Below are positions 1 to 49,705 of a stretch of 49,705 nucleotides of DNA, piece by piece. The notes under the pieces were generated by a model. That model had not been told where the DNA came from. It did no database searches and saw only the letters and a program-made list of their open reading frames with translations. Each line of letters starts with the position of its first letter. Position 1 is the stretch's first letter. The stretch lies in assembly GCA_051274975.1 (NCBI GenBank), contig JBNMND010000001.1, forward strand, positions 1 through 49,705, given 5' to 3'. This stretch comes from Planctomycetota bacterium (GTDB taxonomy: Bacteria; Planctomycetota; UBA1135; UBA2386). A program made the position numbers and the translations under genes.

Positions 1-290
1 TAGGCGTTGTTGCCGTCGCGGTTGGCGAGCGCTGCGTTAGGCAGGCTGCCACGGGCGACGACCAGCGTGTTGCCGAACGAGTCGGACACGGGACGACGCG
101 CGCCGCGATGGTCGGTCCAGCCTTCAAACTCGTGCTCGGATTGAGCGCGAACCTTCGGTTGGAAGTCCATGTCGAGCACGAGGTGCACGGGTGGCTTTTC
201 GCTGGGGAAGCCGCGGAACTTGTCGCAGCTCGTGAGAGCAACGAGCGCCAGCGACGCGACAGCCAAGGTGGTCTTGCTAATGCGTGCCAT
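1..290 (-). CDS. actE: Alternative complex III monohaem cytochrome c lipoprotein ActE, N-terminal fragment (gene runs off the window start)
   Basis: Absent from the ORF track because it has no stop in the window. Minus-strand ATG at 290-288 lies 2 nt after the actD stop. My translation MARISKTTLAVASLALVALTSCDKFRGFPSEKPPVHLVLDMDFQPKV...RRPVSDSFGNTLVVARG has a lipobox (LTSC). It also has the M-x-x-QPK ... R-x-PV ... G-T-x-x-RG pattern I associate with ActE N-termini. The haem motif would lie outside the window. Confidence 0.55.
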   Translation of the reverse strand, partial: MARISKTTLAVASLALVALTSCDKFRGFPSEKPPVHLVLDMDFQPKVRAQSEHEFEGWTDHRGARRPVSDSFGNTLVVARGSLPNAALANRDGNNA

Positions 291-292
291 GG

Positions 293-829
293 TTAGTCCT
301 CGATGACCTCAACGTTTGCGCCGCCGATGCCTTGCAGGAACTGCACGGTCGCTTGGCTGTCGAACTTGGGGTCCGTCGCTTCGATCGACAGGAAGAACTT
401 GTCGTCGGTGACGCGATGGATGGTGCTGTGCGCGAAGATCGGGTGGTGCAAGCGCGGCAGTCGGTTGAGACCGAACATGCCGAACACTGCGCCGAGGCCG
501 GACAGCAGAATCATCAGCTCGAACGTGATCGGGATGGTCGACGGCCACGCGTAGGGCTGCTTGCCGGACACCCAGATCGGGTAGTCGTAGGCGTTCATCC
601 ACCACATCATCAGCTGCGCCAGGCAGATGCCCGTTAGACCGCAGCAGACCACGATCCAGCCGAGGCCGGATTCGGAGTGATTGAGCACCTTGTCGAGGCC
701 GTGCACCGGGAACGGCGTGTGCGCGTCGGTGCGCGTGTAGCCCTCGGCGGTGACCTTCTCACATGCGTGGTAGATCGATGCTGCGGAGTCAAACTCTGCC
801 ACGGCGCCCCACTTGTTGTTGGTAGTCAT
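293..829 (-). CDS. actD: Alternative complex III subunit ActD (DUF3341-type membrane protein)
   Basis: ORF 293..883. I place the start at ATG 829 (MTTNNKWGAVAEFDSAASIYHACEKV...), 10 nt after the actC stop and preceded by AAGGA. It has the typical ActD soluble N-domain plus two TM helices, and sits between actC and actE. Confidence 0.85.
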   Translation of the reverse strand: MTTNNKWGAVAEFDSAASIYHACEKVTAEGYTRTDAHTPFPVHGLDKVLNHSESGLGWIVVCCGLTGICLAQLMMWWMNAYDYPIWVSGKQPYAWPSTIPITFELMILLSGLGAVFGMFGLNRLPRLHHPIFAHSTIHRVTDDKFFLSIEATDPKFDSQATVQFLQGIGGANVEVIED

Positions 830-839
830 CAGTGGATCC

Positions 840-2279
<1,440 letters not shown>

Positions 2280-2284
2280 CGAAA

Positions 2285-5200
2285 TCAGGCCTTGGAGAGT
2301 TCGGGGTTCGGGTTGCGCACGCGACCCAGGTAGGTCGTGCGTGGCTTCGTATTCAGTTCGGAGAGCAACCCGTAGTTAAGGTCGCTACCGCGTAGCTTCG
2401 CGACCTTGCTATCGGTCTCGATGATGTTGCCGAAGGTGATCGCCTCGGTCGGGCAAGCTTGCGCGCAAGCTGTGGTGACCTTGATCATCTGTGGCCCGTC
2501 GCCAACCTTGGTTGCGTTGAGCTTCGCGTCGATGCGGCCACCGTTGATGCGTTGCACGCAGTAGGTGCACTTCTCCATCACGCCGCGGCTACGAACGGTG
2601 ACGTCCGGGTTGAACGCCATCTGCTTCGTATCAGGCACGTGCCCGATGTAGTCGAGGTAGTTGTAGCGGCGCACCTTGTAGGGGCAGTTGTTGCTGCAGT
2701 AGCGAGTGCCGATGCAGCGGTTGTAGACCATGTCGTTCAGTCCATCGGGACTGTGCGTGGTCGCAGCAACCGGGCAAACCGACTCACACGGCGCGTTCTC
2801 GCATTGCATGCAAGGCACCGGCATGTTCGAGACCTCAGGGTCATCGATCATCTTGAGGTTGTCGTCTTGGCGCGAGCTGAAGTAGCGGTCTGCACGGATC
2901 CAGAACATCTCGCGGTTACGCGCGACTTGGATCTTGCCGACCATCGGGATGTTGTTCTCGGCGACGCAAGCAGCGACGCAAGAACTGCAACCGGTGCAGG
3001 CGTTGAGGTCGAAGACCATTCCCCACTGGTAGTCCGAGCGACGAACGCGTTCGTCCTTACTCTCCTTGCCGTCGAGGTAGCCACGCTCTTCCCAGAGCGA
3101 CTTGTTGATGTCCTTCTCGACCTTGTCCTGCAAACGAGCAGCTTGGTCGAGCGGCGACATCTTCGGCGCCCACTTGGGGTCCTTCGCGTTGGTCGCCGCG
3201 TCGGTTTCGCGAATCAGTGCGCGACCGGCCATCGTGCCGTGCTCTTGCGTGCACACCAGCGAGTGACTGCCGGAGCCACGGCCGACGCTGGCGCCGGTCA
3301 GGATCCATTGGCTCGATGTGGTGCGCAATGGGTAGGCGTCGAAGCCCGACTTGTGCGCGACCTTGTAGTGCGAGTTCTCTTCTTCGTTGAATCGGCCCCA
3401 GCCCAGGAAGATCGAGATGCTGTCGTTGGCGTGACCGGGAAGGATCCAAGCCGGGATGTCGACCTGCTTGCCGCCGTTCGCGGTGATGGCGAGCATGTCG
3501 CCGTTCTCAACGTTGAGTTGCTTCGCCGTTGCCATGCTGAGCATGGCGGCGTTGTCCCAGCTGAGCTTGGTCAGCGGATCGGGAAGCTCGGCCATCCACG
3601 AGTTGTTGGCGTAGCGACCGTCACCCATCTTCGGGCAACCGCGCAGCACAACTTCGATACCTTCGCTCTTCTTGTAGGAGCTAACGCTTGCGGCGATCGC
3701 GCCGGCGTTGACCGATGCGGTCGCGGTGGCGAATGCCGTGCCAGCGACGACACCTTCGTGCAGCGCGGTCGGCCACCAGCCTTTTTCGAAGTCGGTCCCG
3801 CCGATGGTCGCTCGCCAGTGCTGCTTGACCAACTCGTAGCCGAAGACAGTGTCGCGGCTTTCCGCGAGCGTCTCGAAGCTTGCGCTGTCGGTCGTGTCCT
3901 GGTTGAGGAACGACAGGAACTCGAGTGCCGAGACGCCACCGTGCAACGGTGCGATCAGCGGTTGCTGCAGCGAGAGCGTGCCGTCATAGCTGAGCGCGTC
4001 GCCCCATGCTTCGAGGTCATGCGCCATCGGCAGGTGCCAATCGCAGTGGCGACCCGTCTCATCGTCGTAAAGACCGATGTGAATGGTCGTCGCCGGCTTC
4101 TTGTCGTGAAGCAGCTTTTTGAACTCGAGGTCAGCCGGAGCATCGAGCACCGGGTTGGTGCCGAGGAAGACCAGCGTCTCACAGGTGCCGGCTTGCATCG
4201 CCGCGGCGAGCTCTTGCAACTGCGCGGTGCAGTTGCTTGGCATGCCAGCTGGCGTGTCGGTCATCGTGACCGTCTTGCCAACGTTGCCGAGCTTCGCATT
4301 GATCGCGTGAACGATCGCGTGCACTGCGGGCGACTGAGTCGGGCCAGCGATGACGATGCTCTTGCCGGCGGCGGTCAGCAGGTCCTTGGCGATGATCTCA
4401 AGCCACTTCTTACCGCCCTTCTCGAACGTCGAAACGTCGTGTGAGGAGAGCGACGTCGCGAGGTCGCTGCCACCACCGACACCGAGTGCCTTGGCGAGGG
4501 CGAAGACTACGGCGGGGATGTCGCTGCTCTTGGTGCGGAAGCGGTGATCGGCTGCCGTGCCGGTCGTCGAGAAGATCGACTCGACGGAGTAGAGGCGGTT
4601 GAGGTTCTTGGCTTCGCGGCGACGTGAGGCCCACGCGCGAGCGTTGGCGAGGTTGTTGCCGTCGGTAGCGAGGAAGTCACTGTCGAGCGACAGCACGACG
4701 TCCGCCTTGGCGAAGTCGTAGTTGGTCGCCATCGACTTGCCGAACGCCATCTCCGCGCCTTGCAACTCGTTGTCGCGGTGCAGCGCCGTCCACGTGTGGA
4801 ACTTGGCCTTCGGGAAGCTGCCATCCTTAATGCGCTTAACTGCTGCTAGCAGGGAAGGCGACGTGCTCGGCGGCATGCAGATGTGCAAGCCGGCGCCTTG
4901 CTTGGCGAGCAAGTCGGACGAGGCGGTTTCTAGCCAGCTGGGCTTCGGGTGGTCGGAATCCAGGTCCGTGCCTATGCCGAGCTCTGCCCAGACGTCGACG
5001 GCATGGCCACCGTGAGCTGCGGCACCATGATCATCGTTGCTGTGCGCTGTGGTGTGCGCGTTGCGAGCGTGACGGCTGCGGTTGGGATCGTAGAGCTGCA
5101 GCAGTTCGGCCTGCAGTTGCAGGTCCGCGCCGCCGAGGCTGCTCGGGTGCATCGGGTTGCCTTCGATCTTGGTCGGGCGACCGTCGTTGCTCTTGACGAG

Positions 5201-5620
5201 AACGCCGATGCCGTAGCCGTTGCGATGGATCGTCGAGGCGTAGTGCTGTGCGATGCCAGGCTTGAAACCTTCCGGCCGCTTCGTGAACGGCAGGATCTTG
5301 GTTTCAGGCTTGCGGCAGCTGGTCATGCCAGCGAGCGCGACCGACGCGGCAATTGCGCCGAGGAAACCACGCCGCGAAACGTCGTCGGGAGCCTCGGTAA
5401 TGCCTTCGGGGAACTCGCGCGATAGCACCTCTTGGAACTCTTCCGAGTTCTCGAGTTGCCCGATACTGCGCCAGTAAGTCGGCTCTCCAGTTGTGGCCGT
5501 GGTAGCTGTGGCCTGGCTAGTTGTGGCCTGGCTAGCTGGGGCCTGGTTCCCGGGGGAAGTCTGGTTCATCGTCTGTTCAAGACCGGGGGTAAGCGGTCCC
5601 GTTTCGTGTGTACCTGTCAT
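2285..5620 (-). CDS. actB: Alternative complex III subunit ActB (Tat-exported molybdopterin-oxidoreductase-like domain fused to a 4Fe-4S ferredoxin-like domain)
   Basis: ORF 2285..5629. ATG 5620 overlaps the actA stop as ATGA, so I use it as the start. Twin-arginine signal [17 protein letters not shown]. Cys clusters [35 protein letters not shown] and ACAQACP. Confidence 0.9.
5493..5548. repeat. 15-nt in-frame tandem repeat (about 3.7 copies) in the 5' end of actB
   Basis: GTGGCC(G/T)(T/G)GG(T/C)TAG(C/T)T units lie at 5493-5507, 5508-5522 and 5523-5537, with a partial unit at 5538-5548. They encode the [15 protein letters not shown] low-complexity tract upstream of the Tat signal. Confidence 0.75.
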
Positions 5621-6291
5621 CGGTGGCACGCTGAGCAGTGGACTGGCGGGTTGAGGGCGGGCTCGTCACCGACGAGCAGCTGCTTGGCTGCTGCGATCGA
5701 CTCAGGCGTCGCTTCCCAATCCATCTTGGTGACGGACACGTCCAGCGGGCGAATGTGCTCGCTCGGGTCACGGTGGCACTCGAGGCACCAACCCATGCTG
5801 AGCGGCTCGACCTGACGGACGATTTCCATCTGGTCAACACGGCCGTGGCAGCTGGCGCAGCCAACGTTCGCGCGCATGTGCACCGCGTGGTTGAAGTAGG
5901 CGAAGTCGGGCAGCAAGTGCACCTTGACCCACTCGATTGGTTTATCGACTCGCACGCCATCGACTTCCGCGAAGGCCGACCGCAAGCCCTCGAGCTTGAC
6001 GCTGTCCTTCTTGATCACCTTGTGGCAGCCATAGCACGTTTCCGCATCGGGGATCGACGCGGTAGCGCCGTCTTCCACGTTGCGGTGGCAGTAACGGCAA
6101 TCCATACCCAACGTGCCCGCGTGCAGCTTGTGGCTGTACGCGATCGGCTGATAGGGCTGGTACCCGACGTCAGTGTGCTCCGGTGAGAACCAGAAAGAGA
6201 CGACGAGGACTACGAACAAGCCTGCGCTACCCGCACCAAGTGCGAGGAAGGCAGGAACTTTGTTGGTCCACTTGGGAAACAGTACGGTCAA
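5617..6291 (-). CDS. actA: Alternative complex III pentahaem cytochrome c subunit ActA
   Basis: Five CxxCH motifs (CRYCH, CYGCH, CASCH, CLECH, CSACH) and an N-terminal TM helix (AFLALGAGSAGLFVVLVVSFWF). The ORF is open up to GTG 6396. TTG 6291 is preceded by a GGAGGGGA Shine-Dalgarno-like stretch, so the start is uncertain by 35 codons. Confidence 0.85.
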   Translation of the reverse strand: MTVLFPKWTNKVPAFLALGAGSAGLFVVLVVSFWFSPEHTDVGYQPYQPIAYSHKLHAGTLGMDCRYCHRNVEDGATASIPDAETCYGCHKVIKKDSVKLEGLRSAFAEVDGVRVDKPIEWVKVHLLPDFAYFNHAVHMRANVGCASCHGRVDQMEIVRQVEPLSMGWCLECHRDPSEHIRPLDVSVTKMDWEATPESIAAAKQLLVGDEPALNPPVHCSACHR

Positions 6292-6581
6292 GGTAGATCC
6301 CCTCCGCGGTGGGGATGAATTGCGGTCGCAGGAAACTCGACGCGAATGCGCCGAAATTGAGCGCGCGTGTGGGCCGCCCTGAGTGGGTTTCCACACAACC
6401 TTGAATACCGGTTAGCTGTGTGGGACCTACTGCAGGGGCACGCGCAGTCAGCCCAGAGGGCAACTCATGTAAAAGATCGCCCCCATGGGGTCAATTTCAG
6501 AGTTACGAGATTCCCTCTTGAAGGCGGGTAAGACGCCGACCGTCAATGACCTGCACTAGATGTTGTGGTCTGGGGTCGCTA

Positions 6582-7736
6582 CTACCAGTCGATGTGGGAG
6601 CGGACAAACTTGGCAATCTCTGGCAGCGTAAGATCTTGTGCCAGAGGATTGGGGTGTGGGTCGGCTGGAGTGACCCACAAGTCTGCAGAATTGGTCTCTT
6701 TTAGCGCCGGGAGCACATCGAGCAGCGGGATGTCCGCCTCTTTGAGGTCGGCCGCGACCAAGTCGTGGATCTTCTGCCAGGGGTAATACTGACCCGGACC
6801 GAGGCCCTGAAGGAAGGGCCAGATGACGACCAGGAACGGGATGTCCCTTTCGGTGCACCATGACTTGGCTTCACGCATACGCTTCTGCGGAATACCCTGT
6901 GCCCACATTGCTTTCCAGGGTCGGTTCTGGTCGCAGATGCCGCCGAGCTTTGCCTGCTCTTCCGGGATGTCGAGCAGCTCCTGCACCCAGTCGCGGGAAG
7001 GGTCGAGGTCGAGGGGGTTGCGGCCAAGGGCGCCCCTGGCGAGGTCGATCAGCTTGATGCCGGTCGGTTGCACGTGATCGATGAAGTTGAGGCCGCTGCT
7101 AGGCAGCAGATCGTTGAGGCACAGGGTCAGGATGACGGCGTCCGGCGAGTACTTGTGGAAGCGTCGCTTGAGACCGTTGACATACTCGTCGACGCAGACG
7201 GTCCCTGATGCACCACAGTTAACTGTGCGCACGTCTCCTTTGTCTTTGCGCAAGTCGTCTTCGAGCATGCGCACCCATCCCTGCTCGACCGGGATGCCCC
7301 ACCCAAAGGTAAAGGAGTCGCCAATGCAGACGATTCGGCGTTGGCCAGCGGGTTTGGCGTACTTGATCTCTTCGCGCTCGCGCAGGCCGTCGAAGTTGAT
7401 GCGGTTGATGACGCGGCCCTGCTCATCGAGCCAGTCGCGCTTCAAGACGTCGTTGTCGGTGTAGGTGATATAGAACGTCTTGCCCGGTGCGAACATGTGT
7501 CGGGAACGCGGCTTTGGCCCGCGCACCGGCACGACCAGACCGCGCTTAGCAGCTTCTATCAGGTCCTTCACTGGCTCGCCGGCACCGTCCGCGTAGCCGA
7601 TGGCACCGATGGCTCGCGCCTCGGGAACTAGGACCCTGGCGACGAGTTCCGCCAACCCGAGGGCAACGAACGTCGCGATGCCGAGTGCCAGCATCAGCAC
7701 GAGTGGGCGGGGGCGCTTGCGGGCCGGCTTCGTCAT
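6582..7736 (-). CDS. SGNH/GDSL-family hydrolase with N-terminal membrane anchor
   Basis: 384 aa. N-terminal TM helix. Block I CIGDSFTFGWG, block II NCGASGT, block III LCLND, C-terminal PADPHPN. Divergent from the carbamoyltransferase gene. Confidence 0.8.
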   Translation of the reverse strand: MTKPARKRPRPLVLMLALGIATFVALGLAELVARVLVPEARAIGAIGYADGAGEPVKDLIEAAKRGLVVPVRGPKPRSRHMFAPGKTFYITYTDNDVLKRDWLDEQGRVINRINFDGLREREEIKYAKPAGQRRIVCIGDSFTFGWGIPVEQGWVRMLEDDLRKDKGDVRTVNCGASGTVCVDEYVNGLKRRFHKYSPDAVILTLCLNDLLPSSGLNFIDHVQPTGIKLIDLARGALGRNPLDLDPSRDWVQELLDIPEEQAKLGGICDQNRPWKAMWAQGIPQKRMREAKSWCTERDIPFLVVIWPFLQGLGPGQYYPWQKIHDLVAADLKEADIPLLDVLPALKETNSADLWVTPADPHPNPLAQDLTLPEIAKFVRSHIDW

Positions 7737-7842
7737 GTCGCTACAGTAGCTCGGACGTTGTTCTTTGGTCAGTGGGCATTTTCACGTGGTACCGTTGGTC
7801 GTATCCGGCAGCATGGTCCGCTCGGAAACCACGCCTCGCCTC

Positions 7843-9675
7843 ATGCCGACTCACATTCTAGGTATCTCCGCCTTCTACCACGACTCAGCCGCAGCTCTCC
7901 TGTGCGATGGCGAGATCGTTGCGGCTGCACAGGAAGAGCGCTTCACCAGGAAGAAGCACGATCCGGCGTATCCCAAGAAGGCCGTTGAGTTCTGTCTCGA
8001 TCAGGCCGGCATCAAGGCGCCGGACATCGACTTCGTCGCGTTCTATGACAAGCCGATCCTGAAGTTCCATCGGTTGATTGAGACCTACATGGCGTTCGCG
8101 CCGGTCGGTTTGAAGTCGTTCCGCAAGTCGATTCCGGTGTGGCTCGGCGAGAAGCTGCACATGCGGCGCAAGCTGACCAAGGAGCTCGGCTGCAAGCCGA
8201 AGAACCGCTACGTCTTCCCGGAGCATCACGAGAGTCACGCGGCCTCCGCGTTCTTCCCGTCGCCGTTTGAAGACGCGGCCATCATCACGATGGATGGTGT
8301 CGGTGAGTGGGCGACGACGTCGATCGGGGTAGGCGAAGGCAACAAGATGAAGCTGATCCGCGAGATCCGCTTCCCGCACTCGCTCGGCCTGCTCTACTCG
8401 GCGTTCACCTACTACTGCGGCTTCAAGGTTAACTCCGGCGAATACAAGCTGATGGGTTTGGCGCCGTATGGCGAGCCGCGGTTTGCGCAACTGATTCGCG
8501 ATCACTTGATCGACCTGCGCGAAGACGGCAGCTACCGCTTGGACCTGAGCTACTTCAACTACTGCCAGGGCCTGACGATGACGAACGCGAAGTTCGACGC
8601 CCTGTTTGGGGCGCCGCCGCGTGCTGGTGAGACCGATCTCGGCCAACGTCACATGGACCTCGCCGCGTCGATTCAGGAAGTGACCGAAGAGGTCATGCTG
8701 AAGACCGCGCGTTACGCGCAGAAGGTCACCGGCAAGAAGAACCTCTGCCTCGCTGGTGGTGTCGCGCTCAACTGCGTCGGCAATGGCGTAATCCTGCGCG
8801 AAGGACCGTTCGAGAAGCTTTGGATCCAACCCGCTGCCGGTGATGCCGGTGGTGCGCTCGGTGCCGCGCAGTTGGTTTGGCATAACTTGCTGAACAAGCC
8901 GCGCACGGTGCGATCCGCAGATTCGCAACGCGGCAGCTTGCTCGGCCCGCGCTACGAGTCGCAGGACATCAAGTCGGTGCTCGACGCCGAGAACGTTGTC
9001 TACGAAGAGTGCACCGACGAAGACACGCTCGCCGATCGCGTCGCTCAACTGATCAGCGATGAGAACGTCATTGGCTGGTTCCAAGGCCCGATGGAGTTCG
9101 GTCCGCGGGCGCTCGGTTCGCGCAGCATCATTGGTGATGCCCGTTCGCCGAAGATGCAGAGCGTGATGAACTTGAAGATCAAGTTCCGCGAATCATTCCG
9201 CCCGTTCGCACCGATCGTGCTCCGCGAACACGCGTCCGACTACTTCGAGATCGATCCCAAGCACGACAGCCCCTACATGCTGATCGTCGCACCCGTTCGC
9301 GATGACAAGCGCCTCAAGGTCGAACCTGGCCTCGAAGGCTTGGACAAGCTCAAGCAGTTGCGTTCGGTGATACCGGCCGTCACGCACGTCGACAACTCGG
9401 CGCGCCTGCAGACCGTCGACGGCGAGCACAATCCACGCCTCGCCGCGATGATGCGCAGCTTCCACAAGCTCACCGGCAGCCCGGTCTTGATCAACACGAG
9501 CTTCAACGTTCGCGGCGAGCCGATCGTCTGCACGCCACAAGACGCGCTGCGTTGTTTCATGGGCACGGACATGGACGTGCTTGTGCTCGAGAACTTCGTC
9601 ATCCGCCGCACGGCGCAGAAGAACATGCCTGAAGTCGACCGCGAGAAGTACCTCGCCGCCTTCGCCCTGGACTAA
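7843..9675 (+). CDS. Carbamoyltransferase (NodU/CmcH/SxtI family)
   Basis: ORF 7765..9675 begins at TTG. The conserved family N-terminus starts at ATG 7843 (MPTHILGISAFYHDSAAALL). The ASKHA-like N-domain and C-terminal carbamoyltransferase domain (NTSFNVRGEPIVCTP) are recognisable. Confidence 0.9.
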   Translation: MPTHILGISAFYHDSAAALLCDGEIVAAAQEERFTRKKHDPAYPKKAVEFCLDQAGIKAPDIDFVAFYDKPILKFHRLIETYMAFAPVGLKSFRKSIPVWLGEKLHMRRKLTKELGCKPKNRYVFPEHHESHAASAFFPSPFEDAAIITMDGVGEWATTSIGVGEGNKMKLIREIRFPHSLGLLYSAFTYYCGFKVNSGEYKLMGLAPYGEPRFAQLIRDHLIDLREDGSYRLDLSYFNYCQGLTMTNAKFDALFGAPPRAGETDLGQRHMDLAASIQEVTEEVMLKTARYAQKVTGKKNLCLAGGVALNCVGNGVILREGPFEKLWIQPAAGDAGGALGAAQLVWHNLLNKPRTVRSADSQRGSLLGPRYESQDIKSVLDAENVVYEECTDEDTLADRVAQLISDENVIGWFQGPMEFGPRALGSRSIIGDARSPKMQSVMNLKIKFRESFRPFAPIVLREHASDYFEIDPKHDSPYMLIVAPVRDDKRLKVEPGLEGLDKLKQLRSVIPAVTHVDNSARLQTVDGEHNPRLAAMMRSFHKLTGSPVLINTSFNVRGEPIVCTPQDALRCFMGTDMDVLVLENFVIRRTAQKNMPEVDREKYLAAFALD

Positions 9676-9680
9676 CAGCC

Positions 9681-10106
9681 ATGATCAAGCTCGACCTCAA
9701 TCCAGCCCCGCACATCATCAAGCAGTTCGCTTGGTTCGGTGTAATTGGCATGGGCCTACTCGGCTTCGCCGCGCTCAAGCTCACCGTTGGCTTCGCCTGG
9801 GAGCACCCCGTGTTCCTGACCGCGATCGGCATTGGTGTGGTGCAGCTGCTGCTGTTCCTCGCTGGCGTGTCGATTGTCTCGCGCGCGCTCTTCGTCGGCC
9901 TGTCGGTAGCGTTCGTACCAATCGGCTTCATCCTTTCGCACGTGCTGTTGGCCGTCGTCTACTACCTGGTGTTGACCCCGATCGCGTTGGTGTTCCGCTT
10001 GATCGGCCGCGATGTCATCGGCAAGAAGCTCGACAAGAGCGCGAAGAGCTACTGGCACGAGCGCAGTGGTGATCGGCCGGCGGCGAGCTACTTCAAACTC
10101 TACTAG
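9681..10106 (+). CDS. SxtJ-like small membrane protein
   Basis: 141 aa, 3-4 TM helices, 5 nt after the carbamoyltransferase stop. The C-terminal block YYLVLTPIALVFRLIGRDVIGKKLDKSAKSYWHER matches my memory of the SxtJ family signature. Confidence 0.7.
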   Translation: MIKLDLNPAPHIIKQFAWFGVIGMGLLGFAALKLTVGFAWEHPVFLTAIGIGVVQLLLFLAGVSIVSRALFVGLSVAFVPIGFILSHVLLAVVYYLVLTPIALVFRLIGRDVIGKKLDKSAKSYWHERSGDRPAASYFKLY

Positions 10107-10141
10107 TCGTTGGGTTCGATCGAGGTTGGCGTACCGTCGCC

Positions 10142-11776
10142 TCAGCGTCGCACGAGCTCTGCGATGTTGAGGGTTTGGTCGCGGCCGCCGAGAACGAGTT
10201 TGGTGTTGAGCACTTCGTCGCGCCCGCCTTTGCGAATTTGCTGCACCTTGAGATTGTAGTTGCCGGCTGGCACACCGAGGAATCGGGCGTCAGAGAACTC
10301 CATGAACCCAGCTGATCGCCCTCCTTGCGGGAGCGCTGGAAGGGGTTCGAGCAACATGATCTGGACGTAGTGGCGAGGCCATGCATCCAGTCCCGTGACG
10401 GTCACCGTACCGAGTGGAGTCTCCGGCAAGGAGCGCACGTCGAGTGTCGTGATTGCGCCAGGTTGTGGCTCGCTCCCGAGTGGCTGTTCGTGGATTCCCG
10501 TGCCATCCATCCAGGTCAGGTAGAGCGGTCTCCCTTGCGTAGGCTTGGGGAGCCACGCTAGTCCCTGCGAATGCACAGATAGCGTTGGTGGATGTTGGGT
10601 GCCAAACAGGCGCACACGCTGCTCGCAGGAGAACTGGCGAATGGGGGTCGTTCCTTGAACGAGCCGTAGTCGTGCGTGTGACGACATGTCGATCTGCAGT
10701 CTGTAGTCGTGGTTGCCGACGACAACACTCACGGGCTCCGACTTGCTTTTGAATCGCTCGGCCACCGCGGTCATGTTGATGCCCGGTTCGGCGTAGTAGC
10801 GAAAGCCACCGTGTTTGTCCGATCGCATGTATTCCTCGCGTTGTCCATCTTCGCGCGAGGCATCCGGAATCTCGAAGTAGAGGGCGGCGAACGGAATCGG
10901 TCGATCGAGGTGGTCGACAACAACGCCGGCCAACACACTTCGCCCATCGAGTGTCAGCTGGACCTTGCTGATCTTGGTGCGATCCAGCGCGACTGTCTTC
11001 GGGCTAGCTAAGGTGATCGTGCGTAAGTTGGTGTGTTGGTCTGGTGGCCACGCCGCCAATCCCAAGCTGATGGTGGATGAGTGGCGCGCGTGAAGCACCG
11101 CACTGGAACTACCTGGTCGAAGCGCGACCCATGTTCTGCCGAGCTGTTGCAGAAAACGAGTCGTGGGATCGGACCCAATGGCCATCAAGCGACCATAGCC
11201 AGAGTCTCGAAGCTGCTCGTAGATGTAGTCATCGAGTTCGACGGTGACCAACACGTCGATGCGGTTTGGGAGCTTGATGTCATCGGCGTGGAAACTCTCG
11301 GTGTTGGCCTTCGTGAGTTGTGTCTCGGTCGCATGAGGTGCGTCAACCCAACACGGAGGGAGCAGGTGGACTGCCACCGCTCGCGTGTCTCCATCGCCCG
11401 TGATCCCGTGAATGGGTATTGGCACAGAATACGTGCCATCCAGTTTGGTGATCGCCGGTTTGGAGTTGTCTGCGTCAACGGTCACCTCGACGTTGGCCGC
11501 AGGCGTGCCATCAGACCAAAGCACGCGCCCGTTGATAGCGACCTGTTCGGCATCGGACTGTGGCCTCGTTCTGTTTGTGTCTCGGCGCGGTGACGACTTG
11601 GCTGTAGTTGGTTCGTCCGCGGTGTTGGAAGCGGGGTATGGGTTGTTCGGGGTTGGCTCAACTTCGCGCCCGAACCACATGGTCAGGGCTATGGACATGC
11701 AGACGCCAAATACCACTAGTCCGTAGGCAAGAAGCCGGTGAGAGCCTGCGCTGGCAGTCTGTGCGATAGGTCTCAT
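10142..11776 (-). CDS. Membrane-anchored hypothetical protein with carboxypeptidase-regulatory-like beta-sandwich segment
   Basis: ORF 10142..11833. ATG 11776 (MRPIAQ...) precedes a TM helix (LLAYGLVVFGVCMSIALTMWF). The segment INGRVLWSDGTPAANVEVTVDADNSKPAITKLDGTYSV resembles CarboxypepD_reg-like domains. I recognise no other family. Confidence 0.6.
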   Translation of the reverse strand: MRPIAQTASAGSHRLLAYGLVVFGVCMSIALTMWFGREVEPTPNNPYPASNTADEPTTAKSSPRRDTNRTRPQSDAEQVAINGRVLWSDGTPAANVEVTVDADNSKPAITKLDGTYSVPIPIHGITGDGDTRAVAVHLLPPCWVDAPHATETQLTKANTESFHADDIKLPNRIDVLVTVELDDYIYEQLRDSGYGRLMAIGSDPTTRFLQQLGRTWVALRPGSSSAVLHARHSSTISLGLAAWPPDQHTNLRTITLASPKTVALDRTKISKVQLTLDGRSVLAGVVVDHLDRPIPFAALYFEIPDASREDGQREEYMRSDKHGGFRYYAEPGINMTAVAERFKSKSEPVSVVVGNHDYRLQIDMSSHARLRLVQGTTPIRQFSCEQRVRLFGTQHPPTLSVHSQGLAWLPKPTQGRPLYLTWMDGTGIHEQPLGSEPQPGAITTLDVRSLPETPLGTVTVTGLDAWPRHYVQIMLLEPLPALPQGGRSAGFMEFSDARFLGVPAGNYNLKVQQIRKGGRDEVLNTKLVLGGRDQTLNIAELVRR

Positions 11777-12178
11777 GCGTTGACCTGGCGCCGCCCGGAT
11801 AAGGCAGCGCCGTTCGGGTGTCTCTTCCACCATGGAGGAGGTAGGAACATGCTAGCTGTGCGGCGGGGTCGTGTTCGCTCGCGTGCAGCATGGCGAGCGC
11901 GAGCCAGCGTTGGTACAGCGACTGCTGCGCTGAAGTGTTAGGCCAGTGGAGCTGCGAGGCGAAGACTGCGAATGGGTTGTTTCTGTGCCTGGTACCTTAC
12001 CTATGTAAGCTCTACTAGAACCAGTCTGCTGCCGCGGCTACCTCGCACGGCCCACGATAGAAAGTGTAAGGCGAGTAGGTCCATCCGGAAGGCGGTGAGC
12101 GACATGTTGCCGTAGCTCCCCCAGCGGTAGATCTAGCGATTGCTGGCAGGGCGCAGCGATGTCGGACATGGTCTCCCC

Positions 12179-13405
12179 ATGCGCTTTCAGACCGTGTTCG
12201 TTGCCGTGCTCATTGCCACGGCATTGCTGTGTTCGGCTCTGCTGATCAACTCAAGGCGGCCTGTCGACCAAACCCAGCGAGCGACTGCTACGCAGGTCAC
12301 GGCGACTGGCAAATGCGCGGCTTGTCATCGCGGCGAAGCCTCTGCGGTCGTGCACGAATACGAAATGAGCAAGCACGCTGTCGAAGGCGTGACGTGCTTG
12401 GACTGCCACCAGCCACAGGATGGGCAGCAGAGCATTTCGCACAATGGCTTCACGATTTCGACGGATCTGACTTCGAAGAATTGCGCGGCCTGCCACAGCC
12501 AGGAATACGAGCAGTTCTTGCGCAGTCGGCATGCAGCGCCGGCGATGGCTGCTGTGACTGGTATTGCTGGCTTCACGGCTGAGCAAATCGAGCACGCCGA
12601 GCGTTACCACCCAGGAATGGTGAAGCGAGCGGCGAACACGTTGGCGACGTTGGAGGGTGCGAGCGCCATGCAAGTCGGTTGCGTCAAGTGCCACGAGATT
12701 GGCGCCCCCAACCAAGATGGTTCGATCGGGAGTTGCACGGAATGCCATTCGCGCCACAACTCATCGGTCAGTCTCGCGAGGCGGCCAGAGACTTGTGGGC
12801 AATGCCACATGGGGCCCGATCACTCGCAGGTCGAGATCTACCACGAGTCGAAGCATGGCGTGCTGTTTAATGATCAGGTTGATCGCATGAACCTGCATGC
12901 TTCGCCGAAGTCGCTGACCACCGCGGACATGCCGGTGCCGACTTGTGCGACCTGCCACCTCAGTGGGCTCAACGGTCAGGGCGTGACGCATGACACCACG
13001 GAGCGACTGTCCTGGTTGCTGTATGCGCCGGTGTCCGAGAAGCGCAGTAACTATCAGCAAGGTCAAGACGCTATGCAGGCGACGTGCCGCGAGTGTCACA
13101 CGAGCAAGACGGTGACGGAGTTCTACGAAGAGGCCGAGGCGGTTGTTTTGGACGTCAACGGGAAGGTGAAGGAAGCTCTAGCACTCATCGCAGAGGCGCG
13201 CGCGGAAGGGCTATTGACGCCTGAGCCGTTTGATGAAGAGCTTGAGTTTCTCGAGTTCGATATCTGGCACTACTACGGCCGCACGGCGAAGCACGGCGCG
13301 TTCATGGGCGGCGCGGATTTCGTGCAGTGGCACGGCAACTACGAGCTGCTGCACTACAAGGTGAAGATCAAGAAGGCCATCGAGGAACTCCGTGCCAAGA
13401 AATAG
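12179..13405 (+). CDS. Membrane-anchored octahaem c-type cytochrome, hydroxylamine-oxidoreductase (HAO)-like multihaem family
   Basis: Eight CxxCH motifs (CAACH, CLDCH, CAACH, CVKCH, CTECH, CGQCH, CATCH, CRECH). N-terminal TM helix after ATG 12179 (the ORF track starts at TTG 12140). The blocks SCTECHSRH and CGQCHMGPDHSQVEIYHESKHG recall HAO/epsilon-Hao-type octahaem proteins. The family call is from memory and was not searched. Confidence 0.8.
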   Translation: MRFQTVFVAVLIATALLCSALLINSRRPVDQTQRATATQVTATGKCAACHRGEASAVVHEYEMSKHAVEGVTCLDCHQPQDGQQSISHNGFTISTDLTSKNCAACHSQEYEQFLRSRHAAPAMAAVTGIAGFTAEQIEHAERYHPGMVKRAANTLATLEGASAMQVGCVKCHEIGAPNQDGSIGSCTECHSRHNSSVSLARRPETCGQCHMGPDHSQVEIYHESKHGVLFNDQVDRMNLHASPKSLTTADMPVPTCATCHLSGLNGQGVTHDTTERLSWLLYAPVSEKRSNYQQGQDAMQATCRECHTSKTVTEFYEEAEAVVLDVNGKVKEALALIAEARAEGLLTPEPFDEELEFLEFDIWHYYGRTAKHGAFMGGADFVQWHGNYELLHYKVKIKKAIEELRAKK

Positions 13406-14222
13406 CCCGGCGTTGCGAAGGTGGGTCGTCCAGGCCTTCGTTACGGGCAACCTGGCGTTCCTCGCCGTGGACATTTGGTTCGCGCATTCGATGAATGCGT
13501 TTCACCACTGGGCGGAGTGGATTCCGTTTGGGTTCTCGCTGTTGGCGCCACTGCTGTTGCTGCCAGGCATCACTTCGGGTGACCCGTCGACAGCGCGTGG
13601 CAGGCGCTTGGGAATGCTCACCGGTGCTTGCAGTATTCTAGTCGGCATCGCGGGGCTGGTCTGGCACTTGCACGGCACGTTCTTCATCACGCAGACGCTG
13701 CACAACCTTGTCTACACGGCGCCGTTTGCCGCGCCGTTGTCCTACACGGGGCTGGGACTACTGCTGATCCTCAACCGTCTCGAGAGTCCGGGGGCAATCG
13801 CCTATGGCCAATGGGTGATGTTGATGGCTGCGGGCGGCTTCGCGGGCAACTTCGCGCTCACCTTGGCAGACCATGCTCAGAATGGGTTCTTCCACACGTC
13901 GGAATGGATCGCGGTTGCTGCCGCTGCAGTCGGCGTCTCGTTCTTGCTGGTCAATTGCCGCGCGCGCTGTAGCCGATTCGATCTGCTCGTGTGCGCATGG
14001 GTCATGGCATTGCAGGTGTTGGTCGGGCTCCTTGGCGCCGGACTTCACATCGGTGCGATCCTCAAGGGACCAAGCAGCTCAATGCTCGACAACGCGATCC
14101 ACACCGCACCACTGTTTGCCCCGATGCTGTTTGCGGACCTGGCGATTCTCGGTGCGCTCGGTCTGTGGTGCCGCTGGTCTTTGCTCGATGCGGAACCGCA
14201 GATGGCGAGTCGCGTCGCTTAG
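13392..14222 (+). CDS. 8-TM integral membrane protein with internal 4+4 duplication and conserved histidines (unknown family)
   Basis: GTG 13392 overlaps the cytochrome gene by 14 nt. There are eight hydrophobic helices. The two halves align: AHSMNAFHHWAEWI with DHAQNGFFHTSEWI, and WHLHG..LHNLVYTAPFAAPL with GLHIG..LDNAIHTAPLFAPM. Confidence 0.7.
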   Translation: MPRNSPALRRWVVQAFVTGNLAFLAVDIWFAHSMNAFHHWAEWIPFGFSLLAPLLLLPGITSGDPSTARGRRLGMLTGACSILVGIAGLVWHLHGTFFITQTLHNLVYTAPFAAPLSYTGLGLLLILNRLESPGAIAYGQWVMLMAAGGFAGNFALTLADHAQNGFFHTSEWIAVAAAAVGVSFLLVNCRARCSRFDLLVCAWVMALQVLVGLLGAGLHIGAILKGPSSSMLDNAIHTAPLFAPMLFADLAILGALGLWCRWSLLDAEPQMASRVA

Positions 14223-14477
14223 CGTCCAGCGTGACATTGCCTAACATGTCGACCTCACCCGGTGCTTGTGGCTGCCGTCATCTGACCATTGGCCTGCGTC
14301 GGTATGATTCGAGAATTGTTGGTCGAGTTCTTCTGCGGACTGACGGAACCGCCCAATGCCATGGCATGTCCGTTCCGGTAGAGCGACACCAGTGTCTCGA
14401 TTCGGTGAATGGCAAGTCGTTGCACAGCTACTCGCGGCAATCGCAGCTATACTGATTCGACTCCCATCCGAGGAACC

Positions 14478-14696
14478 ATGACCGAACAAGCAACCGACGA
14501 GCAGAACGAAACCAACGACGACTTCCTGAACGCAGCTCAGGAACAAGAGCGTGGGCTGGTCTCGGAGTTTGTCATGTTCATGGCCGAGAACAAGATGTGG
14601 TGGCTTACGCCGATCTTGGTCGTGTTTGGCTTGCTCGGTGTGCTGCTAGTGCTCGGAGCGACCGGCGTCGCACCGTTCATCTACACGCTGTTCTAA
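14478..14696 (+). CDS. DUF5989 / SxtK-like small membrane protein, copy 1
   Basis: ORF 14409..14696. ATG 14478 is preceded by AGGAA. 72 aa with an acidic N-tail, one TM helix and the family-typical C-terminus GATGVAPFIYTLF. Confidence 0.75.
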   Translation: MTEQATDEQNETNDDFLNAAQEQERGLVSEFVMFMAENKMWWLTPILVVFGLLGVLLVLGATGVAPFIYTLF

Positions 14697-14929
14697 TGAG
14701 CGAGCGCGACACCAACGGGCGCGAAATCAGCGAACGCGACGGTGCCAAAGAGTTCGCCGCTGCTGGCCAAGCTAAAGAACGTGGCCTGGTTGGCGAGTTG
14801 GTGTCGTTTATGGCTGAGACTCGCAGCTGGTGGATGTTGCCGCTGCTGATCGTATTCGGTTTGCTTGGAGTGATCCTTGTGCTCGGTGCCACGGGCGTCG
14901 CACCGTTCCTCTACCCGTTGTTCGGTTAG
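14696..14929 (+). CDS. DUF5989 / SxtK-like small membrane protein, copy 2
   Basis: Within ORF 14597..14929. ATG 14696 overlaps the copy-1 stop (TAATG). 77 aa ending GATGVAPFLYPLFG. A clear paralogue of copy 1. Confidence 0.7.
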   Translation: MSERDTNGREISERDGAKEFAAAGQAKERGLVGELVSFMAETRSWWMLPLLIVFGLLGVILVLGATGVAPFLYPLFG

Positions 14930-14938
14930 CGATCGCTA

Positions 14939-14967
14939 GAGCTGCACGCATTCGATTGCGTGCGCTC
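14939..14967 (+). terminator. Hairpin downstream of the second DUF5989 gene (terminator-like, no U-tract)
   Basis: GCACGCA-TTCGAT-TGCGTGC is a perfect 7-bp stem, extendable with one bulge (GAGCT.../...GCTC). It starts 10 nt after the TAG at 14927-14929 and lies upstream of the sigma-factor gene. Confidence 0.3.
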
Positions 14968-15067
14968 GCCCCTCGCTGGTCTCGGAACGCGACGTCCTCG
15001 TCGTCCACTGCGCGGAAAACCCGCAGTCGCGTCGATATCAGGTGCACACACCACGAGGAGGAATGCC

Positions 15068-15922
15068 ATGCGAGATCACGGTCTCGATACATACCTGGCC
15101 GACATCAACGAAGTTGCGTTGTTGGCGCCAGAACAGGAAATTGAGTTGTCGAAGCGCATCCAGGTCGGCGACTTGGAAGCGCGCGAACACATGATCAGGG
15201 CCAATCTGCGCCTGGTTGTTTCGATTGCTAAGAACTACGTCAACCGCGGCTTGTCGTTCATGGACCTCATCGAAGAGGGGAACATCGGGCTGATGAAGGC
15301 GGTCGAGAAGTTTGACCACAACGCTGGTTGCCGCTTCTCCACCTATGCGACTTGGTGGATCAAGCAAGGCATTCGCCGGTCCTTGGTCAACACGGTGAAG
15401 ACCGTGCGAGTCCCGTCCTACATGTCGGAGATCGTGTCGCGCTGGAAGGCGACTGCGATGGAGCTCAATTACCGATTGGGGCGGCAAGCGACGACGGGTG
15501 AGATCGCGGAAGAGCTCGACTTGCCCGAGAACAACTGGGATGTCGTGCGTGACACCGTGCAGGCGAACTCGCAGCCGATGCACTCGGTTAACGATGATGC
15601 GGGCGCTGCGTTCGCCGATGTGATTGAGGACACGCGCACCCGTTCGCCGGAGGACCAGATCCTCGAAGCGATGGAGATAGGCCGCATGCACGAGTTGATT
15701 GAGAGGCTCGACACGCGTGAGGCTCGGATCCTCAGACTGCGGTTCGGACTCGGCAACGGTGAACCGATGACGCTCAAAGCCATCGGCAAGCGTTTCGGCC
15801 TGACTCGCGAGCGCGTTCGCCAGATGGAACAGCAAGCACTCGAGAAGCTGGGTGAAGTGATGTCGCGCGAGTTCGGCGAAGAGCGCCCACCATCGCGGGT
15901 CAAACGCAAGAACGCGACCTAG
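15068..15922 (+). CDS. RNA polymerase sigma-70 family factor (RpoD/RpoS-like, regions 1.2-4)
   Basis: ORF 14960..15922. ATG 15068 is preceded by GAGGAGGA. Region 2 reads [18 protein letters not shown]...[15 protein letters not shown]. Region 4 HTH reads [27 protein letters not shown]. Confidence 0.9.
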
Positions 15923-15987
15923 CGTCGAGATGCCGTGGGCCTACCTGTCGGGCTCATAGCCCCGATGTCTGCTTGCCGGAAGTTGGC

Positions 15988-16055
15988 GTACTGTACCGGG
16001 TTCAATCCACCAGATCGGCCATGGCGGAAGTGGTGGTTTGAACCGGGTACAGTAC
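15988..16055. repeat. 68-nt imperfect palindrome between the sigma-factor gene and hemW
   Basis: Pairing outward from the centre (16021/16022) gives 29 of 34 complementary positions. The arms are GTACTGTACCGGGTTCAATCCACCA and TGGTGGTTTGAACCGGGTACAGTAC, around a GCCATGGC core. It starts 66 nt after the sigma stop and ends 24 nt before the hemW GTG. Confidence 0.8.
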
Positions 16056-16078
16056 ACAAACCGGGGTAGGTTGGGGCT

Positions 16079-17251
16079 GTGGCGAATGATGAGCAGCTTG
16101 CAGTTGGCACCGGCACTTCGCTGTATGTGCATGTCCCGTTCTGCGTGGTGAAGTGCGGCTACTGCGACTTCAACTCCTACGTGGTTGAAGAGGGTGCGGC
16201 GCACGATCGCTTCCTCGATGCCTTGGAAGCGGAGATCGCGCGGCGGTGGCATGGCCAGCGACCGGTGTCGGTGTTCTTTGGCGGTGGCACGCCGAGCTTG
16301 CTGTCGCCGCCGCGGCTGCAGCGTTTGTTCGAGATCATCGGGGCCCAGGTGGACCTTGCCGGTTGCGGTGAGGTTTCGATGGAAGCGAACCCCGAGAGCT
16401 TCACAGTTGAGAAGGCGCAGATTGCACGAGCGGGCGGCGTCAACCGGATCAGCATCGGCACGCAGACGTTCCACGCCCATCACTTGCGATTCCTCGATCG
16501 GGCGCATGATGCAGAAGGTGCGGAGGCGGCGTTCGCGGCGGCGCGGGAGGCGGGCTTCGACAACGTCAGCATCGATCTGATGTTTGGCATTCCTGGCGAG
16601 ACGCTCGCCGAATGGCAGAGCGACCTCGAACGCGCGCTGCAACTCGGGACCGACCACCTGTCTTGCTACAACCTGACGTTCGAACCTGGCACGCGGCTGC
16701 AGCGCGATCGGCTGCAGGGAAAGACTGGGCCGAACGATCAGGAGATCGATCGCGCGATGTTCGAGTGGACGCGGCAGCGGCTAGGCGAAGCGGGGTTTGA
16801 TGCCTACGAGGTGAGTAACTTCGCTGGCGGCGGTGGTCCGTGCCTACACAACGATCACTATTGGCTGCAGGGCAACTACGTCGGTGTTGGACCGGGCGCT
16901 TGCAGTCATCACGATGGCATTCGCGTGACCAACATCAAGCCGCTCGATGCTTGGGTGGATGCGGCGTTGGCGGGCCTGACGTGCACGTCTTCTGCTGAGA
17001 CCTTGCGGCCGATGCAGCGCGCTGCCGAAGCTTTGTGGCTTGGCATTCGACGAACGAAGGGCGTCAACCTGGCGGCCACCGAGAAGCGCTTGGGTCTCGA
17101 CATGCGCGCTATGTTTGAACCGTTGGTCGCGCGGCAGCAGCGCGAGCAGATGGTCGAATACGACGGCTCGATGTTGCGTTTGGTTGGCGAGGGTTTGTTG
17201 CTCGCCGACCAGGTCGGAGGCGACTATCTAGGAGCCGCCGTCAACGATTGA
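16079..17251 (+). CDS. hemW: Radical SAM haem chaperone HemW (HemN-like, coproporphyrinogen oxidase-related)
   Basis: 390 aa. LYVHVPFCVVKCGYCDFNS (CxxxCxxC radical SAM motif) and a HemN-like C-terminal domain. GTG start. Confidence 0.85.
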   Translation: MANDEQLAVGTGTSLYVHVPFCVVKCGYCDFNSYVVEEGAAHDRFLDALEAEIARRWHGQRPVSVFFGGGTPSLLSPPRLQRLFEIIGAQVDLAGCGEVSMEANPESFTVEKAQIARAGGVNRISIGTQTFHAHHLRFLDRAHDAEGAEAAFAAAREAGFDNVSIDLMFGIPGETLAEWQSDLERALQLGTDHLSCYNLTFEPGTRLQRDRLQGKTGPNDQEIDRAMFEWTRQRLGEAGFDAYEVSNFAGGGGPCLHNDHYWLQGNYVGVGPGACSHHDGIRVTNIKPLDAWVDAALAGLTCTSSAETLRPMQRAAEALWLGIRRTKGVNLAATEKRLGLDMRAMFEPLVARQQREQMVEYDGSMLRLVGEGLLLADQVGGDYLGAAVND

Positions 17252-17352
17252 GCCACGGGCGCTTGCCTTGGGGCCTTCTCCGCCGCTAGCGTCAGGCGCG
17301 CAACACCCAGCTCGTGGCTGGGTTGTCGCAAGCGGCACTGCTTCAGGCTTGG

Positions 17353-19203
17353 CTATCGGCCCATTGCGGCCGCGAAGCCAGCGCCGGCGCCAACCAGGGC
17401 ACCAAGCATGAGCAGCGTTTCTGTGCCGAACGGGCTGACGTCGACCGTCTCGGTGCCGTTGGCGTCCGTCTTCGTGTAGCTGACCGAAGCGAACAGGTGA
17501 CGCGTCAGGGTCTCCGAATCGGGGAGCAGTGACATGTCGATCGGGACTTCTTCGGGCATCGGCACGAAGGCGAGCACGCCGGTGGCGAGCTGATACATGC
17601 TTTCGAAGTCGGCTTTCCAGTCCTTGAACGAGAGGCTCGTGACGCCCTGCGGGATCGAATCCGCGACGGCCATGAACTCCTTGTTGCTGCGGATGTCACC
17701 CTTCGGGTTGTCTTCGCGGTCCATGCGCTTGAAGACGCGCTTGACGTCGCTGGCTGAAAAGCCGAGCACCATGTAGCCATCCTTGAACGCGAACGTCGGC
17801 TGGAACATGTCGAAGATGTTGAAGCCCATGTCACTCGAGTCGTAGTTGACCTGAATGGCGTAGGACTTCACTCCGCGCTTGGTGCCTTCTTCGATCTCGA
17901 TCATGCCTTGCGTCAGCGCGGTGAGGTTCTTCAGAGCACTGACGAGCTTCTCCTCGTTGTTGATCTTCAGCAGCATCGCGACTTCGGGAGCCGACGAGAT
18001 TGTGCCCATCGGCATCGACCAGCTGATGACGTGATTGCCGATCGAGCCGAACAGGTCGCCGCGAATCGTGAAGCCGAGTTGGCCTTCGATCTGCGCCAGT
18101 TGGCCGAGCATTTGCTTGGCCAGGTCCGGGTTGTAGGCGGTCAGGCCCTTGAGCAGTGTGTCGTAGATTTCGCCGACATCGATGGCGCTAGCGCTGAACG
18201 AAACGGCGTCCTTCGGGACCCACTTCAGGAACTTGGTGTCAACGCTCGTGGTCGCGGCGGTGCCGTTACCGGGCGTCGCGTGGTAGGACTTGGTGACGCT
18301 CTTGCCGTCGATGTAGCTCGACGATGCGGCCATCGTGCCGATGTTGCGCATGCCCATCGCTTGCACGGCGCGTTCAACGCCATCCATGTCGACCATGGCG
18401 AAGTCGCTCTCTTCCTCGACGGCGATGCGCAGCGCGGTCATCGCGAAGTCGATCATCGGATCCGGGGCCATGAAGAACTGTGCTTCGGCGCCGGCCGTGT
18501 TGAGATTCTTGGTGGCGACAGCAAAGCCCGGAGCAGTTGAGAGCGCCGGGGTCTTGTTGTTCATGTTGGTGACGATGGCCGTGATGTCGTCCGTCAACGT
18601 GCCGATCAGGATGCCGTTCGGCACCATGGCGATGTTGAGGCTCATCTCTATCGCCGCTTCTTCCGGCGGGGAGAGCGTGATCATCTTGACGTCACCGATC
18701 ATCGTCTCGGTGCGTTGGATCTCGTCGCCAGCTTGCTGAGCGAGAAGGCCGAGGCCCATCTGAATGAGCATGTTCCACGTTGGCGCGGACTGACCAAAGT
18801 CCATGTGGGCGACCATGCCGAACTTCGGGCGCGGGCCGAGATCGGATTCGGTCAGGCCCATCTCCGTGAGTGCGAACGTGACGCCGTTGAGGCGGAGCTT
18901 CATCAGCTCATCGGGATTGATCGGCAGGTGGCCTGCCTTGTGCATCTCGCGCGCCTGCTCCAGCTGCTCTTCAATCTGCTCTTGCGCCATTTCCATGACG
19001 TCGGCGAAGAATGTCTGCACTTCATCTTCCGCCCACATCTTGGCGAGCGGCATCTGCTGGAACTCGGCGACGGACATCGACAGGTCCGGAACCGACACTG
19101 CCATGATCGTCTTCTTCGGCAGGTAGGGGAGCATCCCCTGGGCGGTGAGCGGTGCTGCCATCAATGCGATGGCGGTCAGTGAACAGGTGGAGATCAATTT
19201 CAT
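17353..19203 (-). CDS. Secreted methionine-rich hypothetical protein with C-terminal hydrophobic tail (possibly DUF3352-like)
   Basis: ORF 17353..19326. ATG 19203 gives the signal peptide MKLISTCSLTAIALMAAPLTAQG. My hand count is about 44 Met in 616 aa. It ends in TETLLMLGALVGAGAGFAAAMGR. Confidence 0.7.
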   Translation of the reverse strand: MKLISTCSLTAIALMAAPLTAQGMLPYLPKKTIMAVSVPDLSMSVAEFQQMPLAKMWAEDEVQTFFADVMEMAQEQIEEQLEQAREMHKAGHLPINPDELMKLRLNGVTFALTEMGLTESDLGPRPKFGMVAHMDFGQSAPTWNMLIQMGLGLLAQQAGDEIQRTETMIGDVKMITLSPPEEAAIEMSLNIAMVPNGILIGTLTDDITAIVTNMNNKTPALSTAPGFAVATKNLNTAGAEAQFFMAPDPMIDFAMTALRIAVEEESDFAMVDMDGVERAVQAMGMRNIGTMAASSSYIDGKSVTKSYHATPGNGTAATTSVDTKFLKWVPKDAVSFSASAIDVGEIYDTLLKGLTAYNPDLAKQMLGQLAQIEGQLGFTIRGDLFGSIGNHVISWSMPMGTISSAPEVAMLLKINNEEKLVSALKNLTALTQGMIEIEEGTKRGVKSYAIQVNYDSSDMGFNIFDMFQPTFAFKDGYMVLGFSASDVKRVFKRMDREDNPKGDIRSNKEFMAVADSIPQGVTSLSFKDWKADFESMYQLATGVLAFVPMPEEVPIDMSLLPDSETLTRHLFASVSYTKTDANGTETVDVSPFGTETLLMLGALVGAGAGFAAAMGR

Positions 19204-19332
19204 GGGAGTGGCTTGCTGGTCAGTACAGGGCCACGGCGGCCGAGACCGCCGGGGCTGAACGGGAAGTGGACGCATGACGTCCGATTCCTGTCGCGGGGAG
19301 TGTCCCGCTCGCGACTGATGAGGCAAGCCTCC

Positions 19333-20703
19333 CTACTTGGCTTTTGGCGCTTTGTCGATCAGTTCCATCATGTAACCGACAATTGGTTGCTGATTGGCCG
19401 CGAGAAGCGTCTCGAGCTTGGTGATGGCTTTGCCAACACTTGCTTTGCCTTTGCCGGACAAAGCATTCGTGACGCCAACCATTGCGTCGGTGACCTCGCG
19501 GTTGCCGCCCTGCGTAGCGTAGGACAGTAGCAGCCCCGCCTGGAACAGGTTGAAGGCGATCTGCGGCGGTTCCATGCCGCCGTTGAGGGCGAAGCCGTTG
19601 AAGAACGACTTGATGTTGCTGACCCCGCCCTTGGCGACGTGTTGCTTGCCGAACCAGCCGGCGTCCGAGTCATTTTCGAAACGCGACGTGTAGCTGCCGA
19701 CGCCGTGCACGAACCACAACGGCAGGTCGGAGCCGCCTTCTTCGGCTATGGCGTTCACGTAGGCGATGGCGGCAGCATGGCGAATGTAGCGCTGGCCCCA
19801 ATCTTTGTGGTTCTCGCAGACGGCCGGACGAACCTCGCCTTGGCCAGGGATCGAGAACTCGGCGTCATCGCGGATCAGGAACGCGCCCGCGACATCGGTG
19901 CCGTCGCCTAGTTGGGTCGCGTATAGACGGAACTCAGCCTGCGTCTGCGAGATGATGATCAGCGGTCGCTTCGCCGGCGCCGCGACGCGGCCACCGAACA
20001 GTGGCGAGACCTTCTCGATGCCTTGCTCGACGTGATTCTTGAGCTCATCGATTTTCTCGATCGGCAGGGTGCTAATCACCTGCGCGTTTGCGGTGCGAAT
20101 GAGCCACGGGCGGCCGAACTCACCGTGGTACTTGTTGGCTTCCTTCTGATCGACCCATTTGCCGTCGCGCCGCGGGAAGTAGCCGGTGCTGGCCTTCTCA
20201 AGGTTGGCCTTGTCGATCAGTTGGCCGGTCTTCGGGTGGCGAACCTTGCCAGCTTGCAGTTGCTCCTTCTCGTCGCGAGTGACCTTCTCACCCTCGTGGT
20301 TGAAGATGCCTTTGCGCGCGTCGGCAACCTCTTCGGCGGAAACCCAGATGTCGTCGATCTTCTTGTAGCCCTTGGCTGAATACTCCGCATGCATGGCCTT
20401 GGCGCGGATCTTCTTGGCGGACTTCTCCGAGTACCACTTGCCGTCAATCAGTTGATTCCCGAGCTCCGTGTTGGCGCCGGCATGACCCTTCGAAAGCCTC
20501 AGAACCTTCGTGAAGATGCGTTTGGCGTCCTTTGCGAGGCTGTTGTCCTTTGCCCACGCACCGGCTTCAAAGAGTGCGTCCGGGTCCTTCTTTGCGGAGG
20601 ACTCTAGCTTCTTCAACTGCCGCTTGAGGGCGGATGCGCTTTGCGAGGCGAGCGGGGCGGCGAGGATCGCGAGAGCTAACGGGATACAGGTGGACAGTTT
20701 CAT
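19333..20703 (-). CDS. Secreted Lys-rich hypothetical protein
   Basis: 456 aa. Signal peptide MKLSTCIPLALAILAAPLASQS. Coding-like composition. I recognise no family motif (no HExxH). Confidence 0.65.
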   Translation of the reverse strand: MKLSTCIPLALAILAAPLASQSASALKRQLKKLESSAKKDPDALFEAGAWAKDNSLAKDAKRIFTKVLRLSKGHAGANTELGNQLIDGKWYSEKSAKKIRAKAMHAEYSAKGYKKIDDIWVSAEEVADARKGIFNHEGEKVTRDEKEQLQAGKVRHPKTGQLIDKANLEKASTGYFPRRDGKWVDQKEANKYHGEFGRPWLIRTANAQVISTLPIEKIDELKNHVEQGIEKVSPLFGGRVAAPAKRPLIIISQTQAEFRLYATQLGDGTDVAGAFLIRDDAEFSIPGQGEVRPAVCENHKDWGQRYIRHAAAIAYVNAIAEEGGSDLPLWFVHGVGSYTSRFENDSDAGWFGKQHVAKGGVSNIKSFFNGFALNGGMEPPQIAFNLFQAGLLLSYATQGGNREVTDAMVGVTNALSGKGKASVGKAITKLETLLAANQQPIVGYMMELIDKAPKAK

Positions 20704-20751
20704 GGTGATGTAAGGAAGGGATGGCGAGCGCGTGTCACTACCGGCGTTCGC

Positions 20752-21369
20752 TCAGTTGTGTCGGGTCCGCCGTTTTGGTTGCGGCGTGAAGCGAGCCCAG
20801 GACTCCATACGTTGGTTCGGGCGCAAACTGAGATACGGAGTCCAGCGAGGTCGCATGGGTTGGCGAAGAAGTTGCAGCCCAGCTTCCTTGGGCGTGTGGT
20901 TTGCTTTGCGCGCATTGCAGCGCACGCAGGCGAGAACGCAGTTCTCCCAGGAAGTCGAACCACCGCGCGATCGGGGTTGCACGTGGTCGACGCTGAGTCG
21001 ATCCGGCGGGCCGCGCTTGGCGCAATACTGGCACGTGTAGTCGTCGCGCAAGAACAGATTACGCCGCGTGAACGGTGCTTCGTGGCACGGCACGCGGTTG
21101 TAGTTCGTCAGCAGGATGATTTCGGGCGCCGCGATGTGGATCCTTGGTGACCGGATTGTGTGCTCTGGATTGGTGATTGGCACGTCGATCCAGCTGCCAA
21201 AACTGTGGGTCGTCAGCGATTCTGGGCAGACAATTCTAGCCGCATCGCGGAATACCATGCAGAGCGCTCGCCGCACGGTGGTCACGTGCACCGGCCGCCA
21301 AGAGCGATTCAACACCAGGGTTGCTCGCTGCAGCAGGTCGGCCCGCCGAACTGTTTCCGAGGCACGCAT
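20752..21369 (-). CDS. HNH endonuclease family protein
   Basis: ORF 20752..21594. The family-like N-terminus starts at ATG 21369 (MRASETVRRADLLQRATLVLNRSWRP). HNH motif DHVQPRSRGGSTSWENCVLACVRCNARK. Confidence 0.8.
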   Translation of the reverse strand: MRASETVRRADLLQRATLVLNRSWRPVHVTTVRRALCMVFRDAARIVCPESLTTHSFGSWIDVPITNPEHTIRSPRIHIAAPEIILLTNYNRVPCHEAPFTRRNLFLRDDYTCQYCAKRGPPDRLSVDHVQPRSRGGSTSWENCVLACVRCNARKANHTPKEAGLQLLRQPMRPRWTPYLSLRPNQRMESWARFTPQPKRRTRHN

Positions 21370-21650
21370 GGGTGATTCCAGCCACCAAACGAACTGCCAG
21401 GCCGGGGGAACGGAGTGTATGTCGAGTTGCCGGGTCGTGAAACCCTCGTGCCTCGGCGGTATCGTGTCGACTTGGTCGATTCCCGACGAGCCAGGTGTTC
21501 GTCGGCGTTGCCTGCCTCGGCGGGCGTCGATACACTGTTCGGCCCTCCAAACGACGAAAACTACCAACACGCCTTGAAAACTGTGGCCCTGCAACCAGAT
21601 GAGGTTGCGGTGTTGCGTTCACGCGTGACCCACCTCAAGAGGGGCTCCCA

Positions 21651-22070
21651 ATGACCACGAAGACCATCCTGACCGCGTTCCTGCTGACGTTTTGCTTGGT
21701 GCCGAGCGCCTGCCAAATAGGCGCGAGCGACCCTTCAGGGGTGAATTCGCGCCAATTCCAGGATGTCGTTGTGCCGTCTGGATTCCGCCTTCGCGACAGC
21801 GACAACCAGAGTTACTCGCGGGAAGAGGCGACTTGGCGACATGGTCGCTTTGTCTACTCGGGCAGCGAATACGTCGCCGAAGCGACTGCTTACGTGAAGC
21901 AGCACATGCCTCGACACAGCTGGCAAATGATCAGCAACGAAGCCATTGCCGATGACGGTGTGCGACTTCGGTTCGAGCGGGGCATCTACTCAGCCGATTA
22001 CTTGATTCGCAGGCAGGATGGCACGACCCATATGGTGGTCGACTACGCCACAGACTATTCCCGCCGCTGA
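21651..22070 (+). CDS. Hypothetical lipoprotein
   Basis: 139 aa. Signal peptide with lipobox-like LVPSAC. No family recognised. Confidence 0.6.
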   Translation: MTTKTILTAFLLTFCLVPSACQIGASDPSGVNSRQFQDVVVPSGFRLRDSDNQSYSREEATWRHGRFVYSGSEYVAEATAYVKQHMPRHSWQMISNEAIADDGVRLRFERGIYSADYLIRRQDGTTHMVVDYATDYSRR

Positions 22071-22120
22071 TCCCCATATTGCGTCGATAAGCGACTCTTA
22101 GAACTGACCTAGAACTGATT

Positions 22121-23260
22121 ATGTCCGCCACACCTCCTGCCACCCTCGAAGGGACCGAAGCTCCGAACCCGTTCGAGGTTCTCTGGGATCGCTACAAGTC
22201 CCTTATTGTCACGGTTGTCACTGCCATCCTCCTTGCCCTGATCGGAAATACGGTCTGGACTTACATGGAACAGGATGCGGTCAGCGAAGAGTGGTCAAAA
22301 TTCACTGTAAGCATTGGTCTTGGAGAGAGTTACGTCGATGTCGCCAGTGCCAGTGACAGTCTCTCCGAGGCTCTCAAGGACATTGAACTGGCCGAACTCG
22401 AGTCGAGCCTTGCCGAGGCGAGCGATCCGCAAAAGCCCTACTTCCTGCTCGCCATCGCCCGCAAGGCGATGATGACCAGCAACTGGGACCGTGCTGAGTC
22501 GGCCCTTGCAGCGATTGAGTCGGGCTACCCGAAGCATGATTTGGTCAGCGTGACCAAAGATGCCATGCAGACGCGTGATCCGCAGAAGCTAGATCCGGAT
22601 GAGCCAACGCCAACCGAGTTCAAGTGGGAAGACCCGGTCGAAGGCAGCGTGGTCACCCTCATGCGCCAGCAGATCGCTTCGGCGAAGGTCTTCACGACCC
22701 CCGAGTCCTTTGCTAAGCCGGAGATCCCGGCCGATGCCAAGAAGGTCAAGATCACCCTCGGCGACTACGGCAGCTTCACGATTGCCTTGATGCCCAATGC
22801 GCCGGTCCATGTTGCGGCACTGATCAAGCTGCTGACCGACAGCCCCGAATGGTTCATGGGCGTGGCTGTCGACGAAGTGCATCGCTCGACCAACACTCGT
22901 GAGATCCCATACGCCATGCACTTTGGCTTCCAGTCGACCAAGGACGACACCCGCTCGAAGTGGTCCACAACCGAGCCGAGCGAGAACATCATTGAGTTCG
23001 AGAAGACGGGCCTGAGCCACTTCGCTGGTGCCGTTTCGGCTCGCCCCGAGGCGGAAGGCAAGTCGTGCTGCGACCGTCTCTGGATCTCGGTTGATGACGA
23101 AGCCAATCTCGATGGCAGCCGGGTAGTCTTTGGTTATGTCGTTGAAGGCCTCGAAGACCTTCGCAAGGTTTGCGAAACTGGCTTGGACATCCAGGCTGAC
23201 GAGCAGGGCCAAGGCCAGCCGACCGAGAACATCCGCATCACCGCGGTTGAGATCCTCTAG
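22121..23260 (+). CDS. Membrane-anchored peptidyl-prolyl cis-trans isomerase (cyclophilin type) with helical N-terminal domain
   Basis: 379 aa. TM helix LIVTVVTAILLALIGNTVW. The C-terminal cyclophilin-like blocks are FTIALMPNAPVHVAALIKL, GLSHFAGAVSA and VVFGYVVEGLEDL. Confidence 0.8.
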   Translation: MSATPPATLEGTEAPNPFEVLWDRYKSLIVTVVTAILLALIGNTVWTYMEQDAVSEEWSKFTVSIGLGESYVDVASASDSLSEALKDIELAELESSLAEASDPQKPYFLLAIARKAMMTSNWDRAESALAAIESGYPKHDLVSVTKDAMQTRDPQKLDPDEPTPTEFKWEDPVEGSVVTLMRQQIASAKVFTTPESFAKPEIPADAKKVKITLGDYGSFTIALMPNAPVHVAALIKLLTDSPEWFMGVAVDEVHRSTNTREIPYAMHFGFQSTKDDTRSKWSTTEPSENIIEFEKTGLSHFAGAVSARPEAEGKSCCDRLWISVDDEANLDGSRVVFGYVVEGLEDLRKVCETGLDIQADEQGQGQPTENIRITAVEIL

Positions 23261-23270
23261 AACTTCGGTC

Positions 23271-23288
23271 GCCCGCGATTGCGCGGGC
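23271..23288 (+). terminator. GC-rich hairpin downstream of the cyclophilin gene (terminator-like, no U-tract)
   Basis: GCCCGCG-ATTG-CGCGGGC is a perfect 7-bp stem 11 nt after the stop, in a convergent intergenic region. There is no T-run, so function is uncertain. Confidence 0.35.
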
Positions 23289-23510
23289 TGACTGGCGCTC
23301 CGCGGGCATCCTGCGTCGAAGCGCCTCTTGCTTGCGGCCCAGCAGCGGCCGTCTGGGCCTAGCATATTGCGCCATCTTAGCTCCGCGGGTCCGGATGATT
23401 GGGCCACCCGAGCAGGCCGAGCAGGCCGCTCATGGTTACCGAGTAGGGCTTGCGCTGGCGCTGCGGAGCGTGGCCTGAATTGCAGCCGCTAGGCGCGCTG
23501 CGAGGGCGAC

Positions 23511-24452
23511 CTAGGCGTTCTTCAGGCGAGTGAAGATGCGGTCGAGCTCCTCTTGGCTACCACAGTCGATGACGATCTGGCTGCGCTTGCGGCCATACTT
23601 GATGGCAACGGGCGTGCTGAGGGCTTCGACCAGGCTTTCTTCAAGCTCGTTGAGCCACACGGGGCGGGCCTTCTTGGCTTTTGGTGTGGGCGGGGCGTCT
23701 CCTGTCGTGCCAGCGGCAATGACCGCCAGCAGCTCCTTGACCTTCGCTTCGAGGGCACGCACTGACAGGCGTTGCTTGATAGCAAAATCGGCAGTCTGGT
23801 TCATCAGCTCGTGATCTGGCAAAGCCAGCAGGGCACGGCCATGGCCCATGGTCAATGTTCCACGTGAAACATGCTGCTGAATCGCATCCGGAAGGTCGAG
23901 CAACCGGAGGAAGTTGGCGACCGTGGAGCGTTCGAAGCCAACTTGCTTGGCAACCTGCTCCTGTGTGGCCTTCATCTGATCCATCAGCAGCTTGATGCCC
24001 TGTGCTTTCTCAATCGAGTTGAGATCTTCGCGTTGGAGGTTCTCCACCAGGGCGAAGACTGCCGAATCGCTGTCGGACATCGTGCGACACAGAACGGGCA
24101 CCTCGGTCAGCTCTGCGAGTTGTGCCGCGCGCCAGCGGCGTTCGCCAGCGACGATCTGCAGCGTGTCCCCCACCTGGCGCGCCAGGATCGGCTGCAGGAT
24201 GCCACTCTCGCGGATGGACTGGGACAGAGTCTCCAGTTCCGCAGCTGCCATGTTCTTCCGCGGCTGGTAGGGGTTGGGTTGCAGGTCTGCAACTGGCACC
24301 ATGCGGACCAGTTCACCCTCTTCGTGCTCGGCAGGCGCACCCGCATCGGGGGCGATCTTGTCGCGCAAGGGAGTGGTTGCGGGGGGATTGGCCGGCTTTC
24401 GCCCACCAGACAGGAAGAAGTCGAGACCTCTCCCAAGACGACGATCAACCAT
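23511..24452 (-). CDS. parB: Chromosome partitioning protein ParB
   Basis: 313 aa. RLGRGLDFFL N-terminus, ParB box IVAGERRWRAAQLAEL, and an HTH region. Overlaps parA by 8 nt. Confidence 0.95.
   Translation of the reverse strand: MVDRRLGRGLDFFLSGGRKPANPPATTPLRDKIAPDAGAPAEHEEGELVRMVPVADLQPNPYQPRKNMAAAELETLSQSIRESGILQPILARQVGDTLQIVAGERRWRAAQLAELTEVPVLCRTMSDSDSAVFALVENLQREDLNSIEKAQGIKLLMDQMKATQEQVAKQVGFERSTVANFLRLLDLPDAIQQHVSRGTLTMGHGRALLALPDHELMNQTADFAIKQRLSVRALEAKVKELLAVIAAGTTGDAPPTPKAKKARPVWLNELEESLVEALSTPVAIKYGRKRSQIVIDCGSQEELDRIFTRLKNA
23856..23871. promoter_or_regulatory. parS: parS centromere-like site inside parB
   Basis: The sequence TGTTCCACGTGAAACA read directly at 23856-23871 fits the canonical 16-bp parS consensus TGTTNCACGTGAAACA. 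It lies in the parB HTH-coding region (codes HVSRGTL on the minus strand). Confidence 0.8.
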
Positions 24453-25173
24453 CGATGATTTCCTGCACGAGCTCTGTGTAGCAGAGAGCCCCCTTTGACC
24501 AGGGGCTATGAACGAAAACGGACTGTCCGTGGCTCGCTGCCTCTACAAGGCTCGAGTCGCGAAAGATGACAGTGTTGAGGAGCAGGCCTTTCAGATTCCG
24601 GCTCAGGTCCTCGAGGATCTCTTTGGCGACAGCCTCATTGGTGTCAACCATGGTCGGCAGCACTCCTCGGAGCTTGCCCTTGCCTGGGAAGCGCTTGGCG
24701 GCGTCTTCGAGCGAGCTCATCATCTGGGATAGGCCATGCATGGAGAAGAACTCTGCCTGCACCGGGACGATGACTTCGTCGCAGAGCTGAACTCCTGCCC
24801 AGCCCCATTCGTCCATCCGAGGCGGACAATCGACGATTAGCACGTCAATCTCGCCTTCTAGCCCCGCAACAACCGTTTGCAGGCGTTCGGTGTCAATCGT
24901 GGCTTCACCCGACTGCACGGCCTCGCTCCCTGCAGAAGGCAGCAGCCACAGCCGTTCTGCGATAGGAACCATCCACTCATGGGGGCTTTCATGAGGGGGT
25001 GCGAGGGCATCTTCGCGCAGCATTCCTTGCACGGCAACGGTCGCATTACCCTGAGGATCGAGGTCCATCAGGAGCACACGCTTGCCCGCCAAGGCGAACC
25101 CATGAGCCAAGTGAATCGCGGTCGTCGTCTTGCCGACGCCGCCTTTCTGGTTTGCCAAGACGATCGAGCGCAC
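24445..25173 (-). CDS. parA: Chromosome partitioning ATPase ParA/Soj
   Basis: 242 aa. Deviant Walker A NQKGGVGKTTT, then LLMDLDPQGNAT. GTG start. Confidence 0.95.
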   Translation of the reverse strand: MRSIVLANQKGGVGKTTTAIHLAHGFALAGKRVLLMDLDPQGNATVAVQGMLREDALAPPHESPHEWMVPIAERLWLLPSAGSEAVQSGEATIDTERLQTVVAGLEGEIDVLIVDCPPRMDEWGWAGVQLCDEVIVPVQAEFFSMHGLSQMMSSLEDAAKRFPGKGKLRGVLPTMVDTNEAVAKEILEDLSRNLKGLLLNTVIFRDSSLVEAASHGQSVFVHSPWSKGALCYTELVQEIIDG

Positions 25174-25310
25174 AGGTTCCCTAACCTACACCGCGAAGCC
25201 CATCCTTCGCTGTTCAAGGATTGTGCTGCCAAGGCCCCCGCGATTCCAGGCTTGTCCTTTTCGTTGGGGCGGAGGATAACCAGATAGTTCGACCTGCTTG
25301 TCCCTCTCAG

Positions 25311-25886
25311 ATGTCAGAGACCCTTCGACTCATTCGCTTGGTTGTGCTGGCCAGAGTTCGGTCCGCTGGCTGGCTACCCTGGCTGCTCGTTGCTGGCTGG
25401 CTGGTCATGGCGGCCTACCAGGAGCCTTTGCTGTTCCGTCGCTACGGTATCTACCTGGTGGATGACGCCGCCTGGACCGGAGGCCTCGTCTTCTTGCTGG
25501 TGCTGCTGTTGGCGGAGCGCCGCTCGCCACGCCGCCATGCCGTGACTGTCAACCTCGCCATGGTGGGCGCAATGGCGATCTTGCAGCTGGTAGGCAGCTA
25601 CCTGGCAGATCTGAGCCCGATGACCACGCCGCTATCAGTTCGTGCGACCGGGGCTGGCTTCTTCTTTCTGGCGTGGGCTCCTCTGTCTATTGCGTTGGCC
25701 CGTAATTGCGATAATGCAGGCACGTCCCGTACGCTTCACATGATCGTGGTGCTCACGGCGGGCTTGATGGGTAGCATCCTGGCAGTCGCTTTGCGCACGT
25801 CGCCGGATACATTCGTGCTCACAGCTAGTGGGCTGGCGATCGCCGGCGCTGCCTGTTGGGCTTCCGGCCGCAGCACATACACATAA
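25311..25886 (+). CDS. Polytopic membrane protein, unknown function
   Basis: ORF 25221..25886. ATG 25311 (MSETLRLIRLVVLARV...) is followed by about 6 hydrophobic helices. Confidence 0.55.
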   Translation: MSETLRLIRLVVLARVRSAGWLPWLLVAGWLVMAAYQEPLLFRRYGIYLVDDAAWTGGLVFLLVLLLAERRSPRRHAVTVNLAMVGAMAILQLVGSYLADLSPMTTPLSVRATGAGFFFLAWAPLSIALARNCDNAGTSRTLHMIVVLTAGLMGSILAVALRTSPDTFVLTASGLAIAGAACWASGRSTYT

Positions 25887-25899
25887 GACCTTTCGCACA

Positions 25900-26640
25900 A
25901 TGAAGATAGGGATCCTTGGAGACATCCACTCCAACTTGGACGCGCTGACTGCAGTGGTCGACGCGCTCAAGCAAGAGAACGTAGATGTGTGGGTGCAAGT
26001 AGGCGACATCGTCGGCTACGGACCAGAACCATCGGCTTGCATCGATATCGTGCGCGATCTCGGGTGCATCACGTGCCTCGGAAATCACGACGCCGCGGTG
26101 CTTGGCCGTCTCGACACCTCCTACTTCAACAACTTCGCGCGTGCCGCCATCCACTGGACGGCGCCCCAGTTGACGCCGACCGACTACGAGTTTCTCAACG
26201 GGCTAGAGCTCGTGGTCAAGAAGCCGGAGTTCACGGTGGTGCACGGCACGCTGCACATGCCCGAACAGTTCGGCTACGTGATCAGTGTGGTCGAAGCACT
26301 CGAGTCACTCGAACACCAAGAGACGCGTCTTTGCTTCGTTGGTCACTCGCATGTGCCGGCGATCTATCTGCGCCGCGATGAGAACCCGCGCGACATTCAC
26401 GTCGTCCCGCATTCCGAAGCAGAGGTCTCGTATCGCGGTTTTGAGCGCGTCTTGATGAACGTTGGCAGCGTTGGCCAACCGCGCGACGAAGACCCTCGCG
26501 CTGCCTATGGCCTCGTCGACACGGACCTCGAGATCGCTAGCATTCGCCGCGTGTCCTACGACATTGCGGCCGTGCAAGCGAAGATCCGCGAAGCGGGTCT
26601 GCCCGAAGTCTTGGCCAACCGCTTGTCTCTCGGAGTCTGA
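25900..26640 (+). CDS. Metallophosphoesterase (calcineurin-like phosphoesterase superfamily)
   Basis: ORF 25828..26640. ATG 25900 gives MKIGILGDIHSN. Further motifs are GDIVGYG, GNHD and GHSH. Confidence 0.85.
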   Translation: MKIGILGDIHSNLDALTAVVDALKQENVDVWVQVGDIVGYGPEPSACIDIVRDLGCITCLGNHDAAVLGRLDTSYFNNFARAAIHWTAPQLTPTDYEFLNGLELVVKKPEFTVVHGTLHMPEQFGYVISVVEALESLEHQETRLCFVGHSHVPAIYLRRDENPRDIHVVPHSEAEVSYRGFERVLMNVGSVGQPRDEDPRAAYGLVDTDLEIASIRRVSYDIAAVQAKIREAGLPEVLANRLSLGV

Positions 26641-26653
26641 GCTTCAAATAGTC

Positions 26654-29044
26654 ATGCGCAGCCTCGCCGCGTTGCTTTGCCTTGCATCCGCCGTCGTGGC
26701 GCAGCGATGGCATGACACGTGTGGCAGGTCGCCGGCCGGCATTCTGACGGTTCGCCAAGCGGCTCGCGATTGCGCCGCCGACTCACTGGTGTTGTTGGTC
26801 GCCTCGCACCCTGACGATCGCTACTTGTTGCCGACGGTCTGGCTGCGGCTGGCAGCGGGCTATCGAGTTGCGGTCCTGTTGACGACTCGCGGGGGCGGCG
26901 GCCAGAACAGTCTTGGCCCCGAAACCGGCGATGCACTCGAACGCATTCGAACGCTCGAGACCGAGGCTGGCTGCGCGTTGGCAGGGGCGTCGGTCTGGTA
27001 TCTCAATCGTGAAGATGCCGGCTACTGCCGATCGGCCGAGGAGACCTATGCGGACTGGGGACGCGAGGGCAGTCTGCGCGACTTGGTTCGCTTGTTGCGC
27101 AAGATTCGCCCCGATGCCGTGCTGACAACACACCACGCCGAAGAAGGGCACGGGCACGACTTGGCCATTGTGGATTTGCTGCCAGAGGCGATCGAAGCGG
27201 CCGCCGATCCAAACTTTGGTGCCGTAGGCGAGTGCCACACGATTCCGGTATTCTTGTTGGGGGGTGGCAGCACGGTGTCCGTCGACGCCGTCAAGATCGA
27301 TGCCGACAGGCTCGATCCGGATCGCGGTGCCGCCCTGCGACGCACTGCCTATGACATCTTGCGCGGAACCCATGTCAGCCCCGGTTTGCCAGCGCAGCTC
27401 GACGCCGTGTTCGCGCCCGTGTTGGTGTTTGAACCCCGGAAGCCAGCCAAGGTCGACGCGACTGGACCGCGCCCCTTCGCCTTGCCCTCGATTCTCGATG
27501 CGGACCGCTGGCCCGGTGCACCCGAACGTGCCATCAGTTTGGATACGTTCTTCCGCAACGAACTACCGCAGCTCTTGCACGCGGCTGAGCCGCCCATAGC
27601 CAAACTTCTTGAGGTGCTCGTCGAGCTGCGCGAACTGCAAGAGACCCATACACTCGCCCCAGAGCCGAACCGAGATGTGATTGTGCGGCTTGGCCGACGC
27701 ATCATGGCGCTCGAGCAATTGGTGTTGGCGCTCGCTCGCGTGCAGATCGAAGTCACCGTGCCGCCTGGCGCCGTCGCCATCGAGGACGAAGACTTCTCGT
27801 GCGGCGTGCGCCTGTTGACCGGGCGCGGCGAGTTGCTCCCGCTGCGGGCCGAAGGCCTCAACGGCGCGCTCGTCAAGCTGACCGATCTCGGCAAGTCGGC
27901 CGCTCCCGCGAGCAGCTCACTGGCCGAAGCAACGATTCGTGTCGCCGCAAGCAAGAAGCCCCATCGCGATCCCATGGCCCACCGCTTCAAGGCTGATCGC
28001 TTTGTGCCACCGGTGGTCATCCGATTCTGGGTGACGCTGCAGGGGATCGAGATACCCGTCAACATCACGGTGCCTGTGGAGCAGCGGCCGCCCGCGGAAT
28101 TGACCGTGGTGCCGCGCATGCTGTTGCTACCACACGCGCGCAACACCGTGCAGTTCAGCGTTGAGGTGAAGCGCAACTCGCTATTTCCGATTGAAGGCGA
28201 TCTGGAACTGCGAGGCACCGCGAACTACGCCATCACCAAGAGTCGTCACAGGGTCGTGTTGCGCGATCAACGCACCGACTTGTTCAGCTTCGAGGTCGGC
28301 GCACCGCTGAGTCGAAGCACCGGCGTCGATGTGCTGCGGATCAGTCTTGGCGACACGGCGGTTGTCCTCCCGGTGCACAACATCGACGTCAAGGTTCCGT
28401 CGACGGTGCGCGTTGGTGTGCTGCGAAGCCGCGATGACACGCTGGCCAGTTTGCTTGTCGGCCTCGGCATGTCGTGGTCGGAACTGACTGATGCCGACAT
28501 TGCTACGGCCGACCTCAGTGTCTTCGACACGATTGTCGTCGATATCCGTGCACTGCGCGATCGTGCGGCGGCGCGCAACGCGTTCAGCCGCTTGCTCGCG
28601 TTTGCCAAGGGCAAGGGCCGCCGGCTGGTCATCTTCTATCAAAAGAACGTCGAGTTTCACCCGAAGGGCGAGGCGTTTCGTGGCGCGCCGTTCGAGCCGT
28701 TTCATATCAGCAAAAACCGCGTGACCCGTGAAGATGCGCCGGTCAAGGTGCTGATGCCCGACCACATCTTGATGACGCACCCCAATGTCATTCGTCCCAG
28801 TGATTGGGACGGCTGGGTGCAAGAGCGCGCGCTCTACTTGCCGGCGGTCTACTCCGACAAGTATGACCAAATCCTCGAGTTCGGCGACCCTGGCCAAGAC
28901 CGGGAACACGGATCGTTGCTGTATGCGCAGACGGGCGACGGCGAATACGTCTATTGTGCGCTGGCACTGTGGCGCCAGCTCAAGACCCTTCACGCCGGGT
29001 CAGTTCGCATCCTCGTCAATCTCTTGACGCCAGCTGGCAAATAA
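26654..29044 (+). CDS. Large secreted PIG-L/LmbE-family deacetylase-domain protein with C-terminal class-I amidotransferase-like (ThuA-like) domain
   Basis: ORF 26462..29044. ATG 26654 gives the signal peptide MRSLAALLCLASAVVAQ. PIG-L motif LVASHPDDRYLL plus HHAEEGHGHD. The C-terminus resembles GATase1-like folds (VGVLRSRDD...FDTIVVD...GRRLVIFYQ). Confidence 0.75.
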   Translation: MRSLAALLCLASAVVAQRWHDTCGRSPAGILTVRQAARDCAADSLVLLVASHPDDRYLLPTVWLRLAAGYRVAVLLTTRGGGGQNSLGPETGDALERIRTLETEAGCALAGASVWYLNREDAGYCRSAEETYADWGREGSLRDLVRLLRKIRPDAVLTTHHAEEGHGHDLAIVDLLPEAIEAAADPNFGAVGECHTIPVFLLGGGSTVSVDAVKIDADRLDPDRGAALRRTAYDILRGTHVSPGLPAQLDAVFAPVLVFEPRKPAKVDATGPRPFALPSILDADRWPGAPERAISLDTFFRNELPQLLHAAEPPIAKLLEVLVELRELQETHTLAPEPNRDVIVRLGRRIMALEQLVLALARVQIEVTVPPGAVAIEDEDFSCGVRLLTGRGELLPLRAEGLNGALVKLTDLGKSAAPASSSLAEATIRVAASKKPHRDPMAHRFKADRFVPPVVIRFWVTLQGIEIPVNITVPVEQRPPAELTVVPRMLLLPHARNTVQFSVEVKRNSLFPIEGDLELRGTANYAITKSRHRVVLRDQRTDLFSFEVGAPLSRSTGVDVLRISLGDTAVVLPVHNIDVKVPSTVRVGVLRSRDDTLASLLVGLGMSWSELTDADIATADLSVFDTIVVDIRALRDRAAARNAFSRLLAFAKGKGRRLVIFYQKNVEFHPKGEAFRGAPFEPFHISKNRVTREDAPVKVLMPDHILMTHPNVIRPSDWDGWVQERALYLPAVYSDKYDQILEFGDPGQDREHGSLLYAQTGDGEYVYCALALWRQLKTLHAGSVRILVNLLTPAGK

Positions 29045-29064
29045 CACCGGCGAGACCGTTGAGC

Positions 29065-30789
29065 CTAGCTGCGATCGCGGCGTGACAGCAGCAAGCAGCA
29101 CGCGATCGCGTTGGCGCCGATCAGCGTGCCGAGAGCGAGACGCGGGGAACCGGTCTTGATCCAGAACAAGATCGACCAGCCGAGCACGACCAATGAGATG
29201 GTCCCGAGCACGACGGTCTGGCTCTTCGATTGCCCCCTCACGAAGTTTGGCTCGGAGGCGTTGGTCGGCACTGGTTGGCCGACCTGACTCTGTCGGATCG
29301 TTTCGATCGACTTCGCGACCCCGCCTTCGATGTTGCGTCCGAACTGACTCATGTGCTCGCTGAGCGAGGCGACTGCCGTGCTGGTTTGCGTGGCTTGCTC
29401 GGCGGAGCGGTTGAACCCAGCTTGCAGCGCTTCTACGAGCGGCTCAACGTTGACGGCTTGTTGCGGTCGATGCGCCATCTCAACCAACGCGCTCTTCAGA
29501 TCGCCAAGGAAGTCCCGGACCTTGTCGACGGAGTTGCTGGTGAGCGCGAGCTCTTCATCGATTGATGAGTCCTGATTCGCCGGTGCGCTTGCAGCCGGAA
29601 TCTCGGCGGTGGTTTCCGGCGCTACTTCTTCGATCGGTTTGACATCGGTTGGAGCCACCTGCTCACCCGTTCCTACAGCCGGTTCCGCGATGACGGACTC
29701 GGGCGCGTTCGAAGCTGCGTTGTCCTGCTGCTGCTCAGCGGGCGGTTCTTTGCTTGGAGCATCCTCCGAGAGCGCCTCAGGCTCCACGTCGTCGGCGGCA
29801 TCGAGAACCGTCTCAGGCTCCACGTCGTCGGCGGCATCGAGAACCGTCTCAGGCTCCACGTCGGCGGCGGCATCGAGAACCGTCTCTGGCTCAGTGTCAG
29901 CGGCCGGATCGACAACCTCATTCGCGGTTGGCTCGGCGTCAGTGTCAGCGCTGACCTCCGCAGTGGCCTCTGGATTGGCTGGCGGTTCTTCGCCAATCGT
30001 TGGTTCGACTTGCGCGGTGGCATCGTCGGGGTCACCGAAGACGTCCTGCAACTCCTGTTGCTCTTCGTCGGCACCCGGCACGACTCCGGAACCACCAATA
30101 TCTGCCATCAGGGCGCCGAGCTCGGCATCTTCAAACTGTGCTTCGCATTCGTCGGAGCCGCTCGACTCTGGCGGTTCGTCGACCATGTCGGTCGCTTCTT
30201 CTGCGGCCGGCAAGTCGTCTAACTCCAAGGCGTCGTCGCCAATGTTCGTGCCGAGCGTTTGCTCGTCAACGTCGTTGGCCGCAGTCTCCGAGACGTTATC
30301 GCTTGCTGACTCGTCGGTAGAGATCCCATCGATCTCTTGCTGCACAACCTCGACCACCGCTTCCTCTGAAACAGCTTCGTCGGCAGCGTTGACGTCGAGC
30401 TCGTTGCTCAACGTCCCGTCCTCGCTGCATTCGCTTGGTTGTGCATTCGCATCGATGTCACTGGCTATGCCCTTTTCGGTCGCGAGGTCCGGCAGATCGA
30501 TACGTTCGTCTGCGGCTTCCTTCGCTACATCGTCATCCAGAGGCATCTCGCTGCCGCCTAATGAGGCGCAGTCCTGAATCGGTGCACTCAGCGATTGGCT
30601 GGCGGCGATTTCGGATGCGAATTGCAGCGCGAACTCGATGCCCGGTTGCGTATCGCCGGCAACAACGCATCGATCGTGCAGCAAACGCAGTAGCACGTGC
30701 TCCGGGAGCACATCCTCAAAGGGAGCTGCAAGCAGATCGGTGGCCGAACTTGAAGATACGATCTTGGGCGTTTGCTGAGTACGGGTCAT
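29065..30789 (-). CDS. Tail-anchored hyper-acidic repeat protein (no signal peptide, two C-terminal TM helices)
   Basis: 574 aa. About 330 residues of Asp/Glu/Ala/Pro-rich low-complexity sequence, including DVEPETVLDAAD repeats. C-terminal helices TVVLGTISLVVLGWSILFWI and LALGTLIGANAIACCLLLS. The plus-strand Ser-rich ORF 29609..30577 is the antisense shadow. Confidence 0.7.
   Translation of the reverse strand: MTRTQQTPKIVSSSSATDLLAAPFEDVLPEHVLLRLLHDRCVVAGDTQPGIEFALQFASEIAASQSLSAPIQDCASLGGSEMPLDDDVAKEAADERIDLPDLATEKGIASDIDANAQPSECSEDGTLSNELDVNAADEAVSEEAVVEVVQQEIDGISTDESASDNVSETAANDVDEQTLGTNIGDDALELDDLPAAEEATDMVDEPPESSGSDECEAQFEDAELGALMADIGGSGVVPGADEEQQELQDVFGDPDDATAQVEPTIGEEPPANPEATAEVSADTDAEPTANEVVDPAADTEPETVLDAAADVEPETVLDAADDVEPETVLDAADDVEPEALSEDAPSKEPPAEQQQDNAASNAPESVIAEPAVGTGEQVAPTDVKPIEEVAPETTAEIPAASAPANQDSSIDEELALTSNSVDKVRDFLGDLKSALVEMAHRPQQAVNVEPLVEALQAGFNRSAEQATQTSTAVASLSEHMSQFGRNIEGGVAKSIETIRQSQVGQPVPTNASEPNFVRGQSKSQTVVLGTISLVVLGWSILFWIKTGSPRLALGTLIGANAIACCLLLSRRDRS
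29776..29919. repeat. 36-nt in-frame tandem repeat (3 near-identical copies plus 1 degenerate) inside the acidic-protein gene
   Basis: CTCAGGCTCCACGTCGTCGGCGGCATCGAGAACCGT occurs at 29776-29811 and 29812-29847. A copy with one substitution lies at 29848-29883, followed by a diverged copy. The repeat encodes DVEPETVLDAAD units on the minus strand. Confidence 0.9.
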
Positions 30790-30907
30790 GCGATTGCATG
30801 CCGACTCGATCCTTGCACCTGCCTTATCGGCAGCTCAGCGCAATAACGGAAACCCCTACGTGCGTGAGTGCGACGCCATTGGCCGTTCGGGTACGGCTGA
30901 CTGATGG

Positions 30908-31282
30908 CTACGGCAGACGCGGGAACCGCATGCGCGTCGGTTCCGTGCGGATCAGCTTCACGTCACGGCTGGCGTCGCCATTGCGCAGAATGTGTATCGC
31001 CTGGGCATCGAATAGCGAGTAGTCGCCGTTCTCGTAGAGCAGCTCGAGGCGAATGTGGTCGTTCATGCCGTCGAACATGCGGATCTCGACGACGGTGCGC
31101 GCCGAGATGACGCTCATCACGCCCTGCCGGTCCTTAATCTGGAGCTCCGACAGCGAGATGATCGAGGTCGTCTCGTTTGGCTTGTTGGGGTCGACCGGCT
31201 TCGGATCCTGGATCGACTGGTTTGGGGCAAATGCGAGGGCTGCGGCGATAGGCAGCGACAAAAACAGCAGGGACGCTTTCAC
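30908..31282 (-). CDS. Small secreted hypothetical protein
   Basis: ORF 30908..31294. GTG 31282 (preceded by GGAG) gives the signal peptide (M)KASLLFLSLPIAAALAFA. No family recognised. Confidence 0.5.
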   Translation of the reverse strand: MKASLLFLSLPIAAALAFAPNQSIQDPKPVDPNKPNETTSIISLSELQIKDRQGVMSVISARTVVEIRMFDGMNDHIRLELLYENGDYSLFDAQAIHILRNGDASRDVKLIRTEPTRMRFPRLP

Positions 31283-31351
31283 GGGGATCTCCACCAGGCG
31301 GGTCTCGGGTCTTCTCTAAGAGAGTTGCAGAGACTATGACGCGCCACTCCA

Positions 31352-32395
31352 GTGTTCCTGCCCCGGATATCAGTACTGACGTGGATTCTCGCCCTCGCCC
31401 TGGTGAGTTGTGGCGATTCTCCCGCAGCGAAAGGGCAGCAGCTGCATGTGGCGGAAGTGGTCGCTGGCGCCGGAGCTATTGCACCTGAGGCGGTCGAACG
31501 CGTGCGCCAAATCGTGGCCACGGAGCTGGTCCAGCTGCAGGAGGTCTTTGGCGGCAAGAAGATCGAACGGTTCTTCGTGCACGTGCACGCGTCGCGCGAG
31601 GAGATGCCGGAGCAGCTGGTTGCTGGCGTGCATGCCGATGCGCCTGGGTTTGCGATCCTCGGTCGGCATCAGATTCACCTGATCTGGGGCCAGATGGCGC
31701 GCACGGGTTCGAGCCTGCGCGGCGTGGTTCGCCACGAATTGGTGCACGAGCTGCTTGACCAATACGCCGGCAGGCACGGCAACCGCATGCCGCGCTGGTT
31801 TCACGAGGGGCTTGCCCAGCTGCTTGCTGGTGACACCTACCTGAATGCGCGCGAAGACGACCTGGTGTGGCGAGTCGCTGCAAGCAGCCTGCCACAGCTC
31901 AGTAGCTTGGCGAAGCACTTCCCCACCCAGACGACCAAGCTGCGTACGGCTTACGCGTTCAGCTACTCATACGTGGCGTGGTTGTCGCGGCAGTATGGGA
32001 TGTCATTGCTGCTGCGCGTGGCGCGCTACACCGATGACGTGACGTCGTTTGGGCAGGGGCTGGTCGGCCAGACGGGTAAAGACTCGCTGCAGCTTAAAAT
32101 TGGGTGGGAGAACTACGTGCTTTATGGGTCTGGAGCGCCGTGGCGCGTGCTGTTCAGCAGTTGGTTCAGCCTGTTGATGATCCTGGTTCTGCCGGTGCTC
32201 GTGTTGGCCTTGATTCGCCGCCTGAGTGCCGAGCAGCGCGCGGCAAGGCACTTGGCGGCTCGCGCTCGATCCGACCAGGCGCGAGCGCTTGAGGTCGCCG
32301 AGCGCCGAGAGGAACTTTTGCGGCTTGCGGCCGAGAATGATTTCGAAGAACGCGAGGACCTGGACCGCCTCGAGCAAGACGGTGAGCAGCGTTAG
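31352..32395 (+). CDS. Lipoprotein with MA-clan zinc-metallopeptidase-like domain, C-terminal TM helix and charged coiled tail
   Basis: 347 aa. Lipobox LALVSCG. HELVHELL (HExxH) followed by WFHEGLAQ (candidate third ligand region). TM helix LFSSWFSLLMILVLPVLVLALI. Confidence 0.7.
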   Translation: MFLPRISVLTWILALALVSCGDSPAAKGQQLHVAEVVAGAGAIAPEAVERVRQIVATELVQLQEVFGGKKIERFFVHVHASREEMPEQLVAGVHADAPGFAILGRHQIHLIWGQMARTGSSLRGVVRHELVHELLDQYAGRHGNRMPRWFHEGLAQLLAGDTYLNAREDDLVWRVAASSLPQLSSLAKHFPTQTTKLRTAYAFSYSYVAWLSRQYGMSLLLRVARYTDDVTSFGQGLVGQTGKDSLQLKIGWENYVLYGSGAPWRVLFSSWFSLLMILVLPVLVLALIRRLSAEQRAARHLAARARSDQARALEVAERREELLRLAAENDFEEREDLDRLEQDGEQR

Positions 32396-32423
32396 GTGTA
32401 AAAGACGACGCGTGCATACCCCA

Positions 32424-32720
32424 ATGTCGATGACCTCGCGCCTGCGCCTCGCTGCCATTTCGCTCCTATTGCTGGCCGGCAGTTGCGTAAGCCATCGTCA
32501 CTCCGTCGGCCTTGGTACGACTGGAACTGGCACGCAGATGGTGCGGCAGTACTACATTCTGTTTGGGTTCTTTTCGGCCAACGAGATCAGCGCCCAACGC
32601 ATGGCAGACGGCGTCACCAGCTACGAAGTCGAAACCAAGTACGGCTTGTGGGACTTATTGCTGCAGCCGTTGTTGTTGCCGTTGACGATGACTTCTCGCA
32701 CGGTGACGGTGCGCACGTAG
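32424..32720 (+). CDS. Bor-family-like lipoprotein
   Basis: Within ORF 32226..32720, starting at ATG 32424. Lipobox LLLAGSC. The sequence YYILFGFFSANEISAQRMADGVTSYEVETKYGLWDLLLQPLLLPLTMTSRTVTV parallels the lambda Bor layout (HHFF.G...... ICGG...V.TE......L...T.G..TP....V.C). Confidence 0.6.
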   Translation: MSMTSRLRLAAISLLLLAGSCVSHRHSVGLGTTGTGTQMVRQYYILFGFFSANEISAQRMADGVTSYEVETKYGLWDLLLQPLLLPLTMTSRTVTVRT

Positions 32721-32758
32721 GCATGGATAAGTCGCTCAGGCAGCGAGCAACTGAACGC

Positions 32759-33583
32759 ATGAAGCCAGTGACGGTTGCGTTCACCAAGATGGAGGGATGT
32801 GGCAACGACTACATCTATGTCAATTCCATCACCCAGCCGTTGCCGATCGATCGTGCCGGTGACTTGGCGAAGCTTTGGTCGGACCGTCATTTTGGAATCG
32901 GCGCCGATGGCTTGATTGTGCTGGCTCGCGACCACGACGACGACGACGCGTTGCGCATGCTGATGTGGAATGCGGACGGCTCGCGTGGCGCAATGTGCGG
33001 AAATGGGCTTCGTTGCTTGGCGCGCTTCGCGGAAGTGCAAGGCCACACGAGCGGCACGTCTTTGGTCATTATGACGGACTCCGGTTCGCGCGAGATCGAG
33101 TTGATAGGGCCCGGATATGGCAGCGGCGACGTCATTACCCAGATGGGAAAAGTGACCTGCACACCGCAGCGTACGATCGAAGTGGCCGGCGGTCGTTATG
33201 ACTTCATCTGCGGCGATGCGGGCAATCCACACGCGGTGACCTTCGTCGACGATGTCGAATCGGCCGATGTCGAGCGCATCGGTGCTGCAATGCAGAGCCT
33301 CGAGGCCTTCCCGGACGGCGTCAACGTCGAGTTCGTGCAGGCTCTCGGTGGCGATCGTATCAAGCAACGCACCTTTGAGCGCGGCAGCGGCGAAACCCTG
33401 GCATGCGGGACGGGAGCGGCCGTTGCGGCCCTAGCAGCCCGCCAGTTCGGCAATATTCGCGGTCGAGTTGCGCACGTTGAGCTCCGCGGTGGCACGCTGT
33501 TGGTGATCGGAGAAGGACCTTCCCTTGCGATCGAGGGGCCGGCACGTAGCGTCTTTTCCGGCGAGATCGAGTTTTCACGCTAG
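32759..33583 (+). CDS. dapF: Diaminopimelate epimerase
   Basis: ORF 32483..33583. ATG 32759 gives MKPVTVAFTKMEGCGNDYIYV. The catalytic Cys motifs are MCGNGLRCL and LACGTGAAV. The alternative start ATG 32723 cannot be excluded. Confidence 0.9.
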   Translation: MKPVTVAFTKMEGCGNDYIYVNSITQPLPIDRAGDLAKLWSDRHFGIGADGLIVLARDHDDDDALRMLMWNADGSRGAMCGNGLRCLARFAEVQGHTSGTSLVIMTDSGSREIELIGPGYGSGDVITQMGKVTCTPQRTIEVAGGRYDFICGDAGNPHAVTFVDDVESADVERIGAAMQSLEAFPDGVNVEFVQALGGDRIKQRTFERGSGETLACGTGAAVAALAARQFGNIRGRVAHVELRGGTLLVIGEGPSLAIEGPARSVFSGEIEFSR

Positions 33584-33645
33584 GCCGCAAATTTGTGCAC
33601 CGTGCTGGGGCACCGCGTCTTCCCTAACCACACCGAGGAATCGCC

Positions 33646-34215
33646 ATGGAACATCTAGTCTGGATCATCCCGCTCGTCATCGTCCTGTTCGGCATCATGA
33701 TGATTGTCGGCTGCTACAACGGGCTCGTTAGCCGTCGTAACGAGGCCAAGAACTCGTGGAGCCAAATCGACGTGCAATTGAAGCGTCGTTACGACCTGAT
33801 TCCGAACCTGGTCGAGACGGTCAAGGGCTACATGAAGCACGAGTCGGAGACGCTCGAAGCTGTCATCAAGGCGCGCCAGCAAGCGGTCGACTTGCAGAAC
33901 GCGGGCAACATCGGCGAGCTGATGAAGGCCGATGGCATGTTGACGCAATCGCTTGGTCGTCTGTTCGCCGTGTCCGAGAGTTACCCGGATCTCAAGGCCA
34001 ACCAGAACATGATGTCGCTTCAAGAAGAGCTGGCATCGACCGAGAACCGCATCGGCTTTTCGCGTCAGCACTACAACGATGCCGTCATGAAGATGAACAA
34101 CGGCATCGAGCAGTTCCCGGCCAACATGGTTGCCGGCATGTTCAACTTCAAGTTGGGCGAGTTCTTCGAGGTCGAAAACGACGAAGAGCGCAAGAACGTC
34201 AAGGTGTCGTTCTAA
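33646..34215 (+). CDS. lemA: LemA family protein
   Basis: 189 aa. ATG is preceded by GAGGAA. N-terminal TM helix and the typical LemA sequence (YNGLVSRRNEAKNSWSQIDVQLKRRYDLIPNLVETVKGY...SYPDLKAN). Confidence 0.9.
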   Translation: MEHLVWIIPLVIVLFGIMMIVGCYNGLVSRRNEAKNSWSQIDVQLKRRYDLIPNLVETVKGYMKHESETLEAVIKARQQAVDLQNAGNIGELMKADGMLTQSLGRLFAVSESYPDLKANQNMMSLQEELASTENRIGFSRQHYNDAVMKMNNGIEQFPANMVAGMFNFKLGEFFEVENDEERKNVKVSF

Positions 34216-34229
34216 CGACCGCACTGGAG

Positions 34230-34856
34230 ATGACGCACTCGTGCTCAGTCTTGTTGTTAGCGGGTGCCGCCGATTCAGTTGGCCAACGCATCGCGAGTGC
34301 GGTGTTGGCCGCCGGTGGCAAAGTTGCGGCCGCGGTGCCGCGCGCTTGGCAAGTGGATAAACTGCGTGAGGCGCTCGGTGCCGAAGCTGCCGACCGCTTA
34401 TTTGTCGGCGTCGTTCCCGCTGCGGATGCGGAAGCCGCAGCCGGCTTCGTCAAGGGCGCAAAGGACGTGCTTGGCGGCATCACGCACTTCGCTGGCGCTT
34501 CGCAGTTGTTGCGAGAACGCGTCGCTGGACGCGAGCCTGGTGGTGATTCCGACGAGTTGCTGGCCGCCAACCTGACTAGCAATACGGCGCTCTGCCGCGC
34601 CGTTCTGTCGGCGATGCGCCGTCGCGAATCTGGGCGCCTTGTGTTCGTGGCCGCTCCGGACAACACCGATGCGTTGTCCGCTACGTGTCGGGCAAGCCTT
34701 GCGGCGCTAGCAGAGTTCGCTGCGGCGCTTGTCGATGACCTGACGAACACCGGAATCGATGTTGAGATCGTTCCTGCGCCAAACGTCTCAGGTGCTGGAG
34801 ATCCGCATCTGGCGCGTTGGCTCGCAGCCTTGGCGCCAAGCGGTGCGGCATCCTGA
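34230..34856 (+). CDS. Rossmann-fold SDR-like protein (atypical, catalytic Tyr not evident)
   Basis: 3' part of ORF 33756..34856, whose 5' part overlaps lemA out of frame. ATG 34230 is preceded by GGAGA. The sequence VLLLAGAADSVGQRIASAVLAAGGKV is a glycine-rich NAD(P)-like motif. The usual YxxxK appears replaced (CRASLAAL). Confidence 0.55.
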   Translation: MTHSCSVLLLAGAADSVGQRIASAVLAAGGKVAAAVPRAWQVDKLREALGAEAADRLFVGVVPAADAEAAAGFVKGAKDVLGGITHFAGASQLLRERVAGREPGGDSDELLAANLTSNTALCRAVLSAMRRRESGRLVFVAAPDNTDALSATCRASLAALAEFAAALVDDLTNTGIDVEIVPAPNVSGAGDPHLARWLAALAPSGAAS

Positions 34857-34930
34857 CGGGGCCCCTGTTGCGGCGTCGCTGTCTAAGGGGGGCTGTTGTC
34901 GGCAGTAGTCGAGGGCTACAAGCAAGGAAC

Positions 34931-36019
34931 ATGTTCGGGCTCCATAGCAACACGCGGCGCGCCGTCTTAGGCCTGGTCACGTTGATCGCGGTTCCATCTC
35001 AGGTGCTTGCTCAGACCGAGCAGCCGGTTGAGAAGGCGCCCGAGAGCGTCCAGGAGCCTCTAAATCCCGCCGAGCAGAAGGCCAAGCAGTTGGCCAAGGT
35101 CACTCTGGCCGCCGAGAAGTGGCTGGCGACCGATCAGACCTCCGAAGACCTGATGGCGGAGACCGTTTCCACGGTTTTGCACGATGCAAAGGTCGGGCTT
35201 ACCTGGCTTGGCCAGCAGTTGCCGGCCATCGACAAAGCTCCCAACACGCCGCGCTCGAAGGGTCTTCGTACGCTCTGCACGCAAGCGACTCTCGAGTTCC
35301 TGCGGCGAACAGGCAAGGCGAGCATGGTGTTCGTTGGTCAATACAATGACCTGCTGGAGTTGCAGCCGTTTGCGAGTGAGTTCTTGTTCCAGCTGCTTCT
35401 CGAGACGCCGGACTGGTATCCGTTCACGTTTCGCGTGCGTTTGGTCCCGGCTCTGCGCGACATCCAACTGCGGTTGCCTGCGGTCGCACGAGTCGATGGC
35501 ATCGTCGAGCTGATCAAGAACGAGCAAGAGTCCGACGGCCTGCGCAACGCGCTTGCTGCGATGATGGCGCAGTGGGGTCGTCCTGAGCATGCCAATACCG
35601 TGATCAAGCGGCTGCGTGAAGCGACCATGGAAGGTGATGGCGAGGACCGCGTTCATGCGACCCTCGTGGTGGCGGACTACTACAACGTGTTGCGCGACTA
35701 CGAGAACGCCGCGCGTGCTCACCGAGCTGCGCAAGCCCTCGCCAAGGGTGCCAATGTCGAGCTGCGCCCGGTTGCTTGGTATGCGGCGGCCTGTGTGCAC
35801 GCATTGCACGGCAAGGTAGAACGCGGCATCGAGGCGCTGGAGCGATGCGCTCGCATGCACGCTTCACCGGACCTCGATCGTTCGCTGCGACTCGAGCGGG
35901 AGCTGTTCGAAAAAGATCCTGAACTCGCGTTGCTACGCAAGGACAAGCGCTTCGCCGGGCTGTTGAAGCTTGCCTTTGGTGAGGCCAAGAAGGGCGAGCC
36001 GCAAAAGGACGGGCGCTAG
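34931..36019 (+). CDS. Secreted helical (TPR-like C-terminus) hypothetical protein
   Basis: ORF 34817..36019. ATG 34931 is preceded by AAGGAA and gives the signal peptide MFGLHSNTRRAVLGLVTLIAVPSQVLAQ. No catalytic motif. Confidence 0.6.
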   Translation: MFGLHSNTRRAVLGLVTLIAVPSQVLAQTEQPVEKAPESVQEPLNPAEQKAKQLAKVTLAAEKWLATDQTSEDLMAETVSTVLHDAKVGLTWLGQQLPAIDKAPNTPRSKGLRTLCTQATLEFLRRTGKASMVFVGQYNDLLELQPFASEFLFQLLLETPDWYPFTFRVRLVPALRDIQLRLPAVARVDGIVELIKNEQESDGLRNALAAMMAQWGRPEHANTVIKRLREATMEGDGEDRVHATLVVADYYNVLRDYENAARAHRAAQALAKGANVELRPVAWYAAACVHALHGKVERGIEALERCARMHASPDLDRSLRLERELFEKDPELALLRKDKRFAGLLKLAFGEAKKGEPQKDGR

Positions 36020-36022
36020 TAG

Positions 36023-37816
36023 TTGGTACTGCCGATCTCGTTCTTGCTCGGGTTGATGGTGGTTGTTGCTCATCGAGAGATGGGCGGAACCTTGCCGGGC
36101 GAGAGCACGGTTGCAGGTGTTCTGTGGGCTGCGACGCTGTTGCTCGCGCCACTGCTACTCGCGGCGTTGTCACGTCGATTTGCGGTCTATTCGCTAGTTT
36201 CGACGCGATCGCCGGTCATTCCGCCGCGCGCGCTGCTGCGTTTGTCGGCGCTCGCAACGCCGCTGGCGTTGCACGGGCTGTTTGCGTTCGGTGCCTACAA
36301 CGATTGCATCGATCGACTGGCGCCGAGCAGCCACACGTTGCGCGTTCTGCTCGCGTTGGCACCACTGTACCTCGCGGAGTTGCCGCGCTCGGCAATGGCG
36401 ACGATGGCGGAAGGGTTGCTTGAGGCGCGTTACGACGCGCGCGACGGGCACCCGGTGTCGGCGTCGTTGCTACCGCGTTGGGGGGACATCTGGCCGGTGT
36501 TTCGACTGCGCCTTGGCTGGCCGGTCTTGGCGCTCTTGCCCGCGGTGATGCTCGGCGGTTGCTTGGATGTGTTGCAGCTGCATCGACCGAGCTACGTGCT
36601 CGTGTTTGTGACATCGTCCGGGATGACCATTGCGACCGTGGTGTTCCTGATCCTCGCTGCTGTCGTGTTGCCGTTTTGGTTTCGGGTCGCCTTTGGTGTC
36701 AGCAAGGCCATGCCGGAACCGATCGGCACAACGTTGCGTGCGACGGCTCAGCTACTTGGGTTCTCGCCGAAACGCGTGTTCGTCCTGCCAACCGGCATGC
36801 GGTCGATGAATGCGATGATGGTTGGTCCCTTACCCGTTGGCCGATTGCTTTGCCTGACGGATGGCTTGCTGTCGACGCTGGATAGCCGGTCGCTCACAGG
36901 CGTGTTGGCGCACGAAGTCGGCCACGCGCGCATGGGCCACCCCGGCCTGTTGATGCTATTGGCGGTCGTTGTGCCGTTGATGTTGCTGTCGCCTCTGCGT
37001 TTATTGGATGTCGAACAGATCGATGTCACGCTGCAGGCCGTTGGCATGGTGGTCATCTTGCTGAGTTTGTGGCTTTCGTTGCGCACACTGGCGCGTCGAT
37101 TTGAGCATGAAGCGGATGTGTCGTCGGTCCAAGCACTTGGCGCAGAGCCCTGTAGTCGGGCGCTATTGACGGTTTCGAGCATGACGGTGCCTCAGGCGAA
37201 GTCCTTGCGTGGGCGCCTGCTTAGTTTGCATCCCGACGAACAACAGCGGCTCACCGTGATGCGTCGCTACGAGAGCGAGCCGGCGTTTCGCGAACAGTTC
37301 GATCGACAAACACGTCGCCTTAGACGCGTGATTGCCTTGGTGCTACTCGGTGCCCTTGGCTTTGGTGGTTGGTTCTGGCAAGCAGACTGGCAGTACGAAA
37401 GGGTGCTGTCGCGGTTCTACTCCGGCGACTTGGTTGGCGCGCAGCAAGCCATGGCCGAAATCAAGGAACGGCCACCGCGTTGGCAGGATGCCCTAGAGCA
37501 CGTCGACGAAGAGTTGGCGGCGGGCTTGGAATTGGCGCCGGACGCGCGCGACTGGGCCACGATTGAAGAGCGGCTCATTCCAGCTGCGTGGGAACGTGGT
37601 GAACGCGTGTTGCTAACCGAAGGTCCGGCTGCTGCACGGCCTTGGTTCTCGCTGGCCGTTTATGCAATGCCAACGCCGACCCCGACCGAATACGCTATCC
37701 ATGACTACTGCCGCGCGGCCGCGGACGGGGACGGCGAGCTGACAAGCCGGCTAGCGCAGATCATCAAGCGGCTTGGCGTTCCCGCTGCCTTGGAACCAGT
37801 GTTCCGCGACTACTAG
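36023..37816 (+). CDS. Polytopic M48-family zinc metallopeptidase (HtpX/Ste24-like) with extended C-terminal helical domain
   Basis: 597 aa. TTG start 3 nt after the preceding stop (start uncertain). Multiple TM helices. HEVGHARMGH (HExxH) in a membrane context. Confidence 0.8.
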   Translation: MVLPISFLLGLMVVVAHREMGGTLPGESTVAGVLWAATLLLAPLLLAALSRRFAVYSLVSTRSPVIPPRALLRLSALATPLALHGLFAFGAYNDCIDRLAPSSHTLRVLLALAPLYLAELPRSAMATMAEGLLEARYDARDGHPVSASLLPRWGDIWPVFRLRLGWPVLALLPAVMLGGCLDVLQLHRPSYVLVFVTSSGMTIATVVFLILAAVVLPFWFRVAFGVSKAMPEPIGTTLRATAQLLGFSPKRVFVLPTGMRSMNAMMVGPLPVGRLLCLTDGLLSTLDSRSLTGVLAHEVGHARMGHPGLLMLLAVVVPLMLLSPLRLLDVEQIDVTLQAVGMVVILLSLWLSLRTLARRFEHEADVSSVQALGAEPCSRALLTVSSMTVPQAKSLRGRLLSLHPDEQQRLTVMRRYESEPAFREQFDRQTRRLRRVIALVLLGALGFGGWFWQADWQYERVLSRFYSGDLVGAQQAMAEIKERPPRWQDALEHVDEELAAGLELAPDARDWATIEERLIPAAWERGERVLLTEGPAAARPWFSLAVYAMPTPTPTEYAIHDYCRAAADGDGELTSRLAQIIKRLGVPAALEPVFRDY

Positions 37817-37940
37817 TCGCCGCGCGCCCAAGCTACGCGCGTCGGGCCAACTTGTGATTTGAGCCAGCTACAGTACGCAAGGGCGATCTGAGAAGTGCCA
37901 TCGCACGTCGCCCTCTACTAGATGGCGACGTTGGTGGTGA

Positions 37941-40229
37941 CTAGTAGCGGTTGACCTCAACGGCCCACGTCATTTCCTTCTTCCATACTTCGTTGCCGTG
38001 GCGGTCGAACTCGCGAACGCGCGTGTTCTCGGCGACGATCGTATTGCCATTGGGCAGGCGGTCGGCGTCGCTTGGCGAGCTCAGGCCCGACAGTTCGAAG
38101 ACGATCTTGCCGTCTCGGTCGATCTCCATGACCGCGCCCTTGTTGCGCAGCGTGACCAGCGTGTTGCCGTTCGGCAGGCGGTCGGCGTCGTGCGCGTTCG
38201 GCAGGCCCTTGCCTTCCCAGACGATTTCGCCGGCCGGGCTGACTTCGAGCACGCGATCCTTGAGCACGTCCGCGATCAACGTGTTGCCGTTGGCCAAGCG
38301 GTCGCAATCGAACGGTCGGATGTCTTGCGAGTAGCTCCAGACGATCTTGCCTTCCGGATTCACTTCGATGACGCGACTTGCGAAGGTGTCGGCGATCAAC
38401 GTGTTGCCGTTCGGCAGGCGGTCCGCATCATAGGGGTTCTTGAGGTCTTCGAACTGCCAGATGGTCTCGCCCTTGCGGTTGACCTCTTGCACACGACTGA
38501 CCGAGAACTCAGTGATCAACAGGTTGCCGCTGTCGAGGCACTCGGCATCCCACGCGCCGAAGATCTCTTCGAGCACGAACACGATGCGACCTTGGTCGTC
38601 GACTTCGACAATGCGGTTGTCGCTGTAGTCCGCAATCAGCGTAAAGCCCCACATGGCGCCGCCGCCGACACCGAGTTCGACGCGAGTGACCGCACTCCAT
38701 GGCAGAGCCGTTGCGCCGAGTAGCGGCACGGTCACTGCGACTTTGTCGCCGGTGCTTTCAGCAACGAAGCCAAGCAGGCGTTCGCCGGTAACCAGGTCCA
38801 TGCGCACGTAGCTGATGGCGTCTGGTTCGGTCATGCGCGGACGCAAGAACAGCATGCCGCCGACTTCGGCGATTGGGATCTGGTGGACCTTGCCAGTAGT
38901 CGACTCGAGGATCACCTTGCCAGCATCGATGCTCACGATCTTGCCGTTGATGAACTTGCCAGTGCGCAAGCGCAAACGATCATGATCGACGGATGCGCCA
39001 ACCAAGCGGGTCAGCGTCGGATCGAAGGCCATGCCCTGGATGTCGGCGCGAGCAAAGGTCAGCTCACCAAAGATCGGTGATTGCAGACGCACGGACTCGG
39101 GGTCGATCGAGAGCACTTTGCCCGCGACGCGCGTTCCTTGGTTGAGGAACACCATCGTGTCCTCAGTCTTCTTGGCTACGTGCTTGGGAAACTCGAACGT
39201 CGAGCAATCGCTGATTGAGAGCTCGGCAATGGGGACGCCGGCGAACGCACCTTCGACTGCGAACGTATCGCCGAACGCTTGTCCGAGCTTGCCGAGCACG
39301 TGTGTCTTGCCATCGATTGTCAGTTGCGCTTCGACCTTGCTGATCTCCGCTGGGATGACAACCGCTGCGCCCTTGGCGATGACTGCGTCGCTGTGCTTGC
39401 CGAGGTCGGTGAGCAACTGCTTGGCACCGTCGTCGGCACGCGTTCGCAAGCCACGCACGATGGACATCGTTTCGGTGCGATTGAGTTCGACGCCTTCGAG
39501 CGGCCCTTCCTTGATGCCGCCGAGCATCATACCGCGGCAGTGCGCGAGTGCCTTCGCCGACTGCATGCGACCCAGTGCACTCAGTGCAATCGAACGGTGT
39601 AGGCCGGACTTGAACTTGACCATCATCGCGATGGCGTCGGCTTCGTTGTCGCCGCCGTGCTTGCCGATAGCGCGGATCGCGCCGCCGGCAATCGAAGTGT
39701 CGGTGTGGCCGAGCGCACTGCGTAGGGAACGCAACAGTCGATCATCACCGTCGAGATAGAGCGCACTGCGAACGAGACCTTGCAGCAGTTTGCGTTCGCG
39801 GTCTTCTTGTTCGGTGCCCTTGGCATCGAGTTCTTCGAGAATGCGACCGCAACGAATGTGTTGCTCGAGCACCTCGTAGTCATCCCGACGTTGCTGGATG
39901 ACCGTGCGCGCGCGTCCGCCGATTTCGACCAACGAACGTTCGGCGTTTTCACGAACGCGCCAGCTCGGATCGCACAACTCATCGAGCAGTCGGTCGATCT
40001 TCAATCGATACTCGCGGTGATCACCGTGGATGCGAGCGACGATCGCAGTAAAGGACTGGGCCTTCGCCGCGACGAGCTTGCCGACCTGCTCTACTTGGGT
40101 GATCAGCGACAGCGACTGGAAGCCGTTGCTCTCGGTGACCAGTTGATCGTCAGTCCAGTCCTGGGCCGGCAAAGCCGTGATCAGGGCAGTGACAAACGGG
40201 AGAAGACGCGGAAGGGACAGCGGGGTCAT
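37941..40229 (-). CDS. Secreted HEAT-repeat + beta-rich linker + C-terminal beta-propeller protein
   Basis: ORF 37941..40250 begins at TTG. ATG 40229 gives MTPLSLPRLLPFVTALITALPAQ. HEAT-like helices (DPSWRVRENAERSLVEIG, LGHTDTSIAGGAIRAIG). The C-terminus has five or more 40-aa blades carrying DADRLPNGNTL(I/V). Confidence 0.75.
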   Translation of the reverse strand: MTPLSLPRLLPFVTALITALPAQDWTDDQLVTESNGFQSLSLITQVEQVGKLVAAKAQSFTAIVARIHGDHREYRLKIDRLLDELCDPSWRVRENAERSLVEIGGRARTVIQQRRDDYEVLEQHIRCGRILEELDAKGTEQEDRERKLLQGLVRSALYLDGDDRLLRSLRSALGHTDTSIAGGAIRAIGKHGGDNEADAIAMMVKFKSGLHRSIALSALGRMQSAKALAHCRGMMLGGIKEGPLEGVELNRTETMSIVRGLRTRADDGAKQLLTDLGKHSDAVIAKGAAVVIPAEISKVEAQLTIDGKTHVLGKLGQAFGDTFAVEGAFAGVPIAELSISDCSTFEFPKHVAKKTEDTMVFLNQGTRVAGKVLSIDPESVRLQSPIFGELTFARADIQGMAFDPTLTRLVGASVDHDRLRLRTGKFINGKIVSIDAGKVILESTTGKVHQIPIAEVGGMLFLRPRMTEPDAISYVRMDLVTGERLLGFVAESTGDKVAVTVPLLGATALPWSAVTRVELGVGGGAMWGFTLIADYSDNRIVEVDDQGRIVFVLEEIFGAWDAECLDSGNLLITEFSVSRVQEVNRKGETIWQFEDLKNPYDADRLPNGNTLIADTFASRVIEVNPEGKIVWSYSQDIRPFDCDRLANGNTLIADVLKDRVLEVSPAGEIVWEGKGLPNAHDADRLPNGNTLVTLRNKGAVMEIDRDGKIVFELSGLSSPSDADRLPNGNTIVAENTRVREFDRHGNEVWKKEMTWAVEVNRY
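38041..38550. repeat. Exact 120-nt periodicity of beta-propeller blade-coding units
   Basis: GT(A/G)TTGCC(A/G)TT(G/C)GGCAGGCGGTC(G/C)GC-type strings begin at 38041, 38161, 38281 and 38401, and more diverged at 38521. Each encodes the DADRLPNGNT blade motif on the minus strand. Confidence 0.85.
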
Positions 40230-40477
40230 TCGTGTTCGGAGTTTAGGCAACGCAGGGACTCTCGTGTGGTTCGTTCCGATGTAGACACTGACGTTGACGG
40301 CACTAGTTGGGTCAGATTCCCCAGCAACGGAGTTATGACACTGGGAATGGGTTTGGGGGGGCCTCGCCGTCGATCCTTCAAGGACGTAGAGTCCGAGAGA
40401 ACCCTCCTCGCGCTGCTACCGTTGGTTGTGTCCGATTGGCCCACGCTTGGGCCTACACCAAACTAGGAACGAAGTTA

Positions 40478-43279
40478 GTGTCGCTGCCCCCGTCATCCGT
40501 GGCGCGCATGCTTGCATGCGCCTCGCTCTGCGCTGCCGTAATTTCTGCTCAACAGGTACGGGTCAACGCTCCCCTCGGAGCCTTGGCCGCGCGTGGGGCC
40601 GAACAATCCGTCGACGACCCTGGTAAACGGGTCGAGATGTTCGAGAACCCCAATCTTGACAGGTACTTAGAACGCGCGCAGATGTTCTTGGATCGCGACG
40701 ACTACACGTCTGCTGTCAAGGTCCTCCAGGACGTCATCGAGGGTCGAACCGTAGAAGTCTTTGCGACTCGCGACGAGGGAGACGACCCCAACGCGGAGGC
40801 TATCGAGCCCAACAAATCGCCAAAGACCGCTCCCAAACCAACCAAGACGCTCGCCCCACAGACGGGTCGTCGCAGCACTTCAGCTGGCACCAAGAAGGGC
40901 GATGAGCGCGTCGCTAGTAGTGAACTCGACGCCCGAAACGCAGTTTTTAGTCGAGACGGGCGCATCTACCGACCCGTTCGCCGCCTCTGTCACGAGTTGC
41001 TTTCGCGAATGCCGGATGTCGGCATTCAGATCTATCGCACAGCGCATGAGTTTGCGGCTGACGAGATGCTGACGGAAGCGATGGCCAGTGGTTCATCTAC
41101 CGCTCTCGAGCAAGTTGCGAATCGCTACTTCGTCACGCTCCCGGCTGGCCGCGCGATGATGTTGCTTGCTGATCGCCTGATGCACGAGGGGCGCTACCGA
41201 GCTTCGGTTCAGGTTCTGCGCGATCTGCTTGACGTCTACCCGGAGCAGAATCGCAAGGCGCTCGGAATCCGCGACACCTGGTGCCACTTCAAGATTGCGT
41301 TGTGCCTGCGACTGGCCGGCGAGAACGACGCAGCCCAGGAAGTCGTCACCGTGCTCGCTGACGAATACGCGGAGGAGTCGCTGCGCATTCGCGGTCAACT
41401 CGAGACGATTCACGATCTGCCCAACAGCAAGCTGTTCGCGCGTGACACGGTGGCGATTGAAGCCATTCCGGATGGCAACGCTGGCCTTCAGTGGCTGCAG
41501 CCGGAGACGACCGACTTGGTGCCGTTGTGGCAGTACCGCTTCGAGAACGAAACGCCCTACAAGGATCCGAAGCCGAGCAAACGTGGGCGCAACGGCATGT
41601 TCTTCGATGGTCGCAACCAATCGAACTCGATGCCGTTCGCAAATCGCTACGGACCCGGCACGCGAGTGTTGTTTAGCAGTCAACGTGACGGCGACCAGAC
41701 CGTGCCGCGCGCTGTCTTCCTTGAGCACTACCGCCTGCGCCTCGCAGACACCGCTTCCGGATTATTGATAGGTCAGGGTGATGGTGTCGACGTGCCGCCG
41801 CTGGCGCGCGAAGGCCATCCACGTGTGCGTATCGCTGCGTGTGATTACGCGCTGCTGCGCCCGGTCGAAGACGAAGAGCGCCGCTTCATCATCATCGGTC
41901 ACGAAAGCAACACGACCCAAAGCAAGGAGTCGCTCAAGGCGAGCCAACTCGTTGCCTACGACAAGGTCACCGGCAAGCGCTCGTGGTCGTCGGAGAACTG
42001 GCAAGACGGGTCGAATGGCTTGCGCCAGGTGACGTTCCTCGCGGCGCCGACGGTGTTCGGCGAGCGGTTGATGTTGCCGTCGATGCGCAAGAACGCGTAC
42101 ACGCTTGAGTGTCTCGATCGCCGCACTGGTGAGCCGCTTTGGCACACACCGTTGCACGCTGGCGGGTCACCGTTCTTCAAGGCGCCTGGTTGCCCGGTCG
42201 TTGTGCAAGGCGGGATCGCATTCGTTGCGACCAACGCTGGCTGCGTCGCGGCCGTCGACGCGTTCGCTGGCGACTTGCGTTGGATTCGTCGCTACGAGCG
42301 GCACGACTCGGCCCACAAGACCTTCAGGAAGAAGAAGCCGCGGGCGAGCAGCCGTCGCTTCAACAGTTACAGCAACCAATTCACGCAGGCGGTGCTCGAT
42401 AGCTTCTTGCCGAGTGACATGATCATGCACGACGGTCTGCTGATCGTCGCGCCGTGTGATAGTGAGGTTCTACTCGCGATCGAAGCTGCCACCGGCAAAT
42501 CCGTCTGGATGCTCGACGGCCGCACGCGATATGCGCCCTACGGACGAGTAACGGAGGTTGTCGGCCACGACGACAAGCAGTTGTTCGTGATGTCGGACTC
42601 GCACCTCGTCAGCATCGAACTTGAAGGCGGCTTGGTGCGCTGGATGCAGAAGCTGCCGAGCTGGGCCGGACCCAAATACTCAGGTCGCGGTCGCGGACTC
42701 ATCGTGAACGGCAAGGTGATCGTGCCAAACATGCGCGAACTGTTGGTGTTCGACGCAAACAACAAGGCGCCAATGCGACGTTTGCACTTGCCGGCATTCG
42801 ACGAGAGTCGTGAGCCGTTGAGCGGTAGTTGCCACCTATTCGTCAAGGGCCCTTGGCTGGCTGTTGGCTACCAAGGCGGCGTTGAGGTGTATAGCACCGC
42901 CGTGGCACTTAGTCAGCTCGCCGGCAACACCGGGGATCCGATGCGGAAGGCGTCGTACCTGACGAAGAGTGGCGACCCGGCGCAAGCCGAGAAGGTCTTG
43001 GCCGCAACAGTTGCGAACACCTTGGACGTAACCGTTCGTCTCCGCGCCGCGAAGCAATTGCTCGCACTGGTCTCGGGTCGCGCTGAAGGCTTGGCGCGCG
43101 CTGGCAAGCTCCCCGGAGCATTGAAGGCGATGGACGCCGTTCGCGACTTACTCGCGGATCGCACCGTGCGTCTCAACTGGCACTTGGCACGCATTGAGAT
43201 CTGCAAAGATGCAGGCGACATGCGCGCCCACGAATCGGAACAACAAAGTCTCTACGACTACATGGAGGGTCGAGGATGA
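40478..43279 (+). CDS. Secreted TPR-like helical + PQQ/BamB-like beta-propeller + C-terminal helical protein
   Basis: ORF 40307..43279. The likely start is GTG 40478 or ATG 40508, before the signal peptide MLACASLCAAVISAQQ. Repeated blade motifs are VAYDKVTGKRSWS, LECLDRRTGEPLWHT, VAAVDAFAGDLRWIR, LLAIEAATGKSVWML and LVSIELEGGLVRWMQ. Confidence 0.75.
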   Translation: MSLPPSSVARMLACASLCAAVISAQQVRVNAPLGALAARGAEQSVDDPGKRVEMFENPNLDRYLERAQMFLDRDDYTSAVKVLQDVIEGRTVEVFATRDEGDDPNAEAIEPNKSPKTAPKPTKTLAPQTGRRSTSAGTKKGDERVASSELDARNAVFSRDGRIYRPVRRLCHELLSRMPDVGIQIYRTAHEFAADEMLTEAMASGSSTALEQVANRYFVTLPAGRAMMLLADRLMHEGRYRASVQVLRDLLDVYPEQNRKALGIRDTWCHFKIALCLRLAGENDAAQEVVTVLADEYAEESLRIRGQLETIHDLPNSKLFARDTVAIEAIPDGNAGLQWLQPETTDLVPLWQYRFENETPYKDPKPSKRGRNGMFFDGRNQSNSMPFANRYGPGTRVLFSSQRDGDQTVPRAVFLEHYRLRLADTASGLLIGQGDGVDVPPLAREGHPRVRIAACDYALLRPVEDEERRFIIIGHESNTTQSKESLKASQLVAYDKVTGKRSWSSENWQDGSNGLRQVTFLAAPTVFGERLMLPSMRKNAYTLECLDRRTGEPLWHTPLHAGGSPFFKAPGCPVVVQGGIAFVATNAGCVAAVDAFAGDLRWIRRYERHDSAHKTFRKKKPRASSRRFNSYSNQFTQAVLDSFLPSDMIMHDGLLIVAPCDSEVLLAIEAATGKSVWMLDGRTRYAPYGRVTEVVGHDDKQLFVMSDSHLVSIELEGGLVRWMQKLPSWAGPKYSGRGRGLIVNGKVIVPNMRELLVFDANNKAPMRRLHLPAFDESREPLSGSCHLFVKGPWLAVGYQGGVEVYSTAVALSQLAGNTGDPMRKASYLTKSGDPAQAEKVLAATVANTLDVTVRLRAAKQLLALVSGRAEGLARAGKLPGALKAMDAVRDLLADRTVRLNWHLARIEICKDAGDMRAHESEQQSLYDYMEGRG

Positions 43280-44310
43280 GAATCGCTTGTCTAATCATGG
43301 CCGTCGGCATCGCCGCCGCATCAAGCCTCTCGGCGCAAAACGCCGCATACCCTCCCGGTGTAACCCCTGCGATCCACAAGTCGGTGCAACGCGGACTGAC
43401 CTGGCTTTCGCACAACATGGCCAACGACGGCAGTTGGCGTAATTCAGGTGGCTATGGCAGCTACCCGGCCGCGATGACCGGTCTGGCTGGCATGGCGTTC
43501 ATCGCCTCTGGTTCGACCCCAACGCGCGGTCGCTACTGGCAAGAGGTGCGCAAGTCCGTTGGCTTCTTGATGAAGAACGCCGATGCCAACACCGGCGTCA
43601 TCTCGATCCCGGCCGAAGAAGGTCGGAGCATGTATGGCCATGGCTTCGCGACGCTCTACCTGGCTTCCGTGTATGGCATGGAAGAGGACTTGCGCAAGCA
43701 GGCCAAGCTCAAGCGCGTGCTCGACAAGGCAGTCGGCTTGATCGCTTCGGCGCAGTCTTCGGCTGGTGGCTGGATCTACACGCCAGATTCCAACAGCGAT
43801 GAAGGCAGTGTCACGGTCACGCAGATCCAAGCGCTGCGCGCGTGCCGCATGGCGGGCATCGTGGTCGACAAGAAGGTCATCGATAAGTCGGTCGACTACA
43901 TCAAGCGCTGCCAAAACGGCGACGGCAGCATTCGCTACAGCCTCAACTCCGGCGGCGATGGTCGCCCGGCAATCACCGCTGCTGGCGTGGCCGTTCTCTA
44001 CAACGCTGGTGTCTACGATGACCAGCCGTTCGTCGACAAGGCCGTTCAGTACTGCAAGAAGCGCATCAAGACGTCGGTCAACAACACCGGCCACCACTAC
44101 TACGCGCAGCTCTACTGGAGCCAGGCGCTCTACCAACGTGGCGGCAAGGATTGGGACGACTACTACAAGAGCATGGGTGCTTGGCTGATGAAGCAGCAGA
44201 GTAAGGATGGAAGTTGGCAAGGTGACGGCGTCGGCACCGTCTATGGCACTGCGATCGCGTTGACGATCCTGCAACTCCCCTACTCCTTCGCTCCGATCTA
44301 CCAGCGCTAA
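43276..44310 (+). CDS. Secreted prenyltransferase/squalene-cyclase-repeat (alpha/alpha-toroid) protein, paralogue 1
   Basis: 344 aa. The ATG overlaps the upstream stop (ATGA). Signal peptide MRIACLIMAVGIAAASSLSAQ. QW-like motifs are NDGSWRN, AGGWIYTP, GDGSIRY and KDGSWQGD. Confidence 0.75.
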   Translation: MRIACLIMAVGIAAASSLSAQNAAYPPGVTPAIHKSVQRGLTWLSHNMANDGSWRNSGGYGSYPAAMTGLAGMAFIASGSTPTRGRYWQEVRKSVGFLMKNADANTGVISIPAEEGRSMYGHGFATLYLASVYGMEEDLRKQAKLKRVLDKAVGLIASAQSSAGGWIYTPDSNSDEGSVTVTQIQALRACRMAGIVVDKKVIDKSVDYIKRCQNGDGSIRYSLNSGGDGRPAITAAGVAVLYNAGVYDDQPFVDKAVQYCKKRIKTSVNNTGHHYYAQLYWSQALYQRGGKDWDDYYKSMGAWLMKQQSKDGSWQGDGVGTVYGTAIALTILQLPYSFAPIYQR

Positions 44311-44313
44311 TCA

Positions 44314-45369
44314 GTGTTCACGATGTTGCGATGCTTCCAAGCTAGTCTGGCCGCTGTGCTGTTGCCGCTTTGTGCGGGACAGGTGTCGGCTCAGGTGGCT
44401 TCCTTGCCACCAGGCGTGACGCCGGAGATCCAGAAGGCCATCCTGCGCGGGCAAGCATGGCTGGAAAGCAATCAAGCAGCCGACGGCAGTTGGCGCAACG
44501 GCGGTAGCTACGGCACCTACCCAGCGGCGATGACGGCGATGGGTGGCATGGCCATTCTGGCTGGTGGCTCGACGCCGACGCGCGGCAAGCACTGGCAACA
44601 GGTTCGAAAGGCGACTGAGTGGCTGTTGAAGCGTATCGACGCCCAGACTGGCTTCATCACTCTTCGCCAACAAGAGCAGCGTGGCATGTATGGCCATGGC
44701 TTGGCGACGTTGTTCTTGGCTTCCGTCTACGGGATGGAGGAAGACCAGCGCACCCAGAAGCGATTGAAGCGAGTGCTTGATGGTGCGGTCGCGTTGATCA
44801 GTAACTCACAGTCCGCGGCTGGCGGTTGGTACTACCAACCATCAAGCACTGATGACGAAGGCAGTGTCACCGTCACTCAGATTCAAGCGCTGCGCGCATG
44901 TCGCATGGCCGGCATCGTGGTCGACAAGAAGACGATCAATCGCGCCGTCAACTACATCAAGCGCTGTCAAAACCCTGATGGCGGCATCTGCTACAAGCTG
45001 AGCATGAAGGGGTCGCAGAGCAAGCCTGCGATCACTGCTGCGGGAGTCGCGGTTCTTTACAACGCCGGCGTCTACGACGACCAACCGTTCGTCGATAACG
45101 CGGTGAAGTTCTGCAAGCGCCGTCTGAAGGTGTCCGTCGACAACACGGGTCACCACTACTACACGATCCTGTATTGGTCGCAGGTGCTCTACCAGCGCGG
45201 CGGCAAGGATTGGGACGACTACTACAACCGCGCTGGCGCGTGGTTGTTGAAGCAACAAGCCAAGGACGGCAGTTGGAGCGGTGATGGTATCGGTTCCGTC
45301 TATGGAACCGCCGTCGCGCTTACCATCCTGCAAATGCCACACTCTCTCGTGCCGATCTACCAGCGGTAG
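44314..45369 (+). CDS. Secreted prenyltransferase/squalene-cyclase-repeat (alpha/alpha-toroid) protein, paralogue 2
   Basis: 351 aa. GTG 44314 (or ATG 44323) lies 3 nt after the paralogue-1 stop. Long identical blocks with paralogue 1 include DEGSVTVTQIQALRACRMAGIVVDKK and PAITAAGVAVLYNAGVYDDQPFVD. Confidence 0.75.
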   Translation: MFTMLRCFQASLAAVLLPLCAGQVSAQVASLPPGVTPEIQKAILRGQAWLESNQAADGSWRNGGSYGTYPAAMTAMGGMAILAGGSTPTRGKHWQQVRKATEWLLKRIDAQTGFITLRQQEQRGMYGHGLATLFLASVYGMEEDQRTQKRLKRVLDGAVALISNSQSAAGGWYYQPSSTDDEGSVTVTQIQALRACRMAGIVVDKKTINRAVNYIKRCQNPDGGICYKLSMKGSQSKPAITAAGVAVLYNAGVYDDQPFVDNAVKFCKRRLKVSVDNTGHHYYTILYWSQVLYQRGGKDWDDYYNRAGAWLLKQQAKDGSWSGDGIGSVYGTAVALTILQMPHSLVPIYQR

Positions 45370-45411
45370 CTACAACGAGACTGAGCGAACGAACACGATG
45401 TTGGGAAAACT

Positions 45412-47712
45412 ATGATGCTTGGATTGGCCTTCCTCAATCCGCTGCTGCTGTGGGCGCTGCCGCTAGCCGCGGTGCCGATCATCATCCACATTCTGAACCG
45501 GCGACGGTTCCAGAAGGTGCCATGGGCTGCCATGACCTTCTTGCTCAAGGCGATGAAGCGCAACCGCAAGCGCATGCGCATGGAGCAGTGGTTGGTGTTG
45601 TTGCTGCGCGTGTTGGCGGTGTTGCTTTTGATCTCGCTGGTCAGTCGCCCGCAACTCGGTGGCAGTAGCCTGCTGGGATCTCGCACGCACCACGTTGTCA
45701 TTCTCGATGACAGCGCGTCGATGACGCAGCGAACCGGCAGCACGGCACTGTTCGAGAAGGCGCAGGATCGCATCAAGATGCTCGCCGACGACCTCGGCCT
45801 GCGTCGCCAAGGCGACATCTTCTCGCTGGTCACTACGAGCGCTGCGGATGTGCCCCAGATCTGGTCGCAGCGCATCGGTGGCTCCTTTAGTCGCGACGCA
45901 GGCGCCCGGCTCAAGGAACTGCAGGTCAGCGACCGTTCGCCTGATCTTGGCAAGGCGTTGGAGATGACGGTTACTCGCGCGCACGAAGTCGAAGACGCGT
46001 CGCGCACCGAATACTACCTCGTCGGCGACCGCCGTTCGTGGGACTGGGCGACGCCTGATGACAAACCACGGCCGGAGTTGCTCGCGGGCTTGAGCTCGAT
46101 GGCATCCGACAAGGAGCACGTCACAGTGCTGACAGTCGGCGGCCAACATGCCAACCTCGCGATCGTCGACGTCAAGTTGGTCGATCGCCTGGCGATCGCT
46201 GCGGTGCCGGTCACGCTCGGTATCGACGTCAAGAACTTCGGTCTCGACCCAACAGCGCCGACCACGGTTTCGATCGAGATCGATGGTCAGAGTCGCGTCA
46301 CGCAAGACGTGCCGCAACTCGCGCCGGGCGAACGCTACACGGTCCAGATGGACCACACGTTCCATGAAGCCGGTCCGCACCACCTCGATGCGTTGCTCGA
46401 GCCCGGTGAGTCGTTCCCGTTTGATGATCGCCGCACGCTTGCTTTGCAGGTGCGCGACAAGAGCCGTGTGTTGCTCGTTGACGGCCAGCCTGACGAAGAC
46501 GACGGCGAAGTGTTTTTCCTGCGAGCGACGCTCGATGTGCCAGATTCTGGCATCGAGGCGCAGGTTGTTACTGAGAGTGGTTTCGACGAAACCAACCTCG
46601 CTGCATTCGACATGATCTGGCTCTGCAACGTGCAGTCGCCAACTCCGGAAGCTGCGGAGAGGCTCGAAGCGTTCGTTGCGTCTGGCGGTGGTCTTGCGAT
46701 CACCTGTGGTTCGTTGATCGACGCGCCGCGCTACAACGACCTGTTCTGGAAGGGCGGCGAAGGCCTGTTGCCGTTGCCGATCGGTGAGATCAACGGCGAC
46801 CCGGATCGTCCCGAGCACGCGCACCTCGCGAGCAAGGATCACCCGATGTGCACGGGCGTCGCGGAGTTGTTTGAGCTGGTGCTCGCCAACTGGATCCAGG
46901 TCAAGCGTTGGCTCGAGCTGGAAGAACCGGCCAACCACGAGGCATCGATTGTTGCGCGCATCCGCGGTGCCGATGGCCCGCCGATGTTGGTGACTCGCAC
47001 CTACAAGGGAACGGGCGGCGAAGTTGCGCTGTTCGCGATCACTGCCGACCGCTTCTGGAGCAACCTACCGAGCACAGACCTGTTCTTGGTCGTGACGCAC
47101 CAGCTGCATCACTTCGCCGCGCGCCGTGACGACCAAAGCCGCAGCAACCTGCTTACGGATGGCGTGCTGACGTTGGCCGTGGATCCGGGTTTGTATCGCT
47201 CAGACGTGACGATGCGTTCGCTCGCCGGTGATGATGAGCGCACGGTGACCGTCGCAGCGCCGAAGCCCTGGTCTGATCCGGAAGACAAGTCGCCAGGCGC
47301 TACCAAGCCCGGTGCAAAGCCGCCGGAAAATCCGACTGAAACTCCGGCAGGCAACCCCGATGGGCAGACGCCCGAGACGACCAACCCAATGTTGGCACTC
47401 GAAGTTGCGATGGCGGAGCTCACCGAGCGTGGTGCCTACGAGATCCAACTCGAGCGCCACGATGGTGTCCCGGACAAGCGCATGATCGCGCGTAACGCAC
47501 CGCCCCACGAAGGCCAACTCGTGGCCTTCGATGAATCGTCGTTCAAGAAGATCTACCCAAGCAACGTGCACGATCTCGTTACGTTCGTTCGCGATGACGG
47601 TGGCGTTGGCACTGCTGCCGGTGAAGGTGAGGCGTGGCCGCTACTGGCTGCTTTGTTGTTAGTCGGCTTGTTGGCCGAGTCGCTGCTCGCCTGGAGGTTC
47701 GGCCGCCGCTAA
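45412..47712 (+). CDS. BatA_N (N-terminal double-TM) + von Willebrand factor A domain membrane protein with C-terminal TM helix
   Basis: 766 aa. FLNPLLLWALPLAAVPIIIHILNRRR is the aerotolerance-regulator N-terminal signature. MIDAS-like HVVILDDSASMT. C-terminal anchor WPLLAALLLVGLLAESLLAWRFGRR. Confidence 0.8.
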   Translation: MMLGLAFLNPLLLWALPLAAVPIIIHILNRRRFQKVPWAAMTFLLKAMKRNRKRMRMEQWLVLLLRVLAVLLLISLVSRPQLGGSSLLGSRTHHVVILDDSASMTQRTGSTALFEKAQDRIKMLADDLGLRRQGDIFSLVTTSAADVPQIWSQRIGGSFSRDAGARLKELQVSDRSPDLGKALEMTVTRAHEVEDASRTEYYLVGDRRSWDWATPDDKPRPELLAGLSSMASDKEHVTVLTVGGQHANLAIVDVKLVDRLAIAAVPVTLGIDVKNFGLDPTAPTTVSIEIDGQSRVTQDVPQLAPGERYTVQMDHTFHEAGPHHLDALLEPGESFPFDDRRTLALQVRDKSRVLLVDGQPDEDDGEVFFLRATLDVPDSGIEAQVVTESGFDETNLAAFDMIWLCNVQSPTPEAAERLEAFVASGGGLAITCGSLIDAPRYNDLFWKGGEGLLPLPIGEINGDPDRPEHAHLASKDHPMCTGVAELFELVLANWIQVKRWLELEEPANHEASIVARIRGADGPPMLVTRTYKGTGGEVALFAITADRFWSNLPSTDLFLVVTHQLHHFAARRDDQSRSNLLTDGVLTLAVDPGLYRSDVTMRSLAGDDERTVTVAAPKPWSDPEDKSPGATKPGAKPPENPTETPAGNPDGQTPETTNPMLALEVAMAELTERGAYEIQLERHDGVPDKRMIARNAPPHEGQLVAFDESSFKKIYPSNVHDLVTFVRDDGGVGTAAGEGEAWPLLAALLLVGLLAESLLAWRFGRR

Positions 47713-47727
47713 GGCGGGCATCACAAG

Positions 47728-49705
47728 ATGGATGATTTTCTGAGATGGCTGGCGGAGTGGCGTGGGATCGAAATCGAACCCGGCTCCGAGCTGCAATTTG
47801 AGTTTGCGAACTTCCCGACCGGTGGGTTGGGAATGCTCGTGTTGATGGGCATCGCACTCAGCGTTGTCTTCATTGGGTTCTGCTATCGCCGAGACGGCAA
47901 GAACCTCAGTGGCTTGCAACGCTTCATCCTCGGTTCGCTGCGAGCACTCGCCGTGCTGGCGGTGATCACGTTGCTACTCGAACCGAACTTGGTGACGGTC
48001 AAGCGCGAGACGCGGCCCGGCCACACGATCTTGCTGGTCGACACTTCGCAGTCGATGACGCACGTCGATGCATGGCGTCGCGAAGAGGTGCAACTCACCG
48101 CGACTGGTTGGAAAGAGATTGGCGCGACGGACCCGACCGTGGAAACGCGCTTGGATCTGGTCAAGGCGCTGCTCGCCAAGGACAAGCAAAGCATCGTGCA
48201 GAAGCTTGCCGCCAAGAACCGCGTGCAGCTGTACGGGTTTGATGGCAGTGTCGAAGACCTGCCGGTCATCGCGCAACCACCGAAGCTCGGCCCCGATGGC
48301 GAACCCTTGCCAGCGGATCCGAACGAGCCGCCGCCCGTGCCGGTGCTCGACCTCGAGAAACTCATCGCTGACGGTCGTTCATCCAACCTCGGTGGCGCCT
48401 TGCGCACGGCGCTCGACAAGAGCCGGCCAGCCGAGATTGCCGCAGTGGTATTCGTGACCGATGGTCGCCGAACCGCTGGTCCGCAGGGCGCCGAGATTGC
48501 GCGACTGCTCGAGCAACGCAAGATCCCGCACACCTTCGTGCTCGGCGTTGGCGACCCATCCGAAACGCAGACCGTGCAGCTGACGCGCATGGACGCGCCT
48601 TCGAAGGTCTTCCAACGCGACCCCTACGAGATGAAGGCGACGGTGACGTCGCAGGGCTACGACGGCATCACGGTGACCGCGCGTCTGGTGCGCACCGATG
48701 ACAAGGGTGCTGAGATTGTCGCCGCAACGCAGCAGGTTCCGATCGGCGCGACGCAAGAGGCAACGATCCACTGGAAGGAGCTGACCAGCGACACTTCCGG
48801 CCGCTTCTTGTATCGCACCGAGATCGTGCCGCCGGATGGCGAGCCCATGATTGCCGAACGGCACACCAAGACCGAAGCGGTTGAAGTGCTCGATCGTCGC
48901 TTGCGCATGCTGTTGCTCTCCGGCGCTTCGAGCCACGAGTTCCAGATCCTGCGCAACCTGTTGATTCGCGACAAGACGATCGACGTCTCGTGTTGGTTGC
49001 AGAGTGCCGATGAGAACTTCCCGCAGGAAGGTAACGAAGACGTTCTGATCGATCGCCTGCCGGAAGAACGTATCGAATTCGATCCCTACGACGTCGTCGT
49101 GATGATCGACCCCGATCAAGAACGACTGACGAAGCGTTTTTGCGAGAACCTGGCCAAGCACGTCATGGAAGGCGGCTGTGGTTTCTGGTGGGTCGCCGGT
49201 GAGAAGTACACACTCGACTCACTGCGTCCGACCGCGAACACGCGAGCGATCGCTGACATCCTGCCGATCGTTCCCAACATCGAAACCGCCGAGCGAGAGA
49301 TGATGGGCTTCGGCAAGGCCTTCAAGAACCCGTGGCGCTACAAGCTGACCACCGACGGGCAAGAAGGCTTTGGAGCCAAGGTCATGAAGGTTCATGACGA
49401 CAAGGACACCAGCAAGCTGCTCTGGGAGAGCATGCCGGGCTTCCACTTCTGGTTCCCGGTGACGCGCCTCAAGCCAATTGCGGTCGCGCTTGCCGAACAC
49501 CCGAGCCCGGACTTCCGACGCGGCGGCAAGAACATGCCGATCATCGCGATGCAAAGCATTGGCGCTGGTCGCGTGTTGTTCGTCGGCACCGACGAGACCT
49601 ACCGCTGGCGCTCGATTCACCAAGACGCCTACGACCGCTTCTGGATCAACGGCATTCGTTACTTGTTCGAGGGCCGCTTGCAGGCAGGTAACAGCCGCCT
49701 GCGCA
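47728..49705 (+). CDS. Two-TM + vWA + class-I glutamine-amidotransferase-like domain membrane protein (3' end beyond window)
   Basis: Not in the ORF track because it has no stop. I translated from ATG 47728 to the window end without meeting a stop: MDDFLRWLAEWRGIEIEPGS...GRVLFVGTDETYRWRS...GNSRLR. TM helices GMLVLMGIALSVVFIGFCY and LRALAVLAVITLLLEP. MIDAS-like ILLVDTSQSMT. Confidence 0.75.
   Translation, partial: MDDFLRWLAEWRGIEIEPGSELQFEFANFPTGGLGMLVLMGIALSVVFIGFCYRRDGKNLSGLQRFILGSLRALAVLAVITLLLEPNLVTVKRETRPGHTILLVDTSQSMTHVDAWRREEVQLTATGWKEIGATDPTVETRLDLVKALLAKDKQSIVQKLAAKNRVQLYGFDGSVEDLPVIAQPPKLGPDGEPLPADPNEPPPVPVLDLEKLIADGRSSNLGGALRTALDKSRPAEIAAVVFVTDGRRTAGPQGAEIARLLEQRKIPHTFVLGVGDPSETQTVQLTRMDAPSKVFQRDPYEMKATVTSQGYDGITVTARLVRTDDKGAEIVAATQQVPIGATQEATIHWKELTSDTSGRFLYRTEIVPPDGEPMIAERHTKTEAVEVLDRRLRMLLLSGASSHEFQILRNLLIRDKTIDVSCWLQSADENFPQEGNEDVLIDRLPEERIEFDPYDVVVMIDPDQERLTKRFCENLAKHVMEGGCGFWWVAGEKYTLDSLRPTANTRAIADILPIVPNIETAEREMMGFGKAFKNPWRYKLTTDGQEGFGAKVMKVHDDKDTSKLLWESMPGFHFWFPVTRLKPIAVALAEHPSPDFRRGGKNMPIIAMQSIGAGRVLFVGTDETYRWRSIHQDAYDRFWINGIRYLFEGRLQAGNSRLR

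What the first reader, a model, noticed from the sequence alone, without database searches (positions are those of the whole stretch)
12179..14222. HAO-like octahaem cytochrome c coupled to an unrecognised internally duplicated 8-TM His-rich membrane protein
Seen: a 408-aa protein has an N-terminal membrane anchor and exactly eight CxxCH motifs. It is followed by a 276-aa gene with a 14-nt overlap. That second protein has eight TM helices arranged as two homologous 4-TM halves. Each half conserves xH-x2-N-x-F-x-H-x2-EWI and H-x-G...L-x-N-x3-TAP-x2-AP. Established: octahaem HAO-family proteins include oxidative hydroxylamine/hydrazine enzymes and reductive epsilon-Hao-type nitrite/hydroxylamine reductases. 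Their usual membrane partners are cytochrome cM552/NapC/NrfH-type tetrahaems or HaoB, not a protein like this one. Inference: the conserved His pairs in a pseudo-symmetric 4+4 bundle could ligate b-haems or form a quinone site. That would make this a two-gene quinol-linked N-oxide (or other small-molecule) redox module with a novel anchor. It sits in an organism that also carries ACIII and shows no anammox-type context in this window.
Basis: partly seen in the sequence, partly recalled or inferred. Interest (0 to 1): 0.65.

Follow-up and report, generated by a model that had tools for sequence, protein, structure and literature searches.

The report
Tyr-less HAO octahaem with novel 8-TM partner
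A membrane-anchored eight-haem enzyme of the hydroxylamine-oxidoreductase family, of the type expected to reduce nitrite or hydroxylamine, is always encoded next to an undescribed eight-helix membrane protein that probably links it to the quinone pool, and this gene pair is widespread and transcribed in the sea.

Summary
The 408-aa ORF has an N-terminal helix and eight CxxCH motifs. It overlaps by 14 nt a 276-aa ORF with eight TM helices built from two homologous 4-TM halves.

The cytochrome belongs to the HAO family. It keeps the distal Asp-His pair, lacks the cross-linking tyrosine and carries the epsilon-Hao M-x7-W signature, so it is a reductive-type enzyme.

The 8-TM protein matches no Pfam or NCBIfam model and no PDB fold, although its AlphaFold model is confident (pLDDT 92).

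The pairing held in every locus that could be judged. All 78 judgeable genome loci baited with the membrane protein have the cytochrome directly upstream. All 75 judgeable metagenome loci baited with the cytochrome have the membrane gene directly downstream. A branch only 27% identical keeps the arrangement. No third gene is conserved, and no NapC/NrfH partner is present.

Four His and D160 are conserved in all 16 sequences of the deepest alignment, and they lie on the periplasmic face. A Marinimicrobia ortholog is co-transcribed in eight marine metatranscriptomes.

Best reading (inferred, not shown): the partner is a new quinol-oxidising electron-input subunit for an N-oxide reductase. I found no description of it in the searchable literature.

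The parts
12179..13405 (+). haoA-like gene: 408-aa HAO-family octahaem cytochrome c of the tyrosine-less (epsilon-Hao-like) type
   Evidence: PF13447 E 1.2e-26. PDB sequence matches: IhOCC 4qo5 E 9.6e-47 and HAO 1fgj 1.1e-28 with the family profile. The Foldseek top 5 are all HAO-family structures, probability 1.0.
12179..12259 (+). N-terminal hydrophobic helix (aa 1-27) of the cytochrome, probably a retained membrane anchor
   Evidence: Hydropathy segment aa 1-27 and AF2 helix 3-25. F3, F7, R27 and P28 are 98-100% conserved in 154 sequences from many phyla, which is unlike a cleaved signal peptide.
12314..13100 (+). Span holding the eight CxxCH haem c motifs (aa 46, 73, 102, 168, 186, 206, 256, 303)
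   Evidence: Counted. All eight are invariant in the family alignment.
12818..12823 (+). D214-H215, the distal Asp-His pair of the HAO active site (motif CHMGPDH)
   Evidence: Aligned to the VDH of N. europaea HAO and the GPDH of Kuenenia kustc0458. Invariant in the family.
13304..13330 (+). M376-x7-W384 segment at the place of the cross-linking tyrosine of oxidative HAO/HDH
   Evidence: Chained alignments window<->kustc0458 and kustc0458<->HDH put HDH Tyr462 opposite Q383, with W384 next to it. Tyr462 is the cross-link residue (PMC6469936). M376, Q383 and W384 are 100% conserved. The Trp-for-Tyr and Met-8-before signature of epsilon-Hao is described in PMC8940962.
13392..13405 (+). 14-nt overlap of the two genes (GTG start of the membrane gene inside the end of the cytochrome gene)
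   Evidence: In the related loci the distance from the end of the cytochrome reading frame to the start of the alignment to the membrane protein is -45 to about +200 nt.
13392..14222 (+). Gene for a 276-aa, 8-TM membrane protein of an undescribed family, the obligate partner of the cytochrome
   Evidence: No Pfam or NCBIfam hit. AF2 pLDDT 92.1 with 8 TM helices. No PDB fold match (best E 0.31). More than 2100 homologs, all named hypothetical apart from one generic glycosyltransferase label. Co-occurrence.
13392..13796 (+). First 4-TM repeat (aa 1-135) with D27, H32, N35, E42, H92, Y108, P111, P115
   Evidence: hhalign of the two halves, probability 98.3%. Conservation of at least 97% in 143 sequences.
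13797..14219 (+). Second 4-TM repeat (aa 136-276) with D160, H161, N164, E171, W172, H219, P240, P244
13485..13487 (+). H32 codon (periplasmic end of TM1), invariant
13665..13667 (+). H92 codon (periplasmic end of TM3), invariant
13872..13874 (+). H161 codon (periplasmic end of TM5), invariant, preceded by invariant D160
14046..14048 (+). H219 codon (periplasmic end of TM7), invariant

Best explanation
This is a self-contained two-gene respiratory or detoxifying module.

Gene 1 encodes a periplasm-facing HAO-family octahaem cytochrome c, held in the membrane by its own conserved N-terminal helix. It is of the tyrosine-less, epsilon-Hao-like kind. Its five-coordinate haem 4 with the distal Asp-His pair is expected to reduce nitrite, hydroxylamine and/or NO rather than oxidise hydroxylamine.

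Gene 2 overlaps gene 1 and encodes an 8-TM protein made of two homologous four-helix bundles. All of its conserved polar residues lie at the periplasmic membrane surface, directly under the place where the cytochrome must sit. These are four invariant His, two Asp, Tyr and Trp, plus Asn and Glu in most members.

I infer that the partner docks the cytochrome, oxidises quinol at this periplasmic-face site and hands the electrons to haem 1, which lies only about 18 residues beyond the anchor helix. It may do this with or without a His-ligated cofactor. It would then play the role that the NapC/NrfH-type tetrahaem HaoC plays for epsilon-Hao and that NrfH plays for NrfA.

Shown: family membership of the cytochrome, absence of the cross-link Tyr, the duplication and topology of the partner, the pairing in every judgeable locus, co-inheritance, and co-transcription in an ortholog.

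Inferred: physical complex, quinol oxidation, substrate and product.
For: Cytochrome:
- Eight CxxCH motifs and PF13447.
- Best solved relatives are IhOCC, HAO, kustc0458 and HDH, by sequence and by fold.
- D214-H215 is aligned to the catalytic Asp-His pair and is invariant.
- Q383/W384 stand in place of HDH Tyr462.
- The M-x7-W epsilon-Hao signature is present (PMC8940962).

Partner:
- Duplication with E 1.2e-14.
- Confident 8-TM model.
- K/R residues fall only in the N-terminus, loops 2-3, 4-5 and 6-7, and the C-terminus, read directly from the sequence. By the positive-inside rule this puts H32, H92, H161, H219, D27, D160, N35, N164, E42, E171, Y108 and W172 on the periplasmic side.

Coupling:
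- 78 of 78 judgeable genome loci from about 13 named lineages have the cytochrome directly upstream on the same strand.
- 75 of 75 judgeable metagenome loci found with the cytochrome have the 8-TM gene directly downstream.
- A branch only 27% identical keeps the arrangement.
- No other conserved neighbour and no NapC/NrfH gene.
- Pairwise identities of the two proteins correlate with r 0.66, against a permutation maximum of 0.05.
- The anchor helix of the cytochrome has invariant residues.

Expression:
- Metatranscriptome contigs cross the gene junction of the Marinimicrobia ortholog in 8 of 8 runs. One contig (L026 3706-5879) covers exactly the two genes.

Known biology (my own knowledge of Haase et al. 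2017, whose text I could not read here): epsilon-Hao proteins reduce nitrite and hydroxylamine in vitro and are thought to receive electrons from a quinol-oxidising HaoC.
Against: - No direct evidence exists for a complex, a cofactor or quinol oxidation.
- The four His lie at one membrane level and at helix ends. This differs from the classic stacked di-haem b anchors, and acidic neighbours (D27, D160, E42, E171) are unusual around haem propionates.
- The fold has no match among solved quinol dehydrogenases. There is no sequence similarity to NrfD-type ActC or to any Pfam family.
- Many carriers also have ACIII or other complexes that could donate electrons to a periplasmic cytochrome, as was proposed for Caldithrix epsilon-Hao (PMC5317091).
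- The substrate is unknown. The active-site motif CHMGPDH is identical to the NO-forming kustc0458, while the C-terminal signature is that of ammonifying epsilon-Hao.
Confidence: 0.55

Rival explanations
1. The 8-TM protein is not a redox subunit. It is a dedicated assembly, maturation or stabilising factor for this membrane-anchored octahaem, for example a haem-handling or docking scaffold. Electrons would come from another complex such as ACIII, a Rieske/cytochrome b complex or a soluble cytochrome.
For: - The pairing and co-inheritance fit a chaperone or scaffold equally well.
- Periplasmic-face His residues are also typical of haem-handling proteins (CcmF/CcsA type; my own knowledge).
- ACIII is present in the window.
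- Electron supply to epsilon-Hao through ACIII or Rieske/cytochrome b has been proposed for Caldithrix (PMC5317091).
- Nitrifier haoA is likewise followed by a membrane protein, HaoB, of unknown role (my own knowledge).
Against: - All eight haem motifs are standard CxxCH, so no special lyase is needed.
- There is no similarity to PF01578 or any haem-handling family.
- ACIII or other donors are not conserved next to the pair.
- The pair is the only conserved unit in very different genomes.
- The mRNA level of the partner is comparable to that of the enzyme in metatranscriptomes.
Confidence: 0.2
2. The 8-TM protein carries its own catalytic or transport site at the periplasmic face: a mono- or dinuclear metal centre built from the four His and the Asp/Glu residues, or a channel for substrate, product or protons. 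The pair would then perform a two-step conversion or a reaction other than simple nitrite or hydroxylamine reduction.
For: - The conserved set of 4 His, 2 Asp and 2 Glu, together with Tyr and Asn, at one level in a pseudo-symmetric bundle resembles metal sites more than haem pockets.
- Membrane metal sites of the Asp/His type are known next to hydroxylamine chemistry (PmoC/AmoC; my own knowledge).
- The fold is new.
Against: - E42 and N35 are not invariant in distant members.
- There is no similarity to any known membrane metalloenzyme or transporter.
- There is no positive evidence for metal binding.
Confidence: 0.12
3. The module runs in the oxidative direction. The cytochrome oxidises hydroxylamine or another reduced small molecule and the partner passes the electrons into the quinone pool. 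This would be a compact version of the nitrifier hydroxylamine:ubiquinone redox module, used for detoxification or heterotrophic nitrification.
For: - Annotation pipelines call the protein hydroxylamine dehydrogenase.
- Many carriers are aerobic or facultative heterotrophs with ACIII.
- The Asp-His pair is shared with oxidative HAO.
Against: - The cross-linking tyrosine that defines oxidative HAO/HDH is absent.
- Tyrosine-less relatives (epsilon-Hao, kustc0458) have negligible oxidase activity (PMC8042395).
Confidence: 0.1

Closest known systems
epsilon-Hao / HaoCA of Campylobacterota (Haase et al. 2017; Nautilia, Campylobacter, Caminibacter)
   Same: An HAO-family octahaem without the cross-linking Tyr, with Trp at or next to that position and Met eight residues before it. 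It is expected to be a nitrite and hydroxylamine reductase tied to the membrane quinol pool.
   Different: The known partner is HaoC, a NapC/NrfH-type tetrahaem cytochrome c encoded upstream. Here no such gene exists. The partner is a non-cytochrome-c 8-TM protein encoded downstream, and the enzyme carries its own conserved anchor helix. I could not place the window clade against Campylobacterota sequences in a tree.
IhOCC of Ignicoccus hospitalis (PDB 4qo5)
   Same: It is the best solved relative by sequence (E 9.6e-47 with the profile). It is an HAO fold without the Tyr cross-link, and is described as an octahaem nitrite reductase in PMC9250108.
   Different: IhOCC is 521 aa against 408 aa here. 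It has Asp-Val instead of Asp-His at the distal pair (alignment). Whether it has an 8-TM neighbour was not testable here.
Kuenenia stuttgartiensis HAOr (kustc0458/0457, PDB 6h5l)
   Same: It is the top fold match. The active-site motif CHMGPDH is identical, and there is no Tyr. It is a reductive enzyme that forms NO from nitrite.
   Different: It is a soluble complex with the dihaem kustc0457 inside the anammoxosome, with no membrane anchor and no 8-TM partner.
Nitrifier HAO module (HaoA-HaoB-c554-cM552)
   Same: It has the same enzyme fold and Asp-His pair, and a membrane-protein gene directly downstream of haoA.
   Different: Nitrifier HaoA has the Tyr cross-link (P460) and works oxidatively. 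As far as I recall, HaoB is not an 8-TM duplicated protein. Electrons leave through c554 and cM552.
NrfD/PsrC-type and CtaA/Cox15-type membrane proteins (architectural analogues only)
   Same: They have eight TM helices arranged as two four-helix bundles, with functional residues near the outer face. In PsrC this is a quinol site. In CtaA the residues are His pairs that bind haem.
   Different: There is no sequence similarity (Pfam; hhalign against ActC, probability 0.1%) and no Foldseek match in the 50 best PDB rows shown. The conserved His residues sit on TM1, 3, 5 and 7, not on TM2, 4, 6 and 8 as in CtaA.

Membership tests
HAO family of octahaem cytochromes c (PF13447) | Eight CxxCH motifs and significant sequence similarity to HAO-family proteins | tested here: met
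   Eight motifs. PF13447 at 94 bits against a cut-off of 21.9. PDB hits to IhOCC, HAO, kustc0458, kustc1061 and HDH.
HAO family of octahaem cytochromes c (PF13447) | HAO-type fold | tested here: met
   The Foldseek top 5 are 6h5l, 4qo5, 6hif, 1fgj and 4n4n, probability 1.0 and TM about 0.5. The next matches (NrfA) have E > 0.3. The model is only moderate, with pLDDT 71.
HAO family of octahaem cytochromes c (PF13447) | Distal Asp-His pair after the sixth haem motif | tested here: met
   D214-H215 aligns with the VDH of NeHAO and the GPDH of kustc0458 and is invariant.
HAO family of octahaem cytochromes c (PF13447) | Five-coordinate catalytic haem 4 and a trimeric assembly | not testable with these tools
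   This needs spectroscopy or a structure with haems.
Oxidative HAO/HDH/HOX (P460 enzymes) | Tyrosine that cross-links to haem 4 of the neighbouring subunit | tested here: not met
   HDH Tyr462 (PMC6469936) aligns through kustc0458 with Q383, and W384 is adjacent. Both are invariant non-Tyr residues. A direct HMM alignment to NeHAO Tyr467 could not be obtained.
epsilon-Hao subfamily (HaoCA) | Trp in place of the cross-link Tyr, with Met eight residues before it | tested here: met
   M376 and W384 are 100% conserved. The criterion is as reported in PMC8940962, which cites Haase 2017. My chained alignment places the Tyr position one residue earlier (Q383), within alignment uncertainty.
epsilon-Hao subfamily (HaoCA) | haoC (NapC/NrfH tetrahaem) adjacent as the electron donor | tested here: not met
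   There is no such gene beside the pair in the window and none conserved in 80 loci.
epsilon-Hao subfamily (HaoCA) | Nitrite and hydroxylamine reduction to ammonium | not testable with these tools
   This needs an enzyme assay.
NrfD/PsrC quinol dehydrogenase family (PF03916), for the 8-TM protein | Match to the family profile or fold | tested here: not met
   No Pfam hit, even at E <= 10 in 120 members. hhalign against the window's ActC gives probability 0.1%. No NrfD-type structure appears among the 50 best Foldseek rows shown.
CtaA/Cox15 haem A synthase (PF02628), for the 8-TM protein | Match to the family profile or fold; His pairs on TM2/4 and TM6/8 | tested here: not met
   No Pfam hit and no Foldseek hit among the rows shown. 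The conserved His residues are on TM1, 3, 5 and 7.
Membrane b-type cytochrome anchors (NarI, FdnI, CybB and similar), for the 8-TM protein | Profile match; bis-His pairs positioned to hold haem b | tested here: inconclusive
   No profile match. Four invariant His, one on each of two non-adjacent helices per bundle, would allow two bis-His haems, but all lie at one level at helix ends. The geometry could not be measured because no coordinates were returned.

The most novel reading that the evidence does not exclude
The 8-TM protein founds a new class of membrane quinol dehydrogenase, or more generally of electron-input subunit. It would use a pseudo-symmetric, periplasmic-face four-His site that holds haem b, a metal or a quinone. 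Together with its octahaem it would form the main non-Campylobacterota version of the epsilon-Hao system.

If so, a large share of the 'hao' genes reported from soils, sediments, sea ice and oxygen-minimum zones encode a compact quinol-dependent nitrite, hydroxylamine or NO reductase, not a nitrification enzyme.
Probability: 0.45. Interest if true: 0.75.

Novelty: new variant of a known kind. Interest (0 to 1): 0.68.

Why it matters
Metagenomic surveys often report genes annotated 'hydroxylamine dehydrogenase' (hao) in organisms that are neither nitrifiers nor anammox bacteria, and what they do is debated (PMC8940962, PMC11266412, PMC10732223). This clade is one such hao.

Its reach:
- At least 390 of 185,579 species genomes carry the partner gene. 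The 80 loci fetched come from Planctomycetota, Marinimicrobia, Acidobacteriota, Gemmatimonadota, Myxococcota, Verrucomicrobiota and other lineages.
- Thousands of metagenomic relatives exist.
- It is transcribed in marine metatranscriptomes.

For epsilon-Hao enzymes outside Campylobacterota the electron donor has been guessed to be ACIII, a Rieske/cytochrome b complex or NapM. A conserved two-gene unit with a novel membrane partner gives a concrete, testable answer.

If the partner proves to be a quinol dehydrogenase, it adds a new type of module beside NapC/NrfH, NrfD and cytochrome b anchors. It would also improve the reading of nitrogen-cycle gene inventories, in particular whether nitrogen is retained as ammonium or lost as NO and N2O. 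Cultured carriers exist, so the question is experimentally accessible.

Tried and rejected
- Pfam and NCBIfam scans of the 8-TM protein found nothing. A Pfam scan of all 120 homologs at E <= 10 gave only scattered noise (Ceramidase and DUF6069 in 10 of 120).
- Foldseek of the confident 8-TM model against the PDB gave a best E of 0.31 and TM below 0.45, mostly GPCRs and ABC transporters. I treated this as no match.
- NrfD-likeness was rejected. CtaA-likeness was rejected.
- A profile search of 1.84 billion representatives found a compact family only (951 hits). The longer hits were a GNAT fusion and a probable frameshift chimera, neither informative.
- A search for a conserved third gene found none.
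- Direct alignment of the C-terminus to N. europaea HAO Tyr467 failed, because the HMM alignments stop at residue 349. I solved this indirectly through kustc0458 and HDH.
- No RNA runs were found for the window or for isolate ZRK32.
- FNR/CRP-like boxes upstream of haoA occur in 21 of 134 loci against about 8 in shuffles. No NsrR-like boxes were found. This is too weak to build on.
- A promoter and terminator scan of the window operon found nothing above chance.
- Eight literature searches and ten papers read found no description of the membrane partner.
- A chance ORF or chance adjacency was rejected, given protein-level conservation down to 26% identity and the co-occurrence in every judgeable locus.
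Full report
**What is there**

The window (about 61% G+C) carries two overlapping genes on the plus strand.
- Gene 1 (12179-13405) encodes 408 aa. It has one N-terminal hydrophobic helix (aa 1-27) and exactly eight CxxCH motifs, at aa 46, 73, 102, 168, 186, 206, 256 and 303.
- Gene 2 (13392-14222, GTG start) encodes 276 aa and overlaps gene 1 by 14 nt.
- Gene callers on four public contigs that hold the same sequence call the same two products.
- Those contigs and the sequencing runs that hold the stretch come from ice metagenomes, and NCBI labels the protein as from a Planctomycetota MAG.

**The cytochrome**

It is a clear member of the HAO family.
- It matches Pfam PF13447 (E 1.2e-26).
- Its best solved relatives by sequence are the Ignicoccus octahaem IhOCC (4qo5), N. 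europaea HAO, Kuenenia kustc0458, kustc1061 and hydrazine dehydrogenase.
- An AlphaFold2 model of moderate quality (pLDDT 71) finds only HAO-family structures at Foldseek probability 1.0. These are 6h5l, 4qo5, 6hif, 1fgj and 4n4n. NrfA comes far behind.
- The distal Asp-His pair of the HAO active site is present as D214-H215. The motif CHMGPDH is identical to that of the NO-forming kustc0458 and is invariant in the family.

The tyrosine that cross-links haem 4 in oxidative HAO and HDH is absent.
- I chained the alignment of the window family to kustc0458 with that of kustc0458 to HDH.
- HDH Tyr462, the cross-link residue according to PMC6469936, falls opposite Q383, with W384 next to it. Both are 100% conserved.
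- M376 lies eight residues before W384. PMC8940962, citing Haase et al. 2017, describes exactly this as the epsilon-Hao signature: Trp in place of the Tyr and Met eight residues earlier.

So the enzyme is of the reductive type. Annotation pipelines name it variously 'hydroxylamine dehydrogenase', 'multiheme c-type cytochrome' or 'ammonia-forming cytochrome c nitrite reductase c552'.

**The membrane protein**

Hydropathy and a confident AlphaFold2 model (pLDDT 92.1, pTM 0.90) give eight TM helices. The two halves are homologous. BLASTP gives E 4e-07, and hhalign of the half-profiles gives probability 98.3% and E 1.2e-14.

The protein belongs to no recognised family.
- It matches no Pfam or NCBIfam model.
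- None of 120 homologs shows a recurrent weak Pfam hit.
- It has no similarity to the NrfD-family ActC encoded in the same window.
- It has no Foldseek match in the PDB (best E 0.31).
- It has more than 2100 homologs in the large protein database. All that carry a name are 'hypothetical', apart from one generic glycosyltransferase label.
- A profile search of 1.84 billion representatives finds a compact family of 951.

Conservation was measured at two depths.
- In 143 sequences, the positions at least 97% conserved include N20, D27, H32, N35, E42, H92, Y108, P111, P115, R129, D160, H161, N164, E171, W172, H219, P240 and P244.
- In members down to 26% identity, the invariant residues are still H32, H92, H161, H219, D160, Y108, W172 and four prolines.

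The four His lie at the C-terminal ends of TM1, 3, 5 and 7. Lys and Arg cluster in the N-terminus, loops 2-3, 4-5 and 6-7, and the C-terminus, as read from the sequence. The positive-inside rule therefore places both termini in the cytoplasm. All the conserved polar residues then sit on the periplasmic face, where the cytochrome must be.

**The pairing**

- With the membrane protein as bait, 390 relatives were found in one-genome-per-species bacterial and archaeal genomes. The 80 best come from Planctomycetota, Marinimicrobia, Acidobacteriota, Gemmatimonadota, Zixibacteria, Myxococcota, Verrucomicrobiota, Bacteroidota, Nitrospirales, Hydrogenedentota and others.
- In 78 of these 80 loci an ortholog of the window cytochrome (52-80% identity, eight CxxCH) lies directly upstream on the same strand. 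In the other two the contig ends there.
- With the cytochrome as bait in metagenome contigs, all 75 loci with any room downstream carry the 8-TM gene directly after it. No locus lacks it.
- A divergent branch of the membrane family (27% identity) is again preceded by a 414-415-aa octahaem with the same motifs.
- No other gene is conserved around the pair, and no NapC/NrfH-type gene is present.
- Pairwise identities of the two proteins across 132 loci correlate with r 0.66, against a permutation maximum of 0.05. The pair is therefore inherited as a unit.
- The cytochrome is the more conserved of the two (mean 61% against 48% identity).
- The cytochrome's N-terminal helix has invariant residues (F3, F7, R27, P28). 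This is unlike a cleaved signal peptide and suggests a retained helix that contacts the partner.

**Expression**

No RNA data exist for the window organism. The Marinimicrobia ortholog (locus L026) is present in many marine metatranscriptomes.
- In all eight runs examined, contigs cross the junction of the two genes.
- One contig (3706-5879) covers exactly the two genes (3730-5792).
- In several runs the pair is deeper than its flanks.
- Contig depth is only a rough measure, and DNA carry-over cannot be excluded. The agreement of contig ends with operon ends nevertheless supports a bicistronic transcript.

**Interpretation**

Shown:
- a tyrosine-less HAO-family octahaem with its own anchor;
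- an undescribed duplicated 8-TM partner with a conserved periplasmic-face His/Asp/Tyr/Trp cluster;
- pairing in every judgeable locus, co-inheritance and co-transcription.

Inferred:
- The partner takes the place of HaoC or NrfH as the quinol-oxidising electron-input subunit.
- The enzyme reduces nitrite, hydroxylamine and/or NO.

What the His cluster actually is remains open. It could be two bis-His haems side by side, a metal site or a cofactor-less quinol pocket. No coordinates were returned, so distances could not be measured. The single-level position of the His residues and their acidic neighbours argue against a classical stacked di-haem b anchor.

Rivals are a non-redox assembly or scaffold role, an own catalytic or channel function, and oxidative operation. 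The missing Tyr speaks against the last one.

**Comparison and novelty**

The enzyme works like, and carries the signature of, epsilon-Hao. It fails the HaoC criterion of the HaoCA system. It is not an oxidative HAO. The partner is not a member of the NrfD, CtaA or any Pfam-covered family.

Eight full-text searches and ten papers on hao-like genes in non-nitrifiers, epsilon-Hao, IhOCC and anammox HAO paralogs contain no mention of this partner. Subscription literature could not be searched.

I rate the finding a new variant of a known kind: a known enzyme family joined to a new membrane module.

**Limits**

- The loci examined are the best 80 of each scan plus one distant branch, so clades further out may behave differently.
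- The relation to Campylobacterota epsilon-Hao and the gene neighbourhood of IhOCC were not testable.
- Function is untested.

Noticed in passing
window 293-6396 (-): An alternative complex III operon: ActD (293-883), NrfD-type ActC (840-2279), FeS-containing ActB (2285-5629) and multihaem ActA (5617-6396). It lies about 6 kb from the hao pair and is not conserved next to the pair in other genomes.
   Followed up: partly
window 7765-10106 and 14478-14929: A NodU-type carbamoyltransferase and a 141-aa membrane ORF lie upstream. Two tandem DUF5989 genes lie downstream. Between them sit the hao pair and a 563-aa CarboxypepD_reg-like gene. As far as I recall, these flanking genes are often adjacent elsewhere, so the pair may have been inserted here.
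   Followed up: no
window 14960-17251 (+): An RpoD/RpoS-like sigma-70 factor (14960-15922) and a HemW-type radical-SAM haem chaperone (16079-17251; TIGR00539, 275 bits against a cut-off of 205) lie directly downstream of the pair. They are not conserved near the pair in other loci.
   Followed up: partly
window 20752-21594 (-): A stand-alone HNH endonuclease gene.
   Followed up: no
L015, L023, L047, L068 (cytochrome region about 3500-5000): The cytochrome gene is split or frameshifted in four MAG contigs, several of them very long and possibly from long-read assemblies. These are either assembly indels or pseudogenes. The 8-TM gene is intact beside them.
   Followed up: no
250 nt upstream of haoA in L001-L166 (e.g. 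L104 -149 and -109, L072 -157, L018 -89): FNR/CRP-like boxes TTGAT-N4-ATCAA (up to 2 mismatches) occur in 21 of 134 loci against about 8 in shuffles. No NsrR-like boxes were found. This may hint at oxygen- or NO-responsive control in some lineages.
   Followed up: partly
P0242 (454 aa) and P0386 (413 aa), from the representative search: One family member is fused to a C-terminal GNAT acetyltransferase domain. Another looks like a chimera of a cytochrome fragment and an 8-TM fragment, probably from a frameshift.
   Followed up: partly
L026 5310-5400: In several metatranscriptomes the contigs break, or their depth drops, inside the 8-TM gene at about 5310-5390. This could be an assembly effect or a processing site.
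   Followed up: no

Follow-up and report, generated by a model that had tools for sequence, protein, structure and literature searches.

Bat-type vWA envelope proteins are widespread and, to our knowledge, no biochemical role has been defined for them from their first description until now. The Bat operons of Bacteroides, spirochaetes and Francisella encode MoxR, a DUF58 protein, the vWA proteins BatA and BatB, the TPR proteins BatC/BatE, and BatD. The DNA analysed here, a stretch of 49,705 nucleotides from a Planctomycetota bacterium (GenBank assembly GCA_051274975.1, contig JBNMND010000001.1; hereafter the window), ends in a run of envelope genes in which, unlike in the Bat operons, two vWA membrane proteins are encoded with no adjoining MoxR or DUF58.

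Organization and conservation of the gene cluster

Five ORFs, g1 to g5, occupy the plus strand from 40478 to the window end at 49705, preceded by a divergent gene, u2:

37941 to 40229, minus strand: u2, secreted protein with HEAT repeats and an ASST-like beta-propeller, 762 aa counted from Met, divergent to g1
40230 to 40477, no strand: divergent u2/g1 intergenic region, presumed promoter region
40478 to 43279, plus strand: g1, secreted TPR protein with a BamB/PQQ_2-like propeller, 933 aa
43276 to 44310, plus strand: g2, secreted single-domain (alpha/alpha)6 toroid
44314 to 45369, plus strand: g3, second toroid, 67% identical to g2, optional
45412 to 47712, plus strand: g4, BatA_N double-TM, vWA, CARDB and GATase1-like domain, C-terminal TM
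47728 to 49705 (cut by the window end), plus strand: g5, TM hairpin, vWA, beta-sandwich, GATase1-like/DUF7408 domain, beta-sandwich, C-terminal TM

The five same-strand genes and their junctions (-4, 3, 42 and 15 nt from g1/g2 to g4/g5), as given in the first-pass annotation, were all confirmed. The stop of g1 and the start of g2 overlap in ATGA (43276-43279) with GGAGGG just 5', and the 3-nt gap between g2 and g3 holds for a GTG start at 44314, becoming 12 nt with the ATG at 44323 that is the choice of the JGI gene caller. An alternative start for g1 at ATG 40508 gives a product of 923 aa. A signal peptide or an N-terminal TM hairpin is visible in all five products, as had been proposed. ATGA overlaps occur at both g1/g2 and g5/g6, and these shared boundaries recur across many loci, giving an apparent translational coupling at the two junctions. 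A scan of 40230 to 40477 for the sigma-70 consensus gave no match, so the promoters placed there are presumptive; promoter and terminator scans were uninformative, and it is the gene spacing that suggests a single transcript.

The order u2 (on the minus strand), g1, g2 (with or without g3), g4, g5, g6 and g7 is kept in about 75 of 79 loci from different species-level Planctomycetota genomes, all carriers of the cluster being uncultured MAGs, and order and strand persist even where g1 identity has fallen to 25-35%. The expectation that propeller, toroid and vWA genes would remain syntenic beyond close relatives is borne out, and by this comparison of loci the g1-g5 arrangement is far beyond chance. 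We regard it as extremely improbable that the genes are neighbours by descent alone and form no functional system, since divergence to this depth has left order, strand and overlapping junctions intact and every product is exported or membrane-anchored.

The view that these five genes constitute the whole unit has to be abandoned: the cluster goes on with at least g6, g7, g8 and g9, with u2 as a further conserved, divergent member upstream, and the count of five genes merely reflects where the window ends. Judged from gene order across the loci, g1-g5 make up the front (5') half of a cluster that numbers about ten genes and is conserved among uncultured Planctomycetota; no description of this gene set was found in the literature or among curated families. 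Upstream, u2 adjoins g1 divergently in nearly all syntenic loci, carries the signal peptide MTPLSLPRLLPFVTALITALPAQD and gives weak Pfam matches to HEAT_2, Arylsulfotran_2 and Arylsulfotrans. Past the window, g6 encodes a 3-TM membrane protein, possibly a remote relative of DUF4175: none of 38 orthologues matches PF13779 at E 0.05, one of ten remote relatives from a profile search does so (P0500, 38.8 bits against a cut-off of 27.3), and one NCBI record labels a g6 orthologue DUF4175. It is followed by g7, a secreted coiled-coil protein, and by g7b and g8, seen in the 41-45 loci that are long enough, g8 being a secreted protein with weak TPR matches. An NPCBM protein, g9, is present in all four extended loci.

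The paired vWA proteins and the Bat systems

The description of g4 as a BatA_N-vWA protein with a C-terminal TM helix stands, and falls short of the full architecture, which also includes CARDB and GATase1-like domains. BatA_N is matched above cut-off by both PF07584 (E 2.7e-18) and TIGR02226 (E 9e-21), CARDB is matched at E 1.4e-7 and VWA_2 at E 1e-4, the VWA_2 matches of g4 and g5 in the window being below the gathering score, and the MIDAS motif DDSAS lies at 45706-45720. Among 36 g4 orthologues BatA is found in 36, CARDB in 35, VWA_2 in 26, ThuA in 12 and GATase1_like in five. For g5, the proposed combination of two TM helices, vWA and a GATase1-like domain is likewise upheld by the MIDAS motif DTSQS (48040-48054) and by DUF7408 matches in 38 of 48 orthologues; the gene had been cut at the window end, and the full-length protein of 831 aa adds a C-terminal TM helix. 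The vWA domain of g5 is weakly matched (VWA_2 in 18 of the 48 orthologues, with ThuA in two), and D105, S107, S109 and D245 are invariant in all 48. The two proteins are paralogous (hhalign, 664 aligned columns, probability 98.3%, E 1e-14), the TM hairpin of g5 aligning to that of g4 with no Pfam BatA_N match in g5. In both, the loops between the TM helices and the tails past the C-terminal TM helix are positively charged, which points to a periplasmic location for the bulk of the protein.

The central alpha/beta domain of g4 and g5 resembles the GATase1-like scaffolds (ThuA, DUF4159, GldG/IFT52 'GIFT', OST48) in its matches to ThuA, GATase1_like and DUF7408, all of them under the Pfam gathering scores. 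Within this domain g5 has an Asp at the site of a near-invariant Cys in g4 and, unlike for GldG, no GldA/GldF-type ABC transporter partner adjoins either gene. An AlphaFold2 model of g5 (pLDDT 83) shows, in keeping with its vWA domain, an alpha/beta domain at residues 86-290, and has as its top Foldseek match the human oligosaccharyltransferase subunit 6s7t_G, at very low whole-chain TM scores (0.1-0.2).

Neither MoxR nor DUF58 was found anywhere in the window in a Pfam scan of its 33 ORFs of at least 150 aa, in agreement with the initial statement that none lies upstream. They are equally absent from the precomputed Pfam annotation of the 10 kb downstream in four relatives (L085-L088), so the ordinary Bat operon that a downstream pair would have signified is not seen there. 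Across 1.49 Mb (the window and 86 loci) the MoxR sensor, DEINR and GxPGxGKT motifs did not occur in any of the six frames, and a DUF58 regular expression gave a single match, inside a DapF-like gene of L076. The notion that the propeller and toroids 'occupy' the position of MoxR and DUF58 has no demonstrable sense.

In common with the Bat systems, the cluster has a double-TM BatA_N anchor ahead of a MIDAS vWA domain, two tandem vWA membrane paralogues and an envelope location; of counterparts to the TPR proteins BatC/BatE there are the weak matches in g1 and g8 only. It differs in that g4 and g5 are much longer, adding CARDB, the GATase1-like domain and the C-terminal TM helix, and in that it encodes a toroid, a propeller protein, g6, a coiled-coil protein that probably contains Sec, and an NPCBM protein. 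An ordinary Bat/MoxR system, its MoxR and DUF58 encoded at another locus and acting in trans on the vWA domains of g4 and g5, would account for the bona fide BatA_N of g4 and the full MIDAS motifs of both paralogues; the weak TPR proteins and the weak matches to BatD (PF13584) in four of the 48 g5 orthologues recall BatC/E and BatD. We consider it unlikely. MoxR and DUF58 never occur within 10 kb on either side in about 75 genomes, whereas they are contiguous in the Bat clusters that have been described, and toroid, GATase1-like, g6, g7 and NPCBM proteins are not among the Bat components there (PMC3557215; PMC5700661). We tentatively prefer, at somewhat less than an even chance, to see g1-g5 as the front half of one envelope cluster that is a MoxR-independent and possibly redox-active relative of the Bat-type systems.

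The toroid and propeller proteins

The presence of two secreted toroid paralogues at this locus is confirmed by matches of both g2 and g3 to SQHop_cyclase_C and Prenyltrans (E 1e-7 to 1e-10), the SQHop_cyclase_C scores of 34-39 bits exceeding the cut-off of 26.1, as found for an alpha/alpha toroid with QW repeats. The pair is not a core feature of the cluster as had been supposed. At 55 of 76 loci only one toroid is encoded, and in every case it is of the g2 type; g3 occurs at the remaining 21 and is missing even from L006, where g2 is 96% identical. With a median identity of 70% (57 loci), against 49-60% for g1, g4 and g5, g2 is the most conserved of the cluster genes compared.

The AlphaFold2 model of g2 (pLDDT 86) has about 12 helices, and its best Foldseek matches are monodomain class II terpene cyclases (TM 0.6-0.66, identity 14-18%, E 6e-9 to 4e-7), with 8paj, 8pak and MstE the closest folds. 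The toroid also matches the polysaccharide hydrolase MmpH, which gives the highest TM score (0.68), the N-acylglucosamine 2-epimerase family, mannose isomerase, unsaturated glucuronyl hydrolase, and A2M and C3b chains. This fold does not discriminate: it is matched alike by terpene cyclases, prenyltransferases, (alpha/alpha)6 enzymes active on glycans, and TED domains.

That the toroids are exported enzymes of the class II terpene cyclase/prenyltransferase kind, acting on an envelope isoprenoid lipid with the other proteins as accessories, would be in keeping with their sequence matches and closest folds. They share with the monodomain class II cyclases (MstE, 6sbb-6sbg; the myxobacterial 8paj and 8pak) one (alpha/alpha)6 toroid, about 320-345 residues long, that carries QW-like repeats, an architecture common also to the prenyltransferase beta-subunit/SHC toroid superfamily. 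The likeness in sequence is limited, however, to the repeated QW-type motifs, and NCBIfam cyclase models score 28-51 bits against cut-offs of 320-850. The first-pass annotation had reported no DxDD motif, which is literally incorrect, a DWDD being present in both proteins (residues 292-295 and 299-302), yet correct in substance: among orthologues the motif varies to DWDE, DWTK, DWTD and DWRN, and since only D292 and W293 are conserved it is not the catalytic DxDD, no conserved general-acid motif of that form being found in the g2 and g3 orthologues. The invariant residues form a different set (H122, D175, E176, C190, C212, C260 and H274), in which Asp, Cys and His, the residue types of the prenyltransferase Zn triad, are all represented. 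A further difference is the signal peptide by which g2 and g3 are exported; being of the Sec type, it would place the toroids outside the cytoplasm, away from prenyl-diphosphate substrates, and no isoprenoid genes were found near the cluster. A lipid-modifying role of this kind is, in our estimate, very unlikely.

A periplasmic glycan or cell-wall machine merits somewhat more weight, and is still rather improbable. Here the toroid, as an (alpha/alpha)6 protein, would act on carbohydrate or bind it, NPCBM would bind glycan and the GATase1-like domains would serve as scaffolds, as in GldG/OST48. The sugar-active enzymes among the toroid matches, MmpH foremost, speak for this, as do the NPCBM domain of g9, the oligosaccharyltransferase subunit at the head of the g5 matches and Glyco_hydro_42M-type matches in seven of the 36 g4 orthologues. 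Against it, the best E-values of the toroid are those to terpene cyclases, no glycoside-hydrolase family HMM is matched, the g5 resemblance carries the very low whole-chain scores given above, and no glycosyltransferase, flippase or polysaccharide export gene was found in the cluster.

The likeness to the TED domain of complement C3/alpha-2-macroglobulin consists in the alpha/alpha toroid, the A2M/C3b fold matches and precomputed PF07678 matches in some orthologues. The cluster toroid differs in that it stands alone, and the g2 and g3 sequences contain no GCGEQ-like thioester motif. The C3d TED toroid is docked by the MIDAS of an integrin I-domain, a precedent for toroid-to-MIDAS contact, and by analogy the cluster toroid may dock onto the vWA MIDAS sites of g4 and g5.

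The view of g1 as a TPR-like protein with a PQQ/BamB-like propeller holds: an N-terminal signal peptide is present, residues 542-760 match PQQ_2 (E 4.7e-18), the significant match of the protein and one to a scaffold propeller of the BamB type, and residues 226-297 match TPR_6/TPR_14 weakly. A PQQ-dependent dehydrogenase was considered and rejected, g1 scoring 31-36 bits against quinoprotein model cut-offs of 480-650.

A probable selenoprotein and the proposed assembly

Downstream of the window, g7 and g7b lie in the same frame in all 46 loci; in-frame stops separate them in 28, every one TGA and none TAA or TAG, and most of the other 18 have a Cys near the TGA position, in an alignment that is approximate owing to indels. 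The peptide downstream of the TGA is conserved, and a single g7 of 661 aa is called in the Cys-type L087 where the TGA-type L088 has it split into 583 and 69 aa. The U/C pairs stand 0-3 residues apart in a Gly-rich linker. The TGA has a hairpin 3' of it. Of 27 TGA loci, 21 keep its apical stem whole (5-6 of 6 pairs), as does only one of 18 non-TGA loci; 89% of cells are paired, against 34-58% with the partners slid, U-A to C-G compensatory changes occur, and folding gives z-scores of -2.2 and -3.6 at TGA loci and of +1.2 at one Cys locus. The bSECIS model asks for a stem of 4-16 bp and a loop of 3-9 nt with a G in its first two positions, 16-37 nt from the UGA, and the GGUCA loop of g7, beginning 18 nt past the UGA, fits it (PMC13188914). 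In 18 of the 28 TGA loci all features agree (6-bp stem, GGUC(A/C) loop, GGU from nt 22, 18 nt after UGA). The variants with two TGA codons, among them L006, which is the nearest relative to reach g7, lack the consensus G at the first two positions of the first apical loop and have a second hairpin that fits the second UGA. An Rfam search with the hairpin gave no match. Some cultured Planctomycetes possess the full Sec machinery (PMC4807772).

On these sequence grounds g7 is very probably a selenoprotein. It resembles bacterial selenoproteins with UxxC/CxxU motifs and a bSECIS in having a UGA at a Cys position, a U/C pair and a downstream GGUCA hairpin, and differs from them in that the motif sits in the Gly-rich linker of a secreted coiled-coil protein with no thioredoxin-like fold. 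Five of the 46 loci (L049, L053, L054, L057 and L077) have neither Cys nor Sec, so any redox chemistry would be neither universal nor essential to the assembly. As a point of annotation, gene callers split g7 in TGA-bearing genomes into a truncated gene and an ORF of 63-69 aa.

Returning to a MoxR-independent relative of the Bat systems, we infer an assembly in which g4 and g5, held in the inner membrane by their N-terminal TM hairpins and C-terminal TM helices with their bulk in the periplasm, would form a paired platform. Through metal-dependent contacts their two intact MIDAS sites could grip soluble partners, with no dedicated AAA+ remodeller involved, and the toroid, the most conserved part, would be the core that binds a ligand or performs catalysis. 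The Sec/Cys pair of g7 may carry out periplasmic thiol/selenol redox chemistry, candidate roles being the reduction of oxidised envelope substrates and the handling of peroxide or of a metal or metalloid. Such a role would echo the reductive periplasmic function first proposed for the Bat proteins (PMC3557215). A more specific version is correspondingly more doubtful, though worth stating: a Planctomycetota-specific periplasmic machine without MoxR/DUF58, in which a heteromeric vWA-GATase1-like pair would hold the toroid, as enzyme or receptor, and the propeller scaffold, with redox activity supplied by a new coiled-coil selenoprotein family defined by its U/C pair and Gly-rich linker.

With no MoxR or DUF58 adjacent, the cluster separates a membrane vWA module from its presumed chaperone, and it links that module with three specific proteins: the exported toroid, the propeller scaffold, and g7 as a probable selenoprotein. 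The toroid and the propeller are open to ligand-binding tests and g7 to a test of redox activity. If the more specific version of the assembly is true, it would offer a first mechanistic handle on the role of the Bat-type vWA envelope proteins.

Extent and conservation of the gene cluster

The plus strand of the window enters, at position 40478, a conserved cluster of ten or more tightly spaced genes, which is centred on two paralogous, MIDAS-bearing vWA-GATase1-like membrane proteins and has no neighbouring MoxR or DUF58 gene. The five plus-strand reading frames and the junctions described in the first-pass annotation all agreed with a re-reading of the sequence: g1 and g2 share an ATGA overlap with GGAGGG close upstream, while gaps of 3 nt (or 12), 42 nt and 15 nt separate g2 from g3, g3 from g4 and g4 from g5. 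Terminator-like matches within the g1 to g5 array did not exceed their count in shuffled sequence, and a promoter scan, no better than shuffles, was uninformative. Contigs bearing the window's own sequence (exact-protein match) stop within or right after g5, and the order past this gene is supplied by relatives on long contigs.

Genes of the cluster and its flank; coordinates are those of the window or, where an L number is given, of the locus fetched from a relative's genome
u2: 37941-40229, minus strand, secreted HEAT-repeat and ASST-like propeller protein
g1: 40478-43279, plus strand, TPR and BamB-like propeller protein; alternative start ATG 40508
g2: 43276-44310, plus strand, toroid
g3: 44314-45369, plus strand, second toroid; alternative start ATG 44323, the choice of the JGI gene caller
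g4: 45412-47712, plus strand, vWA membrane protein
g5: 47728 onward, plus strand, vWA membrane protein, cut by the window end
g6: after g5, with a 4-nt overlap; about 750 aa, three TM helices, no Pfam match; example L003 16947-19193
g7: after g6, listed as third gene past the window end; secreted coiled-coil protein; L085 12331-14211, L086 12264-14111, L088 12413-14407, L006 about 18240-20189
g8: after g7; about 345 aa, weak TPR matches
g9: after g8; about 400 aa, NPCBM domain
Trypsin_2/PDZ trio: downstream of the NPCBM gene; L086 16384-20428, L087 16513-20668, L088 16783-20890

To collect relatives, GTDB was scanned for toroid motifs with a single genome for each species, and at least 580 stretches matched; the best 80 of these gave 79 loci, all of them from Planctomycetota MAGs. 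OZ245838.1, JBKAGP010000001.1 and JADJWQ010000006.1 are complete or near-complete genomes with the cluster. By tblastn with the cluster proteins, the order and strand of u2 (minus), g1, g2 (g3), g4, g5, g6 and g7 are kept in about 75 of the 79, the lowest identities among syntenic loci being 25-35% for g1 and 31-40% for g4. The short ORF called after g7 (g7b) and g8 come next in every locus long enough to show them (41-45 loci). Four loci (L034, L042, L045 and L080) hold a lone toroid with the other cluster genes absent; in three of these the same MAG bears the cluster on another contig, and the ORF listings of the four revealed no shared gene arrangement. The HEAT/propeller gene u2, which the first-pass annotation had left out, divergently adjoins g1 in nearly all loci and is probably a co-regulated member of the cluster. 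Every cluster product examined carries a signal peptide or TM helices (for g8 and g9 in one or two orthologues), so that all should be exported or membrane-anchored.

Upstream of the cluster the window encodes PIG-L, an MA-type peptidase, DapF, LemA, an SDR, a TPR-end protein, an M48 peptidase and the divergent u2. In many loci synteny with the cluster extends to the block at 32483-37816 (DapF, LemA, SDR-like, the TPR-end protein, which has no Pfam match, and the M48 peptidase with 7 TM helices), and the region from this block onward looks like an envelope-maintenance neighbourhood. On the other side, in three of the four extended loci (L085-L088), the next genes after NPCBM are three tandem, tightly spaced Trypsin_2/PDZ (HtrA-like) protease genes of the same orientation, and Peripla_BP_2 and FecCD ABC transporter genes lie further downstream in all four; these genes may be part of the same unit. 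Farther upstream the window holds alternative complex III (293-6396; ActD, NrfD-like, 4Fe-4S and cytochrome c7-type subunits), a separate multihaem cytochrome gene (12140-13405), a sigma-70 factor and ParAB, among others; alternative complex III and the multihaem cytochrome are respiratory context with no bearing on the cluster. Two large minus-strand ORFs of 657 and 456 aa without Pfam match (17353-20703) adjoin an HNH endonuclease gene (20752-21594).

The toroid and the membrane proteins

The toroid is the most conserved of the cluster proteins compared, with a median identity over 57 loci of 70%, against 60% for g5, 56% for g4 and 49% for g1. Both g2 and g3 match SQHop_cyclase_C and Prenyltrans barely over the Pfam gathering scores, and the likeness of the toroid profile to PDB sequences is restricted to QW-type repeats. 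AlphaFold2 predicts for g2 an alpha/alpha barrel with about 12 helices (pLDDT 86), for which Foldseek ranks first the monodomain class II terpene cyclases 8paj, 8pak and MstE (TM 0.63-0.66, 14-18% identity) and also lists AprG, prenyltransferase beta subunits, the TED domains of alpha-2-macroglobulin and C3, and several glycan-active (alpha/alpha)6 enzymes, one of which, MmpH, has the highest TM of all (0.68). As cyclases, prenyltransferases, glycan-active enzymes and TED domains are all matched, the fold is generic; a thioester motif was sought in the toroid and is absent. Residues D175, E176 and E115 are acidic positions that do not vary among toroids. A glycan or cell-wall function of the cluster, for which the glycan-active matches and the NPCBM domain speak, is unlikely. 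The toroid shares its fold with class II cyclases but lacks their conserved DxDD: the absence of this motif claimed in the first-pass annotation does not hold to the letter, as residues 292-295 read DWDD, yet it is functionally right, because the final two aspartates vary. An exported isoprenoid enzyme, for which the cyclase and prenyltransferase matches speak, is very unlikely.

Of 76 cluster loci, just 21 have a second toroid, and a pair of toroids therefore does not define the cluster. Where there is one toroid it is of the g2 type every time. L006 is without g3 although its g2 is 96% identical to that of the window, while the very distant L072 and L078 keep it, a pattern which suggests an ancient duplicate that was subsequently lost repeatedly.

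The propeller of g1 is of the BamB type (PQQ_2, E 4.7e-18) and is accompanied by weak TPR matches; against quinoprotein dehydrogenase models its scores fall far under the cut-off. g4 matches BatA_N (E 2.7e-18), TIGR02226 (E 9e-21), CARDB (E 1.4e-7) and VWA_2 (E 1e-4). The GATase1-like domain, initially placed in g5 alone, is present in g4 as well, since its 36 orthologues include matches to ThuA (12), Glyco_hydro_42M (7) and GATase1_like (5). The Pfam matches of g5 itself are weak, and its 48 orthologues match DUF7408 (38), VWA_2 (18), VWA (16), BatD (4) and ThuA (2). Profile-profile comparison identifies g4 and g5 as paralogues whose similarity begins at the second TM helix and extends through the C-terminal one (probability 98.3%, E 1e-14, 664 columns), and the MIDAS strings of both are intact and invariant. 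The g5 fold was taken from the AlphaFold2 model of P0241, an orthologue 90% identical to the protein of the same-species locus L001 (pLDDT 83), which runs from a TM hairpin through an alpha/beta (vWA) domain and beta-sandwiches to another alpha/beta domain, one more beta-sandwich and a C-terminal TM helix. Its top match in a whole-chain Foldseek search, used cautiously, is a human oligosaccharyltransferase subunit (6s7t_G); the remaining matches, mostly multidomain glycosidases with TM of about 0.1, were discarded. As read from sequence, positively charged loops and tails flank the TM helices of g4 and g5, and the bulk of both proteins is therefore predicted to be periplasmic.

For g5, g6, g7, g8, g9 and u2 nothing reached or approached an NCBIfam cut-off, and the g4 and g6 profiles found no meaningful match among PDB sequences. 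None of 38 g6 orthologues has an informative Pfam family. When 1.84 billion cluster representatives were searched with the g6 profile, 8507 relatives nevertheless came up at E <=1e-3 and 1210 at E <=1e-30, each a cluster of public sequences at 50% identity, and one of ten remote relatives scanned exceeded the DUF4175 cut-off. These profile matches place g6 in a large family that is almost without annotation and has a remote link to DUF4175.

Evidence for selenocysteine in g7

In TGA-bearing genomes the gene callers break g7 in two, giving a gene with about 530-580 aa and an ORF of 63-69 aa, whereas in the Cys-type locus L087 it is called as a single 661-aa gene. Both parts share one frame in all 46 loci that hold them, and in 28 of these one or two in-frame stops lie between the parts, TGA every time; the other 18 have cysteine (13) or neither cysteine nor selenocysteine (5) at this site. 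Internal stops are absent from the other cluster genes. The U-containing motifs HUTSC, CGHUTG, GGCUTG and GUTGTU align, approximately owing to indels, with Cys-type sequences such as QCNCNG, QCNGQCNG and QCSQCNG.

A hairpin lies directly 3′ of the TGA. Among the 28 TGA loci, 18 have it with a 6-bp stem capped by a GGUC(A/C) loop with GGU from nucleotide 22. This agrees with the bSECIS consensus, which has 4-16 bp in the stem, 3-9 nt in the loop, G in the first two loop positions and a distance of 16-37 nt from the UGA (PMC13188914). In the hairpin alignment 89% of cells are paired, compared with 34-58% when the partners are slid, and U-A to C-G exchanges are present. Minimum free energy over 60 nt, uninformative in such GC-rich DNA, did not separate TGA from non-TGA loci, so the two groups were compared by register-specific stem counts and by z-scores. 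The apical stem is whole in 21 of the 27 TGA loci but in a single one of the 18 without TGA, a contrast that stands although conserved Pro-Pro codons fix its 3′ arm; TGA loci gave folding z-scores of −2.2 and −3.6, a Cys locus +1.2. In the two-TGA variants, which include L006, the closest relative reaching g7, the first loop departs from the consensus while a second hairpin is correctly spaced from the second TGA. An Rfam scan of the TGA site returned no family. Complete Sec machinery is found in some Planctomycetes (PMC4807772), and g7 is very probably a coiled-coil selenoprotein with U/C pairs.

Relation to Bat systems and proposed role

The nearest known system is the Bacteroides aerotolerance (Bat) cluster, with which the present one shares BatA_N and vWA/MIDAS. 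However, Bat clusters have contiguous MoxR and DUF58 genes, and both are missing here: the Pfam scan found neither among 33 ORFs of at least 150 aa across the window, and neither is annotated up to 10 kb downstream in the four extended loci, which upholds the absence noted at first. The result leans on a six-frame scan of the window and 86 loci (1.49 Mb), negative for the sensor motif, DEINR Walker B and GxPGxGKT Walker A that we take as MoxR signatures, in a scan run without a positive control; a search for P-loops among crudely called genes was set aside as incomplete, having overlooked a known ABC ATPase. A MoxR ATPase encoded elsewhere in the genome could still work in trans, although we think this unlikely. 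The Peptidase_MA_2 protein at 31352-32395 has a weak match, probably by chance (E 0.009), to DUF4381, a domain which travels with MoxR and DUF58 in Bat operons. Where Bat has TPR and BatD members, weak TPR matches were seen here in g1 and g8 and BatD matches in 4 of 48 g5 orthologues.

The vWA 'force transducers' of PVC bacteria sit downstream of TolQ/R-like genes (PMC12204202); this comparison was rejected, as the single SHLS-type TM and the motor genes found there are absent here. Literature searches covering Bat/MoxR in Planctomycetes, DUF4175/DUF58, DUF7408/DUF4159 and toroid-plus-vWA clusters turned up no account of the cluster, and NCBIfam yielded no curated model for this gene set.

We propose that the cluster proteins would be assembled on the inner membrane, where the MIDAS sites may hold partner proteins, the toroid would form a conserved ligand-binding or catalytic core and the U/C pair of g7 could contribute redox chemistry. 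The latter idea accords with the reductive periplasmic role put forward for Bat proteins (PMC3557215), but is weakened by the five loci with neither cysteine nor selenocysteine. The cluster itself is robust; its carriers are all uncultured, and the probable selenocysteine in g7 offers a new and testable clue.
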